DNA from: an uncultured virus (IMG/VR IMGVR_UViG_3300044912_000278)
Taxonomy: Duplodnaviria; Heunggongvirae; Uroviricota; Caudoviricetes
Strand: one strand, 5' to 3'
IMG/VR virus record: IMGVR_UViG_3300044912_000278
DNA: 64,000 nucleotides
The position numbers and the translations under genes are program-made. This document shows, in pieces, positions 1-64,000 of this stretch (position 1 is the stretch's first letter; each line of letters begins with the position of its first letter). Under the pieces are notes generated by a model. That model worked only from the letters and a program-made list of their open reading frames with translations, made no database searches and was not told the origin of the DNA.

Positions 1-1037
1 AATGTTGATGGATCTAAAACAACGCCTGAAGACATCAAAGGAATGTAAGGGCAATAAAATGCAGGTGCATCTGATTCTGAACCACCTTTGTAGCCAATCA
101 AAATTGATGTGCTGTCTTGTGCATAGCTGTTTACATAAACTTTTAATGAATTGTTTAAAGTACCTACAAATTTTGTATTTGTTGGAGCTTCAAAAGTACC
201 TTCAGTTGTACGAGCAAATGCTGAAGTTGTAGCTGATTGCAAAATTGTTAATGCAAATGGTGATACAACAGCATAGTTGCCAGCGCCACGACGTGTACGT
301 TGTGCAATCAAGTTAGAAACACGATTAATTTGAACAGCTAATGCAGCATGTTCGTCACCTACGAATGTAGCTGTACCTGATACTGCAGCTTGATCATATG
401 ATAAAACATCTGAACCGGCTAATGTTAATAATGATTGGATAATTTCTTGATCAATCTCAGCAGTAATTTCTTGAGCCAAAGCAGCCATAATTTCTGCTTC
501 AACGTCAATACCTTGTTGTGATTGTGCATCTTGTGCAGATTCAAATGTCCAACGAGCACTCAATTTACGAGTTTTCGCTTCAACAGTTTGTTTCAAGATT
601 TGGATGCTCATTCTTTTTCCAGCTTGGCCTTCTAAAGTTGCTGTAGATGCAGCTTTAGCAGTAGCAGAATCATTACCTGAATAAGCTTCTGCAATTTTGA
701 ATGGGCTCAATGCTTCTTCGCCTGCTAATACATTAGTACCGTTGTCTGCGTAACGTACACGCAAAGTATGGATTTGACCAACAGGGCCAGTCATTGGTTG
801 TACGCCAACTAATTCGTTAGCAATAACGGTTGGCATAACACGACGGATTACTGGTAAAATCACGCGGTTTAAAGTTGCAACGTTGCCAGCAGAGGTAGCA
901 CCAGCTGTTGGACTTTCAATCAAATACCGACGGGTATTTTCAAGGGTTACGCCCATTACTGATTTTTTTGTACCTGACAAGCCTTCTAAAAGTGCTTGTT
1001 TAGTTTCTGCCCAACGGCCATTAAGTAGTTCTGACAT
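1..1037 (-). CDS. gp23: Major capsid protein, T4 gp23-like (3' end outside window; missing from ORF track)
   Basis: Manual translation from ATG at 1037 (SD AGGAG): MSELLNGRWAETKQALLEGL...LPVIRRVMPTVIANELVGVQPMTGPVGQIHTLRVRY...KQTVEAKTRKLSARWTFESAQDAQSQQGIDVEAEIMAALAQEITAEIDQEII; gp23 signature motifs; lies downstream of gp21/gp22. Confidence 0.96.
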   Translation of the reverse strand, partial: MSELLNGRWAETKQALLEGLSGTKKSVMGVTLENTRRYLIESPTAGATSAGNVATLNRVILPVIRRVMPTVIANELVGVQPMTGPVGQIHTLRVRYADNGTNVLAGEEALSPFKIAEAYSGNDSATAKAASTATLEGQAGKRMSIQILKQTVEAKTRKLSARWTFESAQDAQSQQGIDVEAEIMAALAQEITAEIDQEIIQSLLTLAGSDVLSYDQAAVSGTATFVGDEHAALAVQINRVSNLIAQRTRRGAGNYAVVSPFALTILQSATTSAFARTTEGTFEAPTNTKFVGTLNNSLKVYVNSYAQDSTSILIGYKGGSESDAPAFYCPYIPLMSSGVVLDPST

Positions 1038-1054
1038 TTAAATTCTCCTAAATC

Positions 1055-2143
1055 TTATAGTCCAGCGAGGCGGCGGATATCGATAATGTTCGATTCATCT
1101 TCGCTGCTACGGGTGGTGTTGGAAATTTTATTTCCGGTTATTTCTTTAGCTTCAACAAGAGCCTGTCTTTTTTGTGGTGCTTTACCAGAAATTACAGCTG
1201 GTAAATATTTTTCAAAACTTTCATTAAGTTTTGAAGTTTTAACACTCGTCATCAATTCACCCATGATTGCACGTTGCTCTGCATTAAGCGGAGATAACAA
1301 TTCGTTCATGACTGCTTTTCTTTCTTGCGATTCTTTTAACATCGCAATTTCTGCTTGTTTGCTTTCTAATATTCTTTCAGCTTTGATAACTGCGTGAGCA
1401 GCTTCATTGATGGCTAAATCTTTCATGTCTATGACTTTGAGCAATTTTGCAGTTTCTGACTTATCATTCAAGTAACTTGCTTGGTATTCAGAAGCAAATG
1501 CTTCAAATAATTTACGTCCAAAATCTGTGCGACGAGCTGATTCAATGTCTTCTTTAAGTGAAGTAATTTCAGACTGCAAAGTTTGTCCTACTACACTTTC
1601 GACCATTGTTGCTGCGCGTTGTACAAATTGTTGTTTTACTCGTTTAATTTCTTGACGACCTTCACGAACTAGACGAACTTTTGATTCGGCTAAATCCTGT
1701 TTGTCTTTATAAAACTCTGTAATTTCTTGAGCAAGAGCTTCTACTACGAAATGTTCCAATGTGCTAAATTTGTTAGCCATTGCCATTTGATCTTCATGCA
1801 ACTCTTTAACTTCCGACGCTAATTGATGTGATACGAATTTATTCACAACTTTTGCACTTTCGGTCATTTTTCTAGCAAATTTAATTTTCATTTCTGCTAA
1901 ATGTTTGCGATCATCAACAAATTCGCCAAGTTCACTAGCAAGTTGTTCAGAAATCATACGATCTACTGCTTCAACCATTGTGTTCTTGTCATGCTCGTAT
2001 TTCTGAGCAAATTCTTCTCGTAGTTGTTGAGAAACTAATTCACGGTTTTCGACGATACGTCTTTCCCATGCGTTCTCAATTGACTCTTTGATCTCTTCCG
2101 AAACCACATTGTTTTCAAATAAAGTTTTTAATGCATCCAACAT
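1055..2143 (-). CDS. Prohead core scaffolding protein (gp22-like)
   Basis: 362 aa, Glu/Lys-rich and helical, with many L/I-x-E sites; between protease and capsid as in T4. Confidence 0.8.
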   Translation of the reverse strand: MLDALKTLFENNVVSEEIKESIENAWERRIVENRELVSQQLREEFAQKYEHDKNTMVEAVDRMISEQLASELGEFVDDRKHLAEMKIKFARKMTESAKVVNKFVSHQLASEVKELHEDQMAMANKFSTLEHFVVEALAQEITEFYKDKQDLAESKVRLVREGRQEIKRVKQQFVQRAATMVESVVGQTLQSEITSLKEDIESARRTDFGRKLFEAFASEYQASYLNDKSETAKLLKVIDMKDLAINEAAHAVIKAERILESKQAEIAMLKESQERKAVMNELLSPLNAEQRAIMGELMTSVKTSKLNESFEKYLPAVISGKAPQKRQALVEAKEITGNKISNTTRSSEDESNIIDIRRLAGL

Positions 2144-2157
2144 GTGATTCTCCTTTA

Positions 2158-2784
2158 CTATTGGAGTCCGTTTATTATATTTAATAAACTTTCTTTGAGG
2201 TATTTTTGCGCTTTTGGATCTCCTCTAACTTCTTCCGCTATGCGAAAGGAATTAAGACCACCTTTTGAATTCATCAGGTGTTCATAAATCGGTGTAGGGT
2301 AAGCTCCAGGCGCACTAGGTTGAGCTACCATATCGACTGTGATAATCTCAAAATCCGATACTTCACCATTACCGCTATCGCTAACGTTGCCGGATCCGCG
2401 TGAACTAACTCCAAGCTTCACACCACTTTCTAACATAGTGCGAATAAGATGTCCCATTGGTGTAGGTAATATTTTAAGTTTACCATAACCATTAGGACCT
2501 TCCATCCACATGTTAGTTATCATGTGTGACACTCGGTCTAAGTTTATTTTTAGATCATCTGGGTGATCTACTTCTCCGAGAACCGAATAACCATTTTGAA
2601 TCTGATCATTAAGGGTTTTAACCGCTTTACTGATCTCGCTCACAGGATATACACGTTGATTTGCATTACGGATGCCACCTTGTATACAAATACCACTCAT
2701 ATACAAGTTCTTTCCTTCTTTCTCATCAGATTCAACGATCATTTGCGCTTCAGTGAAGCTAAGGTTTTCTCGGAGATGTAACAT
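2158..2784 (-). CDS. gp21: Prohead maturation protease (T4 gp21-like)
   Basis: Motifs NANQRVYP, LGEVDHP, GVSSRGSG, DMVAQPSAPGAYP. Confidence 0.95.
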   Translation of the reverse strand: MLHLRENLSFTEAQMIVESDEKEGKNLYMSGICIQGGIRNANQRVYPVSEISKAVKTLNDQIQNGYSVLGEVDHPDDLKINLDRVSHMITNMWMEGPNGYGKLKILPTPMGHLIRTMLESGVKLGVSSRGSGNVSDSGNGEVSDFEIITVDMVAQPSAPGAYPTPIYEHLMNSKGGLNSFRIAEEVRGDPKAQKYLKESLLNIINGLQ

Positions 2785-2787
2785 AAT

Positions 2788-3618
2788 TTATTTTCTGCCT
2801 GGAATTAAACTTTTTGTGTTTGCAGCTTTTTCACTAGTGCCTTTTCTTTCAGTACCGTGACCTGCAGCTACTTTTTGTAACTTAGGAGCTTTTGCGTTGC
2901 CGGGAACGTTTTGGTTTCCGCCATCCATTTTAGTTGTTGTAGGTTTTAACAAACCTTTTCCAGTGCCTTCGCCAGTTGCAGTGCCACCAAATTTAGGAGC
3001 TACACCGCCCATGTCGTTGTATTTGGCTTTATTAAACAAACTTGTGTTGTTATCGCCGTCATGACCGTGTTTTGGTAATGCAACTTTGTTTACATATTCA
3101 AACATGCTTTGGAATTCGTTTTCTTCTTTGCCAAACATAGGTGCTGCCGATTCTTCTTCGTCACCAAACATGTTATCTTCTTCTTCGTCACTTCCAAACA
3201 TGTCAGCATGTTCTGGTTCATCTTCTTCACCGGCTAACAATTGTTCAAATTCTGATTTTAATTCGTCTAATGCATCTTCTAAATCCATTACGCGATCTTC
3301 AATATCGCCATCTTCTTCGTCACCGAACGAATCATCATCACCTCCGAACATGTCGTCGTCTTCTTCGTCGCCTTCTTCACTGTCGTCTGAATCATCTTCG
3401 TCGCTAGCAGAATCATCATCACCGAAGTCATCTTCATCTTCATCATCGCCAAATGTTGGTTCGTCTTCGTCATCAGATTCAAATTCTTCTGCTAACAATT
3501 GTTCGTAAATTTCACGAGATTTTGCTACTACGATATTGTGAAAAATATCTTTTGCTGATTCATGATCTTCATTGATCAACGCCTCAAGCATGGCTTCAAA
3601 TTTGGTACGGTCAGTCAT
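2788..3618 (-). CDS. Highly acidic prohead core-like protein
   Basis: Long Asp/Glu tract; position between portal and protease corresponds to T4 gp67/gp68. Confidence 0.55.
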   Translation of the reverse strand: MTDRTKFEAMLEALINEDHESAKDIFHNIVVAKSREIYEQLLAEEFESDDEDEPTFGDDEDEDDFGDDDSASDEDDSDDSEEGDEEDDDMFGGDDDSFGDEEDGDIEDRVMDLEDALDELKSEFEQLLAGEEDEPEHADMFGSDEEEDNMFGDEEESAAPMFGKEENEFQSMFEYVNKVALPKHGHDGDNNTSLFNKAKYNDMGGVAPKFGGTATGEGTGKGLLKPTTTKMDGGNQNVPGNAKAPKLQKVAAGHGTERKGTSEKAANTKSLIPGRK

Positions 3619-3722
3619 GTTAATCTCCTGTGATAATTATTTTTATACAAGGCTGTCTTATATTTACACTACTTATAACAATTAGTGTAATATTAGGGGC
3701 AAAATGGTGTTTTTTGAATATT

Positions 3723-3962
3723 TTATACTGCCGGGGCAACCGGAGTTGAATACATTGTGTGAACAAATGATAATTCAACTTCTTGTTCTAAAATATGAGC
3801 TTCACTGCTCTTACGTAGTTCATTTATTTGCCTAAGTGACAATCGTGTTTTACGAGAGTCTGATCGATGCATTACCGATTTGTCATTTTCGGAATTATAT
3901 CGCATATCATTTGCAACATGTCTTGTATTAGGGTCTATGTAAAAAAGTTCTCTGAGTATCAT
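3723..3962 (-). CDS. Small hypothetical head-module protein
   Basis: 79 aa, co-oriented, late-promoter-like ATAAATA directly upstream (3968-3974). Confidence 0.7.
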   Translation of the reverse strand: MILRELFYIDPNTRHVANDMRYNSENDKSVMHRSDSRKTRLSLRQINELRKSSEAHILEQEVELSFVHTMYSTPVAPAV

Positions 3963-3970
3963 GAATATAT

Positions 3971-5710
3971 TTATCCCATTGGCGATGCAGCACCTGGCAT
4001 CGGTGCTGCAGGCATACCGCCAGCGCCCATTCCCATATCTGCTCCCATTCCCATATCTGCAGGAACTGACATATTGCCTGCAGCTCCCATATCACCTTCA
4101 ATGCCTGCTGCAGATAATCCGGCACTACGAAGTTCTCCAGCAGAATCAGTATGAGTAGGTTGTCCTTTTCCTTGCTCTTCACCCCACAATCTTTCGTTTT
4201 CAGCAACCTCATCGTCATTTAAACCTAAGAATCGTTTAAGTGCAAATCGTTTACTCATATACGGAACTGCTTGTATAGTATTAAATGTGTTAATTCTTTC
4301 AGAATCTAGCCCTGCTTGACGCGCACTGGCGAAGTTCATCGGCGGATTAAATGCTAATTCAAATAAGTTAGCATCAATGTTAAGTCCTCTTGAGAACATA
4401 TACATTTTAAATTCATTTGTAAACACTTCTGTGATTAAACTTTGAAGCCGTTCACAATATTTGTTAAACCGCAACTCCTGAATATATGCTGTTCCTACAC
4501 GACCGTCATTAAAACTTGCTTGAGAATCGTCAGCACCAGTCGGTAAGTAACTGCTAGGAATACGTAAACCACGGAATAACTTGTTTGTAAAGAATTTTAA
4601 ATCGTCAATTTCACCTAAATTAGTTCCGCCAGGTAATGTATCAACTTTAGAACCGCGTCCTTCAGAAGTCTGTGGAAAGAAATAGTCCTCATTTATCGAT
4701 AATGGGTTGTATGCGCTATCAATTACGTTCTGTCCTCCACCACTTTGACTAGGAATTCTACGCTGATGTATCTCATTTTTAACTCTTTCTACAAATGCCA
4801 TAGCTAAATGGCTAGGCATATTACCCACGTCGATATGGAATACACGTCTTTCTGGTGCTCTTTGAATTCGATAAATTAATATAGCGTCTTCTAACAGTTC
4901 TTTTTGTTTATATACTTTAAAAATATGTTCCAATAAGCTATTACCAAATGGAAAATTGTTATCTAACCCTTCTGATAATGAAAGATGAACTACATGTTCA
5001 GCGTTAATTGCGTATTCTGTTTCAGCTAATCCGAATCTACTGCCGGAACTAGAACTAGGATATGGGCCAGATGCACCTTTTTGAGCACCCGGTGCACCCA
5101 TATAACCAGCACCGGATGTCATTCCGCCACCGGATTGTCTAGGATTAATGTTAGGAGTAATTTGCGTAGCAATAAGATTTTCAAAATTCGGTGCTAAATC
5201 TTTAACAACATATTGTTCAGGTTTCTTGCCATTGCTCTCATTTACCATGATTTTAATAATTTTACTAGAATCAACCCAGTGCCATTTTTGAGTTTCGGGG
5301 TCTCTAATAAAGAATGCATCACCATATTTGAAAACGTTTCGCACTATTCGAAAAATCTTAGTATCAAATTGCTGTAGTTTATTCCATTGCTGTAAATATT
5401 CACCTAAAATGCGCACTTCAGAATTAGTAGCTTTACTATTCCATCTAACTGTAAATGGACTTTTACCATCTTTTAATTTTTGTGTGCAAAACTCAGCTAA
5501 AATATCTAATGCTGCATTAATTTCAGGATCACTATCCATAACTTCATATTGTTGATATCGTTCAATACGATTCGGACTACCTGTATATACATCAGGTAAG
5601 TAACTTGAGTAGTTTGTTCTAGCAGGTCCTGCTTTTGAATTCTGATCAAAACTTGAAGGCTTTGATTCATAATCATTTTCAATAGGTGAAAAGTGTTTTC
5701 GCCATGACAT
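3971..5710 (-). CDS. gp20: Portal protein (T4 gp20-like)
   Basis: LLEDAILIYRIQRAPERRVFHIDVGNMP, EDYFFP, VDTLPGG, LFRGLRIPSSYL motifs. Confidence 0.96.
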   Translation of the reverse strand: MSWRKHFSPIENDYESKPSSFDQNSKAGPARTNYSSYLPDVYTGSPNRIERYQQYEVMDSDPEINAALDILAEFCTQKLKDGKSPFTVRWNSKATNSEVRILGEYLQQWNKLQQFDTKIFRIVRNVFKYGDAFFIRDPETQKWHWVDSSKIIKIMVNESNGKKPEQYVVKDLAPNFENLIATQITPNINPRQSGGGMTSGAGYMGAPGAQKGASGPYPSSSSGSRFGLAETEYAINAEHVVHLSLSEGLDNNFPFGNSLLEHIFKVYKQKELLEDAILIYRIQRAPERRVFHIDVGNMPSHLAMAFVERVKNEIHQRRIPSQSGGGQNVIDSAYNPLSINEDYFFPQTSEGRGSKVDTLPGGTNLGEIDDLKFFTNKLFRGLRIPSSYLPTGADDSQASFNDGRVGTAYIQELRFNKYCERLQSLITEVFTNEFKMYMFSRGLNIDANLFELAFNPPMNFASARQAGLDSERINTFNTIQAVPYMSKRFALKRFLGLNDDEVAENERLWGEEQGKGQPTHTDSAGELRSAGLSAAGIEGDMGAAGNMSVPADMGMGADMGMGAGGMPAAPMPGAASPMG

Positions 5711-5732
5711 ATTTTAAATTCCTTTATTATTG

Positions 5733-8700
5733 TTACGAATGTAATCTATCTTGTGATAAACTTCGAGTTGCGCTAATTTGTTTTTGGCTATTAGTACTAA
5801 TTTTATCAGTATGTTGTGCCATTTCTATCATATGTTTATTTAACTGCATCAATGCATCATGAAGATCTTTTAACGTAATTTCTTTTACCATCATTGTTGC
5901 TGGTTGTTCTTGTGGTTTAGGCGGTACTACTGGTGTTTCCGGCGGTTTAACCTGTGATGCCATTGCCCGTTGCATATCTACAGGTGATAATTGCGCCTGC
6001 ATAGTAGCCGGCGGTTTAATTTGAGACCGAGATTGTTTTAGTTCAGCATCTAATCTAGTATTAAACTCTTTAAATGTTTCAAGACCACCTACATGCGGAG
6101 TTGCTTTAACTTCAGCAGTTGCAGGTTCTTTTTTAATGTTTTCTTTCAAATTAGGATTAGGTTTATACATTCCTGAATTCTTCTGACGGTCAATCTCCTT
6201 ATTTAATTCGCTATTTTCATCTGCTCTACGGGCAGCAATAGCTTCTGGAGTATTCATAGCTTTTAATCTAGCAGCATTTTCTGCAGGAGTTTCTTGTTTA
6301 ACATCTTCATATTTTACATTTCCACTAGACGCTGCAGGTTTATTAGATGATTTAAACATTCCGGATATTGATGAACCTAAATCTTCAAATACACTAGTAG
6401 CTTTTTCTTGAGAAACTTTGCCAGGAAACACTTGCGGTTCAATTGGTTTTTCTGGGGGTTTGGGAAGTTTTTTCTTTGCAGACTCCGGTCCATGTTCTGC
6501 CATAAATTTCTTTTCATCCAATAATGCCTGTGATACTTGTAAAGATTTATGTTCATCATCTTTTTTATTTTTAATAACTGCATTTTTAACAGATTCTTCG
6601 CCGTGTTCTTTTAATCTGCCTTTTATTTTAATTAAATCTTCTTCATATGATAGTGCAATCTTTGCAACTTCTTCTTTTTTCTTAGCTAGTCGTTCAGCTG
6701 CTTCAGCTGATGGTTTAGTATTTGCTGCTTTCATTTCTTCAAAATCAAAAGATGCATTTTCTAATGCTTCTCTTTTCTTCATTAATGCAGTGCTAGCAGC
6801 AGATGGCCCTAATTTTTTCTCGGCGGCTTTGCTAGATTCACTAAGATCCATTTGTGCCATACCAATTTTAGAAAGATCACCACTTTTTAATGCTTGATTA
6901 AACTTAGCCATATTAGTTAAGCTTTCATTAAGTTTTGATACATCTGGCATTTTAGGTGGTTCAACTGCAATTTTTGGTTGTTGTTCTTTAACGGCAGTTG
7001 CTTCTCTTTCTTTTTTCTCGTTAGCTAGTGTTTCTTCACGTGCTTTCTTTTCTTTTTCTGCTTCTAATGCTGCTTTTGGCGCAAATTGTGCTTGTTGAGC
7101 TTTGACAATTGGAAGATCATGCATAGCATCTTCATCTTTGCGACCTTTAAGTTCAGCAATTTTGTCATTAAAGAATTTTAACTTACCTTCGCGTGCTTGT
7201 TTTTTAATAGTAGCAGTTAATTCCTCGCCAGTTTCTAACTCTTGCATCTCTGCATTTGTCATTTCATCACGAGCGTCTTTTAACCCAGATGCTGCAATAG
7301 GTTTTGCTGATAGTGTTTTTGGCTTCTCAATATCAACCGGTTTAAATTCAGGAACCTTTGTGCCTGGATTTATTTTTTCTATTAAGGCGGTCATTTTGTC
7401 AGATGATGCCTTAAATGCAGTTTCAATAGCAGACATTGGTTTTTCAACTGGTTTTGCTGGTTCTATTACTTTAGGTAACGCAGAGTCGGCTTGATTTTTA
7501 TATTTTGCTTGTGCTGCAGCGTCTACCTCTTTGATTCGTGCTTGTATTGTGTCGTTAATTGATTTTGCATCAGCATTTACTACTGCAGATTTAACTTCAG
7601 GTGGTTTAACTTCAGCAGGTTTAACTTCAGATTTAACTTCAGGTGGTTTAACTTCAGCAGGTTTAACTTCAGATTTAACTTCAGGTGGTTTAACTTCAGC
7701 AGGTTTAACTTCAGGTTTAACTTCAGGCGGTTTGGCTATTGCAGTAGCGTGTTTAACTATTTCATGCGGGTTAATTTTGTCAAAAGTTTTAGTTACTTGC
7801 TCATTAAATTTTGAAGTAATATCACTAAAATTAACAGCGGTAAGTTTTTCAGTAATCCTAGTTAATTCTTTAACTATGCCTTGCATTGATGCAGTAACAC
7901 TTGCAAATGTCTTAGTAAGCTCATCAGGTGTGCCACCGGCTGTTTTTGTTTCAGCAGTTTTTGATTCGTCAACAACAGGAGATGCAGTATCTACAGTAGG
8001 TGCAGCCGGTGCAACTGCTTTTATATCAGCAGTATCAGTTGCAGGAGGTGCAGCCGAACCAGCTTTTTTATTCATGTTAGTTAACAAATCCGTTGGTATT
8101 AATTTTTCAACATATCGACGCATCTGTGATTCAGTTGCAACTAACTCATTTCCATGTAGCTCTGCCGGAGAACCTTTAGGATCAAAGTTTTCAAACATAT
8201 CTTTGAATCCGCCATTACCGTTTAAGAAATTTTCAAATGTAGGTGATCCAGATGCACGGTGTGCAGGTGTAACCGGAGCTGCCATTTCTTCTGGTGTAGT
8301 TTTCTTGTTAGATGCAGGTGATGCAGCATACGCTTGTTCTAATGTTTTTGAAAGGTGTTCGCTTGGAACCGAAAGAGCACCTGCTATTGTATTTTTAATA
8401 CCGCCTTCTTCTTGTGTTCTAGGTCTTAAAATATCAGCTAATGCGTCTTGTTTTCCAATTAACCTGCCAGTTGATTCAGATAGTTTTCCAAAATCAGTAG
8501 CAACGCCGGCGGTTGCATCCTTAAATGATCGATTAACTTCGTTTATTGTAGTGCCGAGTTTAGATTGATCGCCAAAATCATGACCTTCTGCATTTTTACC
8601 AGCCATATTTTGTTGAACTTCTTTAGTCTGGCCTGCACGCGCTTCTTCCATTCCTATATTGCCGCGAGTTGCATTATATACTTCTTGTTTCTTTGCTAAT

Positions 8701-9860
8701 GCTGCTCCTAATTCAAGGTTTCCAGTTAGTCCTGCACGAGTTTGATCTGCAAATCCACCTACTGCAACTCTAGCAGTATCTAAAAATTGTTTAGAATGCA
8801 TTTGCTCGTCAACTGCGGCATGTGCTTTATCTAATGCAATTTTAGCATCTTGTTTTTGTTGGTCAGTAGATGCAGCCATTTGTAAACGCACTGCTTTTTC
8901 TAATTCAACGCCGGCTGTACCCAACGATGCCATTTTATCAGCACCTTCTTTTGTACGAATACCGCCTGACATAATTTCGTCTGCTACATCTTGTACAACA
9001 GGACCTAATGATCGTAAATTAACCTGCATATCTTGATACTGATTAAACTTATCTTGATCCATTTCCATTAAGGTTGCTTGGATTGTTGCATTTTTAGTTC
9101 TAGCAGCTAAGTCATCAACTTGTGCTTGTCTACTTAAACCAGTGATACGAGTAGTTTCTTCCATAGCAGCTGTTAAATTAATAGCTGCTTCAACTGCTTC
9201 TTTTTGTGCTTTTACAGTAGATAAATCTAATCCTTTGCGGTTAGCTGCTGATGATAGAGCAACTTGGCTAACTTCATCTGCAGATAACCCCATCTTCTTA
9301 AGTTGATTAACAACTCCGGATTCTTGTAACTGTTTATCCATTTCAAGCCAATTAGCTTGACTACGATTAATAGTAGATCCAACGCCACTTAATGCGCTAG
9401 CACCTTCTTTCATCATACGATTGTATTCGTCTTGGGTCATACGAGCGCCGGTAATTGCTCGATTGTATTCCCCTAGGTTGTTATTCCAATTAGCACCAAC
9501 TTTGCCGGCTTCGTTCATGTTATCGTTGGTCTTAATAAGAGCACCGCCGAGATCTTGTGTAATTGCACCTAGTGATTTACCAATTCCCGGAACTGCAGCC
9601 GCTAGTATGTTGCTAAACATAGTAACTGCATTGCCGGCATTCATCGAGCCTTCAGCTAACTTAACAAATCCATTTGAAATTCCACTAATCGCAGAGTTAA
9701 TTTTATTAGCAGAATCACCGCCCATGCTGCCGCTGCTACTTCCACTACTGCTGCCGCTACTTCCTCCACCGCCCAGGCCTCCAGGACTACGAGCTAATTG
9801 TCCAAGCAATCTGTTAGTTTCTGTTACTTGGGCTAGTGTTTGTTCTTCAATTGATGCCAT
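5733..9860 (-). CDS. Tape-measure / baseplate hub-like protein
   Basis: 1375 aa, Ala/Lys/Glu-rich helical composition; divergent from the gp26-like gene; function inferred from composition and context. Confidence 0.6.
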   Translation of the reverse strand: MASIEEQTLAQVTETNRLLGQLARSPGGLGGGGSSGSSSGSSSGSMGGDSANKINSAISGISNGFVKLAEGSMNAGNAVTMFSNILAAAVPGIGKSLGAITQDLGGALIKTNDNMNEAGKVGANWNNNLGEYNRAITGARMTQDEYNRMMKEGASALSGVGSTINRSQANWLEMDKQLQESGVVNQLKKMGLSADEVSQVALSSAANRKGLDLSTVKAQKEAVEAAINLTAAMEETTRITGLSRQAQVDDLAARTKNATIQATLMEMDQDKFNQYQDMQVNLRSLGPVVQDVADEIMSGGIRTKEGADKMASLGTAGVELEKAVRLQMAASTDQQKQDAKIALDKAHAAVDEQMHSKQFLDTARVAVGGFADQTRAGLTGNLELGAALAKKQEVYNATRGNIGMEEARAGQTKEVQQNMAGKNAEGHDFGDQSKLGTTINEVNRSFKDATAGVATDFGKLSESTGRLIGKQDALADILRPRTQEEGGIKNTIAGALSVPSEHLSKTLEQAYAASPASNKKTTPEEMAAPVTPAHRASGSPTFENFLNGNGGFKDMFENFDPKGSPAELHGNELVATESQMRRYVEKLIPTDLLTNMNKKAGSAAPPATDTADIKAVAPAAPTVDTASPVVDESKTAETKTAGGTPDELTKTFASVTASMQGIVKELTRITEKLTAVNFSDITSKFNEQVTKTFDKINPHEIVKHATAIAKPPEVKPEVKPAEVKPPEVKSEVKPAEVKPPEVKSEVKPAEVKPPEVKSAVVNADAKSINDTIQARIKEVDAAAQAKYKNQADSALPKVIEPAKPVEKPMSAIETAFKASSDKMTALIEKINPGTKVPEFKPVDIEKPKTLSAKPIAASGLKDARDEMTNAEMQELETGEELTATIKKQAREGKLKFFNDKIAELKGRKDEDAMHDLPIVKAQQAQFAPKAALEAEKEKKAREETLANEKKEREATAVKEQQPKIAVEPPKMPDVSKLNESLTNMAKFNQALKSGDLSKIGMAQMDLSESSKAAEKKLGPSAASTALMKKREALENASFDFEEMKAANTKPSAEAAERLAKKKEEVAKIALSYEEDLIKIKGRLKEHGEESVKNAVIKNKKDDEHKSLQVSQALLDEKKFMAEHGPESAKKKLPKPPEKPIEPQVFPGKVSQEKATSVFEDLGSSISGMFKSSNKPAASSGNVKYEDVKQETPAENAARLKAMNTPEAIAARRADENSELNKEIDRQKNSGMYKPNPNLKENIKKEPATAEVKATPHVGGLETFKEFNTRLDAELKQSRSQIKPPATMQAQLSPVDMQRAMASQVKPPETPVVPPKPQEQPATMMVKEITLKDLHDALMQLNKHMIEMAQHTDKISTNSQKQISATRSLSQDRLHS
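7587..7733. repeat. 3 exact copies of a 42-bp tandem unit plus a partial copy (EVKPAEVKPPEVKS)
   Basis: agatttaacttcaggtggtttaacttcagcaggtttaacttc at 7587, 7629 and 7671. Confidence 0.95.
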
Positions 9861-9885
9861 AAAAAAATCCCTAAAAGTTTGTATA

Positions 9886-9909
9886 TATAAATACGGTTAA
9901 TATATTTAT
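9886..9909. promoter_or_regulatory. Pair of opposed late promoters: TATAAATA (+, 9886-9893) and ATAAATA (-, 9903-9909)
   Basis: T4 late consensus TATAAATA in the 61-bp gap between two divergent genes. Confidence 0.75.
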
Positions 9910-9921
9910 CCGGAGTTATAT

Positions 9922-10749
9922 ATGGCGAAGAACCCTTTAATCGATTATTTTAGACAACCAAAAATTTATATTTCATTACCTTCAAAAGGAATGTATAATA
10001 AATTAGGGTCACTCAACGGTGATGCTACAAACATTCCAATTTACGGAATGACAGGCATGGATGAAATAATAATGAAAACCCCTGATTCAATGTTATCAGG
10101 TGAGAGTACAGTTAAAATTTTTGAAAGTTGCTGTCCTGCAATTAAAGATGGCTGGGAAGTAACTGCATTAGACACTGATGTATTATTAACTGCAATTCGA
10201 ATTGCAACATACAGCAATATTATGGCAATTACACATACTTGCCCAAAATGCAGTGCTGAAAATGATTATGATGTTGATCTAAGTACAGTAATTGAACATT
10301 TTGCAAAATGCGAATATCAAAATACAATAGAATTACCTGGATTACAATTAAAATTACAACCATTAACTTATAAACAATCCACTGAATTTTCAATTCGTAA
10401 TTTCCAATTACAACAACGATTATCAGCTTCGTATAAAATAGAAGATGCAGAACTACAAAATCAAGAAGTAGCAACAGTATTTGTTGAATTAGGACATATT
10501 CAAAATGATATGTATGCAGCAAGTATCGAATCAATTGATATCGGCACCGTAGTTGTAACTGAAAAACATTTTATCATTGAATGGCTAAAAAATTGTGATA
10601 AATCAGTGTTTGATACTATTCGTGAGCAGTTTGCAATTAACAAAGATTTATGGAAAATTCCAAATGTAAACGTTAAGTGCGGTAGTTGTGATAAGGATTC
10701 GTCTGTTGCTATTGATTTAGATCAGACAAATTTTTTCGCTCCAGCCTAA
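9922..10749 (+). CDS. gp26: Baseplate hub assembly protein (T4 gp26-like)
   Basis: YFRQPKIYISLPSKG, D.DVLLTAIRIATY, two CxxC motifs, C-terminal NFF. Confidence 0.8.
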   Translation: MAKNPLIDYFRQPKIYISLPSKGMYNKLGSLNGDATNIPIYGMTGMDEIIMKTPDSMLSGESTVKIFESCCPAIKDGWEVTALDTDVLLTAIRIATYSNIMAITHTCPKCSAENDYDVDLSTVIEHFAKCEYQNTIELPGLQLKLQPLTYKQSTEFSIRNFQLQQRLSASYKIEDAELQNQEVATVFVELGHIQNDMYAASIESIDIGTVVVTEKHFIIEWLKNCDKSVFDTIREQFAINKDLWKIPNVNVKCGSCDKDSSVAIDLDQTNFFAPA

Positions 10750-10792
10750 TTGGATTATCTAGGTCACAAGCTGGAGATGTTCTAATTAGGCT
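10728..10792 (+). promoter_or_regulatory. Putative programmed -1 ribosomal frameshift signal
   Basis: In-frame heptamers A_AAT_TTT (10728-34) and T_TTT_TTC (10731-37); 5-nt spacer; 12-bp stem AGCCTAATTGGA (10743-54) / TCTAATTAGGCT (10781-92). Confidence 0.75.
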
Positions 10793-10970
10793 AGACGATG
10801 AAGTAATGGCATTTAAACGCGAGCTTTATAGATTATGTTGGTATATGCGAGGTGGTGTATCAATTAACGATCTCCTATACAACTTATCATATGAAGATCG
10901 TAATGCGATGTATTCAGTAGTTAAAGAAAATATTGAATTAACAAAGACGTCAAGGATGCCGTTACTTTAA
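10737..10970 (+). CDS. gp51-like baseplate assembly frame (-1 extension of gp26; internal ATG at 10806 would give 54 aa)
   Basis: Open -1 frame RSSLIGLSRSQAGDVLIRLDDEVMAFKRELYRLCWYMRGGVSINDLLYNLSYEDRNAMYSVVKENIELTKTSRMPLL*; absent from ORF track. Confidence 0.7.
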   Translation, partial: RSSLIGLSRSQAGDVLIRLDDEVMAFKRELYRLCWYMRGGVSINDLLYNLSYEDRNAMYSVVKENIELTKTSRMPLL

Positions 10971-11884
10971 TCGGAATCTGCATATTTTAATACAAGATCA
11001 CCTTGTTTATTTCGTTTAAAACGATCAGGGGTATATCCTTGTGCTTTATCTGACGCTTGTTGAGCAGCTATATCAGCAGGGTTTGTTGATGGTTTAGCAG
11101 TAGCAGTAGCATCAACTGGTTTATTAGTTGTTGCTGTTGCATTAGCAGGTTTTTCTGTTGCAGTAGGTTTAGTAGCTGTTGCGTCTATAGGTTTATCAAT
11201 TGTAGCAGCTTGATCAGCAGGTTTTTCTGTTGTAGCTGCTGCATCAGCAGGTTTTTTAGTTGGCTCACCTGTTGCAATGCTGTCAGCTTCTGCAATTGCA
11301 TCTTGCACCATTTTACTAAATTGGTCAACTGCTTGATTAGCTAATGCACCGACATCTTTAACACCGTTAATTGTTCCAAATGTTAGAAATTTAGAAAGCA
11401 TTATTCTGCCTTCTTCTGACGCAATTTTCTGAAACACGTATGTTTGTGCACCTGCAGATAATAAATTAATTGTATTTGCAATAACTGGCCCAACACCGGG
11501 AATAATTCGTATAAATCCAAGCAATGAGCTGATAGATCCAAATACTATTTTTGTTACTAATGCTGAGGCTAAAGATGAAATTAGCAAACCCATTTGGATA
11601 TTATGTTCTTCGTTATAATCCATTTGAGCTTCTTTTGAATTTTTTGATTGTTTTAAAACATCGTTAGCATTTGACATATTTGTAAAATATGTATAAAACG
11701 GTTTAAGTAAGAAAAATAAGCCAGCTGCTTTTAATAATTTTAATGCCGCATTTGCAGCTGTAGAGAAGAAGCCCTCTTGCAATGGCTTAGACGTAGTAGC
11801 AGATGCAATTTCTGATAGTTTTCGTAGTTCTTGATGAATGAGATATTCATTCGGTGTTTTAGCAGTAATCTCGTATATTTTCAT
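10967..11884 (-). CDS. Hypothetical protein with hydrophobic core and low-complexity KP-x-D-AT repeats; possible virion protein
   Basis: 305 aa; ATAAATA upstream (11931-11937); degenerate repeats at about 11090-11260. Confidence 0.7.
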   Translation of the reverse strand: MKIYEITAKTPNEYLIHQELRKLSEIASATTSKPLQEGFFSTAANAALKLLKAAGLFFLLKPFYTYFTNMSNANDVLKQSKNSKEAQMDYNEEHNIQMGLLISSLASALVTKIVFGSISSLLGFIRIIPGVGPVIANTINLLSAGAQTYVFQKIASEEGRIMLSKFLTFGTINGVKDVGALANQAVDQFSKMVQDAIAEADSIATGEPTKKPADAAATTEKPADQAATIDKPIDATATKPTATEKPANATATTNKPVDATATAKPSTNPADIAAQQASDKAQGYTPDRFKRNKQGDLVLKYADSD

Positions 11885-12032
11885 TTATAATCCTGTTTGA
11901 TAGATCGTACTATCCCTTAATTGTTATTCATATTTATTAAAAAATAATAATCATCTTAAGATGAACTAGCGTTCATCTGTATTTCGTTATCACTCAATAC
12001 ATTTTTATAGAAGAAACAAAATATAAATTAAT

Positions 12033-12075
12033 ATTTAAATATGAAATAATAATTTAAATATGAATTAATAATTTA
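12033..12075. repeat. AT-rich 19-bp tandem repeat (2 copies plus partial)
   Basis: atttaaatatgaaataata / atttaaatatgaattaata / attta, inside a nearly pure A/T tract at about 12000-12090. Confidence 0.8.
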
Positions 12076-12089
12076 TTTAATAATAAAAA

Positions 12090-12530
12090 GATAGATATCA
12101 CTTTGGAGTCAGATGCACCCTAATAAAACTGGATGCAAGAAATCACCCCATCGCCATGGAATTGCAGTAAGAATTTAATGACTGTAGACTCTCGCTATTG
12201 GCTACCTCCCAACCAACACTTACAGGTATTTTTAAGATATAACTTTCAGGTGCTTTGTATATCATTACGAAATTGTTACTATGTCTAGTATTCTACAGAT
12301 TCTACGGACTCAGCATGCGAGCTTTTTGTCCACCATTCCGATTAAACAAAGCATTGACACCAATGGGGTGTTGCTTTAAGGCATCCTTATTGCGTTAAGG
12401 GTAGTGTTTAAAAGTCGCTATGCAATTAGCGATTTGAACAGCGGTTCACACATCAGGAACTTATCCAGCAGTATTATTATTCCGGCCTGCTAACCTTATG
12501 TTGCATTATATATTAAGTGTTTTGTGTGTT
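12090..12530 (-). ncRNA. Candidate large structured non-coding RNA (family not recognised)
   Basis: No ORF in track; GC higher than flanks; at least 10 stems, with G-U pairs mostly favouring the minus strand; perfect TATAAATA upstream; ends approximate. Confidence 0.6.
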
Positions 12531-12538
12531 CTGTCTGA

Positions 12539-12546
12539 TATTTATA
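12539..12546 (-). promoter_or_regulatory. T4-type late promoter TATAAATA pointing into the non-coding element
   Basis: Plus strand tatttata; next same-strand ORF is about 650 bp away and has its own motif. Confidence 0.7.
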
Positions 12547-12576
12547 ATTGTGTTGTTAAGCAACCCGCAGAAGTGA

Positions 12577-12996
12577 TTAACCTTTACGAGCAGCTAATTC
12601 TGCAAGATCATTTGCACGTTCATTACCTGGATTACCTGCATGAGCTTTAACCCATTGCCAATCTATAGTATGTGCAGCAGCAACAGTTTCTAATTTAAGC
12701 CAAAGATCACGATTTAAGTAATCAGTACGACCTTTCTTTTTCCAATTAGGAAACCATTGTGTAAAACCGTCAACGAGATATTTTGAATCAGAATAAATTC
12801 TAACTTTACATGGTCTTGTTAATCTAGAAAGTGCTTCAATAGCAGCTTGCATTTCCATGCGGTTGTTAGTAGTTTTTGGTTCTGTTCCAGAAAATTCTTT
12901 TATAACGTCTTTGTATTGCATAGTTATTCCCCATCCGCCTTTGCCTGGATTAGGTACGCATGCGCCGTCTGTATAAATTATTACAAGTTCTTCCAT
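12577..12996 (-). CDS. rnhA: Ribonuclease HI (bacterial type)
   Basis: IYTDGAC.PNPG.GG, TTNNRME, YSDSKY, WVKAHAG..GNERA motifs. Confidence 0.96.
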   Translation of the reverse strand: MEELVIIYTDGACVPNPGKGGWGITMQYKDVIKEFSGTEPKTTNNRMEMQAAIEALSRLTRPCKVRIYSDSKYLVDGFTQWFPNWKKKGRTDYLNRDLWLKLETVAAAHTIDWQWVKAHAGNPGNERANDLAELAARKG

Positions 12997-13076
12997 AGTG
13001 TTTTGTGTTAGATTATATTGTGTTTAGTTCTTAAACAAATATTTATCTGAACAACTTCTCCACCTTGTTAGAAACG

Positions 13077-13105
13077 ATTATACAGTAATAGTATAAGGAT
13101 GTCAA
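13077..13105 (-). promoter_or_regulatory. Consensus sigma70 promoter TTGACA-N17-TATAAT upstream of rnhA
   Basis: Plus strand attata 13077-82, 17 nt, tgtcaa 13100-05; a second, late-type motif at 13040-46. Confidence 0.88.
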
Positions 13106-13109
13106 CTGA

Positions 13110-13631
13110 TCATTTTGCCAAACATAAAGTCTTAACAGCTTCATTGTTTGCATTCCAAAAAGAATCGTAATCTGTAAACACCCATTTACCGTTCTTTTTG
13201 GAATGATAGTCTACACTTTTTTGTAGTTTGAATTTTTTAATATGTTTATGTTCAAATGCAACATACGAGCCTTTGCGATTAAACTTCATCATAATGATAT
13301 TAAAATCATCTGTATCAGCAACTTCTAAAGTTTGCTCAATCCAAGTATCTAAAATCTTAATTTCACCTGCAGTAAACAATTGATGAAATGGAAAATCAGC
13401 ATAGGATTTACATTCGGCATTAAAATGTTTCCAATTTAATGGCGGTACAATATCACCCTTCATAGCACGAATTTGTCCTTCATGTAAGAAGTCTTTACGC
13501 ACTGCATTCTTACCTCCGATATAAGCACCGCTGCCTGGTACCCTCATAAAATGACTTCCATATAAAGAGCTTAAATGTTTTGATACGGTGTTTTCCCAAC
13601 TGTTCCCTTTTGATTTGCTCTTACTCGGCAT
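13110..13631 (-). CDS. Holliday junction resolvase-like PD-(D/E)xK nuclease
   Basis: SKSKGNSWE, RVPGSGA, GDI...ECK (Hjc-like pattern). Confidence 0.75.
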   Translation of the reverse strand: MPSKSKSKGNSWENTVSKHLSSLYGSHFMRVPGSGAYIGGKNAVRKDFLHEGQIRAMKGDIVPPLNWKHFNAECKSYADFPFHQLFTAGEIKILDTWIEQTLEVADTDDFNIIMMKFNRKGSYVAFEHKHIKKFKLQKSVDYHSKKNGKWVFTDYDSFWNANNEAVKTLCLAK

Positions 13632-13960
13632 TATAATTTCCCTTTCCTTTTTATCTTTACTTTAATTATCGGTTCGATTAAGCCATCTTGTATTTTTTGG
13701 TCACGCTCTTGTATTAACGCTTTAGCACGCTTACTTGGAGTTTTAGGAGAGAAATGATAATATCTCCAATCTTGAACTGTTTTGCGTTGTTCATCACAAT
13801 AATTTCTAAGCTTAACGCTAAGTTTTTTAATTTCCATTAATTCTTTACGTAAGTCTACAACAGTAGCTGAATTTTGTATTGTAACCCAGCGTTGATGTGC
13901 TTTAAAGTATTCATTAAATGCATTCATTATTTCGTCGTGTAATTCTTCATTTGGTAACAT
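13631..13960 (-). CDS. Hypothetical basic protein
   Basis: 109 aa, stop/start coupled to the resolvase; ATAAATA upstream at 13980-86. Confidence 0.7.
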   Translation of the reverse strand: MLPNEELHDEIMNAFNEYFKAHQRWVTIQNSATVVDLRKELMEIKKLSVKLRNYCDEQRKTVQDWRYYHFSPKTPSKRAKALIQERDQKIQDGLIEPIIKVKIKRKGKL

Positions 13961-13997
13961 AATAATTCCATATAATAACTATTTATTAGTCGTGAGA

Positions 13998-14023
13998 ATG
14001 CCACTCTAAAAATAAAGTGGCAT
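13998..14023. terminator. Hairpin downstream of gp46
   Basis: atgccact...agtggcat inverted repeat; no clear U-tract. Confidence 0.4.
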
Positions 14024-14027
14024 ACAT

Positions 14028-15797
14028 TTATCGGATTTCTAAATCTGTATCGTAGGAAGTAAAACCGTTTTCCTTTACAACTCTAAGTACATTGTTTACA
14101 CGTCCAATTAATTCTTCTTTATGACTAATTAAGAACACGTTTTTATGACGTTCTCTTGCCATACCTTTTAGTACAGTTAACGCACTTTCAATACCATTAG
14201 CATCTAAACCGTTGTCAATAAGTTCGTCTACAAATAACAAGTTAATACCTTGATATAGACTTTCCCACACATCACGGAATGCCCAAGACATACCTAAAAT
14301 CAGTCTGTTACGTTCCCCACGGGATAAATTGTCAAAATCTAAATCTTGTCCTAATTGTGTAATTTCGACAGTTAAATCATTTTGAAATACTACATTATGC
14401 GGCAACCCCATCTTATCTAAGTAGTAAGTTAACCGATTGTTTAAGTACGCTAAATTTTGATCTATAATTTTTTTACGGATAAAACTGTCTTTATTTGTGA
14501 GTAGTTTAAGCAAAAACTCTTGGTGATCTTTGAGTGCGTTTGCTTCGTTAATCTTATCCCAACTAATCTCTTGTAATGCAGCATTCCGCATTTCGTCAAT
14601 TTGTTCTTGGTATGGATCAGTGTCAACTGCTTTAACTTCTAACTGTTGTTCTAAAGATCTAAAGTTAGTTTGGTGTTTTAATGCTTGCTCAAGTGTGTCA
14701 TAATATGTATCTGGTCTAGTTTCAATAACTGTAATATTAGCTAGCTCATTGCATATTTTATTGTAATCAGATGACACTTTATCAAAATATTTTTGTGCTT
14801 CGAGTAAGTGTTGTTCGGCAGTGTTAAGTAATTCTGTGTGTTTGTGATCGTGTAATTCTTGTTCACAAGCATGACATTTTTTGTTATCAAGTGCGTTAAT
14901 TTCTCTAACATATTTGTCTCTAGTTTTAGTAGCTTGACTTGATGCAGACTCTAAAGTTGCTTTTTCTTTGTTAAGACTTGCTATTGTTGCACGTTGTTCT
15001 AAGTACTCTTTTAGTAACGAATGATTAGCAACTTCAGCTTCAATGTCTACACTTTCCATTTCTACAATGGCACGAGCAAGTTTTTCAAGATCAGTTTCTT
15101 GTTGACTATACCATGCTTTTTGTCTTAATAACAGGGTATTAATGCTTTGTTGAATACGCTCATTTGACTTTTTAGCAGCTTCAATGTTTGCAGTTTCTTG
15201 ATAAATTGTATCTTTGGTTTGTCTAACTTGCTCTTTAAGTGTTTCGGCTTTTTCACTTAGCAATGTAATACCTAACAGTTGTTCAATGATTTCTCGTTGA
15301 TCATTTGCTCTCATTGACAAGAATGGTTCTGTGTAAGTGTTCAATGCAACGATATGTTTGAACATATCATGACTCATACCGAATAAGTGATGCAAGTCTT
15401 TTTGTGTCTCTCTCATATCGCCTTGTGCATCGTCTGCTAACACTTGTGATTCTTCGTTAACAAAGAACTTAAGAACAGTTGGTTTGCGTCCACGTTCGAT
15501 GCGATATGTGTTACCGTCTTTTTCAAAAGACAACGTAACTAACATGTTCTTATTATTGATTTTATTGATTAAATTATCTTTTTTGATGTTAGTAAGAGCA
15601 GAACCGTATAGCGCGTAACTAATAGCGTTTAACATTGCAGTTTTTCCTACTCCGTTTCTAGATCCAGCGTCATCACCGCCTTGATCTAGGTTTTCTCCTA
15701 ATACAAGTGTTAAGTTATCAGTAGTTAAGTTTACTGCTTGCGTTTGGTTACCGATTGAGAGAAAGTTTTTTGCAGTTATTGATTTAAGTGTTATCAT
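14028..15797 (-). CDS. gp46: Recombination endonuclease ATPase subunit (gp46 / Rad50-SbcC-like)
   Basis: Walker A NGVGKT, zinc hook CHAC, signature LSRGE, Walker B LLFVDE, ISH. Confidence 0.95.
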   Translation of the reverse strand: MITLKSITAKNFLSIGNQTQAVNLTTDNLTLVLGENLDQGGDDAGSRNGVGKTAMLNAISYALYGSALTNIKKDNLINKINNKNMLVTLSFEKDGNTYRIERGRKPTVLKFFVNEESQVLADDAQGDMRETQKDLHHLFGMSHDMFKHIVALNTYTEPFLSMRANDQREIIEQLLGITLLSEKAETLKEQVRQTKDTIYQETANIEAAKKSNERIQQSINTLLLRQKAWYSQQETDLEKLARAIVEMESVDIEAEVANHSLLKEYLEQRATIASLNKEKATLESASSQATKTRDKYVREINALDNKKCHACEQELHDHKHTELLNTAEQHLLEAQKYFDKVSSDYNKICNELANITVIETRPDTYYDTLEQALKHQTNFRSLEQQLEVKAVDTDPYQEQIDEMRNAALQEISWDKINEANALKDHQEFLLKLLTNKDSFIRKKIIDQNLAYLNNRLTYYLDKMGLPHNVVFQNDLTVEITQLGQDLDFDNLSRGERNRLILGMSWAFRDVWESLYQGINLLFVDELIDNGLDANGIESALTVLKGMARERHKNVFLISHKEELIGRVNNVLRVVKENGFTSYDTDLEIR

Positions 15798-16665
15798 TAT
15801 AATGGGTAATAAGTTGAATAAGGGTGTTAAGTTCTATAGAACATTTAATATGTTTAGATATATTGTCTGTGTAAGGCATCATTACTAAGTTACAAATATG
15901 ACCAATTATTTCCGGAGGAACGCTGTCTGTAAATCCCTGCCAAACACTAAATTTATGGTCTAAATGATAAGTTAATCGACCTCGTTTATCGTAGTTTTCT
16001 AAAATGGTCAAGTTTTGTTTTCTCGTTTCAGCCCATACTTGTCTTTTATATTGTTCAAACTCAGAATGTAAATCAGGCGACATACATAATCCTAATTTTA
16101 CCTTTGTATCTATAACTCTTTCAAAAATTTCTTTAGTTTTTTCTTTAGGACGGCGGGCAACAGTAAGTTTTACGTTAGTAGAAACTTTCTGCTTTAATAA
16201 CGTTGCTTCATCTTCTGATAAATGTAACCATCGATTTTTTCGTCTATTAATATCATTTATTTCTTCAATTGATTTAGATTTTAATGTTTCTTGCCATTTT
16301 TGTTGGCGTTGACTCCAAATTTCAAATCCTTCTTTATCACCGTATTTGTTAATACATATTTTTTTAGAAAAGTTAGTCTGAAACTCTGATAGTTTTAAAG
16401 TTGCATCTTCGAATGACAGCCCTTTTGTTAACCAAAATTCTAAACATCGAGGAGATAATTTTCGTTTTTCTTCAGCAGACATTTCTTTTCGTTTTTTACC
16501 TCCTTGTTGCTGTCGTTCTTTTACTAATAAGGTTGCTTCATCTTCTGAATATCCTTTGTTGATATAATATAAAACATTATTTGGTCTTCTAATTGCAATT
16601 TGATATTTTGCGTCATCTTCTGAATATCCTTTTGTAATCCAGTATGACAAAGAAAATACTGACAT
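15784..16665 (-). CDS. Putative HNH-like homing endonuclease with N-terminal repeats
   Basis: Repeats YWITKGYSEDDA / YYINKGYSEDEA / FWLTKGLSFEDA; C-terminal HLDHKFS...HICNL...N; separates gp47 and gp46. Confidence 0.65.
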   Translation of the reverse strand: MSVFSLSYWITKGYSEDDAKYQIAIRRPNNVLYYINKGYSEDEATLLVKERQQQGGKKRKEMSAEEKRKLSPRCLEFWLTKGLSFEDATLKLSEFQTNFSKKICINKYGDKEGFEIWSQRQQKWQETLKSKSIEEINDINRRKNRWLHLSEDEATLLKQKVSTNVKLTVARRPKEKTKEIFERVIDTKVKLGLCMSPDLHSEFEQYKRQVWAETRKQNLTILENYDKRGRLTYHLDHKFSVWQGFTDSVPPEIIGHICNLVMMPYTDNISKHIKCSIELNTLIQLITHYNDNT

Positions 16666-16717
16666 AGGTTTCTCCTTTATTTGTATTTAGTTAACGGCAC
16701 TGGTAAATGTAATATCT

Positions 16718-17731
16718 TCATAGGTTGCTATAGATTGATAATAATGTGTTTTTGTTATAAGTTTCAGAGTCAATATTTACAATTTGAGTTGCTACAATTT
16801 CGTCTATACTTTCAAATGCTTCAATGTCTACGTTGCTTGATACATCTATTGACTTGCGTTCTTCAATTACTTTAAGTTCTCTTAATTTATAATCTCCAAT
16901 AAACTTTTCTTTAATAAAGCTAGCTTCTTCAAAGCTAATATCAATGTCTAATGCTACACGTAAGTGTTGATTTGGTTTAAGAATCTTATCAGCATCGTCT
17001 AAAAGTTGACTTAATTTAACAGTTCTAAATGTAGGTTGATTTGGCCAAGTAAAGAATTCAGGTTGTCCGTCCCACTCTAAAACCATCATACCTCTTGCAT
17101 CGTCCCACGCATCTGCATAGTTATGCGGGAATGCATTACCAATGTAATGCATGTTTTCACGTTGCTGTCTTTTGTGAAAATGACCACTAAAACCAAGTTC
17201 ATAACTGCTAAAAGCTTCTAAACTAATCTCACCGTGATCTGGCATTTGTACCATTGCGTTCATAAAAAAATGAGGTAATTCAAAGTGACCAAAGATATAC
17301 TTCGCACCTTTCTTACCAATTTCTTTCCATTCATCATGTACTAACCAAGGACATAATGTAACATTTTTAATAGTAGTTGGGTGATGAACTACGGTAATTC
17401 CGGGGATATATTTGCCAAATTCAACACTGTGTATGTCACGTTTATCTTTGTAATATAGGTCATGATTACCTGGAAAAAAGTAAAACTCATCAAATGCTTG
17501 ACCTAATTTTTCCAAAGCTCGAAGGCTGTAATCCATAGTTGTGATGTTTAAACTATTACGATTATGATGCCAATCTCCCATAAAGATACCAACATCACAC
17601 CCTTCTTCTTTTGCTTTTGCAATGTACCAATCTACAAAATCTTCACAATCTTGATTGTGAACGCTGCTGTTTGACTTAAGACCATAATGGATATCGGTAA
17701 AAACAGCAGCCTTTTTAAATAAATTATTCAT
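16718..17731 (-). CDS. gp47: Recombination endonuclease nuclease subunit (gp47 / Mre11-SbcD-like)
   Basis: Metallophosphoesterase motifs DIH, GDWHH, GNHD, GHFE, SGHFH. Confidence 0.95.
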   Translation of the reverse strand: MNNLFKKAAVFTDIHYGLKSNSSVHNQDCEDFVDWYIAKAKEEGCDVGIFMGDWHHNRNSLNITTMDYSLRALEKLGQAFDEFYFFPGNHDLYYKDKRDIHSVEFGKYIPGITVVHHPTTIKNVTLCPWLVHDEWKEIGKKGAKYIFGHFELPHFFMNAMVQMPDHGEISLEAFSSYELGFSGHFHKRQQRENMHYIGNAFPHNYADAWDDARGMMVLEWDGQPEFFTWPNQPTFRTVKLSQLLDDADKILKPNQHLRVALDIDISFEEASFIKEKFIGDYKLRELKVIEERKSIDVSSNVDIEAFESIDEIVATQIVNIDSETYNKNTLLSIYSNL

Positions 17732-17981
17732 TATTTCCTATTGAACTATATTTTAATAAAAACCAAACTAAATCTTTGTTTGTGATAAATGTAACATCCC
17801 CGCCAAAACTACTATTAAAATTTACGTTGCATTTATAAGTATCTTCAAAAAGCTTTTCAAGATATCTAGCAGTGGCATCTGGGTGTTCTTCTCTAAGTAT
17901 TTTATAAGCAGCATCGAGTGCCGGATGCTGAATATCTAATGAGTTATTCGTGATCTTCTGATCGTCGCATTGCAATGTCAT
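17724..17981 (-). CDS. Hypothetical protein
   Basis: 85-aa ORF filling the gp55-gp47 gap; start uncertain. Confidence 0.6.
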   Translation of the reverse strand: MTLQCDDQKITNNSLDIQHPALDAAYKILREEHPDATARYLEKLFEDTYKCNVNFNSSFGGDVTFITNKDLVWFLLKYSSIGNNE

Positions 17982-18768
17982 ATTCTTCTGATCCGGTCCT
18001 AGTATATGATGGGTTCATTCCGTTCATTTCTAAAATATCATCTCTAATATTTTGATTACGTTTTTCTATGTTAATAACTCTAACAAATGAATTAGTGCAG
18101 GCAGCGGTAAAATATGCAAACGGATTATCTGATTTTGATTCATCAAACTGTAAACCAATTTGTGTTAGCTGTAATATTGCCTGTCCGCGCATCTCGTCAT
18201 TGTAAGTATACCCTCTTACATTACCTCTAGTTGCGTATCGCTCACACAGTTTAATCATCATTCTTGCTAAAGTATCAGTAATTTGTCCTGCAGTTCTATG
18301 ATATTGCCCTGTTTCTAAGTCCCCTGACCAGTGACTCTTGCCAACGCACACTAAAACATTATCTATAAATTTCCAATGTTGAAACGGTGGAAAGTTTACT
18401 TTGTCTCTTTTATCTGCTTCTGTTTTTGGATTTTTCTTTCTAGTTGCATTTAGTGGAATATGTTCATATGACATAATTCTAAATACTAAATCTTCTTTTG
18501 CTATAGTTTTATAACTAATTTCACAATCTGCTTGTTTAAGTTTTTCGCCATTGTTCTTTCTAGTTAAATAGTTTAAATCACCTAGCCGCTTTGCTTGATT
18601 CCGTTTTGCATCTGCTATAGTACGAATGTTTATCTTATCTATACTAGGTAAAATTAAATCGTATTGATGATACGATGGGTCAGTAAAAACACAATAAGAG
18701 CTTTTTGATCTATGTATTTCTAACAGCATATCTTTGTTGTTTAAGTAATTTACTTTTGGTGTAAGCAT
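17944..18768 (-). CDS. gp55: Late-transcription sigma factor (T4 gp55-like)
   Basis: NYLNNKDML, RGYTYNDEM, FDESKSDNPFAYFT motifs; upstream of gp47/gp46 as in T4. Start moved from 18783 to ATG 18768, which has a GGAG SD and fits the promoter. Confidence 0.85.
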   Translation of the reverse strand: MLTPKVNYLNNKDMLLEIHRSKSSYCVFTDPSYHQYDLILPSIDKINIRTIADAKRNQAKRLGDLNYLTRKNNGEKLKQADCEISYKTIAKEDLVFRIMSYEHIPLNATRKKNPKTEADKRDKVNFPPFQHWKFIDNVLVCVGKSHWSGDLETGQYHRTAGQITDTLARMMIKLCERYATRGNVRGYTYNDEMRGQAILQLTQIGLQFDESKSDNPFAYFTAACTNSFVRVINIEKRNQNIRDDILEMNGMNPSYTRTGSEEYDIAMRRSEDHE

Positions 18769-18793
18769 TGTTTGTATCTCCATTTACATAGCT

Positions 18794-18822
18794 ATTATAA
18801 ACTCTACACTTAATAAAGTCAA
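18794..18822 (-). promoter_or_regulatory. Sigma70 promoter TTGACT-N17-TATAAT for gp55
   Basis: Plus strand attata 18794-99, 17 nt, agtcaa 18817-22. Confidence 0.8.
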
Positions 18823-18829
18823 ATAAATA
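18823..18829 (+). promoter_or_regulatory. Late promoter motif ATAAATA for the baseplate operon
   Basis: 22 nt upstream of ATG 18852; same motif recurs before other structural genes. Confidence 0.6.
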
Positions 18830-18851
18830 ATGTAATATAAGGAACACAATT

Positions 18852-19754
18852 ATGTCAATTTCAGGTTTAGGAGCAGTTGCAGGTGCGGGAATTTCAGCAC
18901 TTGGCAACGCAGGTAATTTATTAACTAACATACGATCAGCAACGTTGCCTAGAGCAGGCGAAGTAATTGGTGATTTTATGAGTGTAAAAGCAGCATTTGA
19001 TGATATGGGAATTGATGATTGGCGAGCAAGACTCACGTTGCCAACGTGGCCAAGTTTTAGAGGAAGTCCGGTATTAAAGCCATTAGTCGATGCCGGTGGC
19101 ATGATATTTCCATATACGCCAAACATTCAACTAGCAAGTTCTGCAAAGTACACTACGGTATCACCGATACATTCAAATTTTAATTTTCAAGCGTTTCAAC
19201 ATAGTGATCCGGGATCTATTACAGTTACTGCGCCAATGAATGTCGAGGATACTACTCAAGCATTGTATTGGATTGCTGCATTACATTACTTTCGATCAAT
19301 AACTAAAATGTTTTCCGGTAATGATCCAAAAGCAGGGAATCCACCGCCAATTGTAATGTTTAATGCATATGGAAGTTATGTATTTAATAATGTACCAGTT
19401 GTTATAACATCGTTTAGCACTAATCTTACTGCAGAATGCGACTATATTCCAGTTGCTACTGTTACCAGTAAAGCAGGATTAGTTGCAGGTATGGCAGATG
19501 CAGCAGGTCAGGTTTCTAATGCATTTGGATTAAACGGAGTTACTGATATTTTTGATGGTATATCTGAAGTTGCACAGTTAGCAAATTCATTAGGTACAGG
19601 CGGCACAAAAAAAGACGGGACAGCATATGTTCCTACTAAATCGTCGTTTACTATAACAATGGTACCTGCGTATAGTAGAACAAGTGCTCGCAAGTTTAGT
19701 TTAGATAATTTCGTCGCAGGCGGATATTTAAATAACAGTTTTGGATATTTATAA
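18852..19754 (+). CDS. Baseplate / tail-tube-initiator-like protein
   Basis: FPYTP, GNPPPIV, FNNVPVVITSF pattern of contractile-tail tube-fold proteins; first gene of operon. Confidence 0.55.
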   Translation: MSISGLGAVAGAGISALGNAGNLLTNIRSATLPRAGEVIGDFMSVKAAFDDMGIDDWRARLTLPTWPSFRGSPVLKPLVDAGGMIFPYTPNIQLASSAKYTTVSPIHSNFNFQAFQHSDPGSITVTAPMNVEDTTQALYWIAALHYFRSITKMFSGNDPKAGNPPPIVMFNAYGSYVFNNVPVVITSFSTNLTAECDYIPVATVTSKAGLVAGMADAAGQVSNAFGLNGVTDIFDGISEVAQLANSLGTGGTKKDGTAYVPTKSSFTITMVPAYSRTSARKFSLDNFVAGGYLNNSFGYL

Positions 19755-19755
19755 T

Positions 19756-20055
19756 ATGGCATCATATAGCAATACAAGTCCGTGGTTTAGAACCCCTATA
19801 ACACAAGGATATTTAGGTATATTAAAAATACGTCCGGTTGCAGAAGAAGTATCGGATTTTTTATATACGATTGAATCTCAATATACACATCGTCCTGATC
19901 TATTAGCGTTTGATTTATACGGCACTTCTGCATTATGGTGGGTATTTACGCAGCGTAATTTAGATGTAATACAAGATCCAATATTTGATTTTGTACCAGG
20001 AACGAAGATATATATTCCGCAATTTAGTAAATTAAAAATATCATTAGGAATATAA
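19756..20055 (+). CDS. Baseplate wedge protein, gp53/LysM-like
   Basis: RPDLLAFDLYG...LWWVF..RN...PG..IYIP; ATG at 19756 preferred over TTG 19741. Confidence 0.8.
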   Translation: MASYSNTSPWFRTPITQGYLGILKIRPVAEEVSDFLYTIESQYTHRPDLLAFDLYGTSALWWVFTQRNLDVIQDPIFDFVPGTKIYIPQFSKLKISLGI

Positions 20056-20056
20056 T

Positions 20057-22255
20057 ATGGCTTCAATACTTGACTCAGCAACAACAATGGTAAGCGACGC
20101 AGCGTCATCTGCAATTGATAGTATCTCAGATTTTGCATCATCAATTAGTACTAAATTTAAAACATTTTCAGAAATATCACTACCGATTGCAAATCCGTTA
20201 TTTGATTATGCAACATTTAATTACATATTAGGTATTGGTGTGTTAACAGATACTGATTTAGCATTTCCGGATAAGTCATACTTAATAAATCGGACATTAC
20301 CGTCAGATAAACCTATACCGCTAATTGCTAAAACTGCAGGAATTGATCCAAATAATCGGATTAATACTCCATACGGGAAGTTTGATTTTTTTATAGATCA
20401 TTTAGAACTAAGTGCAAGCATTGGATTTGAATCCGGTAACAACACAAATACTGTTCAGTTATCATTTGATATTCAAGAACCTTATAGTATGGGATTATTT
20501 TCTATAGCATGTAATCAAGCCGCATTAGACGCCGGCCATAAGAACTGGCGAGATGCACCGTTTCTATTAACAGTTGAGTTTCGCGGTAACACTGAAACTG
20601 GTGTACTTGCTAATATACCGGGCACTTCAAGGTATATTCCATTCAAGTTTACAAATATGAGTATGACTGTAAACCATACCGGTTGTGTATATCATTGTAA
20701 TGCAATGGCATATAATCAATCTGCACTTAGTACAAAACATGCTGTATTAACAAATGACATTTCGGTTAAAGGTAAAACAGTACAAGAAATTTTGCAAACA
20801 GGTGAAAAAAGTTTACAAGCGGTATGGAATAAACGATTGCAGCAATTTAAAGATGATAAAATTATAGAAGTTCCGGACGAGGTTATCATAGTTTTTCCAA
20901 ATGATATTGCATCAGAAAGCACAGATGCAACTGCTGATGAGTCAGGAGATTCAAGCGGCACTGCGACTACTGTAGGATCAACTGACATATATTCAAAAAT
21001 TGGCGTAACAAAAAGTGCAATTAACCAAACGCAAGTACAGGATCCTGCTAATTGTAATATGTTAGGTAAAGCGTCTATGGGATTTGGACAAGAAAAACCT
21101 GCAGATTCTCCATACGGAAAAGATAACAATGTTTATAATGAAGAATGGAAAGTGTATGTGCAAGCAAATAATGTTCCAGATTTTACAGTAAGTGATTTTA
21201 AATTTAGTCAAGATACTGATATTCCAAATGCGATTAACCAGGTTCTATTGCAAAGTAATTATCCGCACGGCGCATTTGATTCTAAAAGCATCACACCTGA
21301 AGGTTATCGTAAGTGGTGGAGAATAGATGTACAACTTTATAATGTATCATCTGATGCAAATTTAAAATCTACAGGAGTTAAACCTAAAATTATTGTATAT
21401 CGAGTAGTTCCATATAATGTACATGAGAGTTCCGGAGTAATGCCAAACAATGTTAAACCTCGAGGCTACGACAAAATGAATGTAGTTAAGGTATACAATT
21501 ATATCTATACTGGGAAAAATGTTGATATTAAAAAGTTTGAAATTAAAATTGAGAATACATTTCAAGCAATGATGAATGCTGATGCAGGTAAATCTTCACA
21601 AGACATAAAAGAAGCCGCTGAAAACGGCGGGTTTTTATCAAAAGTCGCTAATATGTTTTCGTTGGTAGGTACTGATCCAGAAGACGGTGTTACTCCTACA
21701 CAAACATCATATTCTACTACTAAAACTGACACTGATCGATTAGGCGGCGGTGGGTCTGAGACTGTTGCAAATCGAATAGCACGAAATTTTCATGATCAAG
21801 TATGTAGCGGAATGGATATGATAATGTTGGATATGGAAATCATCGGAGATCCGCATTGGATAGTTCAAAGCGGAGTTGGTAATTATACATCACAACAGAC
21901 TCAGTTTCCTACATTAAATGCAGACAGTAGTGTAAATTACCAAAGTGGTGAAGTTGACATTATTGTTAATTTTAGATGCCCGATTGATATTAATCAAGCA
22001 ACTGGCATGGACGATTTTACCGGTGGAGCACCGACATCAGAACTAATGCAATTTAGTGGACTATATCGAGTAAATCAATTAACAAGTTTGTTTAATCGCG
22101 GTGATTTTACACAGGTATTAAAAGGGCAGCGTAGGAAATTGCAAGAAGCAACAACCAAAGACGAGCCAGATCCATCATTTAGTACTGATAGTTTTACATT
22201 TGACGGAACACCGTCGATTGGATCGATAATTGATAAAGTAACAAACTTGTTTTAA
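20057..22255 (+). CDS. Baseplate hub protein (gp27-like)
   Basis: EIIGDP and SGLYRV...F C-terminal motifs; between gp53-like and gp5-like genes. Confidence 0.55.
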   Translation: MASILDSATTMVSDAASSAIDSISDFASSISTKFKTFSEISLPIANPLFDYATFNYILGIGVLTDTDLAFPDKSYLINRTLPSDKPIPLIAKTAGIDPNNRINTPYGKFDFFIDHLELSASIGFESGNNTNTVQLSFDIQEPYSMGLFSIACNQAALDAGHKNWRDAPFLLTVEFRGNTETGVLANIPGTSRYIPFKFTNMSMTVNHTGCVYHCNAMAYNQSALSTKHAVLTNDISVKGKTVQEILQTGEKSLQAVWNKRLQQFKDDKIIEVPDEVIIVFPNDIASESTDATADESGDSSGTATTVGSTDIYSKIGVTKSAINQTQVQDPANCNMLGKASMGFGQEKPADSPYGKDNNVYNEEWKVYVQANNVPDFTVSDFKFSQDTDIPNAINQVLLQSNYPHGAFDSKSITPEGYRKWWRIDVQLYNVSSDANLKSTGVKPKIIVYRVVPYNVHESSGVMPNNVKPRGYDKMNVVKVYNYIYTGKNVDIKKFEIKIENTFQAMMNADAGKSSQDIKEAAENGGFLSKVANMFSLVGTDPEDGVTPTQTSYSTTKTDTDRLGGGGSETVANRIARNFHDQVCSGMDMIMLDMEIIGDPHWIVQSGVGNYTSQQTQFPTLNADSSVNYQSGEVDIIVNFRCPIDINQATGMDDFTGGAPTSELMQFSGLYRVNQLTSLFNRGDFTQVLKGQRRKLQEATTKDEPDPSFSTDSFTFDGTPSIGSIIDKVTNLF

Positions 22256-22270
22256 CTAATTAGGATTATA

Positions 22271-23818
22271 ATGAAACACAACAATTTAGAATCATCACCG
22301 AAGTCGCAACCAGCTTCTAAACCAGGACCATTTTTAGCTAAAGTTATTGGGCATTTAGATCCTAGTTTTATGGGTGGATTAGAAGTTGAAATTTTAAGAC
22401 CAGTTGGGAATACCTCAGCTGAAGGCCAATTGCATCAAGTAAAATATATGAGTCCGTTTTATGGAGTCACTGGTGTTGATTACACAGTAAAAGAACCAGA
22501 TGATCACAATAATACACAGAAAAGTTATGGCATGTGGATGATTCCGCCTGATCCGGGTACTACTGTTGTTATTATTTTTATTGATGGAGATCCAAAGCGT
22601 GGGTATTGGATCGGATGTGTTCAAGACGAAAATATGAACTTTATGGTTCCTGGATTAGCCGGAACTGCAAATGCAGTTACACCAAAAAAAATTGACGGGG
22701 TAGTAACTCGATCGCCGGTATCTGAATACAATAAAAAATCAAATACAACTACCGGTGATGCTACTAAGTTTAAAAAACCGGTGCATCCTATTGCAGATGC
22801 TATGGAAAAAGCAGGTTTATTGCTAGACGACATTCGTGGAATAACAACTAGTAGTGCAAGACGAGAAACACCGAGTGCAGTATTTGGTATATCAACTCCT
22901 GGCCCATTAGATAAAAAAGGCAAACAAGGCACTATTGGAAAAAAAGAACACGAAATTAAAAATGCGTATGTAAGTAGATTAGGTGGTACTACGTTTGTAA
23001 TGGATGACGGAGATGATAAAGTTCTTCGTAAAACTCCGGCTAGCGAAGGAAAACCCGATTATGTTAGAGCAGACCAGGGAGAAAAAGGTGGAAATGTTGG
23101 TATACCGCACAACGAATTAGTTAGACTCCGCACTCGTACAGGTCATCAAATTTTATTGCACAATAGTGAAGATTTAATTTATATTGGTAATGCAAAAGGT
23201 ACTGCATGGATTGAATTAACAAGTAACGGTAAAATTGATATCTATGCAGAAGACTCTATTAGCATCCATACTGCTCAAGATTTTAATTTTTATGCAGGGC
23301 GAGATATAAACTTTGAAGCTGCTAAAAATATTAATATGAAAGCAGGTGCTGAGTTGCAAATCGAAGCTGGCAAAGATTTAAATATTGTAATTGGCGGCGA
23401 TGGCAAAGTTACAACTACCGGTGGACTTGATATTAATACTACTGGTAGTAATAAATTTACTGCAGCTGGATCAACTGAAATTAAAAGTGGTGGGAATCAC
23501 ATCGAGTCTGCATCGCAAATTCATATGAACGGGCCAGGCGCAGGTGCAGCTAAATCTGCTAAAAAGTTAAAGATACATGCATTACCTACTGAAGTAAAAG
23601 GTGGAACAATAAATTCAATAATGCGTCGGATACCAACTCACGAACCGTATCCACAGCATGAAAATTTAGATCCGTTAAAGTTTAATGCTAGTGCAACTAA
23701 CCGAGATATTGATGGTCGAACTGAAGGTACTAGTCAAACATTGAAAGAACCAGCAACATTATGGAAAATATATACATCTATAATAGAAACATTTAATAAA
23801 GTAAAGGGAGGAAAATAA
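22271..23818 (+). CDS. Central spike protein (gp5/VgrG-like; no lysozyme domain evident)
   Basis: N-terminal OB-fold motif (YGMW..PPD.G..V...F..GD...GYWIG), RTRTGH, beta-helix-like repeats; precedes gp25. Confidence 0.75.
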   Translation: MKHNNLESSPKSQPASKPGPFLAKVIGHLDPSFMGGLEVEILRPVGNTSAEGQLHQVKYMSPFYGVTGVDYTVKEPDDHNNTQKSYGMWMIPPDPGTTVVIIFIDGDPKRGYWIGCVQDENMNFMVPGLAGTANAVTPKKIDGVVTRSPVSEYNKKSNTTTGDATKFKKPVHPIADAMEKAGLLLDDIRGITTSSARRETPSAVFGISTPGPLDKKGKQGTIGKKEHEIKNAYVSRLGGTTFVMDDGDDKVLRKTPASEGKPDYVRADQGEKGGNVGIPHNELVRLRTRTGHQILLHNSEDLIYIGNAKGTAWIELTSNGKIDIYAEDSISIHTAQDFNFYAGRDINFEAAKNINMKAGAELQIEAGKDLNIVIGGDGKVTTTGGLDINTTGSNKFTAAGSTEIKSGGNHIESASQIHMNGPGAGAAKSAKKLKIHALPTEVKGGTINSIMRRIPTHEPYPQHENLDPLKFNASATNRDIDGRTEGTSQTLKEPATLWKIYTSIIETFNKVKGGK

Positions 23819-24249
23819 TGAGTTTATCAATGTATGATAGGATTACATTACCGGCATTTGCTAATAAACCGGAACTAGTAAAACCAAAAACTTATAAAGG
23901 ATTTAGTACAGTTAATACACAATCAGAACAATACAGCTTGTATGATTTTGAATTAATTAAACAAGATATACAAAATCATTTTCATGTTAGACAAGGTGAA
24001 CGATTAATGCAACCGAATTTTGGCACTATTATTTGGGATCTGTTGTTTGAACCATTAACTAATGAAATAAAAGACATGATTTTGCGAGATATTAACAATA
24101 TCATTAATTATGACCCTCGAGTACAAATTGGTGATGCAATAGTAACAACTTATGAAAGTGGGATACAAATTGAATTCTCGTTAACTTTTACTCCATATAA
24201 CGTTACTGAAAAAATAAAAATGCGATTTGATCAACAACAAGGCCTGTAG
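23818..24249 (+). CDS. gp25: Baseplate wedge subunit (gp25-like)
   Basis: GERLMQPNFGTIIWDLLFEP...YDPRV. Confidence 0.92.
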   Translation: MSLSMYDRITLPAFANKPELVKPKTYKGFSTVNTQSEQYSLYDFELIKQDIQNHFHVRQGERLMQPNFGTIIWDLLFEPLTNEIKDMILRDINNIINYDPRVQIGDAIVTTYESGIQIEFSLTFTPYNVTEKIKMRFDQQQGL

Positions 24250-24279
24250 CATAATAAACTATACGGTTTATGTTAATTA

Positions 24280-24286
24280 ATAAATA
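24280..24286 (+). promoter_or_regulatory. Late promoter motif ATAAATA
   Basis: 22 nt upstream of ATG 24309. Confidence 0.65.
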
Positions 24287-24308
24287 TCATTATTAGGATA
24301 ACATCATC

Positions 24309-27300
24309 ATGAGTGCAACTGACAGACAAAATAGATTATTAGTAGCTGAAGATTGGAAAAAAATATATCAATCATTCAGAAGTGCAGATTTTCAAAGTTA
24401 TGATTTTGAAAATTTACGACGTACAATGGTTGATTATATTCGCCAAAACTATCCAGAAGATTTCAATGATTACATCGAAAGTTCAGAATATCTAGCATTA
24501 TTAGATGTGATTGCATTTTTAGGACAAAGTGTAGCATTTCGTGTAGATTTAAATGCACGAGAAAACTTTTTAGAATTAGCCGAACGTCGTGACAGTATTT
24601 TACGATTATCGCAGTTAGTAAGTTACAATGCAAAACGAAATATTCCAGCACACGGATTATTAAAATTCACATCAGTTAATACAACACAAGACATATATGA
24701 CAGTAACGGCAACAGTTTATCAGGCCAAACTGTTACATGGAATGATTCGTCAAATCCAATTTGGTATGATCAATTTATTAAAGTAATAAATGCAGCACTA
24801 CCAGGAACCCAACGATTTGGTAATCCGGTAGATTCTTCCATTATATATAATATACCTACTGAGCAGTACACATTCCAAAGTGCAACTGCCGATGTTCCGA
24901 TTTATGCATTTTCTAAAACAGTTGCCGGTCGATCGATGAATTTTGAAGTTACTAGTACTACATTTGCTGGACAAGATTATATATATGAAGAAGCACCTAA
25001 ACTTAAAAATAGGTTGTCGTGTGTATATCGAAATGACGGACACGGATACGGCAGTGCAGGTTCGGGCTTCTTTTTCAACTTTACACAAGGTACTATAGGA
25101 CATTCACAATTTACAGTTGACCAACCTCGAAGTAACGATCTAATTAATATTGCATCAACTGGTATTAATAATACCGATGTGTGGTTATATCGATTAGATA
25201 AAAATGGAGACGAAACTGAGACATGGACGCAGGTACCAAGTCTTAAAGGTAACAACATTATCTATAATAGTGTTAATAAAAATATTAAAAATATTTTTGG
25301 TGTAACAACTCGTGCAAACGACGCAATTACTTTAAACTTTAGTGATGGTACTTTTGGTAATATGCCATACGGCACATTTAAAGTATATTATCGATTAAGC
25401 AACGGTTTGTCATATACTGTTAATTCAAAGGATATACGAAATGTATCAATTACTATTCCATACATGTCAAATATGGGACAACAAGAGTCATTAACCATTT
25501 CGTTAGCATTATCAACAACGATTACTAATGCCGAATCTAGTGAAACAAATGCTAGTATTAAAGCAAATGCACCTGCGTCATATTACACACAAAACCGAAT
25601 GATTACAGGCGAAGATTATAATATTTGTCCGTTAAGTGTAAGTCAACAAGTATTAAAAGTTAAAGCAGTTAATCGTTCATCAAGTGGGATTAGCAGATAT
25701 TTTGATTTAGTTGATCCAACTGGCAAATATAGTTCTACAAATTTGTTTGCAGATGACGGTGTTATATATAAAGATAATTATGAATCATACACTAAATTTT
25801 CATATATTAATAAAACAGATATCGAAGGTGTGATATACAATGTAGTAAATAACATCTTAACTAAATCTGAACTACGTAATTTTTATTATTCAAAATATAC
25901 CGATTTTGCAAAATTAGGTAGTAATTTGCAAGTTGGATGGAGAGCAGTAACGTCTGACGTAGTGTCATCTACTGGATACATTTATGATTTACAGGCCACT
26001 GGTGAAGTTTACAAAGTTGGTCCACAATATACAGTTTCTGATTTAAAATATGTTACCTTAGGATCACTAATAAAATTTGTTGCGCCTACCGGTTATTATT
26101 TTAATCTTGATAATCAAAATAAACTTGAAGAAGCTATTAGTGTAAATTATGCACCTAATACATCATTATACATTTGGGCTGCAGTTGTTGCTATAGTTAA
26201 TGACGGCCGAGCTAACGGTATTGGCGTATTATCATCCGGAGCAGGCCCGATTACATTAAATGTTAATATTGCCGATGGTGCAATCATAAGCCAAATTATA
26301 CCTAAATGTCGAACAACATTAGATTTAAATGTAATTAACACTATGATTGATTTAATTTTTGAAAATAAATCTTTTGGATTAAGTTATAATGCAGCACAAC
26401 AGGTATGGCAACTTGTATTTGAATCAAACATAGATTCGACTAGTCAATTTAGTTTAATTAATCAAGGTAGTATTACTAATACACAGAAAGATGCTAGTTG
26501 GATGTTGCTATTTACTACCGATAATGAATATTATACAATTACTAGTAGAGAAACTCGTTATATTTTTGAGAGTGACAGTCAAATTAGGTTTTATTTTGAT
26601 AGCAGTGAAAAGGTATATGACAGTAGAACAAATTCAGTAGTTCGTGATAAAATCAAGGTGTTAAGTATTAACAAACAAATATCATCGTATAATTCATATA
26701 CTACTGATTTTGTTTGGGATGTTGTTTCTGAATACATTGGGTTAGATGGGTATGTTGATAATAAGAAGATAGTAGTGTCGTTTGCAGATTCTGATGATAA
26801 TGGCATTGCAGATGATCCTGAATTATTCACAAATCTTGTGTTATATCAACAATATATATTGCAAGAAAAATATCAAATTTCATTAGGGCAAGAAGATTAT
26901 CGATATGTTGCAAATAACAGTAAAGTTTGGATAATTCCAGAACTTACAACAATTGGAGATGTAGGATTGTATTATTATATACCGGGATCAAATACCGTAA
27001 CTCAAGCATCGTCTACTGGTGTATTAGAACCTACATTGGATTACAAGGTGTATGAAGGTCGCGCGAATTTAAAATTTCAATATATTCATAACGCAAATTA
27101 TGAATCAAGAATAGATCCAGGTGTGAGCAATATTATTGACGTGCATGTATTAACTAAAGGTTATGATACTGCGTTTAGACAATGGATTAACGGTGCAGCT
27201 ATTTCTAAACCATTACCGCCGAGTGCAGATGAATTATACAATACACTCAGTCCGTCATTAAATTTAATTAAATCTATCTCAGATGAAATAATTTATCATG

Positions 27301-27746
27301 CAGTTAACTATAAAATATTGTTCGGTGCAACTGCTGATCCGGAATTGCAAGCAGTATTTAAAATTACAAAAACTCCAGGACAGATAATATCTGATAACGA
27401 TATTAAATCGCAAGTAATAGTTGCAATTAATACTTTCTTTAATTTAGACAACTGGGATTTTGGAGATACATTTTTCTTCACAGAGCTAGCAACATTTGTA
27501 ATGAATCAACTAGCACCAAAAATTTCAAATTTTGTAATTGTACCTCGAAGACAAGGTTTAAATTTTGGTAGTTTATTCGAAGTTAAGTCATTAAGTAACC
27601 AACTTCTTATAAATGGAGCAACGGTTGATGATATTGAACTTATATCCGGAATCACTGCAACTAATATTAAAACATCAAATGTAATGTCTCTTGATAGTAC
27701 AATAAATCGTCAATCTATAACTAGTTCTACATATGGGAATATCTAA
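24309..27746 (+). CDS. gp6: Baseplate wedge subunit (gp6-like)
   Basis: DFENLR, DFNDYIESSE, ENFLELAERR, FSDGTFG, TQNRMITGEDY motifs. Confidence 0.85.
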   Translation: MSATDRQNRLLVAEDWKKIYQSFRSADFQSYDFENLRRTMVDYIRQNYPEDFNDYIESSEYLALLDVIAFLGQSVAFRVDLNARENFLELAERRDSILRLSQLVSYNAKRNIPAHGLLKFTSVNTTQDIYDSNGNSLSGQTVTWNDSSNPIWYDQFIKVINAALPGTQRFGNPVDSSIIYNIPTEQYTFQSATADVPIYAFSKTVAGRSMNFEVTSTTFAGQDYIYEEAPKLKNRLSCVYRNDGHGYGSAGSGFFFNFTQGTIGHSQFTVDQPRSNDLINIASTGINNTDVWLYRLDKNGDETETWTQVPSLKGNNIIYNSVNKNIKNIFGVTTRANDAITLNFSDGTFGNMPYGTFKVYYRLSNGLSYTVNSKDIRNVSITIPYMSNMGQQESLTISLALSTTITNAESSETNASIKANAPASYYTQNRMITGEDYNICPLSVSQQVLKVKAVNRSSSGISRYFDLVDPTGKYSSTNLFADDGVIYKDNYESYTKFSYINKTDIEGVIYNVVNNILTKSELRNFYYSKYTDFAKLGSNLQVGWRAVTSDVVSSTGYIYDLQATGEVYKVGPQYTVSDLKYVTLGSLIKFVAPTGYYFNLDNQNKLEEAISVNYAPNTSLYIWAAVVAIVNDGRANGIGVLSSGAGPITLNVNIADGAIISQIIPKCRTTLDLNVINTMIDLIFENKSFGLSYNAAQQVWQLVFESNIDSTSQFSLINQGSITNTQKDASWMLLFTTDNEYYTITSRETRYIFESDSQIRFYFDSSEKVYDSRTNSVVRDKIKVLSINKQISSYNSYTTDFVWDVVSEYIGLDGYVDNKKIVVSFADSDDNGIADDPELFTNLVLYQQYILQEKYQISLGQEDYRYVANNSKVWIIPELTTIGDVGLYYYIPGSNTVTQASSTGVLEPTLDYKVYEGRANLKFQYIHNANYESRIDPGVSNIIDVHVLTKGYDTAFRQWINGAAISKPLPPSADELYNTLSPSLNLIKSISDEIIYHAVNYKILFGATADPELQAVFKITKTPGQIISDNDIKSQVIVAINTFFNLDNWDFGDTFFFTELATFVMNQLAPKISNFVIVPRRQGLNFGSLFEVKSLSNQLLINGATVDDIELISGITATNIKTSNVMSLDSTINRQSITSSTYGNI

Positions 27747-30700
27747 TGGTTAACAAAAAAATAACTTTACCTAGAAGTACAGCAACCGATACAAGCAACA
27801 GTGATAATACTGCAAATTTTTTACCTAGTTATTACCGAACAGACACTAATAAAAAATTCTTACATGCAACAATTAATCAGTTAACCCAGCCGGGTACTGT
27901 AAAAAAAGTTAACGGGTATATTGGTCGATTAAATGCTAAAGCATCCTCATCGGCTGATATTTTTATAAATGCGCCTACTCAGGTTAGGCAAAATTATCAA
28001 TTAGAACCTGGGTTAGTAATAACTGATAATATAGATAATACTGTATATCTAAAAGATTATCAAGATTATATTAATCAGTTGCGTGTTAACGGCGCAAATG
28101 TATTTGATCATTCTAGATTAAATAATCAAGAATTTTACAGTTGGGATCCACATATCGATTGGGATAAATTTGTTAATTTTCAAGATTACTATTGGTTACC
28201 AAACGGTCCTAATACTATTAGTATTAGTCATGCTGCTACGACTGACCAAAGTGTATTTACAGTAACGATTGATACGGCTGGTCTTGATTCTGCATATGTG
28301 TTTACACCTAATGGATTTAATAGAAATCCAACAATTACATTATATAGAGGAAAAACTTATGAATTTAACATTCATAGTACTGACAACGTGTTTAGTTTTA
28401 AAACTATTCGAACTGAAGGTACACTAAACCGATACATAACACCTACATTAGATAACAATTCAATTACTTCGGGTAAAATTATATTTACCGTACCGTATAA
28501 TGCACCGGATGTGTTATTTTATGTAAGCGAATCTAATATTGATCTTGGTGGCACAATTAGTATTTTAGATATTAACACTAGCGGATTCATTGATGTTGCT
28601 ACTGAAATTATAGGCAAACAATCATTCCAAATGCCAAATGGTAAATTATTAAGTAATGGTATGTGTTTATTGTTTACTGGTGAAGTAACACCGGCATTAT
28701 ATGCAACCGGAAAATTTTATGTTGAAGGTGTTGGCACTGCTATTAAATTAATTCCAGAGCGTGATTTAGAAATAATTGCACCATATACTACCTCCGAAAT
28801 GATTTTATTTGATGCAACCCCGTTTGATACAACACCATTTAGTGATGCTACTACATTTGCAGGAAATCCAGATTATATTGTAATTAACAGAAGCAGTACT
28901 GACAAAAATCAGTGGAGCCGATATAATAAATGGTTTCATAAAAGTGTAATTGAAACTAGTGCTGCAATTAATGGAATAACTGCAACTGTTGATCAGTCTA
29001 TGCGTGCAGTTAGACCTATTATTGAGTTTGATGCTAATTTAAAATTATTTAATTTTGGAACAACTGCAATTACTGATATCTCAATTATTGATCGGTATAC
29101 AACTGATGCATTTTCAACAATTGAAGGATCACTTGGTCACACCGTTGACAACATCCCATTACAACATGGACAAAGAATTATATTTACTGCTGATACTGAT
29201 CAATTAGTAGCAAACAACGTGTATCGTGTTGAATTTATTGATGTGAAACATACAACTGACGGATTCGGAGTTTCTAATAGTCGACAAATTCGACTTGTAT
29301 TAGAATTAAAACCATCTGAAAATCAAGTTGTATTAGTGCAACAAGGCACAATATCACAAGGTACTATGTTTTGGTATAATGGTAATACGTGGATTAGTGC
29401 GCAACAAAAAACTAAACTAAACCAACCACCATTATTTGATGTAGTTGATAGTAATGCAATAAGTTTTGGTAACGGTGCTGTATATCCAGGTACTACATTT
29501 AAAGGTACTTCTGTATTTTCGTACAAAGTTGGTACCGGAATAGCAGACAGCAAATTAGGGTTTCCTCTATCGTATAAAAATATTAATAACATTGGTGACA
29601 TAAATTTTAATTTTACATTATTAACTGATATGTTTCAATATGATCAATCAAGTAACACTATTACAAAAACAACAGATGTAGGATATTTAATTAAAACTGT
29701 TAACGGACACGTGAATTATGTTAACGGCTGGCAAACAAGTTCTGTATCAAATGTGCAACCAGCGGTTCGCATTTACAGAAATTCAGAGATGACAAATAAT
29801 TTTGATATAGATATTTTTGATACGTTACCTGCATTAATAGACATTAGTGTTCGCGTTTATATAAATGGCATGCGATCACCAGCTAGTAATTGGGTTATTA
29901 AAACTACGGCAACTAGCGTTACAGTTGGCCAAGTGCCGTTGACACAATATCAAATTGTGTTTAACACACCTGTGTTGTTAACTGATTGCGTAACTATAAA
30001 AGTGTATTCGCGTACTCCTATTAACACAAATGGGTTTTATGAAATTCCGATTAATTTACAACATAATCCACTAAATGGTGTACTGACTGAGTTTACACTA
30101 GGCGAAGTAATTGATCACGTTGATAGCATTATTGATAACATTTATACAGGTACATCATTTGTTGGTATATTCCCGGGTCTTAGTAATTTGAGAGATTTAG
30201 GAAATGTAACACAATTTGGTACAAAATTTGTTCAGCATAGTGGACCACTTAGTTTGCCAATGTATCATTTAACATCGGCTAACAATGTAATTAATGCGAT
30301 TGAAAAATCAAGAGACGACTATTGCAAGTTTAAACGTGCATTTATGGTGTTAGCTGAAACATTAGGAGTAGATACCCATCCTATTAATCATGTAAATTTA
30401 ATTTTGCGTACACTAAATGCAGATGTTCCAGCAACTGCTCCTTACTACTTTAGTGACATGGTACCATATGGAGCGTATTCGAAAATTGATGTTACTGTTC
30501 GTGACCCTGAATCTAATATTTTCTCATTATCTAAAGTGTTTAGTTTATCAGAATTGTCAACTTCGGCAGTTCTTATATATGTAAATGACCGGCAGTTATT
30601 GCACGGTAAAGATTATACGTTTAGCAATCAAGGATTTGTAATTGTTACTGCACTATTAAACGTTGCTGATGTAGTATCAGTGTATGAATATAGCACTACT

Positions 30701-33700
30701 GACGGATGTTTGATACCAGAAACACCTACTAAGTTAGGTATCTGGCCAAAATATGAACCAAAAATATTCTTAGATACTACATTATTAACTCCTTCAAGAA
30801 TGATACAAGGACATGACGGTAGTTTAATATTAGCATATAACGACTATAGAGATGATTTGATTTTAGAATTAGAAAAGAGAATTTATAATAACATTAAAAT
30901 TAAATATGATCCTACTATTTTTGATATATGTGATATGATTCCTAGTTATGCTCGAACTACTGATTATAGCTTAGACGAATTTAATTTAGTGTTATCTGCA
31001 AACTATTATCAATGGTCAACACATGTTAAAAAAGATTTTTCAATACCTTCATTACCTGGAACTAGAAATAATCCTTTTACATTTAATTATAGCAGCAATT
31101 TTGCTCCAGATGGTCGACCAACACCTGGATTTTGGAGAGGTATTTATCAATGGGTGTATGATACTGATCGTCCACACTTATGCCCGTGGGAGATGCTAGG
31201 AATTAGCGAAGAACCAATTTGGTGGAGTACAGTATACGGATTGGCACCGTACACTAGTGATAATTTAGTGATGTGGAATGATATTAGTAACGGATTGGTA
31301 AAAGAGCCAGATCAACCAATTGTTAAGAAAACTAAATTTGTTAAATCTTTTTTGATGAATTATTTGCCCGTTGACAGCAATGGTCGATTAGTTAGTCCAT
31401 TAACAAATAATATTGCTAGCGGAACATCATCAAGTGATGTTCAATTATCCTTTAAGTTTGGTGATGTATCGCCAACTGAAGCTGCTTGGAGACGTCATTC
31501 ACATTATCCATTTAGCGTATTAAAAACACTATTATTATTAAAACCTGCAATGACAATGGGATTAACACTAGATAGAAACCGAATTGTTCGAAATTTAACA
31601 GATCAATTAATATATTTAGATACTGGTGTACGTATTAGACTGGCTGATATTAAATTGCCGAGTGTGTATTTAAGTAGCACCCGGGTACAAACTGCAGGTC
31701 TTATAAATTATTTGGTAAATTATATTGATTGTAATGAATTGTCGTTATACAATGAATATAAAAATAATTTATCAAAAGTAACTGCGCAGTTATGTTATCG
31801 TGTTGGTGCATTTACTAGTAAAGAAAAGTTTAATTTATTATTAGAATCAAAATCACCGTCGTCAGTTGGCAATATTTTTATACCACCAGAAGATTATAAA
31901 GTAATAATGAATACGTCATCTCCGATTGCATCATTAGTATATAGCGGTGTTACTATTACTAAAGTAGAAGGTGGATTCGAAGTTACCGGATATAGCAAAA
32001 CCCAACCGTATTTTACATACTATGCTAGTTATTATAGCGGTTCAACTATTACAGTTGGCGGTATTTCTGCAGTATATTCCGTATGGACACCGTACCATTA
32101 TTATGTAGTTGGATTTGTAGTTAAGTATAACAATTCATATTGGCAAACTAAAATTTCACATAATTCAACTGAATATTTTTCAATAGATCATTTCACACTG
32201 TTACCATCTATTCCGATTGTTGGTGGTTCTAAGGTTGAATTTAGAACACGTTGGGAGTCTACTGAAATAATTGTACCATATGGTACTAAATTTTCGTCAA
32301 TACAAGAAGTAACAGATTTTTTATTAGGTTATGGAAAATGGTTAACAGATCAAGGATTTGTATTTGATGACTATAACGATCAGTTAGGGTCAGTATCCAA
32401 TTGGGAAACTAGTGCTAAAGAATTTATTTTTTGGACTGCAAACAATTGGGGAGTATCTCAACAGTTATGGGATGATTGGGTACCGGATATGTTAATTACC
32501 TTTGATACAATTGTTCGATATACCGGAGATTATTATCGTGCAATTAGAACAATGCAAGAACCAGTATTTAATGAGACTGATTATGAATTAATAAACGGTC
32601 TTAGTTCTAATGGAAATTCAGTCATAACACTAAGTCCGGCTGCAACTAAACTGCAATTTAAAACTATTTTAAGTGTAGTAGACGATATTACTAATCCGGA
32701 TTATGTGTATGAGATGTTTAATGCGCAAGGTAGTCCAATTCATTCTAATCTAGTAAATTCATATAGGTCAGGTAACATAGTAAGTTATTCCACTACTGAT
32801 ATTAACGCATACATTTATTGTGCTAGTTTTTACTTAGTGCAAAAAGAACATGTTATTGTGATGAATAATGCAACTATGTTTAATGATGTAGTTTATAATC
32901 CAGAAAGTGGATATAAACAAGACAAAATTAAAGTGTCCGGATATGTTAGCATTGAGTGGAATGGCTCATTAAATGTTCCGGGATTTATCGTAGACAGTGC
33001 AATCATACATGAATGGGAAATATGGAAAGATTATTCAGTAGGTGATATTGTTAAACACCAAACATTTTATTATAGTGCAAGTAAATTTTTGTCAGGTACA
33101 CAAAAATTTAATGATTTAGACTGGATTAAGTTAACAGAAAAACCAACTGCAAAATTATTGCCAAACTGGAATTATAAAGCAACTCAATTTACTGATTTCT
33201 ACAGTTTAGATAGTGACAATTTTGATGCAGCTCAACAAAAAATGGCTCAGCATCTTATTGGATACCAAAAAAGACAGTACCTAGAAAATATTATTCAAGA
33301 TGACACTAGTGAATTTAAATTTTATCAAGGTATGATAATTGAAAAAGGTACAACAAATGTTCTTAACAAACTTTTTGATGTTTTGAGTCTCGATGGTCAA
33401 GAAAGTATGGAGTTTTATGAAGAATGGGCAATTAGAACCGGACAATACGGCGCAAGTTCAGCATATAATACTGTTGAATTTATATTAGACGAGGCATTAA
33501 TAAGAACTAATCCGCAAGGAGTTGAATTAGTTACGACTACACAACAACTTGATGATCGTATTATTCGACAAATTCCGTCTGATGTGTATGTAAAACCATT
33601 AGGATATACTCCGTATATTTGGCCTGCATTATCGTCAACGTCATCTATATTACGATCAAGCGGCCATGTTAGAGCTGATGAAGTAACAGTTACCATTCGA

Positions 33701-36700
33701 TCACCTGAAGAGTTAACGACCCTTGATCCATCAGTATTACCTATTAACTCGTATGTGTTATGTACCTTTGAAAATGCAAGTTGGAATGTGTACCAAATTA
33801 TATCATCTAAGTTATCACTTATTGCAATAACAATGATAGATGATACCACTGTAGAAATAACAGTTAATTCTTACATTAATTTTGATGTTGATTCATATGT
33901 TGGTATTAAACACAACTCGTTTAATTCATTTTATAAAGTAGTAAGTATCGGAACAAACAATTTTAGAATTAACATAGCTGGATTAAAGATTCCGACTAAT
34001 GTTAAAACTATTTCACTTGTTACTGCAAAATCTCGTCGTGTAAGTTCAATTGATAATATGAATTATACGTTAGCAGATTTAGGAACATCATCATTATTAT
34101 GGGCAGATAACACATTAGCTAATGATCAGACATGGGCAACTTGGAAACATCAATCTGTTTATACAAGAAATACGGTGTTTAATCAACAGTTAATTGATAA
34201 TTTAAAATTTGGAAAAAGCGTTGCATCAACTGCAGACGGTAACTTAGCAGCAATCACAACTGCGCTTGGCGAGGTTATGATCTACGATAGGTTAGGTAGT
34301 TCTAAACCATGGACTCTCCGCCAAGTAATTAATAAACCGTTTATATCATCAGTTACTCCTATTGCAGACACAATTGCAACTGTTGTTGCTATATCTAAAG
34401 ATGGTAAATGGCTAGCAACTGGATCACCAACTGCTAGTTTTGCAACGGTGTCGATGCCAATGACTGGTTTAAATGTAACTGATATTAACGGTTTAAATAC
34501 CGAGTATCCTGGGCAAGGTGTTGTGTCAATATACGAAAACACCAATAACATGTTTACATTAGTTAACACAGTTACGAGCCCAATGCCACAGTCGCATGAA
34601 AATTTTGGATTAACTTTAGAATTTAGTATCGGTGCATCGCAATCATTGTTTGTAGGAACATCTCGTAGTTATAGTACAGTTTATCGATTGCAGTATATAG
34701 AAACAATCCGTGCAGGTACATTGTATAATCCAAATGGCAGTACTTCAACTTCTATTCAAGTTTCGACAACTGTTGATATTGTACCTGGCATGCGTATTAG
34801 AGGTACAAATATTGATAACATTGTAACCGATGTTATTGATGATACAACTATCGTTCTTAATACGCCGTTGTCTGCAGATCCTGATGGTAATTTAATATTT
34901 TCTACATTAGAATGGAACTATTGTAATGAAGTATATTATAACGATCAGCCTGGTAGCAACTATGGTAAATTAATTAGGGTGTCAGCCGATGGCGCCATTT
35001 TAGTAATTTCTGCACCATATGGGTATGGGGTGTTTAGTTCCGGTCAGGTATACATATATGAATACGATATTATGTTAAATTCTTACATACTGTTAACGAC
35101 GTTGTCATCAACTAGTTCAAATTCACATAGTATTATGATGGAACAGTATGGTCAAAGTATTACGGTATCAAATAACGGTGAATACATAGCAGTATCAACA
35201 CAAATGAACACGTACACAGTTAACAGTAACTTACAGTGGGTACAGATGGCATCAATCGGAATAGTGTATATTTATGAACGTAACGGAAGTGACTATAACT
35301 TGTATTATGAACCGATTGCTGCATCAGATATTACTAGCGGCTTTGGTACAGACATTCAATTCACAAATGATTATTCAACACTTGTAATTTATAGTCAAAA
35401 TACAGATAACACACACCGAATGTCTATTGATGCTGGCACAACTACATTTGATGCAGCAGAATTAGATACGATTAATACTACTACTATTACATATACACTT
35501 ACTGAGTTTGGCGGCATTGACGTCTATGATCGGTATGGACTGAGTTGGGTTATTAGTGAACGATTAACTACTTTATCATTATCTGAAGATGGATACGGAA
35601 CATCTATTGTTGCAACACCGGACAGTATACTAGTTAGTTCACCGTTTGCAGAAACTAGAGTTTCACAGTACATTAATTTGCAAACTGGCATCGTATACGA
35701 TTATGTTAAACCGACCAACCAGTACAGTTGGACAATAAATCACTATCCTGTTGCCAAACCCGATGTAAAGAAAATTAAACAAGCATTTTTATATAATAGA
35801 TCAACTAACAAATTAATAAAGCATTTAGATCTAGTTGATTCGTTACAAGGTAAAAATTCAAGTATTGCTGATCAGGAAATTAAATTTAAATCGTTTTACG
35901 ATCCAGCAGTATACAGTTCGCAAGTAGACAATCCAACATGGGTTAATGACGGTCTTGTAAATATAGATGATGGAATAGCATGGACTACAAATCAAGTAGG
36001 TGCATTATGGTGGGATTTAAGAACAGCTAAATTTATTGATAGTTATACGGATGATGTAGTTTATAGAAACAGTACATGTAGTACACTTGCATTTGGTGCA
36101 TCGATTGACATATATGAATGGGTTGAAACAGATCTATTACCGTCGGAGTGGGATGCAGAGGCAGACACTGAAGCAGGATTAGCAATTGGTATAAGTGGAA
36201 AGTCGTTATATGGTGATAATGCATTTAGTTACTGTCAACGATATAATAAGTTAACTCAACGTCTTATAAACACTTATTATTTTTGGGTTAAGAATAAAAT
36301 AACAATACCGTCAATTCCGGGAAGAAATTTGTCAGCAAATACGGTATCTAATTTAATTGCAAACCCGCGAGGCGCAGGGTACGAGTATTTGGCATTAACT
36401 GGATTAAATTCGTTTAGTTTAGTAAATGTAAAATCACTATTACATCATACTGATGCGGTATTATCAGTTGAGTTTTGGAATGGCAATACTGTTGATCAAA
36501 ATATTCATTCACAGTGGAAACTTATTAGCACTTCTCCTAGAACAACTATACCTGCAAATATAGAACAAAAATGGTTTGATAGTTTGTGTGGGAAAGATTT
36601 AGGAAATCGAGTAGTGCCTGATCAATCGCTGCCAGTTAAATTGCAATATGGAATTGAAAATCGCCCACGCCAAAGTATGTTTATTAATCAATACGAAGCA

Positions 36701-39700
36701 TTAAAGCAACTAATTGAGCAAACTAACATAGTGTTACGCTCAAATTTAATAGTTGATACTCGTAATATGGCAAACTTGCACAAGTATGATGAACTTCCAA
36801 GTGTAACACGCGGATTATACGACGACATTATTGATACTGATTTAGAATTACGATTTGCAATTGCAAAGTCGTATATTAAACCAGAAATTACACCAATAAT
36901 AACAGATAGTGCAATTACTGGAATTATCGTAGTGTCTCCTGGACGCGGGTATTTAATAGCTCCGTATTTTACAGTTATTGGCAGCGGTACAGGTGCAATT
37001 ATTAAATCGGTAATTAATGTAGCTGGTCAAATCATTGGTTGTGAAATTATAAGATCAGGAGTTGGGTATAATAGTACTACTACATTAGATATTAGAGATT
37101 ATTCATTATTAGTTAAAAGTGATTCTGCATCAAATAACGGATGGAGTATATACGCGTATCAATCAGCTACTGAAACATGGAGTAAGACACTATCTCAAAC
37201 TTATAATACTACCCGATATTGGGATTTAATTGATTGGTATGCAGATGGATATACACAATTTACAGCAATTACTCATTCAATTAATACATATGCTGATTTA
37301 AATTTGATTAGTGTTAAAATTGGAGAACATGTAAAAATAAACACAACAAGTTCAAATCGATGGGTTCTGTTAAAAAAATATGCAAATGTAACATCAGTTG
37401 ACTGGACACTTTCATATAAAGTTATTGGTAGTCAAAACGGTACAATTCAATTTAACTCATTATTATATGATTTTAACGATACAGTAATTGGGTATGATGG
37501 ATTGTTGTATGATTCTGGAGTATTTGATAACGGCGCATCAACCGAGTTACGGATAATTTTAAATTCAATAAAGGACGATTTATTAATTGACGACTTAAAA
37601 TCACAATATTTAAGTTTATTTTTCTCTAGCATTCGATATGCAATGTCTGAACAGACATATATTGATTGGATTTTTAAAACAAGTTTTGTTAATGTGACTC
37701 ACAAAGTCGGTAATTTACATCAGTCAGTTACATATCGTAATGATAATTTATCAAATTTTGAGGATTACGTATCAGAAGTAACACCGTATAGAAGTCAAAT
37801 TAGAGAATATGTAAGTTTATATAATAATATTGATGTAGGTAAATTTGCAGTAACCGATTTTGATATGCCACCTGCAATTATCAATGGTAGTATTGCCCCT
37901 GTAGTTGCGGTAATTAACAGTGATGATGAAATTATAGTATCCTCTGGAAATATAGATAGTTATCCATGGAAAAGTTGGGCCGATACTGTAGGTTTTTCAG
38001 TAGTATCAATAAAATTATTAGATGGAGGTTCTGGATATGTGTCTGAACCGACTATTAAAATTTCTGGAGCATCCGGTTCAGATGCTCATGCAACTGCATT
38101 TATTTTAAATGGTAAAGTAAATCGAATTAATTTGATAACATATGGCTCAAAATATTTGTCAATACCGACTATTTCGTTTGAAGGTGGGTTACGTGCAGGC
38201 GGAGTTTCTGCAAGCGCAATTGCAATTTTAGGAAACAGTGTTGTCCGATCTAATCTAGTTGCTGTTAAATTTGATAGAGTTACATCAACATACGATGCAA
38301 TTACATTATCTCATACAGAAACATTTGTTGGAACCGGATCAAAATTGCAATTTCCGTTAATATGGGTTCCGAATGTACAAATTGGGTATTCTAGCGTAAC
38401 AGTTAATGGAATTTCGGAATTGCGTGATAACTATACACTTCGAATTGTTACTTCTAATATTAACGGAACTGTAAAGTATTCTGGATCAATAACATTTGTA
38501 ACAGCACCACCTGTTGGATACGAAATTAATGTAACATATATGAAAGACGTGTCGATGTTAACAGCTGCTGATCGTATCCAGTATTTTTATAATTCTCCAG
38601 ATGGCGGATTAGGACATGAACTATCACAGTTAATGACCGGTGTTGAATACGCCGGTGTGATACTTAGCGGAAAAGATGTTAATACTGCAAACGGTTGGGG
38701 AAGTGGCGGTTATTATACTGATAAATGGGATAGTTATAAATCGGTAATTGATGATTACAGTATAACAGTGTCTGCTGATGTGCATGATATTCAAATGCCA
38801 TATGTACCAGTAGTTGGTACTATGCTAAATGTATATTATTATCCAGTAAGTATTGCAGATACATTTAATACTGATGGTAGAACGTTAACTTACACCTATT
38901 CTAATTATGAACAAGTTCCGACTGTTAATTTATATAAGGTTGTATCAACTTCATTAGTAACTGCAGCTTTAAGTGATATAATTTATGTAACTTCGGTATA
39001 CGGCATTAATGTTGGTGATACAGTTACTGATTTTACTAATATCAAATGGACTAAATTATTAAAAGCAACGTCTACTAGTATTGCTAACGGACATTATTAT
39101 GTAACATTATCATCGATTGATCAGTTAACTATCGGTATGCCGTTATTATTCTTAGGTAATGAATTTAGCAATTTGCAAGACGGATATACATATTATGTTA
39201 AAACTATCAGTGCTACTAACCGTATTACAATTAGTGGCACAGTAAGCGGACCTGAAATTGTATTAACTGCTGATACCGGTAGTATGACAGTAGTAGTTGG
39301 TGCATTCAAGTATGATACTACTGTAATTGAAGTTAATAAAATAACTAATGCTGTAACATTATCTCAACCAGTAAGTACTATTATATTAGAAAATACTTCA
39401 TTAAAATTTGGTCGAACATTGTCAAAGTATCAAGATTTAGCAAATATCAGTAGAACTAAATTTACATTAATGAAAAAATTACCAATTGGCATGATTATAG
39501 AAGTATCGGGTACAAGAGAAGCTATTAGACTTGATGATGATAATTATGGTAATATAACTACTATACCTAAAAATACTAATGCAATCATGTCACCGTATAT
39601 TGCAGACGGTACCGGCGATATGATTATTATACCTACTAATTATGTAGATGTATACGGAAACACTCGTACATTTACTGTTTCAGCAGGTGACAGGTTTGTG

Positions 39701-40813
39701 ATTCGTAAATCAACTAGTAGCGGCTCTGAAGAATTAATTGATATCGATTCTGCTATTTCGGGGGGCACTTTTGCAATTGGCTCAGCTGCTGGGATTGCAG
39801 CTGATGACATTATCATCGATGGCGATATGTTAACAAATCAAGACACGCACGCCGGACCTGAAGAAGTAGTACCCGGACAGGTAATTGATGCAGTTGCTAT
39901 TACTATATTTGATACAAACGTATCCGGATCGTACATGCAGTTTAAAGACATGTTAAATCGTACACATTTTAAACGGTTAAACGCATTTAAATATACTACA
40001 TTAACTACAGCTATATCACAAACTAGTACTACTATAACAGTAGCTGATGCAACAACGTTTGATTTACCAAATCCAACAGGTAATAAACCGGGTGTAATTT
40101 ATGTTAACGGTGAACGAATTGAGTTTTTTACAATTACCGGAAATGTATTAGGGCAATTGCGTAGAGGTACATTAGGAACTAGTATTCCTGTAACCCATCC
40201 GATAGGTACTAATGTACAAGAAATTAGTACCGGCGAATCGATGCCGGTATCTGATCAAATTATTATGGACCAGTATGAATCAGATGGTACTAATTTACTT
40301 ACTATTGCAATTTCTCCTACTAAATCAAAAGATATTTGGAAAACATCAATACCTAATGCTGCATCATACGGCCAATGTAACGACATTGATGTATATATTG
40401 GCGGATATGACGAATCAATATGGGGGTCGTTAGTTTCATATACTGACGGAATGATAGTTAAACACAATAGCTATACATATAGATGTGTCGAAGATCACAT
40501 TAGCAGTAGTAGCTTTAGTACAGATATTTCTAAATGGATATTTTTTATTGGTAATATAAAATTAAAAAAATCTCCATACAGTATACATAATAGTAATATT
40601 AATGCAACAAGTCCCGAGGGTGATATTGCGTTTGATGCTGATTTTTCAGTAGATGGTAAATCTAAGCAAATTCGATTAACTAATGTTTTACCGATTGGAA
40701 CTCAAGTTACTGTTATTAAACGGACAGGAATGTCTTGGAACTTACCAACTACATCTGCAGTTATATCAACGTTCTTAAATGCAGTACCTGGAAGTCAGTA
40801 TCTTAACAATTAA
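27746..40813 (+). CDS. Giant 4355-aa virion structural protein (baseplate wedge, gp7-like position)
   Basis: Uninterrupted 13-kb ORF coupled to gp6; beta-rich; G.GY...P repeats, propeller-like FG/YG repeats, W...Y..GD.V repeats. Confidence 0.75.
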   Translation: MVNKKITLPRSTATDTSNSDNTANFLPSYYRTDTNKKFLHATINQLTQPGTVKKVNGYIGRLNAKASSSADIFINAPTQVRQNYQLEPGLVITDNIDNTVYLKDYQDYINQLRVNGANVFDHSRLNNQEFYSWDPHIDWDKFVNFQDYYWLPNGPNTISISHAATTDQSVFTVTIDTAGLDSAYVFTPNGFNRNPTITLYRGKTYEFNIHSTDNVFSFKTIRTEGTLNRYITPTLDNNSITSGKIIFTVPYNAPDVLFYVSESNIDLGGTISILDINTSGFIDVATEIIGKQSFQMPNGKLLSNGMCLLFTGEVTPALYATGKFYVEGVGTAIKLIPERDLEIIAPYTTSEMILFDATPFDTTPFSDATTFAGNPDYIVINRSSTDKNQWSRYNKWFHKSVIETSAAINGITATVDQSMRAVRPIIEFDANLKLFNFGTTAITDISIIDRYTTDAFSTIEGSLGHTVDNIPLQHGQRIIFTADTDQLVANNVYRVEFIDVKHTTDGFGVSNSRQIRLVLELKPSENQVVLVQQGTISQGTMFWYNGNTWISAQQKTKLNQPPLFDVVDSNAISFGNGAVYPGTTFKGTSVFSYKVGTGIADSKLGFPLSYKNINNIGDINFNFTLLTDMFQYDQSSNTITKTTDVGYLIKTVNGHVNYVNGWQTSSVSNVQPAVRIYRNSEMTNNFDIDIFDTLPALIDISVRVYINGMRSPASNWVIKTTATSVTVGQVPLTQYQIVFNTPVLLTDCVTIKVYSRTPINTNGFYEIPINLQHNPLNGVLTEFTLGEVIDHVDSIIDNIYTGTSFVGIFPGLSNLRDLGNVTQFGTKFVQHSGPLSLPMYHLTSANNVINAIEKSRDDYCKFKRAFMVLAETLGVDTHPINHVNLILRTLNADVPATAPYYFSDMVPYGAYSKIDVTVRDPESNIFSLSKVFSLSELSTSAVLIYVNDRQLLHGKDYTFSNQGFVIVTALLNVADVVSVYEYSTTDGCLIPETPTKLGIWPKYEPKIFLDTTLLTPSRMIQGHDGSLILAYNDYRDDLILELEKRIYNNIKIKYDPTIFDICDMIPSYARTTDYSLDEFNLVLSANYYQWSTHVKKDFSIPSLPGTRNNPFTFNYSSNFAPDGRPTPGFWRGIYQWVYDTDRPHLCPWEMLGISEEPIWWSTVYGLAPYTSDNLVMWNDISNGLVKEPDQPIVKKTKFVKSFLMNYLPVDSNGRLVSPLTNNIASGTSSSDVQLSFKFGDVSPTEAAWRRHSHYPFSVLKTLLLLKPAMTMGLTLDRNRIVRNLTDQLIYLDTGVRIRLADIKLPSVYLSSTRVQTAGLINYLVNYIDCNELSLYNEYKNNLSKVTAQLCYRVGAFTSKEKFNLLLESKSPSSVGNIFIPPEDYKVIMNTSSPIASLVYSGVTITKVEGGFEVTGYSKTQPYFTYYASYYSGSTITVGGISAVYSVWTPYHYYVVGFVVKYNNSYWQTKISHNSTEYFSIDHFTLLPSIPIVGGSKVEFRTRWESTEIIVPYGTKFSSIQEVTDFLLGYGKWLTDQGFVFDDYNDQLGSVSNWETSAKEFIFWTANNWGVSQQLWDDWVPDMLITFDTIVRYTGDYYRAIRTMQEPVFNETDYELINGLSSNGNSVITLSPAATKLQFKTILSVVDDITNPDYVYEMFNAQGSPIHSNLVNSYRSGNIVSYSTTDINAYIYCASFYLVQKEHVIVMNNATMFNDVVYNPESGYKQDKIKVSGYVSIEWNGSLNVPGFIVDSAIIHEWEIWKDYSVGDIVKHQTFYYSASKFLSGTQKFNDLDWIKLTEKPTAKLLPNWNYKATQFTDFYSLDSDNFDAAQQKMAQHLIGYQKRQYLENIIQDDTSEFKFYQGMIIEKGTTNVLNKLFDVLSLDGQESMEFYEEWAIRTGQYGASSAYNTVEFILDEALIRTNPQGVELVTTTQQLDDRIIRQIPSDVYVKPLGYTPYIWPALSSTSSILRSSGHVRADEVTVTIRSPEELTTLDPSVLPINSYVLCTFENASWNVYQIISSKLSLIAITMIDDTTVEITVNSYINFDVDSYVGIKHNSFNSFYKVVSIGTNNFRINIAGLKIPTNVKTISLVTAKSRRVSSIDNMNYTLADLGTSSLLWADNTLANDQTWATWKHQSVYTRNTVFNQQLIDNLKFGKSVASTADGNLAAITTALGEVMIYDRLGSSKPWTLRQVINKPFISSVTPIADTIATVVAISKDGKWLATGSPTASFATVSMPMTGLNVTDINGLNTEYPGQGVVSIYENTNNMFTLVNTVTSPMPQSHENFGLTLEFSIGASQSLFVGTSRSYSTVYRLQYIETIRAGTLYNPNGSTSTSIQVSTTVDIVPGMRIRGTNIDNIVTDVIDDTTIVLNTPLSADPDGNLIFSTLEWNYCNEVYYNDQPGSNYGKLIRVSADGAILVISAPYGYGVFSSGQVYIYEYDIMLNSYILLTTLSSTSSNSHSIMMEQYGQSITVSNNGEYIAVSTQMNTYTVNSNLQWVQMASIGIVYIYERNGSDYNLYYEPIAASDITSGFGTDIQFTNDYSTLVIYSQNTDNTHRMSIDAGTTTFDAAELDTINTTTITYTLTEFGGIDVYDRYGLSWVISERLTTLSLSEDGYGTSIVATPDSILVSSPFAETRVSQYINLQTGIVYDYVKPTNQYSWTINHYPVAKPDVKKIKQAFLYNRSTNKLIKHLDLVDSLQGKNSSIADQEIKFKSFYDPAVYSSQVDNPTWVNDGLVNIDDGIAWTTNQVGALWWDLRTAKFIDSYTDDVVYRNSTCSTLAFGASIDIYEWVETDLLPSEWDAEADTEAGLAIGISGKSLYGDNAFSYCQRYNKLTQRLINTYYFWVKNKITIPSIPGRNLSANTVSNLIANPRGAGYEYLALTGLNSFSLVNVKSLLHHTDAVLSVEFWNGNTVDQNIHSQWKLISTSPRTTIPANIEQKWFDSLCGKDLGNRVVPDQSLPVKLQYGIENRPRQSMFINQYEALKQLIEQTNIVLRSNLIVDTRNMANLHKYDELPSVTRGLYDDIIDTDLELRFAIAKSYIKPEITPIITDSAITGIIVVSPGRGYLIAPYFTVIGSGTGAIIKSVINVAGQIIGCEIIRSGVGYNSTTTLDIRDYSLLVKSDSASNNGWSIYAYQSATETWSKTLSQTYNTTRYWDLIDWYADGYTQFTAITHSINTYADLNLISVKIGEHVKINTTSSNRWVLLKKYANVTSVDWTLSYKVIGSQNGTIQFNSLLYDFNDTVIGYDGLLYDSGVFDNGASTELRIILNSIKDDLLIDDLKSQYLSLFFSSIRYAMSEQTYIDWIFKTSFVNVTHKVGNLHQSVTYRNDNLSNFEDYVSEVTPYRSQIREYVSLYNNIDVGKFAVTDFDMPPAIINGSIAPVVAVINSDDEIIVSSGNIDSYPWKSWADTVGFSVVSIKLLDGGSGYVSEPTIKISGASGSDAHATAFILNGKVNRINLITYGSKYLSIPTISFEGGLRAGGVSASAIAILGNSVVRSNLVAVKFDRVTSTYDAITLSHTETFVGTGSKLQFPLIWVPNVQIGYSSVTVNGISELRDNYTLRIVTSNINGTVKYSGSITFVTAPPVGYEINVTYMKDVSMLTAADRIQYFYNSPDGGLGHELSQLMTGVEYAGVILSGKDVNTANGWGSGGYYTDKWDSYKSVIDDYSITVSADVHDIQMPYVPVVGTMLNVYYYPVSIADTFNTDGRTLTYTYSNYEQVPTVNLYKVVSTSLVTAALSDIIYVTSVYGINVGDTVTDFTNIKWTKLLKATSTSIANGHYYVTLSSIDQLTIGMPLLFLGNEFSNLQDGYTYYVKTISATNRITISGTVSGPEIVLTADTGSMTVVVGAFKYDTTVIEVNKITNAVTLSQPVSTIILENTSLKFGRTLSKYQDLANISRTKFTLMKKLPIGMIIEVSGTREAIRLDDDNYGNITTIPKNTNAIMSPYIADGTGDMIIIPTNYVDVYGNTRTFTVSAGDRFVIRKSTSSGSEELIDIDSAISGGTFAIGSAAGIAADDIIIDGDMLTNQDTHAGPEEVVPGQVIDAVAITIFDTNVSGSYMQFKDMLNRTHFKRLNAFKYTTLTTAISQTSTTITVADATTFDLPNPTGNKPGVIYVNGERIEFFTITGNVLGQLRRGTLGTSIPVTHPIGTNVQEISTGESMPVSDQIIMDQYESDGTNLLTIAISPTKSKDIWKTSIPNAASYGQCNDIDVYIGGYDESIWGSLVSYTDGMIVKHNSYTYRCVEDHISSSSFSTDISKWIFFIGNIKLKKSPYSIHNSNINATSPEGDIAFDADFSVDGKSKQIRLTNVLPIGTQVTVIKRTGMSWNLPTTSAVISTFLNAVPGSQYLNN

Positions 40814-40861
40814 ACTAACAGTTAATATTACTTGATAAATATATGATAAAGAGAGAACACT

Positions 40862-41470
40862 ATGCAGAATAAAGATATAACAGGATTACATATAGAAGGA
40901 CACATTAAAATATATGATCCCATTAGTAAAGAAGTATATGTGAATAAACGAAATGCAATTCATTACGAAAATATAAGTATTGCATTAGCAAAAAGTATAG
41001 CTGACAGAGGACAGGGATTTATTTATGAAATGGGGTTCGGTAATGGCGGAACAACCGTTGACCCAACTGGCATTATTACATATTTAACACCTAATAGTTC
41101 AGGTTCAAATGCAAGTTTGTATAATGAAACATATTTAAAAATTGTAAATGATCGGTCTATTAATAATACTGATCCTACTAGAAATTTTATTGAAACTCGC
41201 CATGTTACTGGAATGAATTATACTGATGTATTTGTTACATGTTTATTAGATTATACAGAACCAACCGGTCAAGAGGCATTTGACACATCGTCAAGTAACA
41301 ACGGAACATTTGTTTTTGACGAATTAGGATTAAAATCATACAATGCAGACGGCACTAGTATGTTATTAACTCACGTTATTTTTCATCCTGTACAAAAATC
41401 ATTAAATCGATTAATACAGATTGATTATACCGTTCGTATACAAAGTTTAACAAGTATAGCAGGAGTATAA
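40862..41470 (+). CDS. Virion structural protein (baseplate/fibre attachment, putative)
   Basis: 202 aa; FDELGL and LTHVIFHPVQKS motifs; ATAAATA at 40835-41. Confidence 0.6.
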   Translation: MQNKDITGLHIEGHIKIYDPISKEVYVNKRNAIHYENISIALAKSIADRGQGFIYEMGFGNGGTTVDPTGIITYLTPNSSGSNASLYNETYLKIVNDRSINNTDPTRNFIETRHVTGMNYTDVFVTCLLDYTEPTGQEAFDTSSSNNGTFVFDELGLKSYNADGTSMLLTHVIFHPVQKSLNRLIQIDYTVRIQSLTSIAGV

Positions 41471-41471
41471 T

Positions 41472-43481
41472 ATGGCATATCAAGTTAAATTTACAGAAGC
41501 AACTAACTCAGCTAAGCCGGCAATTGTTGTTGAAGATAAAACAATTAATGCACAAACTGATCTTAACTTTGTTGGACAAAATTATGCAGGGTATGCTCCA
41601 ATTCTTGCAGAAAATTTCTTGCATTTGTTGGAAAATTTTGCTAAAAGTACAGCTCCGACTAATCCAGTTGAAGGTCAGATATGGTATGATAATACCACAG
41701 GGGAAAACATACTTAAGGTGTTTGATGGCACCACTTGGAATCCTACTGGATCAATAAAAAAAGCAGTAGCTGCACCCGATGTTGCAAATAGTACAAATGG
41801 TGATTTATGGGTAAATCCTATAACACGACAACTGTATATTTTTTCAGGTATTACCTGGGAATTAATTGGTCCTCAATTTAGTAGTGGTGTAAAAACAGGC
41901 CCATTAGTAGAATTATTTGTTGATACACTAGTTGACGTAACAAATAACCAACCGCATTCAGTAATATCGTTGTATGCAAGTAACGAAAGATTGGCAATTA
42001 TAAGTGCTGATTCGTTTATTCCAAAATCGTATACTATTGGATTTGCAACAATTAATCGAGGAATCAATTTATCAACTATTAATAGTAGTGCAACTTCTCT
42101 TATTAAGTTATGGGGAACTGCACGGTCGGCAGATTCATTAGTAGTTGGCAGTGCAGAAGTTAGTGCTTCAAATTTTTTAAGAGCTGATGTTGCATCAACT
42201 ACTACCGCTGCATTAAATGTGCAATCTGATAGTGGTATCTCAGTTGGTAGTGATTTAAGTTTTAGTATTAATGCAACTACATCAGTAATTGGGTTAACTG
42301 CAAAAAATAAAAATATTGGCATTAAAGTGCAGGATAATCAAGGTGTGACTACTGTTATTCATGTTGATACACAGAAACGAGTAGGAATTGGGTCAAATAA
42401 TACATCACCGTTATCTACATTAGATGTAGGAGGAGATGCACTCATTCGTACTAGTTTAACTGTTGGTAGTGTTGACGACGTTGTACCGGGAAGTATTAAT
42501 TTGTACGGTAACATGACTGTATTTAAAACATCAACATTTAAAGATATTGCAACTTTTGAAAAACCGATACGTGTTTATAATTTAACCGGCGGAGCAGTTA
42601 TATTACCGCAATATACCGTGGATCAGTTAGTAGCAAGTCGTCCTATGTACGACATCGGTTCAGCGGTATTGCCATTTAGAAACATGTATGCTAAGTCATT
42701 TGTAGGTGATTTAACAGGTAGTGTAACTGGTACGCTTACTGGAAACGTAACAGGTTCAGCATCTTATTTAAAGAATGCAGTTAACATGACGTTAACTGGT
42801 GACGTTACTACTGCAGCAACACAGTTTAATGGGCAGTCGGATGTTACATTTACAACTACTATTAGTCAAGGATTTATTACCTCAAAAGATCCAGCAGATG
42901 CATCGTTTGATACTGATCAAATATTAACATTTCGTACTAAAACTGGGCTGCAACGTACTACTAAGGCATTATTTTTGCAATCGGTTCCGTCAGTACCAAC
43001 AGGCGCAATTTTACCATTTGCTGGTTCTATAATACCAGCTGGATATTTGTTATGTGACGGTAGCGAAATATTAATTTCGTCATATATTCAATTACATAAT
43101 ACGCTAGGATATGCATATCGAGATCCAACATTGTTAGTTGGTGTTGGAACATTTGCATTACCTGATTTGCGAGGTAGATTTCCATTAGGTTGTGATAACA
43201 TGGACAACAAATTAACTATTCTTAATGCTAGTGGTTCTACCGTTAACGCCGGCGGTAATCGAAATGGAACTATAGATAACGCTAGTAATGCAGCAAATCG
43301 AGTTCAAAATCCAAATTCTAAAAAGACTGGTGCATCTTCAGGTACTGATACATTAGGCATTGCTGCACAAGCTAATGCAACCGGCGATAAAATGCTAGCA
43401 AATTCAAACGGATCTATGTATTCTATTATGAATCCATATCAAACAATAAATTATATCATATTTACCGGAGTAGTAACCTAA
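41472..43481 (+). CDS. Tail fibre protein with phage tail-collar domain
   Basis: PTGAILPFAG...PAGYLLCDG...FALPDLRGRFPLG; C-terminal NPYQTINYII. Confidence 0.85.
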   Translation: MAYQVKFTEATNSAKPAIVVEDKTINAQTDLNFVGQNYAGYAPILAENFLHLLENFAKSTAPTNPVEGQIWYDNTTGENILKVFDGTTWNPTGSIKKAVAAPDVANSTNGDLWVNPITRQLYIFSGITWELIGPQFSSGVKTGPLVELFVDTLVDVTNNQPHSVISLYASNERLAIISADSFIPKSYTIGFATINRGINLSTINSSATSLIKLWGTARSADSLVVGSAEVSASNFLRADVASTTTAALNVQSDSGISVGSDLSFSINATTSVIGLTAKNKNIGIKVQDNQGVTTVIHVDTQKRVGIGSNNTSPLSTLDVGGDALIRTSLTVGSVDDVVPGSINLYGNMTVFKTSTFKDIATFEKPIRVYNLTGGAVILPQYTVDQLVASRPMYDIGSAVLPFRNMYAKSFVGDLTGSVTGTLTGNVTGSASYLKNAVNMTLTGDVTTAATQFNGQSDVTFTTTISQGFITSKDPADASFDTDQILTFRTKTGLQRTTKALFLQSVPSVPTGAILPFAGSIIPAGYLLCDGSEILISSYIQLHNTLGYAYRDPTLLVGVGTFALPDLRGRFPLGCDNMDNKLTILNASGSTVNAGGNRNGTIDNASNAANRVQNPNSKKTGASSGTDTLGIAAQANATGDKMLANSNGSMYSIMNPYQTINYIIFTGVVT

Positions 43482-44347
43482 TGAGTTATACAATAAACAG
43501 AACTGATGGAACATTATTAACTGAATTAGTAGACGGAACGGTTGATCAAATTTCATCAGATTTAACATTAGTTGGGAAAAATGCAAGTGCATACGGTGCC
43601 TATATAAATGAAAATTTTGTACAATTATTGGAAAATTTTGCCAACTATAAAGCCCCTGCTAAACCAATTCAAGGTCAATTATGGTTTGATTCTCTTGAAA
43701 AACGATTAAAAGTATTTGATGGTTATACGTTTAAATTGAGTGCCGGCACAATTGTAGCCGATGCAGTGCCTAGCTCGATTGCACAAGGCGACATTTGGAT
43801 TGATAATAAAAATAAGCAATTATATTTTAACGATGGCGTATCAACAATTTTAGTTGGGCCAACATCAACTAATGTAACTGGTTATGCGGTAGAGATTGTA
43901 CTTGACAATATCGGAGATCCACATACTATAATGTTATTGCGAATATTAACTTCGTTAGTTGGCATATTTAGTATTGATGCATTTACATTAGGCGATAGTA
44001 TTGCAGGATATGCTAGATCTAATATTGAAATTGGTTTTAATTTTGCTACTGTATCAAATATTACATATGTTAATGATCCGGTTATTGATACCGATGCTGC
44101 AAATAAGCAATATGTTGATAACTCAATTAAAATAGCTCCGCTTGCTATTTCATTAAACACAACATCAATGGTTGATACTCATACTGAAATTCCGGATTTA
44201 TTATCTAAAATTTTCCCAGCATCTGAACATGCAGTAATTGACGTAGTTGGACCAATTTGTAGAGTAGTATGTACTAACAATATAGTTGTAACAGTTAAGC
44301 AATTTGTATTAACTGACAGTGTGTGGACGTGGCAATCTGATTTATGA
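43481..44347 (+). CDS. Tail fibre-related protein (paralogous N-terminus)
   Basis: LVGKN...YG...NENFVQLLENFA...P..GQLWFD; DAANKQYVD motif. Confidence 0.7.
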   Translation: MSYTINRTDGTLLTELVDGTVDQISSDLTLVGKNASAYGAYINENFVQLLENFANYKAPAKPIQGQLWFDSLEKRLKVFDGYTFKLSAGTIVADAVPSSIAQGDIWIDNKNKQLYFNDGVSTILVGPTSTNVTGYAVEIVLDNIGDPHTIMLLRILTSLVGIFSIDAFTLGDSIAGYARSNIEIGFNFATVSNITYVNDPVIDTDAANKQYVDNSIKIAPLAISLNTTSMVDTHTEIPDLLSKIFPASEHAVIDVVGPICRVVCTNNIVVTVKQFVLTDSVWTWQSDL

Positions 44348-44389
44348 TACATAAAAGAATAAATATATTAAAAATAAGGAATATCTAAA

Positions 44390-45901
44390 ATGGCATATGA
44401 CGTTAGACAATATAACGGAGATCCGGCAGCAACAGTTGAAGAAGGTACCATAAATTCTAAGTTTGACATTAGGTTAGTTGGGAAAAACTACGCAGGCTAC
44501 GGAGAAACGCAGAATACAAATTTTATTCATTTATTAGAAAATTTCTCTAATAACACTCCACCTCCTAAAGCTACAACCGGCCAAATTTGGTATAATAGTG
44601 CTGATCAAAAATTACAATTCAATGCAGGCACGATGTCATTAAAAGAATGGCATACAATCGGGTCAGTTGAATCATCTGTGATTGCACCGACTACATTAAA
44701 GGTTGGCAATTTTTGGTGGGATACTACAAATAGCCATTTATATTGTAGAAGTGCAGTTGGTACTAATATATTCATCGGTGGTGATACTTCAGGAATTATT
44801 ACACAAATGAAGTCACGTACTGTTACTGCAGTTGGCGGAGCAACTCACGAAATAATCGAAGCAATGGTAGATAATACTACTATTTTTATTATTAGTAAAG
44901 ATGCAGATTTTACGTTAAACACAGAATATAATGATATTTCAGGATTTACACATGTATATCCGGGTATCACATTATCTAACATAACAGGAGTTAAATTTAA
45001 TGGCACTGTTACTAATTCGGAACAGCTTGGCGGGATCGAAGCAGACAAATATATTAATAATGTTACTCCGGTATTTCCAGTAATTGCAAAATTTGCCGAT
45101 GCAGGGATATCAATCGGAGCAACTGAAACATTGTTCATTTATAGTGATTTAGGAATTCCTACTATTAATAATGGAGTATCTGAAAAAATAGTATTTAACA
45201 CAACAACCCTTGCTGGATCAGCTATTGCAATGGAATTAAACGGTGCTGATATACTACCAGGTACTGTTGATGTTTCTAATTTAGGATCAATTGGTTCACA
45301 ATTTGATACAGTTTATGCATCGACATTTACAGGTAATGCAGCTTCGGCAACTAGTGCAGCAACAGCCGCGCAGGCTGATTCAGTATTAGCAGGAACAACG
45401 TATCGTACTGCATCAGAAACTATTGCTGCTGGTACTATTGTAGCAAGAACTTCATCTGACTCATTAGTTAACGGTACAAATCTTACTGCAGGATCAATTA
45501 ATGCAAATTATTTTGTAGGTATTGCAACACATGCATTAGCAGCTGATTTAGCAGAAAAGTATGTAGCTGATGCCAAATACGAAACTGGCACAGTGTTAAT
45601 GATTGGCGGCGAACAAGAAGTAACTGCTGCGCAAGGTGGATATCGCGCACTAGGTGCAGTATCGGAAAATCCAGCGTATGCAATGAATACGGGATTAGTT
45701 GATGGTACATATGTTGCATTAAAAGGCCGAGTACCGGTTAAAGTTATAGGTATAGTTAAAAAAGGTGATCGATTAATTGCTGCAGATACCGGAGTTGCAT
45801 CGTCGTTGACATTGTTAGAACATGCAGGTCTTGTTTTTGCAATTGCACTCGAAGATAACAATGATACGGATATCAAACTGGTTGAAGCAGTTATTTTATA
45901 A
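44390..45901 (+). CDS. Tail fibre-related protein with putative autocleaving C-terminal chaperone
   Basis: Same N-terminal motif; ADLAEKY...G.VS..PAY.MN...VALKGRVPVKV.G...KGD (peptidase G2/IMC-like); ATAAATA at 44359-65. Confidence 0.7.
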   Translation: MAYDVRQYNGDPAATVEEGTINSKFDIRLVGKNYAGYGETQNTNFIHLLENFSNNTPPPKATTGQIWYNSADQKLQFNAGTMSLKEWHTIGSVESSVIAPTTLKVGNFWWDTTNSHLYCRSAVGTNIFIGGDTSGIITQMKSRTVTAVGGATHEIIEAMVDNTTIFIISKDADFTLNTEYNDISGFTHVYPGITLSNITGVKFNGTVTNSEQLGGIEADKYINNVTPVFPVIAKFADAGISIGATETLFIYSDLGIPTINNGVSEKIVFNTTTLAGSAIAMELNGADILPGTVDVSNLGSIGSQFDTVYASTFTGNAASATSAATAAQADSVLAGTTYRTASETIAAGTIVARTSSDSLVNGTNLTAGSINANYFVGIATHALAADLAEKYVADAKYETGTVLMIGGEQEVTAAQGGYRALGAVSENPAYAMNTGLVDGTYVALKGRVPVKVIGIVKKGDRLIAADTGVASSLTLLEHAGLVFAIALEDNNDTDIKLVEAVIL

Positions 45902-45915
45902 ACAAAGGAAACAAT

Positions 45916-48900
45916 ATGGCAACACCAATTACAGCATTACAATACAATACAGTTCAATCTAAAATAGCTAAAATTTTAGGTGAAGGAACTGGGGATTATG
46001 GATACGGTCAGATTGTATTAAGCAATCCAATTTCAGAAGGTGACGTATTTACTTTTGAAATGTTTGATAGTTTAAAAACTGACATTTTATCTGCAAGACA
46101 ACATCAAATTGGCCGACTAATACGTCCACCGATCAGTGAAGTTCCTGCAAATGGCTTAATAACCGCTGCTCAATTTATACAATATACATCAACTTCGGGG
46201 CTAGTAGAGTCAAATAGATTAGTAACTCCGCCTAGCTCACAAGCTGTGCGTGAGGTAATAACATCAACTACATTAATTGACCCATGGAATAATGTTACTA
46301 CTCACACAGTTGAATTGTCATTTGAATCTGGTGCTGCAATGAGAGCGTATTTCAATACTGGTAGTACTATTGAATTTTCAGCTTCTAGAGCAGGAGGAGG
46401 AACAACTACAAAAAATACATCATGGACCAATATGTTAGCGGCAGTAGGAGTTGTTAGTTTCAAGCGTTCAGCAACTACTTCAACTAAATCAGCTGGTACT
46501 GCAAACGGTTATACTGCATTAATGGCACAACCAAGTACTCCTATTAAAATATTTCAAAGAACTGTTACTGATGCATTTAAACCAAATTATTATTCGATAA
46601 CTGCACAGTTGACTGAGTCACTTGGAGATGAGCCACCTGCTGGCATTACATTTACTATTGAATTTTCAGACAATTCAACAGCTGGATTGGATATCAACGT
46701 TACTGGAACTTTAACTAGTACAGTAAGGGTGTATCGTGCAATGGGAATATTTACAACACCGGATTCAACAATGTTATCGTTTGAAGCACCGTCACCTACT
46801 CCTACTATTGACGAGTTACAAGGTGGCACAGCACTTCCTACATATTCACTTATAAGAACAGGTGCAACACAAATTCATGAAGGTGATAATGTTCCGGCTT
46901 CTTTTTATGTTTCAACTTTTAATGTTGACGACGGTACTGAGTTATATTGGACTGTTAGCGGGTATGGTATTTCTGCTAGTGATTTTGAAGATATTGATTC
47001 AATTACGGATGTTCCGTTTACTATTAATACAAATTCGTCACTACCTCTTAATTTTTACGCTGCTGCTGATTATTCTACTGAAAAACTTGAACGGTTTAAT
47101 TTGGAAATACGAACTGCACCTATGTCAACTAGTCCAGTAGTTGCTAATATTTCAGCATCACTTCAGCAAATAACTGACGATTCAAGAAACCTAGCTCCAG
47201 TAGCAGCGTTGGCAAGTTATAGATTTATATCACAAACGATTACTTCTGTAAAAGAAGGATTTAATGCAACATTTACAATTGCTGCTACCGGGATAACAAA
47301 ACCTGTAGAAGTTACGTGGAAAATAGTAGGTATTCTCGGTGAAGTTACTGGTACTGATTTTTCTGGTATCGCTAGTAAACTGACAGGTACATTTAATATT
47401 ACCAGTACATTTACGTTAAATTTATTAACACTTAAAGATGCATTTGTTGAACCAGATGATGCATTCCAAGTTGAAATATACGTTATGGAAAATAATGCAT
47501 TAACATTAAAAGACACTAGCGCAACAATGTCAATTGTTGATACAACAGTAGTTGTACCAGAAGGGTCGTGGTCAGTATCGTCAAACAGAATAACATCGAT
47601 TGCTGAAGGTAACACACAAGGGGTTCAATTTACAGTTACTACACCGACTAGTGTTAAAAATAATACAAAATTATATTGGAAAGCAGTACTTACGTCGGCA
47701 AATGGTGTGTTAGCTGATGCTGATTTTAAAAACACCGGTGGCATTGGTATCGGCGGAACAAACTCTAGTTATATTTTTGTTACTAATAATACTGCTACAC
47801 TTACTAGATATGCAGCAAATGATACGTTTACTGAAGGCACTGAAAGTTTTGCAATTGAATTTTATATGGATACTAGTCCTGCATCTAACGCACCGTTTAC
47901 TTCAGATAGATTTGTAGTTTCTAGTCCAGTAGTTGATGTTACAGAAAAAGATACGTATACCATATCACCTCCGTCAACAATAACTGAAGGTAATACAACT
48001 GGTATGACATATACTGTAACTACTCCGTATATGGAAAAAGGTTCATTGTGGTGGTTTATCCCAACAAGTCCTACTATCACTGCTGACGATTTTAATGCAA
48101 TGTATGGTGAAATTCCGATTATAAATAGCACCGGAACCTTTACTATATATGCAAAAGATGATGGTCTAATTGAAGGTAACGAAACATTTAACGTAGTAGT
48201 AAGGGCAACATCAGTTGCAACTGATGCTATATTAATTTCAAGTTTAAATTCAACTGTAATTGAAACAGACGTTTATACTATTGACACTCAAGGAGTTGCA
48301 TCTATTGCAGAAGGCGGTACACGTATTGATTTTGCTATAACTACTCCAAAAATGAGTTCGGGTTATGTATTTTGGACGTTACAATCTGATTCTGGTGTAG
48401 TTGATAAAGACGATTTTGCAGAAGGTAAAACTTCAGGTCAAATTTCAATTACTAATAATTCAGGTTCGTTTTATTTAACAGCATTAGCTGATGGCAAAAC
48501 TGAAGGTATAGAATCATTTCATATTGTTTTACGTACTGGATCGATTACTGGCCCTATAAAGAAAATTAGTGATATTATAACAATTACAGAAGTTGTTAAA
48601 TACAATGTTAATGCCGTTACTACGTCAATTACTGAAGGCGTAACTGGTACAATATTTAATATTACTACACCAAAAGTTGCCGATGCTACAGTATTACGGT
48701 GGGAAGCAGTTGCAGTTACTGGCGCACTTCAAACTACTGATTTTATAGTAACTGATTATGCACAACAAGCTACGCAAGCTACTTCAGGCACAGTACGCGT
48801 TATGAACAATAAAGCATCGTTTATAATGAATGCTAGATCCGATAGTACAACTGAAGGTGCTGAATCATTTCAAGTAGCGTTATTTGATGCAGACGGCAAT

Positions 48901-51900
48901 GATCTAAATAGCCGCAGTCAAATTATAACATTAAATGAAATTATTAATTTTAGTATTTTAACACCGGTAGTAAATGGCTCATCTGTTACTTCGTTTGATG
49001 AAGGCACAAAATTAGCATTACAAGTTTACACTCCAAAACGTGATAAAAATACTCCGCTATACTGGAAAGTAGTTCGGTATTCTGGAACAATTACATTTGA
49101 TGCAGCATCTGGTGCAATACCGCCTAATGACTTTGACGGTGCATGGAATGGCACAGTGTATGTTGATGGCAACAATCATGCAGAAATTATTATTGGTATA
49201 AGTAATGATTTGTATAGTGACGGGGTTGATGTATTTAGAGTTGAAGTAAGAGAAGTTTCAACATCAGTATTACCTGATGCAGTCACTTTGCCAATTACTA
49301 TTACTGATACATCTGGTACTCCGGCTGTTATTGTACCAGATGCCCCAAAAGTTCTTACTATTACACCTAAAGTAAACAATGCTGCAGCAACGTCTGTGTA
49401 TGAAGGAGGTACTATTACATTTGAGGTTGCTACTGCAAATATTCTACCAGCAAGAGATATTTACTATTCAATTTATGGCGGCGCTGGTCTAGCAGACAAC
49501 GACATTGTTGGTGGTTTAAATAGTTCAGTTGCACTTCACGTAAATTCAAGTGGTATTGTAAATATTCCAATTGTAATAAACACCGACGTGTTAAGTGAAG
49601 CTGCTGAATTGTTTATGCTTCAAATTATTTTAGATGAATCGACTAATTCTCCAATTGCTATTTCTAAAGCAGTTACTATTACTGATGCGTTACAATACAG
49701 AGTTTCGCCATCGAAAGTTTCAGTGTTAGAAGGCGAGTCAATAAAACTTAATTTTTATACACCACCATCTGCATTTAACACTAATATTAGATGGAATATT
49801 GATTCTGTAACAGTTGGAAGTTCAAGTGCAGTAACAGCTGAAGATTTTGATGTAACTTCTGCATCTGGTACACTGTACGGCACCGTATTAATTGATTCAA
49901 TTGGTTATGGCAGTGTTACATTAACACCAGTGTCAAACGACGCAACTGAAGGTGCTGAATATTTTACAGTATCATTATCTACAACAGCCGGTGCGCCGAT
50001 TGCACTTGGAGTTCCATGTCCACAAATAAAAATTAGAGAAAATATTGATTACAGTTTATCAGTATTATCTACTCCAATGGATGAAGGCGGTTCAGTTAGA
50101 ACATTTACGTTTACTACGCCAAAGATGGCAGATTCTACGTTTACATATGAAGTTATTCAAAAATCCGGAACTGTTACATATTCTGATTTTGAAGAAACTA
50201 AAACTCTAACATCTGGACCAATTGGAAACTCATTTACTACTACTAACAATACTGGCACATTCCATCTTCAAGCTCGATCAGATAACTTTGTTGAAGGAAA
50301 CAATGATTCATTTGTTGTAATGATTTATAAAAATGGAAATCCAGTTGCAATTACACCTGAATGTCCGCAAATTTATATACATGAAACTGGCGCATATAAT
50401 ATTTCAGTGATTGATAATACATCAACATTAGTACCCGGCGGAGTAGTAAAATATAAGATCACAACTCCATATTATGATGATGCTACTAAACTTTATTGGG
50501 AAATATTGCCGTATCAAAGCTCAGTTATTGGAGTTAACGACTTTGTAGAAACAAAGTCAGCTAATGCATTAACTAATTATGTAACATTATATTCAAATGA
50601 AGGATATTTTACATTACAAGCAGCATCTGCGTTTAATAAAGGCAATACGCCATTTGTAATTCAACTACGTACTGGATCAGCAACTGGCTCTATTCAAACA
50701 TTAGGGGCTGCTTGCCCGGTTGTTACTATTACACCGCTGCAAGTATATAGTATATCTGCAAACGGTAATAACTTTGCTGAAGGGCAGACTGTTAGATTTA
50801 CAATTAACACGCCAGTGTTATCTGCAGGAACAACAGTATATTGGAAACTTGTTGCTGAAACCACCGGATCACCTGCGTTAACTGCAACAGACTTCTACTA
50901 TTCAATGAATGGCGCTACTTCAGCACCGCTAGATGCAACATTATCAAAATATTTTACAGTTGGTTCAACATCTGTTCCACTATTGTTAGATATTCAATTT
51001 ACTAAAGATTCAGCTTCAGAAGTTGCTAAATCGTTTCATTTAGAAGTAAGCTTAACAGACGGCGGTGCACTAGTAGAGTTAAATGCTGTTAACCCTGTTG
51101 TTACATTTACTGATGAAGCAGGATATGTAGTTTCATGTCAATCGACGACTATTCTAGCAAATGAAATAGCAACCTTTAAAGTTATTGTGCCTGCATCATC
51201 TGCCATAACTGGATTATATTGGGCAGTTAACGCTTCTGCTTCGTATTTTACAGCAGCATCAGGTGTAGTTCCGGTACCGAGCCATCCTAACAGTACTATT
51301 GAGATTAGTATTCCTGTTACTGCTGCACCTACATTACCCGATGCTGCAAATAATAGTAGTTTTACGATATCACTTCGTGAAAATAATTTGCAAGGATTAA
51401 CAATTGCAGTACCAAATCCACCAACTGTTTCATTAAGTAAAGGGTTTGTACTTACAGGCACTACAAATTTAACCGCTGGTGACAATGGATTTACTGCAAC
51501 AGTGCAAACTCCAATCGGAACTAAGTTAATTACTTGGACTATAGCAAGTTCAAATATACTTGAAACAGAGTTGACGATTGGTAAAAAGAGTGATACAGTA
51601 GTTCCTGATCTAGTAACTGGTATAGCAACATTACCATTAATTAGTGTAGTTGGAAGGTCTGCAACGGTTGCTGCATCAGCTATCAAAAAAGATTTTATAT
51701 TATCTATAGACGACGCCAATGGTGTTAATAAGACAAAAAGTTCTAATATTACAGTAACCTATCCAGAAGTTAAAGTAGTAACAACCACACCACCAACAAC
51801 CACACCACCAACAACCACACCACCACCAACCACAATAGTTATTGATCCACCAAAAACAGTAGTATTTGATCCACCGTCATTTGGCACCGGTGCAGTTGCA

Positions 51901-54108
51901 TTAGCTGAAAGTAAAACTGTTACTATAGGTGTAACCACTACTAGTTTTAAAGCAACAGACTCTATTACGCTTGAACTGTGGAGTGTATCAACTAGTTCAA
52001 CTACTAATCCAAAAGCTACATTAAAAACCAATTTTACACAATCTATTACTGTGCCAGTTGGATCTGACCCGGTACTTTTAATTGGTAAGATTAATGTTGT
52101 TCTAACAAATAATAAAGGAACGGTAACGCTAACATCAATTGCTAATTTTAAAAGAATTGGCAGCAGTAAATTTTATATAAAAACAGGACCTAGTATCGTT
52201 TCTCCGGCACAAAGTGCGGATATTGTAATAGCCCCAACTGCTGGTGTTAGTACGCCTGATACTGAAGAAAAAGCAGCAATTGACATGGCGGCGCTAGAAG
52301 CTTCAACTTCTGCTAACAAAATAACTGATATTACTGTAACTAATAAAACATCAAATCAGATGACGCAAGGTAAAGGTGGCTCGGTTCAATTTACTGTAAC
52401 ACCTCCAGTTAGTACTACAATAACATGGGCTGTGAATAGTATTAGTACAGGAAACGTAGTAAAATATATTACCTCTCCAGCTACTGCTATTACTAATGTT
52501 ACAACTGGAACAATAGAAACTAACGTAACTGGAGAAGGATATTTAGATTTAGCAATTCTTGATAGCGAGTCGCTGGCGGTGGAGGGCACATTTTCTATTA
52601 AACTTACTGCACCTTCTAATGTTGCAAAATCAACTGATCAAATTACAGTTGTTGCTCCACCAAAAGATACCAAAACTGGAACTATTAATAATACTACTAC
52701 TTTTACTAAAGCAGGTGAGTTTGTAATACCTAAAGGAGTAGCGTCAATTAAATTTGAGTTAAAAGGCGGCGGCGGCATGGGCGGCGGCGGCGGGTATGGG
52801 TCCGCAGGCGCATCAGGTAAACCTGGTGATAAGATTGCAGGACTTATGAATATTCCTTCAACTGGAGGCACATTAATAATTAAAGTAATACCTGGCGGTT
52901 TAGGTGCTGCAATTGTGCGGGGGAAGAATGGTACAACACCAGTAGCTGTACAAGGCATATTAGGACGCGGCGGTGCTGGCGGCGATGCAATGGCAATATA
53001 TTGGAAAGGAAGACCATCCTTAGGTAAAGAAACTCCAATTGCTATTGTTGCAGGTGGCGGCGGCGGCGGCGCTGGCGGCTCAAGTACAATAACAATCACA
53101 CCAAGTTCGCCTACTTCTGTTGTTTCTAAATCAACTATAGTTGCTGGGCAAGTTGCTAAGAAAGGCGGAGCCGGCGGCGGCGGCGCGCCAAACGGTACAA
53201 CGTCAACTACTGTTCCATCTGTAACTTCTACAGCTGGCGGCGGCGGCGGTCAATCTTATATGGACTCGGCATATACCGGCGCCGGAGTATTAATTCAGCG
53301 TACAACTGCCGCAGGCGGGGCCGGCGGAGCCGGTGGAGCAAGCATGAATAATACTGCTCCCACAAATGATACCGGTGCTGCAGGTGAAGGCCCGTCGTTG
53401 GTAATAACCCCATTAACATCAACTGCTATCATTGCGCCGTCGATTGGTGATATGTGGGTTGAACAAGGTGGCTATTATGCAGGAATTATAACTGATGCCG
53501 GCGTTGACTATCATTTAATTGTGTCTGGCAGAGCACACAACACTACTGATGCTGGAAATCAATTAGCCGTAGGAAAAGCTGGAAATCAGTCTACTACTAC
53601 ATCGACATCAATGACTAACGGACCGCAAATATTTAAAGAAATGCTAGCAGAAAATGTTAGTACTCCTGGAAAATGGCCAGCTGCAGCGGCGGTTAACGCT
53701 ACTTGGAATACAGGAACTCCGTGGAAAGGTTTTAAAGATTGGTATATACCTTCGCTAACTGAGTTATGGTTAGCGTATTGGACATTTAAACCAAATGCTA
53801 CTAAAAACAACCCTACATACACACATACTGGCGAATATACTTATGTTGCAACGGATGAAACATCGTCGTATTTTACTAAATTTCCAATGACCACCTATAT
53901 TCCTACGGTAACAACACAGCCGTCGATGAAAACAGCAAATCCTGTAAACGATGCATTTTCAACTAAATACTGGTTTACTTCATCAACTACACGTATTCAC
54001 ACTGGCACCTCTTATAAAACGTTATTAAGCCCTAACAACGGTTTAACTATAGTATATCCTATGACCACTGCTCACGCAATTCGAGCAGTACGTAGAATAC
54101 CAGTCTAG
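45916..54108 (+). CDS. Giant 2730-aa fibre/adhesin with tandem Calx-beta/Ig-like repeats, Gly-rich region and C-terminal DUF1566/CLec-like domain
   Basis: Repeated EG....F...T.....LYW...DF...D...EG.E.F units; GGYYAG, DWYIPSLTEL, IRAVRR at the C-terminus. Confidence 0.7.
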   Translation: MATPITALQYNTVQSKIAKILGEGTGDYGYGQIVLSNPISEGDVFTFEMFDSLKTDILSARQHQIGRLIRPPISEVPANGLITAAQFIQYTSTSGLVESNRLVTPPSSQAVREVITSTTLIDPWNNVTTHTVELSFESGAAMRAYFNTGSTIEFSASRAGGGTTTKNTSWTNMLAAVGVVSFKRSATTSTKSAGTANGYTALMAQPSTPIKIFQRTVTDAFKPNYYSITAQLTESLGDEPPAGITFTIEFSDNSTAGLDINVTGTLTSTVRVYRAMGIFTTPDSTMLSFEAPSPTPTIDELQGGTALPTYSLIRTGATQIHEGDNVPASFYVSTFNVDDGTELYWTVSGYGISASDFEDIDSITDVPFTINTNSSLPLNFYAAADYSTEKLERFNLEIRTAPMSTSPVVANISASLQQITDDSRNLAPVAALASYRFISQTITSVKEGFNATFTIAATGITKPVEVTWKIVGILGEVTGTDFSGIASKLTGTFNITSTFTLNLLTLKDAFVEPDDAFQVEIYVMENNALTLKDTSATMSIVDTTVVVPEGSWSVSSNRITSIAEGNTQGVQFTVTTPTSVKNNTKLYWKAVLTSANGVLADADFKNTGGIGIGGTNSSYIFVTNNTATLTRYAANDTFTEGTESFAIEFYMDTSPASNAPFTSDRFVVSSPVVDVTEKDTYTISPPSTITEGNTTGMTYTVTTPYMEKGSLWWFIPTSPTITADDFNAMYGEIPIINSTGTFTIYAKDDGLIEGNETFNVVVRATSVATDAILISSLNSTVIETDVYTIDTQGVASIAEGGTRIDFAITTPKMSSGYVFWTLQSDSGVVDKDDFAEGKTSGQISITNNSGSFYLTALADGKTEGIESFHIVLRTGSITGPIKKISDIITITEVVKYNVNAVTTSITEGVTGTIFNITTPKVADATVLRWEAVAVTGALQTTDFIVTDYAQQATQATSGTVRVMNNKASFIMNARSDSTTEGAESFQVALFDADGNDLNSRSQIITLNEIINFSILTPVVNGSSVTSFDEGTKLALQVYTPKRDKNTPLYWKVVRYSGTITFDAASGAIPPNDFDGAWNGTVYVDGNNHAEIIIGISNDLYSDGVDVFRVEVREVSTSVLPDAVTLPITITDTSGTPAVIVPDAPKVLTITPKVNNAAATSVYEGGTITFEVATANILPARDIYYSIYGGAGLADNDIVGGLNSSVALHVNSSGIVNIPIVINTDVLSEAAELFMLQIILDESTNSPIAISKAVTITDALQYRVSPSKVSVLEGESIKLNFYTPPSAFNTNIRWNIDSVTVGSSSAVTAEDFDVTSASGTLYGTVLIDSIGYGSVTLTPVSNDATEGAEYFTVSLSTTAGAPIALGVPCPQIKIRENIDYSLSVLSTPMDEGGSVRTFTFTTPKMADSTFTYEVIQKSGTVTYSDFEETKTLTSGPIGNSFTTTNNTGTFHLQARSDNFVEGNNDSFVVMIYKNGNPVAITPECPQIYIHETGAYNISVIDNTSTLVPGGVVKYKITTPYYDDATKLYWEILPYQSSVIGVNDFVETKSANALTNYVTLYSNEGYFTLQAASAFNKGNTPFVIQLRTGSATGSIQTLGAACPVVTITPLQVYSISANGNNFAEGQTVRFTINTPVLSAGTTVYWKLVAETTGSPALTATDFYYSMNGATSAPLDATLSKYFTVGSTSVPLLLDIQFTKDSASEVAKSFHLEVSLTDGGALVELNAVNPVVTFTDEAGYVVSCQSTTILANEIATFKVIVPASSAITGLYWAVNASASYFTAASGVVPVPSHPNSTIEISIPVTAAPTLPDAANNSSFTISLRENNLQGLTIAVPNPPTVSLSKGFVLTGTTNLTAGDNGFTATVQTPIGTKLITWTIASSNILETELTIGKKSDTVVPDLVTGIATLPLISVVGRSATVAASAIKKDFILSIDDANGVNKTKSSNITVTYPEVKVVTTTPPTTTPPTTTPPPTTIVIDPPKTVVFDPPSFGTGAVALAESKTVTIGVTTTSFKATDSITLELWSVSTSSTTNPKATLKTNFTQSITVPVGSDPVLLIGKINVVLTNNKGTVTLTSIANFKRIGSSKFYIKTGPSIVSPAQSADIVIAPTAGVSTPDTEEKAAIDMAALEASTSANKITDITVTNKTSNQMTQGKGGSVQFTVTPPVSTTITWAVNSISTGNVVKYITSPATAITNVTTGTIETNVTGEGYLDLAILDSESLAVEGTFSIKLTAPSNVAKSTDQITVVAPPKDTKTGTINNTTTFTKAGEFVIPKGVASIKFELKGGGGMGGGGGYGSAGASGKPGDKIAGLMNIPSTGGTLIIKVIPGGLGAAIVRGKNGTTPVAVQGILGRGGAGGDAMAIYWKGRPSLGKETPIAIVAGGGGGGAGGSSTITITPSSPTSVVSKSTIVAGQVAKKGGAGGGGAPNGTTSTTVPSVTSTAGGGGGQSYMDSAYTGAGVLIQRTTAAGGAGGAGGASMNNTAPTNDTGAAGEGPSLVITPLTSTAIIAPSIGDMWVEQGGYYAGIITDAGVDYHLIVSGRAHNTTDAGNQLAVGKAGNQSTTTSTSMTNGPQIFKEMLAENVSTPGKWPAAAAVNATWNTGTPWKGFKDWYIPSLTELWLAYWTFKPNATKNNPTYTHTGEYTYVATDETSSYFTKFPMTTYIPTVTTQPSMKTANPVNDAFSTKYWFTSSTTRIHTGTSYKTLLSPNNGLTIVYPMTTAHAIRAVRRIPV
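51781..51834 (+). repeat. 15-bp tandem repeat x3 plus partial (TTTPP linker)
   Basis: acaaccacaccacca at 51781, 51796 and 51811. Confidence 0.95.
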
Positions 54109-54133
54109 CAATTAGTAAAAAGTAGTACAAATG

Positions 54134-54160
54134 AAAAAGCCAGCATATGCTGGCTTTTTT
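54134..54160. terminator. Bidirectional intrinsic terminator
   Basis: Perfect palindrome aaaaagccagcatatgctggcttttt between convergent operons. Confidence 0.9.
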
Positions 54161-54164
54161 ATGA

Positions 54165-54944
54165 TTAGTGTTTGTAAAAATTAAAAAAGTGTCGATGCCA
54201 TTTAAGTTTTTTAGGTTCAACAATTTCTTCTTTAATAGGTTCTAAAAGTTGTTTCACAACAGGTTCTTCCTTGTAAACAAAGTCATTTACCATTGGAAAT
54301 ACTGCGCTAATTGCTTGCGCACACGCTACTGCAACTTGTTTGTGTTCAAGCTGTGTATCCACGTTACTGCGCACTTGTATGTAGTGAATCCATGAGCGCA
54401 ACGTCCCGTTAACATACACACGACTCTTAGTATTACCCTCTGGAAGAACGACACGAGCTTGCTCTTTAGCAATGCCCTTGCTAATTGCCCATTCGTATTG
54501 TGCTTTTGCTGAATTAATATGAGCTTCCTGTCTTAGATGCCATTCATTATTAATTGCCTCTTCTTCAGGAGTATTAATTGTAATTGAATTTTGACGATTT
54601 TTAGGATCTTGGAACCGTGCTTCACGTATTTCAAAAGACAAGTCATCAGTTGGATCTGCATAACGTTGACTAAACTCTTGGAATCTAAATGATGCATGCC
54701 GTAGTAATTGACGTGCAATATCGCGGGTAGTATTAATTTCTAAACATACATTAACCATTTCAAGTGGTGACCAATGTTTATGTTTAATTAGGTAGTTGAT
54801 TAGTTTGTCTGAAGTTTCTGTATTAAATTGATTAGATGGATTACTTACTCTAGCACAAAATGCAATAAGTTCTTGTGCATCGTTAATCCCTAAATCAGCA
54901 AATTCTTTAGTTGGTTGTGAGTACGATACTAATTTAATATTCAT
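54165..54944 (-). CDS. thyX: Flavin-dependent thymidylate synthase
   Basis: ARVSNP, HWSPLE, RQLLRH.SF.FQEFSQRY, EQARVVLP, TQLEH. Confidence 0.95.
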   Translation of the reverse strand: MNIKLVSYSQPTKEFADLGINDAQELIAFCARVSNPSNQFNTETSDKLINYLIKHKHWSPLEMVNVCLEINTTRDIARQLLRHASFRFQEFSQRYADPTDDLSFEIREARFQDPKNRQNSITINTPEEEAINNEWHLRQEAHINSAKAQYEWAISKGIAKEQARVVLPEGNTKSRVYVNGTLRSWIHYIQVRSNVDTQLEHKQVAVACAQAISAVFPMVNDFVYKEEPVVKQLLEPIKEEIVEPKKLKWHRHFFNFYKH

Positions 54945-55261
54945 AGTTTTATTTTTTTTAAAAATTTATTAGTTGATTTTTCAATATCTCTTTTAACGTG
55001 AATAGCATCAAGTTTAAAATCAATATCATAAATGTGATCTTCATATGATAGTAGTAGTTCAGCTAATGTCAGTTGAAAATTATCCCAACCATCTTTTTTT
55101 AGTTGTGATGTTAATTTTATTTCCCAAGACTTTGTATCTTTAAAATTAATAACAACTGACTGTACATAATGAAGAGGTAACACATTGAGTGTTACCTCTT
55201 CAAATACTTCCGGCCAGTGAGCAATTACTTCTTTAGGAAGTAATTTCTTTCGTAGCGTCAA
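54941..55261 (-). CDS. Hypothetical protein
   Basis: 106-aa ORF (HWPEVF motif) overlapping both neighbours. Confidence 0.7.
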   Translation of the reverse strand: MTLRKKLLPKEVIAHWPEVFEEVTLNVLPLHYVQSVVINFKDTKSWEIKLTSQLKKDGWDNFQLTLAELLLSYEDHIYDIDFKLDAIHVKRDIEKSTNKFLKKIKL

Positions 55262-55844
55262 TCTTAGCCTTTTTAGCTGTTGGAACTAATTCCTCAGCCT
55301 GTCTACGTAACGACGCAGCATCTTTTGATAATCTGTCTGCTTCAGAACGAAAATGTTTAGCTTGTTGCTCGGGAGTCAATGGTATAGCCGGTTCTGCTTT
55401 AACTGGTTCTGGTGCTATTACTTTTTCAGTAACGCTTGCAGTTTCTGTCTGTACTGGCGACTTAAGAGATAAGTCATCAACTGCTAACCCACGACTTTCT
55501 GCAATAGTTTGATTAAGTTCTGATAATAAAATTGTATATGCATTTGTTGGCATCATTTCAATTTGATCAGTTGATGCTTTTACTAACTTACCTTGGGTAT
55601 GCAATGCTGCTAGCATAATACTACCATCTGGAAAATTAGTACGAGCCATTGCTTCGGCAAACTCATACGATGATTGTCCTGCATTGCTTTCAACTAAACT
55701 AATTAGTGCATCATGATAACTATCAGGTAAGCTTTCGGTGGGTACAATTAAACAATTGTATGCATCACCGGGCAGTGTACGATATGCAACTATACACTTT
55801 TTACCAGTAGTAATAACTCTACCGACGTGTTTAAGTTCCGCCAT
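55233..55844 (-). CDS. Hypothetical protein
   Basis: 203 aa, coupled to upstream ORF. Confidence 0.8.
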   Translation of the reverse strand: MAELKHVGRVITTGKKCIVAYRTLPGDAYNCLIVPTESLPDSYHDALISLVESNAGQSSYEFAEAMARTNFPDGSIMLAALHTQGKLVKASTDQIEMMPTNAYTILLSELNQTIAESRGLAVDDLSLKSPVQTETASVTEKVIAPEPVKAEPAIPLTPEQQAKHFRSEADRLSKDAASLRRQAEELVPTAKKAKIDATKEITS

Positions 55845-56086
55845 TATTGCGTACCAGCAGCTTCAGCTTGTTTTGCAATAGTAGTTAAAAATGTATCTAA
55901 TTTAGTATATGTTTGACCAACTGCTACCATTTCAGATGGTTTAAACGCACCGCGTGAGCTAGCAATATCAATGATTGTTTTTAACGCAGTTAAATCATTA
56001 ACAGTAAGATCTGCAGATTGATCTTGATTTACTTGTTCTGCACTAGCTTCTGGTTGTGTTTCGGTTGTTTGTACATTGTCTGTCAT
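55844..56086 (-). CDS. Hypothetical protein
   Basis: 80 aa with SD AAGGA. Confidence 0.8.
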   Translation of the reverse strand: MTDNVQTTETQPEASAEQVNQDQSADLTVNDLTALKTIIDIASSRGAFKPSEMVAVGQTYTKLDTFLTTIAKQAEAAGTQ

Positions 56087-56118
56087 AATATTTCCTTTTG
56101 TTAAGTTTATGTAATTAA

Positions 56119-56406
56119 TTATCTTGAATTTAAATCAGGGCACGCAATTGTGAAAAAACTAAGTTCTTTTTCAGATTCAAACCCGATTGTAATATTATAT
56201 ACGATTGTGTTATTTGCATCTAGCGAAATACCTTTTCCTATATAATATCGACTATTTAAATGTTTTATGATCCATGTATTAATAGAATCGATCAATTCTG
56301 TTCGATATCTATTAACTGTTATATATTCAAAATGCGGACATGCAAAATCTACGCGCCGCATTTTAAAGTAATCTAATGGATTTGCCTTTCCATTTTTTAA
56401 TGCCAT
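56119..56406 (-). CDS. Hypothetical protein
   Basis: 95 aa abutting the VWA gene. Confidence 0.75.
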   Translation of the reverse strand: MALKNGKANPLDYFKMRRVDFACPHFEYITVNRYRTELIDSINTWIIKHLNSRYYIGKGISLDANNTIVYNITIGFESEKELSFFTIACPDLNSR

Positions 56407-57588
56407 TTATGCAGGTTCCGTTGCAAAATCGTAATACGCGTATTCACCCCATGGCGGAACAATTGTAGTAGTGCCATGAATAATAAACACCGTATCACAG
56501 TATGTTTCATCTCCCCATGATCCAAATGGATAACCATCTGTAAACATAATGAACTTTTTAGGATTGATGTCATGTTCTTTCATATATTCCCAGTTTGCAT
56601 CAAAGTCAGTACCACCACCGCCTTTTACTTCGTAATGATCAAACTCGTCCATTGAGAATCCATCAAACTCTTGTTCATTATATACCTGTGTATCAAAACA
56701 CCATAGCTTAATTTTGAAATCTTGATATTCTTGCATAATACCTTTAATTTCACTTAAGAAGTCAGATGCTTGTGTGTCACTAATAGAACCTGACATATCA
56801 ATTGCAATACAAATATCGATTGTTTCAGAAAAGTTAGTGCCTGGTAAAATTGCATTCATGTGCCAACCTTTTCTATTTGGTCTCATGAATGAAAAATCAT
56901 GTTTTATAGTACTTTGAATCTGCTGACGTAAAATTTCACGCCAGTTCATTTTTGGTTCAGTAAGTTCCTTAATAAGTCGAGCAACATTTGCAGGAGTGTT
57001 TCCTGCACCTGCAGCTTGTGCTGCACTCATAGTAGCTTCACGAATCTCGTCACGAATCTTTTTTAATTCGTCTTTTGTATATTGCGGACGATTAGAACCA
57101 TTCGGATTGCTTTCCCAATCAACGTGTTCATCGAGCATTTGCCCAATTTCATCAAGTTGTTGCTCGTCCATTTCATCCATTAATTTATCATAAATTTCTT
57201 CTGACCCCATACCATAATATGCAGGATCATGATACATTTTAATAGTTGGAATTGGATCACCGATTTTATCTCGAACTAATTGACCGTTAACATTATAATC
57301 GCATGCAATGTTAAACACTTTAGGTTTACGACCATCACGTCTTGACATGTGATCAAATACATTATGTAGGATCTCATGCCCAATAACAAATTCAATTTGT
57401 TTTATTGATAGTGGCTCAAAAAAATCACGATTATAAAAGATATGACGACCATCTGTTGCTGCAGTTGGACACCAATCTGATCCATCTACAATTTTTAAAC
57501 GAGTAGCCATATTTCCAAAAAATGGGTGGCGTAACAACAAACCTACGCGAGCTACGATAATTTTATCAACAATTGAATCTAAAGACAT
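56407..57588 (-). CDS. Metallopeptidase-like (HEXXH) plus VWA domain protein (DUF2201-like)
   Basis: TAATDG, HEILH, MIDAS motif DMSGS, GGGGTDF, FTDG. Confidence 0.88.
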   Translation of the reverse strand: MSLDSIVDKIIVARVGLLLRHPFFGNMATRLKIVDGSDWCPTAATDGRHIFYNRDFFEPLSIKQIEFVIGHEILHNVFDHMSRRDGRKPKVFNIACDYNVNGQLVRDKIGDPIPTIKMYHDPAYYGMGSEEIYDKLMDEMDEQQLDEIGQMLDEHVDWESNPNGSNRPQYTKDELKKIRDEIREATMSAAQAAGAGNTPANVARLIKELTEPKMNWREILRQQIQSTIKHDFSFMRPNRKGWHMNAILPGTNFSETIDICIAIDMSGSISDTQASDFLSEIKGIMQEYQDFKIKLWCFDTQVYNEQEFDGFSMDEFDHYEVKGGGGTDFDANWEYMKEHDINPKKFIMFTDGYPFGSWGDETYCDTVFIIHGTTTIVPPWGEYAYYDFATEPA

Positions 57589-57619
57589 GAATTACTCCTT
57601 ATAGTTATATAGTGCGTAA

Positions 57620-57648
57620 AGTATAACACCGCCTTGCGGCGGTGTCAA
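57620..57648 (-). promoter_or_regulatory. Sigma70 promoter TTGACA-N17-TATACT whose spacer is a GNRA-capped hairpin
   Basis: Minus strand ttgacaccgccgcaaggcggtgttatact. Confidence 0.75.
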
Positions 57649-57661
57649 CTGTTTTTTAATA

Positions 57662-58750
57662 TTATTGACCGCTAGCGGCAGTAATATATTTGCCATATTT
57701 ACCGTGGAACTCATCAAAACAACTAATTTCTTCTGGATCAAGCGGTAATTTGTATGAGCATAATGCAAGTTTAGTACCCATAATTGCAATTTCTGTTTCG
57801 AAATTGTTCATCATAAATAAGAAATAATTATTAACTTGCTCGTTCCAATTAGGCACCTTTTTTCTAGCAGATTCTTTTAATTCGTAACATAAACTAATTG
57901 TTAACGAGTACATTGCTGAAATCTCTTTTGTTTCACAAGTAGTTACTTTACCATTTAATACTGCAGTCGGATTAGGTAGTTTACTTGAAAACTGTCTGTG
58001 AGCCATAAATTTAATAGCTAAGCCTTCACCAATTGAACCAGCAACTAAATCTGATAATGTATCTGCGTCAGTATCGTTATCGTTAATTAACTCACTTACA
58101 AAGCTCCATGATCTAGGTGTAGCAAATGCACGTGAACTTGATTTAGAATCAAAAGTATAAAGATCGCTTTTGCATGAAGTTAAAAATCCAATTACATCTG
58201 GATGAACTGCATTGTCAGTTGCCCAATCAAAGTAATCATCCCAATCAACTGCCATTTCTAAGTGAATAAATCTATTAGCTAATGGCGCAGGCATACGATA
58301 TGTAACACCTTTGTCTGTTTCTCTGTTACCAGCAGCAACAATAACAACGTTATCAGGTAACTCGTATTGTCCTACACGACGATTTAAAATAAGCTGATAA
58401 GCAGCAGCCTGTACACTCGGAGCAGCAGAATTCATCTCATCTAAAAACAAAATAACAGTTTTAAATTGTGATGCAAACGCATTGCTTGGTAATTCTGACG
58501 GTGGAGCCCATACCATTGTTTGGTCTACTGAATCAAAGTACGGAATACCTTTAATATCAGTTGGTTCCCATAAACTTAATCGAACATCGATAACATGTGC
58601 ATCTAATTCACTACCTAGCTGTTTAATAATATCTGATTTACCAATGCCTGGAGGTCCCCATAAAAAGATTGGACGTTTGCTGCTGAATGCTTTGCGTAAA
58701 GATTTTTTAGCTGATTTTGGTCCAACTGTACGTGATACGATGTTGCTCAT
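57662..58750 (-). CDS. MoxR-like AAA+ ATPase
   Basis: GPPGIGKS, LFLDE, AAGN, LANRF; adjacent to the VWA partner. Confidence 0.9.
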   Translation of the reverse strand: MSNIVSRTVGPKSAKKSLRKAFSSKRPIFLWGPPGIGKSDIIKQLGSELDAHVIDVRLSLWEPTDIKGIPYFDSVDQTMVWAPPSELPSNAFASQFKTVILFLDEMNSAAPSVQAAAYQLILNRRVGQYELPDNVVIVAAGNRETDKGVTYRMPAPLANRFIHLEMAVDWDDYFDWATDNAVHPDVIGFLTSCKSDLYTFDSKSSSRAFATPRSWSFVSELINDNDTDADTLSDLVAGSIGEGLAIKFMAHRQFSSKLPNPTAVLNGKVTTCETKEISAMYSLTISLCYELKESARKKVPNWNEQVNNYFLFMMNNFETEIAIMGTKLALCSYKLPLDPEEISCFDEFHGKYGKYITAASGQ

Positions 58751-58835
58751 AAATTAATACCTCATAGGTTATATAAAAAAGAAAAGTTAATAACTTGTGT
58801 AGCTAATGTTGTGTTGCTAACAAACTATGTAGCAT

Positions 58836-58863
58836 ATTATACAGCTTTTTTTGTAAGTGTCAA
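58836..58863 (-). promoter_or_regulatory. Sigma70 promoter TTGACA-N16-TATAAT
   Basis: Plus strand attata 58836-41, tgtcaa 58858-63; upstream of the ATPase. Confidence 0.8.
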
Positions 58864-58870
58864 GTATTTT

Positions 58871-59260
58871 TTATAAGTTATCTTGCCGTGCTTTCATTGC
58901 TTTAACAAGTCCGTATCTGCGAATATCGTCTGAGAAGAAATATAGTTCAACGCATTTTCGTTCGTCAAATACGGTTATGCTTTTATATGTAAGATAATAC
59001 GGGCAATCAAGATATCGTTCTAAAAATATAATTGTTTGCGGGCTTATTTCAATAGTATCAGTAAACGGGACTTCATATGATTTTAATTCTAACGTAGACG
59101 TTAAAAACTCAAAGCCACACTCACTTAACCGATATGCAGTTTGTTTACCAACACGAGATGATTGCCACCATTTACGTGAAAATAATAATACGTTAGTGTC
59201 ATCCGAACTTTTACCCCATTGATCTAAAAATATTTTTGTTAATGTATCTCTAGGAATCAT
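58871..59260 (-). CDS. Hypothetical protein
   Basis: 129 aa, ATGA overlap with upstream ORF. Confidence 0.8.
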   Translation of the reverse strand: MIPRDTLTKIFLDQWGKSSDDTNVLLFSRKWWQSSRVGKQTAYRLSECGFEFLTSTLELKSYEVPFTDTIEISPQTIIFLERYLDCPYYLTYKSITVFDERKCVELYFFSDDIRRYGLVKAMKARQDNL

Positions 59261-59532
59261 CGCACAGTAACTCCGTTAGTTAGCTTTACAACAGTGAAGT
59301 CACTGCAATTAAATTCACTATTTAGCTTAGTAGCTAAGTTGTGTGCATGTCCTGGATTCGAAAATGAAGATTTTTTATATTTAGATCCAACTGGTAAGGT
59401 GGTGCTTTTTAAATTAAATGGTTCATCTTTATAAACAACTGCCCAAATTGCGTCGGCTTCTAAAATTTGATCTAATTGTCCGGTATTTGGATCATAATGT
59501 TCTACTAATACACGCGGTTTTGGTCTTGCCAT
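59257..59532 (-). CDS. Hypothetical protein
   Basis: 91 aa, SD GGAGG; ATAAATA at 59556-62. Confidence 0.8.
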   Translation of the reverse strand: MARPKPRVLVEHYDPNTGQLDQILEADAIWAVVYKDEPFNLKSTTLPVGSKYKKSSFSNPGHAHNLATKLNSEFNCSDFTVVKLTNGVTVR

Positions 59533-59564
59533 ACGGTCCTCCTATTAACTACGTGTATTTATCG

Positions 59565-59813
59565 TTAATTAGTCTCGCTAAAATTTCCACCATCTAGTTG
59601 AATAGTAACAGTCTCATTAGTTGAATTAGTAGATAAAGATTCAACTAATGCAGAATAGTCTTGATTAAGCTGATCTAAAATTTCAGTTAGTGCTAAATTA
59701 AGTAGTCTAGCTTGCTGAATTGGCATTTTAACTTCTTTTTGTTGACTCAATTCGGTTGCACGTAATAGCTGTGCAAATTGGGTAATTGGACTTAAATTAA
59801 TTGAATTTTGCAT
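59565..59813 (-). CDS. Hypothetical protein
   Basis: 82 aa, co-oriented. Confidence 0.75.
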   Translation of the reverse strand: MQNSINLSPITQFAQLLRATELSQQKEVKMPIQQARLLNLALTEILDQLNQDYSALVESLSTNSTNETVTIQLDGGNFSETN

Positions 59814-60282
59814 TTGCTAACACCATTTTCATTTCTAGTTCTGATTTAAACGGACCTTTATGTGAGTTACGTTCAATTGTAATCGCTTTAGGACAAAAAC
59901 TTTTAACCCAGCCCTTTTCAAATTTAATAATGTAATATCCTGCGCAATACAAACTTTTACTTTGATCGCTTTTAGTAAATAACGGCAATTTACGACGAAC
60001 ATCGTAAATTGCATTGTACGGTGTACAGCTAGTAGGATATCCGTAACACTCGTTTAACGTAACGGCTGAAACTTTTATATGATGATTAGACGTAAAAAAA
60101 TTAGAACCAAATTCAGATGTAAGTTCTTCTTTTTTATTAAAACATAATTCACCAGTAGTACTACTTAATATATATTGGTCGTTTTCTTTTTTATGCAGGG
60201 TTGCAATTTTCAAACCGTCTTGTTCAACAATCCAAAATTTACCATCTACGATCGGTTTAGCATAAATCTCAAAGTCTACCAT
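59797..60282 (-). CDS. Hypothetical protein
   Basis: 161 aa, co-oriented. Confidence 0.8.
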   Translation of the reverse strand: MVDFEIYAKPIVDGKFWIVEQDGLKIATLHKKENDQYILSSTTGELCFNKKEELTSEFGSNFFTSNHHIKVSAVTLNECYGYPTSCTPYNAIYDVRRKLPLFTKSDQSKSLYCAGYYIIKFEKGWVKSFCPKAITIERNSHKGPFKSELEMKMVLANAKFN

Positions 60283-60476
60283 TGATCAACACCTGTAATT
60301 TCAACAGTTTGAGTAGTAGCAATACCATTTACTACATACGGAAATGATATTCCTAGTACATAGCCAATTCCGCTTGATCCGTCGTAACACACATCAATCT
60401 TGTCTACTTCTGGAAATTTTTCTAATACTGCTAATATTTCAGTGAGTTCTTCTTTTGTAATTGTAATTTTTTTCAT
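60276..60476 (-). CDS. Hypothetical protein
   Basis: 66 aa, tightly packed. Confidence 0.7.
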   Translation of the reverse strand: MKKITITKEELTEILAVLEKFPEVDKIDVCYDGSSGIGYVLGISFPYVVNGIATTQTVEITGVDQW

Positions 60477-60478
60477 AG

Positions 60479-61465
60479 TTATGTTGTTGGGTAGTTTGCT
60501 TGAAACGGTTCTGCAAATGGTTGAATATTATCAATCATTCTTCGCATATCGTATGATTGACAAAACTTAATCATACGTGAACCGACTTGTGTAATACATT
60601 TTGGTTTAGAATTAACGCTAATTGTTTCGTTAATGATTGCGCGTACATCTTCCGGTTGCTGTGTTAGGTCGATCAACACTCGATTACGATTATAGTCATC
60701 TATCACACGATGTTCTACACCATTATGATCAGTCCATCGTTGTAATAAGAAATTATTCCACGCATATCCTTGCGTCGCACGATCTTCAAATGCTTCAGTT
60801 AATCCGATCTTCTTTTTAGTACCTTTAGTTCTAGCACCGGGATATGCTGAAAACACGTTATCACTAGTATCACCTCTTATGCATTTTTCGAATAACATCC
60901 ATTCTGGATCAAATGGCATTTTATTTTCGCCTGTTTTTTTATCTTTAACGGGTTTACCTTTTGCATCAAAATATCCTTCATGCGTAATATGATGGTCTGC
61001 TACACCGTTATATTGACTAACCGTAGGGCTAATCAATTGTTGAAAGTCAGTGTCTGTACTAACAATAACATGTGTAGCATCTGGATGTGCTTGAATAAAT
61101 CCTGCAATTAAATCATCTGCTTCTAATCGTGAATGTTGTAATACAGTACAGTTAGTTTTTTCAGTAATAAAGGTTGCAAAATCTCCATAGGCTTCCCAGA
61201 ATAGTTTGTCATCTTCTTGTTCTTTAACAGTCATAGCAGCACGAGTTACTGCTCGGTTGCGTTTATATGGTTCGTAAAAATCTTTACGCCAACTCCGACC
61301 TTCTAAACAAAAGATTACGTGTTCACCGTTAAAATCATTCCATGCTTTTTTAACACTATTAAATGTAATGTGTAACGCCATTCCGAGTTTTAAATCGGAT
61401 GTGCCTTGAACTGAATGTCGTGCGCGATAAAACAAGTTTGATAAATCGACTAAAATAAATGCCAT
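60479..61465 (-). CDS. rnh: T4-type RNase H / 5'-3' exonuclease (FEN superfamily)
   Basis: ILVD, SWRK..Y..YKRNR, EADDLIA, STDTDF.QL, GDTSDNV. Confidence 0.92.
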   Translation of the reverse strand: MAFILVDLSNLFYRARHSVQGTSDLKLGMALHITFNSVKKAWNDFNGEHVIFCLEGRSWRKDFYEPYKRNRAVTRAAMTVKEQEDDKLFWEAYGDFATFITEKTNCTVLQHSRLEADDLIAGFIQAHPDATHVIVSTDTDFQQLISPTVSQYNGVADHHITHEGYFDAKGKPVKDKKTGENKMPFDPEWMLFEKCIRGDTSDNVFSAYPGARTKGTKKKIGLTEAFEDRATQGYAWNNFLLQRWTDHNGVEHRVIDDYNRNRVLIDLTQQPEDVRAIINETISVNSKPKCITQVGSRMIKFCQSYDMRRMIDNIQPFAEPFQANYPTT

Positions 61466-61473
61466 TGTGTCCT

Positions 61474-61635
61474 CTATTGTTGAAAGTTAAAAGTATATTC
61501 CGGTTTGACTATAAACTTTGCTTCCCACCCGTTAACAGTAGGCCTAACATATTCTAATTTAATAGTAGGATTGTTATATAATACATCATAATTGCCGGGT
61601 AGTTGTTTAGTTGGGCCTGGTCCAAGTGTTCTCAT
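61474..61635 (-). CDS. Small hypothetical protein (53 aa; below ORF-track cutoff)
   Basis: MRTLGPGPTKQLPGNYDVLYNNPTIKLEYVRPTVNGWEAKFIVKPEYTFNFQQ*; fills the gap; AGGT SD. Confidence 0.6.
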   Translation of the reverse strand: MRTLGPGPTKQLPGNYDVLYNNPTIKLEYVRPTVNGWEAKFIVKPEYTFNFQQ

Positions 61636-61643
61636 GTTGTTAC

Positions 61644-62093
61644 CTATTGTGTTTTATTAATTTTAAGAAATCCAAAATCTTGATCAGATACGTCAATTCC
61701 TTCGGCTGCAGCAGCATTGTAACAGATATCTCTATACCAACGACCTACAATTTCATCTTCGGGATCACCTTCGTAACCGTATCCATCTTGTTTTAATTTT
61801 TCAACCCAAAACTCATTCCAGTCAAGTTCAAAAAAACCATTTCTAACATTTTGTTTATTAACCTTAAATCCGATCACATCGACCCACGGTTCTTTCTTTA
61901 ATGTAGCAATTTCTTTTGGAGTAAGAGGCGTTTGAACAACTTCTTCTTTAACTTTAGGTTGTCTTACTTTACGTTTTTTAATAGCTTGTTGTTTAGATAA
62001 TTGTGCTTCTTTTAATTGCTGTTGCAATGCCAACTCATCATTACGATCACCGAATAATTTTTTTATAATTTTTTCAAACATTATGTTCCCCAA
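61644..62093 (-). CDS. Hypothetical protein
   Basis: 149 aa (KEPWV, GFFELDWN); true start possibly ATG at 62081. Confidence 0.75.
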   Translation of the reverse strand: MGNIMFEKIIKKLFGDRNDELALQQQLKEAQLSKQQAIKKRKVRQPKVKEEVVQTPLTPKEIATLKKEPWVDVIGFKVNKQNVRNGFFELDWNEFWVEKLKQDGYGYEGDPEDEIVGRWYRDICYNAAAAEGIDVSDQDFGFLKINKTQ

Positions 62094-62920
62094 CCGTTGC
62101 CAAATAGTGGAAGATGTAGCCTATCACTATATCGCAATCCATATTTTAATGCAAGTTCTGCTACTGCTTTGTTGTTTAAATGATAAACATCTTCAACACC
62201 GCCAACTGGCATTAAATAAACATCACCTCTAAAACCAGCTGCTCTATACCATTCTAATGCTTCTAGAGCTTCAATAACATCTTCTTTAGTTGCAACTACA
62301 AATTTTAAAAATGAACCATAACTTGATAGTTGGTACTCAGTTACAATTTCAGGACAAATTGCCTTATCTTTTAGTTCTCCGCTTACACTTAGCTTAGGAC
62401 TAATTGAAAATGTTACTTGATATCGTCTTTTTCCAAATATGTAATCTTCTAATTCTTCTGATAATACTTGTGTGCCGTTAGTTTCAAACGTAATGTTTTT
62501 TAAGTCTTCTAACTTTGGATGATTTAACAATTCTGGATATATCTTTTGCCATCCAGGTAACAATGGTTCACCTCCTGTAATTACTAAGTGTACATTACCC
62601 CATCTTTTATTAGGTAGCAGATTAATCATTTTATCTGCAATTTCATCGATAGTCATTATAGGACTTAACTGTTTAAATTTTGGATGCCAGCTTGCATAAC
62701 TGTCACACCCGGTAGTTACTAATGGTAGTTCATCATATGAATGATATTGTATACCATTATTAGCAATTGCATCTGCTTGTACACTTAGTTCACCTTTAGG
62801 CATACCAAACCCTCTACAAGAAAAATTGCACCCAAACGTTCTAAGGAACACACTTGGCACTCCCATAAATCTACCCTCACCTTGTAATGAGTAAAATATT
62901 TCTGATACTTTAAGTGTCAT
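62081..62920 (-). CDS. queE: 7-carboxy-7-deazaguanine synthase (radical SAM)
   Basis: SEIFYSLQGEG, FLRTFGCN, VITGGEP, ETNGT, ISPKL; near folE. Confidence 0.9.
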   Translation of the reverse strand: MTLKVSEIFYSLQGEGRFMGVPSVFLRTFGCNFSCRGFGMPKGELSVQADAIANNGIQYHSYDELPLVTTGCDSYASWHPKFKQLSPIMTIDEIADKMINLLPNKRWGNVHLVITGGEPLLPGWQKIYPELLNHPKLEDLKNITFETNGTQVLSEELEDYIFGKRRYQVTFSISPKLSVSGELKDKAICPEIVTEYQLSSYGSFLKFVVATKEDVIEALEALEWYRAAGFRGDVYLMPVGGVEDVYHLNNKAVAELALKYGLRYSDRLHLPLFGNGWGT

Positions 62921-63360
62921 TTGTTATCCTGTGTTAATTGTTTACGAAACTCGTAGCAATCTTTAACTGCAGACGTTAATGCGTCTGCATAATTTAATGT
63001 TTGTTGTTCAGACATTATAGTCGATTGTTGATATTTAAGATAACCATCAAACCACAAATTCCATGTAATTTTACAACGATGATGAAATCCATTAAGAAAA
63101 CTTAATGTAGTATATGCAACCGTACTTAAAAATACATTTTTGATTTTATAAGTTTCTGCAACATCGAATGGTCTATCCCAATATGCAGTTTTTTGTGTAG
63201 TAAAGGTAGTTACTGTAACATTAAATTCATCAGCTTCTACCATAAACTCGATATCATCATCTTCGTTACCGCATTTGCATTTAATTGCATACATTTTACT
63301 ATCACCCCAGTCATTTGTTTGCATAATGCCTACTGCTGGAATTTGTGGTGTTAATTTCAT
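62917..63360 (-). CDS. Hypothetical protein
   Basis: 147 aa with CxC, between folE and queE. Confidence 0.75.
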   Translation of the reverse strand: MKLTPQIPAVGIMQTNDWGDSKMYAIKCKCGNEDDDIEFMVEADEFNVTVTTFTTQKTAYWDRPFDVAETYKIKNVFLSTVAYTTLSFLNGFHHRCKITWNLWFDGYLKYQQSTIMSEQQTLNYADALTSAVKDCYEFRKQLTQDNK

Positions 63361-63368
63361 AAATCTCC

Positions 63369-64000
63369 TTATTTGTTTACAATACTCATAAATTCTGCAC
63401 GAGTAGTTGGATCGTTTTTAAATGCACCACCTAACTTACTAGTAATAGTAGTGCTACCTGTGTCTTCTACACCTCTTGCGGCAACACAATAATGTTTTGC
63501 ATCGATAACTACTGCAATATTATCAGTATCTAAGATGTATTCTAATGCGTGGAATACTTGTTCTGTTAATCTTTCTTGTACTTGTGGACGTTTTGAAAAG
63601 TATTCAACTACGCGGTTAATTTTGCTTAGACCAAGTACAACGTCGTTTGGAATATAACCAACTGTTGCAAATCCATCAATTACTACAAAATGATGTTCGC
63701 AATTACTTTGCACGTTAATGTTGCGTTCAATTAACATTTCATTGTACCCCATTTTATTTTGTATAGTAGTACACTTTGGAAATGCGTCATAATCAAGGCC
63801 CCAAAATATTTCGTTAACGAACATTTTTGCAACTCGTTTAGGAGTGTCTGCTAAACTGTCATCTAATAAGTCTAACCCTAATGTTACCATAATATCATAA
63901 AACTTATCCTGAATGATATTAATTTTTTCTGATGTTGTTAATATTTTTTCAGTCACTGGTGTTTCAACACCTAAACTTACTAAATGATTGTGTATTGCTA
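63369..64000 (-). CDS. folE: GTP cyclohydrolase I (5' end outside window)
   Basis: DTPKRVAKM, SNCEHH, GLSKINR, RPQVQERLT, HYCVAARG; frame stays open to the window edge (AIHNHLVSLGVETP), so GTG 63956 is probably not the start. Confidence 0.96.
   Translation of the reverse strand, partial: AIHNHLVSLGVETPVTEKILTTSEKINIIQDKFYDIMVTLGLDLLDDSLADTPKRVAKMFVNEIFWGLDYDAFPKCTTIQNKMGYNEMLIERNINVQSNCEHHFVVIDGFATVGYIPNDVVLGLSKINRVVEYFSKRPQVQERLTEQVFHALEYILDTDNIAVVIDAKHYCVAARGVEDTGSTTITSKLGGAFKNDPTTRAEFMSIVNK

Follow-up and report, generated by a model that had tools for sequence, protein, structure and literature searches.

The analysed window, a stretch of 64,000 nt from a T4-like jumbo phage, carries on its minus strand a conserved, covarying, non-coding RNA fold of about 400 nt, which by analogy may represent a ColE1-like pre-primer RNA and replication origin, unrelated to ColE1 by sequence, a reading that we hold with rather less than even confidence. 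Covariation supports the view, put forward in a sequence-only reading of the same DNA, of a minus-strand, multi-domain, non-coding phage RNA, and of the roles then guessed at (ribozyme, scaffold or primer) the comparative evidence leans, short of proof, to the primer.

The genes seen in the window include a late sigma factor, SbcC/SbcD, a RusA-like resolvase, RNase HI, a baseplate hub and a portal; by resolvase the closest cultured relatives are PA5oct, SCTP-2 and Phosso (46-51%), and complete 372-kb genomes exist among close uncultured kin. The element occupies a 692-nt gap (11885-12576); its neighbours, RNase HI on one side and a 305-aa orphan ORF on the other, are encoded on the minus strand (Table 1). 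This had been called the only long gap in the window, and it is the longest stretch between ORFs of at least 90 aa when counted beyond the window's first kilobase. The frames inside it span only 40-51 aa and carry indels of 1-2 nt in close relatives. The 305-aa ORF has no PHROG or Pfam match, and only 35 nt of it can be aligned, in one of four close kin. Upstream of 129 elements the neighbouring gene is a GIY-YIG nuclease in 74, a resolvase in 24 and RNase H in three, the RNase HI gene adjoining the RNA in the window's clade only. The slot after SbcC is held by turns by the RusA-like resolvase or by a 142-aa GIY-YIG nuclease (L347:6816-7244); genome G003 yields the GIY-YIG gene but no resolvase match, which suggests that the two replace each other. 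Elsewhere in the window, at 9922-10970, the baseplate hub gene is followed by a short overlapping gp51-like frame, and homologues terminate with two conserved FF codons; a 293-aa gene between SbcD and SbcC (15784-16665), with repeated 'WITKGYSEDDA'-type units and, by eye, an HNH-like C-terminal end, is probably a homing endonuclease; and the tail region holds ORFs of 4355 aa (27746-40813) and 2730 aa (45916-54108).

Table 1. The element and its surroundings, in the order of minus-strand transcription (window positions).
Feature	Position	Strand	Basis
RusA-like Holliday junction resolvase gene, upstream neighbour	13110..13631	-	phrog_244 E 1.5e-17; PF24608
Perfect sigma-70 promoter TTGACA-17-TATAAT, before RNase H	13077..13105	-	12/12 match
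Late-type promoter core GATAAATA, before RNase H	13040..13047	-	sequence match
RNase HI gene	12577..12996	-	PF00075 E 1e-43
Late-type promoter TATAAATA, core TAAATA	12539..12546	-	sequence match
Structured RNA core, about 400 nt, assigned to subfamily D of the extended Polynucleobacter-1 family	12094..12497	-	covariation, partner-swap test, model matches
P1 hairpin 12492-87/12471-66, loop starting with invariant GGCC	12466..12492	-	pair 12488/12470 significant; partner-swap test
P2 12460-57/12447-44 with basal extension around pair 12464/12438, in place of a 12435-48 hairpin	12436..12465	-	covariation
P3 hairpin	12415..12432	-	2 significant pairs; 5/6 pairs change on both sides
P4 12411-06/12347-42, enclosing P5 and P6/P6b (the Polynucleobacter-1 multiloop)	12342..12411	-	4 significant pairs in P4
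P5 12400-12396/12389-85, between CUACC and GAUGCC	12385..12400	-	1 significant pair
P6/P6b, 12377-72/12353-48 and 12370-67/12361-58	within 12342..12411	-	partner-swap test
Pseudoknotted central domain: P8 12298-92/12188-82 crossed by P11 12223-19/12171-67	12167..12298	-	partner-swap test
Central domain, also P9, P10 (12263-58/12241-36) and P12 (12217-11/12203-12197, AGGUA loop motif)	12167..12298	-	partner-swap test
3' direct repeat 1 GGGGTGATTTC, the family's twin repeat in degenerate form	12139..12149	-	assigned by eye in window
P13 hairpin, between the twin repeats	12114..12137	-	partner-swap test
3' direct repeat 2 AAAGTGATATC	12094..12104	-	assigned by eye in window
92% A+T tract, candidate unwinding element (putative role)	12000..12090	.	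composition
GA-GTG-ATA-AC-GA variant of the GAGCG-N-AGCGA mini-hairpin motif	11984..11995	-	motif match
Second hairpin GATGAAC-GCTA-GTTCATC, minus-strand C-GNNA-G loop	11960..11977	.	also scores as plus-strand terminator
Late-type promoter AATAAATA of the downstream 305-aa ORF	11931..11938	-	sequence match
305-aa ORF, fast-evolving, downstream neighbour	10967..11884	-	ORF list

Conservation and covariation in relatives, which the sequence-only reading had set as its own check, are both present. The element is held at 74-82% in all 16 close loci (L003-L018), and in four kin its identity of 75-84% compares with 70-74% for the baseplate hub gene and with an almost unalignable downstream ORF. Among 57 non-redundant members of the window's subfamily (D, defined below), nine column pairs are significant at E 0.05 against a custom-made, tree-based null; all nine are base pairs, all lie in the 5' half, and none falls in the central domain. 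Across 13 sequences 94.5% of the cells of the 5' domain are paired, far above shuffles and slid controls, and 18 of its 27 pairs, including all six of P4, have changed on both sides. The 3' helices rest on a partner-swap test (up to 15 subfamily sequences, 8-15 for these helices; p 0.0002-0.0014) in which relatedness is not modelled, and the equivalent of the crossing helix covaries in sister subfamily C. Most of the stems that had been listed from the letters alone are borne out by partner swaps (12466-71/12487-92, 12415-32, 12385-400, 12348-53/12372-77, 12358-61/12367-70, 12182-88/12292-98 with n=8, 12236-41/12258-63, 12197-203/12211-17 and 12114-20/12131-37); the stem at 12435-48 is weak and clashes with the covarying pair 12464/12438, and that list overlooked the best-supported helix of all, P4, as well as the pseudoknot helix P11, both direct repeats and the 11960-11995 hairpin module. 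Folding energy no better than that of shuffles, which the sequence-only reading had named as refuting it, is what both strands show (z -0.05 and +0.16), and the RNA is taken as real nonetheless because covariation overrides folding energy. Counts of G.U against A.C pairs are clear in subfamily C (33:10) and weak in A (119:84). A long-range pairing 12444-39/12335-30 found no support (partner-swap p 0.12). One D copy (L248:898-1370) has its P10 module in tandem duplicate.

That the class could not be recognised holds for the window, but not for its syntenic relatives, which match RF01718 (Polynucleobacter-1; gathering cut-off 37 bits), a model without a match in the window or its genome. Rfam matches in the window itself are at chance level only; as had been stated, neither Rfam nor ARAGORN finds a tRNA, tmRNA, RNase P or group I/II intron there, and Rfam finds no known ribozyme, ROOL or GOLLD. 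In more distant phages the corresponding place at most resolvase loci is likewise a gap, of about 350-1100 nt, and RF01718 matches seven of 15 such loci. The gaps form subfamilies A (Rfam-positive), C and D (that of the window), to which an island form is added; RF01718 finds none of 11 D or four C loci at E up to 10. A model built from D (R1) matched two of 16 type A phage loci, both on RF01718 intervals (L118 E 0.003, L138 E 0.02), and four further type A loci at the correct place with E 0.2-1, and since it misses 14 of the 16 the link between D and A is remote; it matched none of eight island loci, and its matches in C arise partly by construction. Sequences bridging the subfamilies (L208, L243, L262, L283, L294) were recruited with a pattern from the first hairpin. 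By remote homology the window's element belongs to a divergent subfamily of a family of about 400 nt whose 5' third is RF01718. It shares with Polynucleobacter-1 the helix order (P1, P2, P3, then P4 enclosing P5 and P6, with the CUAYCC..GGAYG hairpin), GGCY in loop 1, the P2 loop UCUGAUGUGUGA common to Rfam-positive loci, the genomic slot, and the 3' domain and hairpin module downstream. The CACUAYCC..GGAYG hairpin motif is present as CACUACCC..GGAUG at 12407-12381, whereas GGGAYGGAA between P2 and P3 is absent, CGCUGUUCAAA standing there instead and pairing back to the P2 base, and the central domain resembles that of C rather than A. The Rfam model spans 141 of the roughly 400 nt and does not reach the pseudoknot, twin repeats or DNA module, and about 250 nt more RNA (pseudoknot, AGGUA motif, 3' domain) follow the RF01718 part in phages and chromosomal copies alike. 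Polynucleobacter-1 was described from 16 sequences, with no function given in the available text (Weinberg et al., 2010; PMC2864571), the sole paper naming it in our literature search; that search, with supplements covered by term only and subscription journals and non-Rfam viral RNA catalogues outside it, returned no published description of the full-length RNA or of the islands. The same slot also holds other subfamilies with different 5' ends (GCCGAGGUAAGGCUC hairpin; L023:5568-6073, L024:5574-6000, L021, L057).

The most distinctive trait of the family lies at its 3' end, where the last hairpin is flanked by ACTC-x and ATCT-x, x varying among elements and being alike within one. Both anchors are found in 123 of 158 elements, and in 114 of these the twin 6-mers are identical (shuffled mean 27, maximum 42). 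For each variable position of one repeat the strongest covariation is with its counterpart in the other, and the complement of an element's own repeat occurs inside it in only four of the 123. On trees the changes are recurrent and joint, joint steps equalling single-column steps at five of six positions in subfamily C. Island copies have repeats identical over 7 nt in 13 of 17 cases, in five types, and 18 of 44 new D members show 6/6 identity against none of 37 control windows, the anchors being missing in 16 of the 44. The distance between the repeats varies from 39 to 81 nt. In the window's own branch the ACTC/ATCT anchors are lost and the repeats degenerate, GTGAT remaining common to both, with a mismatch in L010. 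Identity, not complementarity, is what would be expected if the RNA of one repeat paired with the template strand of the other, and as the repeats differ among copies within one genome, base pairing fits better than a single protein, although gene conversion or a two-site binder could also keep them in concert.

Beyond the repeats and the A+T tract comes a module of DNA-type mini-hairpins. Of 137 elements, 103 have on the RNA strand, no more than 200 nt downstream, a GAGCG-N-AGCGA-type motif, its pattern written after inspection of these sequences; the opposite strand has it in seven, and upstream it occurs in two of 131. C-GNA-G hairpins number 4.7 per kb downstream against 0.06 in the core and 0.13 and 0.04 in other intergenic DNA (a density 35 to 120 times that of the latter), and their loops (GNRA 44 : GNYA 44) show no RNA-type preference. 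Mini-hairpins of the GCGNAGC and GCGNNAGC kinds are stable as DNA and much less so as RNA, and have been found at the G4 and RSF1010 priming sites (PMC13037366). An opposite-strand hairpin stands at a fixed offset after repeat 2 in the family; the window is without it, and at the position of its mini-hairpin six aligned close kin have GAGCGATAGCGA or GAGCGAAAGCGA. The strict motif has three matches in the 372-kb genome G001, each behind one of its three RNA copies; six of seven in G003 and one of two in G000 lie away from elements. The downstream module is weaker in D, where it passes a strict test in 12 of 38 members and, in a second set, in 20 of 40 against 5/40 and 3/33 in controls. Within the non-coding DNA of ColE1 the motif occurs once, at 1332, about 140 nt past the origin on the primer strand, a match which we take to be the n'-pas primosome site. 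The ColE1 origin was placed here from RNA I and the 550-nt primer (PMC5043065). The phiX174 intergenic region has no match to the pattern. A microvirus match by blastn proved to be an AT-rich chance match and not the hairpin motif.

The element had been credited with a perfect late promoter of its own, and TATAAATA is indeed present upstream on the minus strand, with a start presumably near 12533 if T4 promoter spacing applies, but it is not family-wide: most close kin have TGTAAATA or CATAAATA in its place, and TAAATA (here counted with two free bases in front) lies within 120 nt upstream of 11 of 153 phage elements and 13 of 44 further D members. Transcription of most phage elements would arrive by read-through out of the nuclease gene. 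The late-promoter 8-mer is not enriched (four found, 13.4 expected). TAAATA, the late-promoter core of the clade, precedes 19 of 78 genes of the window's genome against 2.3 expected from coding DNA, an expectation that is low because intergenic DNA is AT-rich, and 79 of 371 and 51 of 397 genes in two further genomes, capsid, tape-measure and baseplate genes included, so that a late promoter at the RNA is plausible. The sigma-70 promoter before RNase H could provide early read-through into the RNA. Contigs from three RNA runs of two studies match the element at 100% (12162-12315 and 12370-12560; 12330-12514; 12216-12390), one spanning the promoter; these runs were selected for holding this stretch, their contigs carry neither strand nor level, and two of the runs extend to other genes as well. 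Four more runs with small shares (X6-X9) carry no weight as evidence, and in X6 the element is not covered.

The RNA is present in three copies in G001 and two in G003, both complete genomes, the copies belonging to divergent subfamilies, and single sets of core genes mark neither genome as a chimera by that test. D copies lie mostly among varied accessory genes, the window's clade having one in a core slot. Outside phages, RF01718 scores above its cut-off in 17 of 151 genomes of Polynucleobacter (the genus of G004), and in all ten regions opened (L392-L401, e.g., L392:9800-16900) the RNA lies within a 7-kb integrative island encoding an integrase, DUF6641, a short tyrosine recombinase, two uncharacterised proteins and a clamp-loader-like ATPase; several islands are near tRNA-Phe or tRNA-Met, a tRNA being present in five of the ten regions. 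The RNA cassette there stands behind TAAATA, with variable cargo, and some islands have small MKxxEI/V-start ORFs like the phage's own. TAAATA precedes the RNA in all 18 (related) island copies, against a background of 0.045 per 100 nt, and never occurs on the other strand in 12 copies checked, which suggests that the islands are switched on by a phage; they are candidate satellites of T4-like jumbo phages. Pfam and PHROGs reveal no Rep, primase, helicase or capsid in one full island and three proteins of a second, predicted folds of two island proteins have no informative match, and comparison of island proteins in Atlas gave unnamed clusters only, plus a 14% lead to PF20109. DUF6641 has no match in four phage records, where the control was without a match too, and the island-form 3' hairpin was not found in viral contigs. 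Among cultured relatives, PA5oct and Phosso have gaps of 1-1.5 kb beside the resolvase (L025:3479-4991; L027:3987-5000) in each of which a single motif match lies on the other strand, with no profile or R1 match. RNase HI borders the Phosso gap, and the PA5oct gap holds four tiny annotated ORFs that may be spurious. The four reported ncRNAs of PA5oct lie outside its syntenic gap, for which no expression rows were found by coordinates in the published supplement, and blastn to cultured phages and plasmids gave no useful match. Beside D-type copies (L253:1032-1423, L248:470-541, G001 near 242,600) a phage tmRNA, on which the two-piece model scores too, stands with a cspA-like leader, and a tRNA called Pyl by ARAGORN also adjoins such copies.

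These features allow a model of RNA-primed initiation. The model proposes a transcript of about 440 nt, started by RNA polymerase at the late-type or upstream sigma-70 promoter, which adopts the conserved multi-domain shape, the shape itself being established by covariation. The fold would present repeat 1, which may pair with template DNA opposite repeat 2 and so seed a lasting RNA-DNA hybrid at the 3' end, where RNase H, or the polymerase's own stop, would leave a 3' end for DNA synthesis. The opened A+T tract could then expose the GNA/GNNA mini-hairpins for helicase or primase loading, by likeness to ColE1 and to single-strand initiation, and the islands, with this cassette under a late promoter of phage type, would replicate only upon helper infection. 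The discrete transcript, its hybrid with the template, the priming and the helper dependence of the islands are thus what we infer. In its fullest form, an initiator-free origin cassette built on an independently evolved class of structured pre-primer RNA, which finds its template through a variable twin repeat, is present in several copies in T4-like jumbo phages and was taken over by chromosomal satellites firing from the helper's late promoter, the model is a proposal about which we remain distinctly tentative. The global GC-skew minimum of G001 (322,935) lies inside its type A copy; however, this copy coincides with a switch in gene direction, which GC skew mostly follows, and the other two G001 copies and both G003 copies are off skew turning points. 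Against an origin stand also the degeneracy of repeats and hairpin module in the window's own branch, the rarity of RNase H upstream (3/129; an RNase HI of the host would do instead), and the differing anchors CTC and TCT, at which RNA-template pairing would therefore carry mismatches. Further, gene conversion could account for the concerted repeats, the second hairpin scores as a plus-strand terminator, late transcription is unlike the middle-mode origins of T4, and the two island proteins without an informative fold match could be the initiator.

An alternate scenario, doubtful but substantial, is a trans-acting ornate RNA like ROOL, GOLLD, OLE or raiA, that is, a stable late RNA forming multimers or binding a phage or host protein, with the downstream hairpins serving as terminator or processing signal and the twin repeats as a docking motif present twice. 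In its favour are the RNA's size, its pseudoknots and its invariant single-stranded motifs, and also the placement of D copies among varied genes, some by tmRNA or tRNA (2/12, 1/44; the third G001 copy 2 kb from tmRNA); however, no type A or C element of 141 lies within 900 nt of a tRNA, flanks permitting. The perfectly matching RNA contigs would suit it too, given that ornate-type RNA-only assemblies exist (PMC12286853), but their runs are the selected, strandless ones described above. This scenario leaves unexplained why the repeats are identical yet free to vary, and why DNA-type loops occur on both strands at fixed places. The compact pseudoknotted core, with invariant GGCC, CUACC, GAUGCC and AGGUA motifs, could be that of a ribozyme or self-processing RNA cutting or joining itself at or between the repeats, yet no Rfam ribozyme or intron model scores, the RNA holds no complementary guide for the repeats, and the RNA contigs show no joint across the element, a weak point in itself; we regard this as quite improbable.

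Another candidate is a cis-acting signal, of DNA or RNA-DNA nature, with a task other than initiation: the neighbouring junction nuclease might use it for recombination or strand transfer, packaging might begin there in step with late transcription, or it might be a non-autonomous mobile cassette in which copying keeps the repeats alike. The prevalence of GIY-YIG nuclease (74/129) and resolvase (24/129) upstream, the late-type promoter of the islands, as a satellite would carry its helper's packaging site, and the many different neighbours of D copies are consistent with such a signal, but the repeats are only 39-81 nt apart at variable spacing, copies within one genome are different subfamilies and not recent duplicates, G000, G001 and G003 (two of them complete, with controls matched) contain no reverse transcriptase (PF00078), and PA5oct, a putative member, has its syntenic gap at 76 kb, away from the terminal repeats (PMC7318152), all of which makes it unlikely. 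A retron or other RT-linked ncRNA was rejected on the same PF00078 result (0/3 genomes). Least probable, indeed very improbable, is that the RNA regulates the downstream gene in cis, as its leader or as a riboswitch, which was tentatively scored for Polynucleobacter-1 in 2010 (table in PMC2864571: cis-regulatory 'y', riboswitch '?'). Although 93 of 133 elements share their strand with the next gene, that gene is convergent in 40 and of many families; it usually has its own TAAATA (within 200 nt downstream of the element in 90 of 137), the 305-aa ORF of the window likewise having its own promoter and so not needing the RNA as leader; and what follows the Rfam motif is about 250 nt of RNA and the hairpin module, not a start codon.

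Whichever scenario predominates, the 141-nt orphan motif of 2010 becomes a multi-subfamily cassette of about 400 nt. Should the origin model be true, Polynucleobacter-1 would gain a function, the replication start of a large group of aquatic jumbo phages would be shown, folded primer RNA would extend beyond ColE1, and a likely satellite family would be exposed; if not, what is left is an ornate RNA of wide occurrence, unusual for its identity-covarying repeat, and a target for cryo-EM. The closest parallel is ColE1, whose origin comprises the RNA II pre-primer, RNase H, Pol I and n'-pas/ssiA (PMC5043065, PMC3167613, PMC4412123) and in which a G stretch of RNA II pairs with template dC to seed a lasting hybrid (PMC4412123). 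Alike in both are a promoter, a predicted one in the element, a folded RNA of 400-550 nt, no evident initiator gene, a same-strand repeat that in the element could pair RNA with template, and the GAGCG-N-AGCGA hairpin motif downstream on the non-template strand, in the element a putative primosome site. Unlike ColE1, the element has no sequence similarity to it and no plasmid match (R1 on ColE1 gives a 35-nt local match, E 4), no RNA I-like antisense RNA or Rop was found within the scope of Rfam, whose RNAI model matches ColE1 only, its repeats are 50 nt apart and not G-runs, and its motif lies about 50 nt from the RNA end rather than 140. T4 possesses several R-loop origins consisting of promoter and unwinding element, and oriF and oriG (middle promoter plus unwinding element) resemble the element in belonging to a T4-like phage, in number per genome and in a transcript followed by an A+T-rich tract; however, a large conserved RNA fold is not described as needed there in the available text (PMC4412123), and the element's promoter is late-type or replaced by read-through. 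ROOL, GOLLD, OLE and raiA are likewise large, pseudoknotted and phage-associated (PMC12286853), but the present element, without an Rfam match to them, differs in being tightly linked to twin repeats and DNA-type hairpins.
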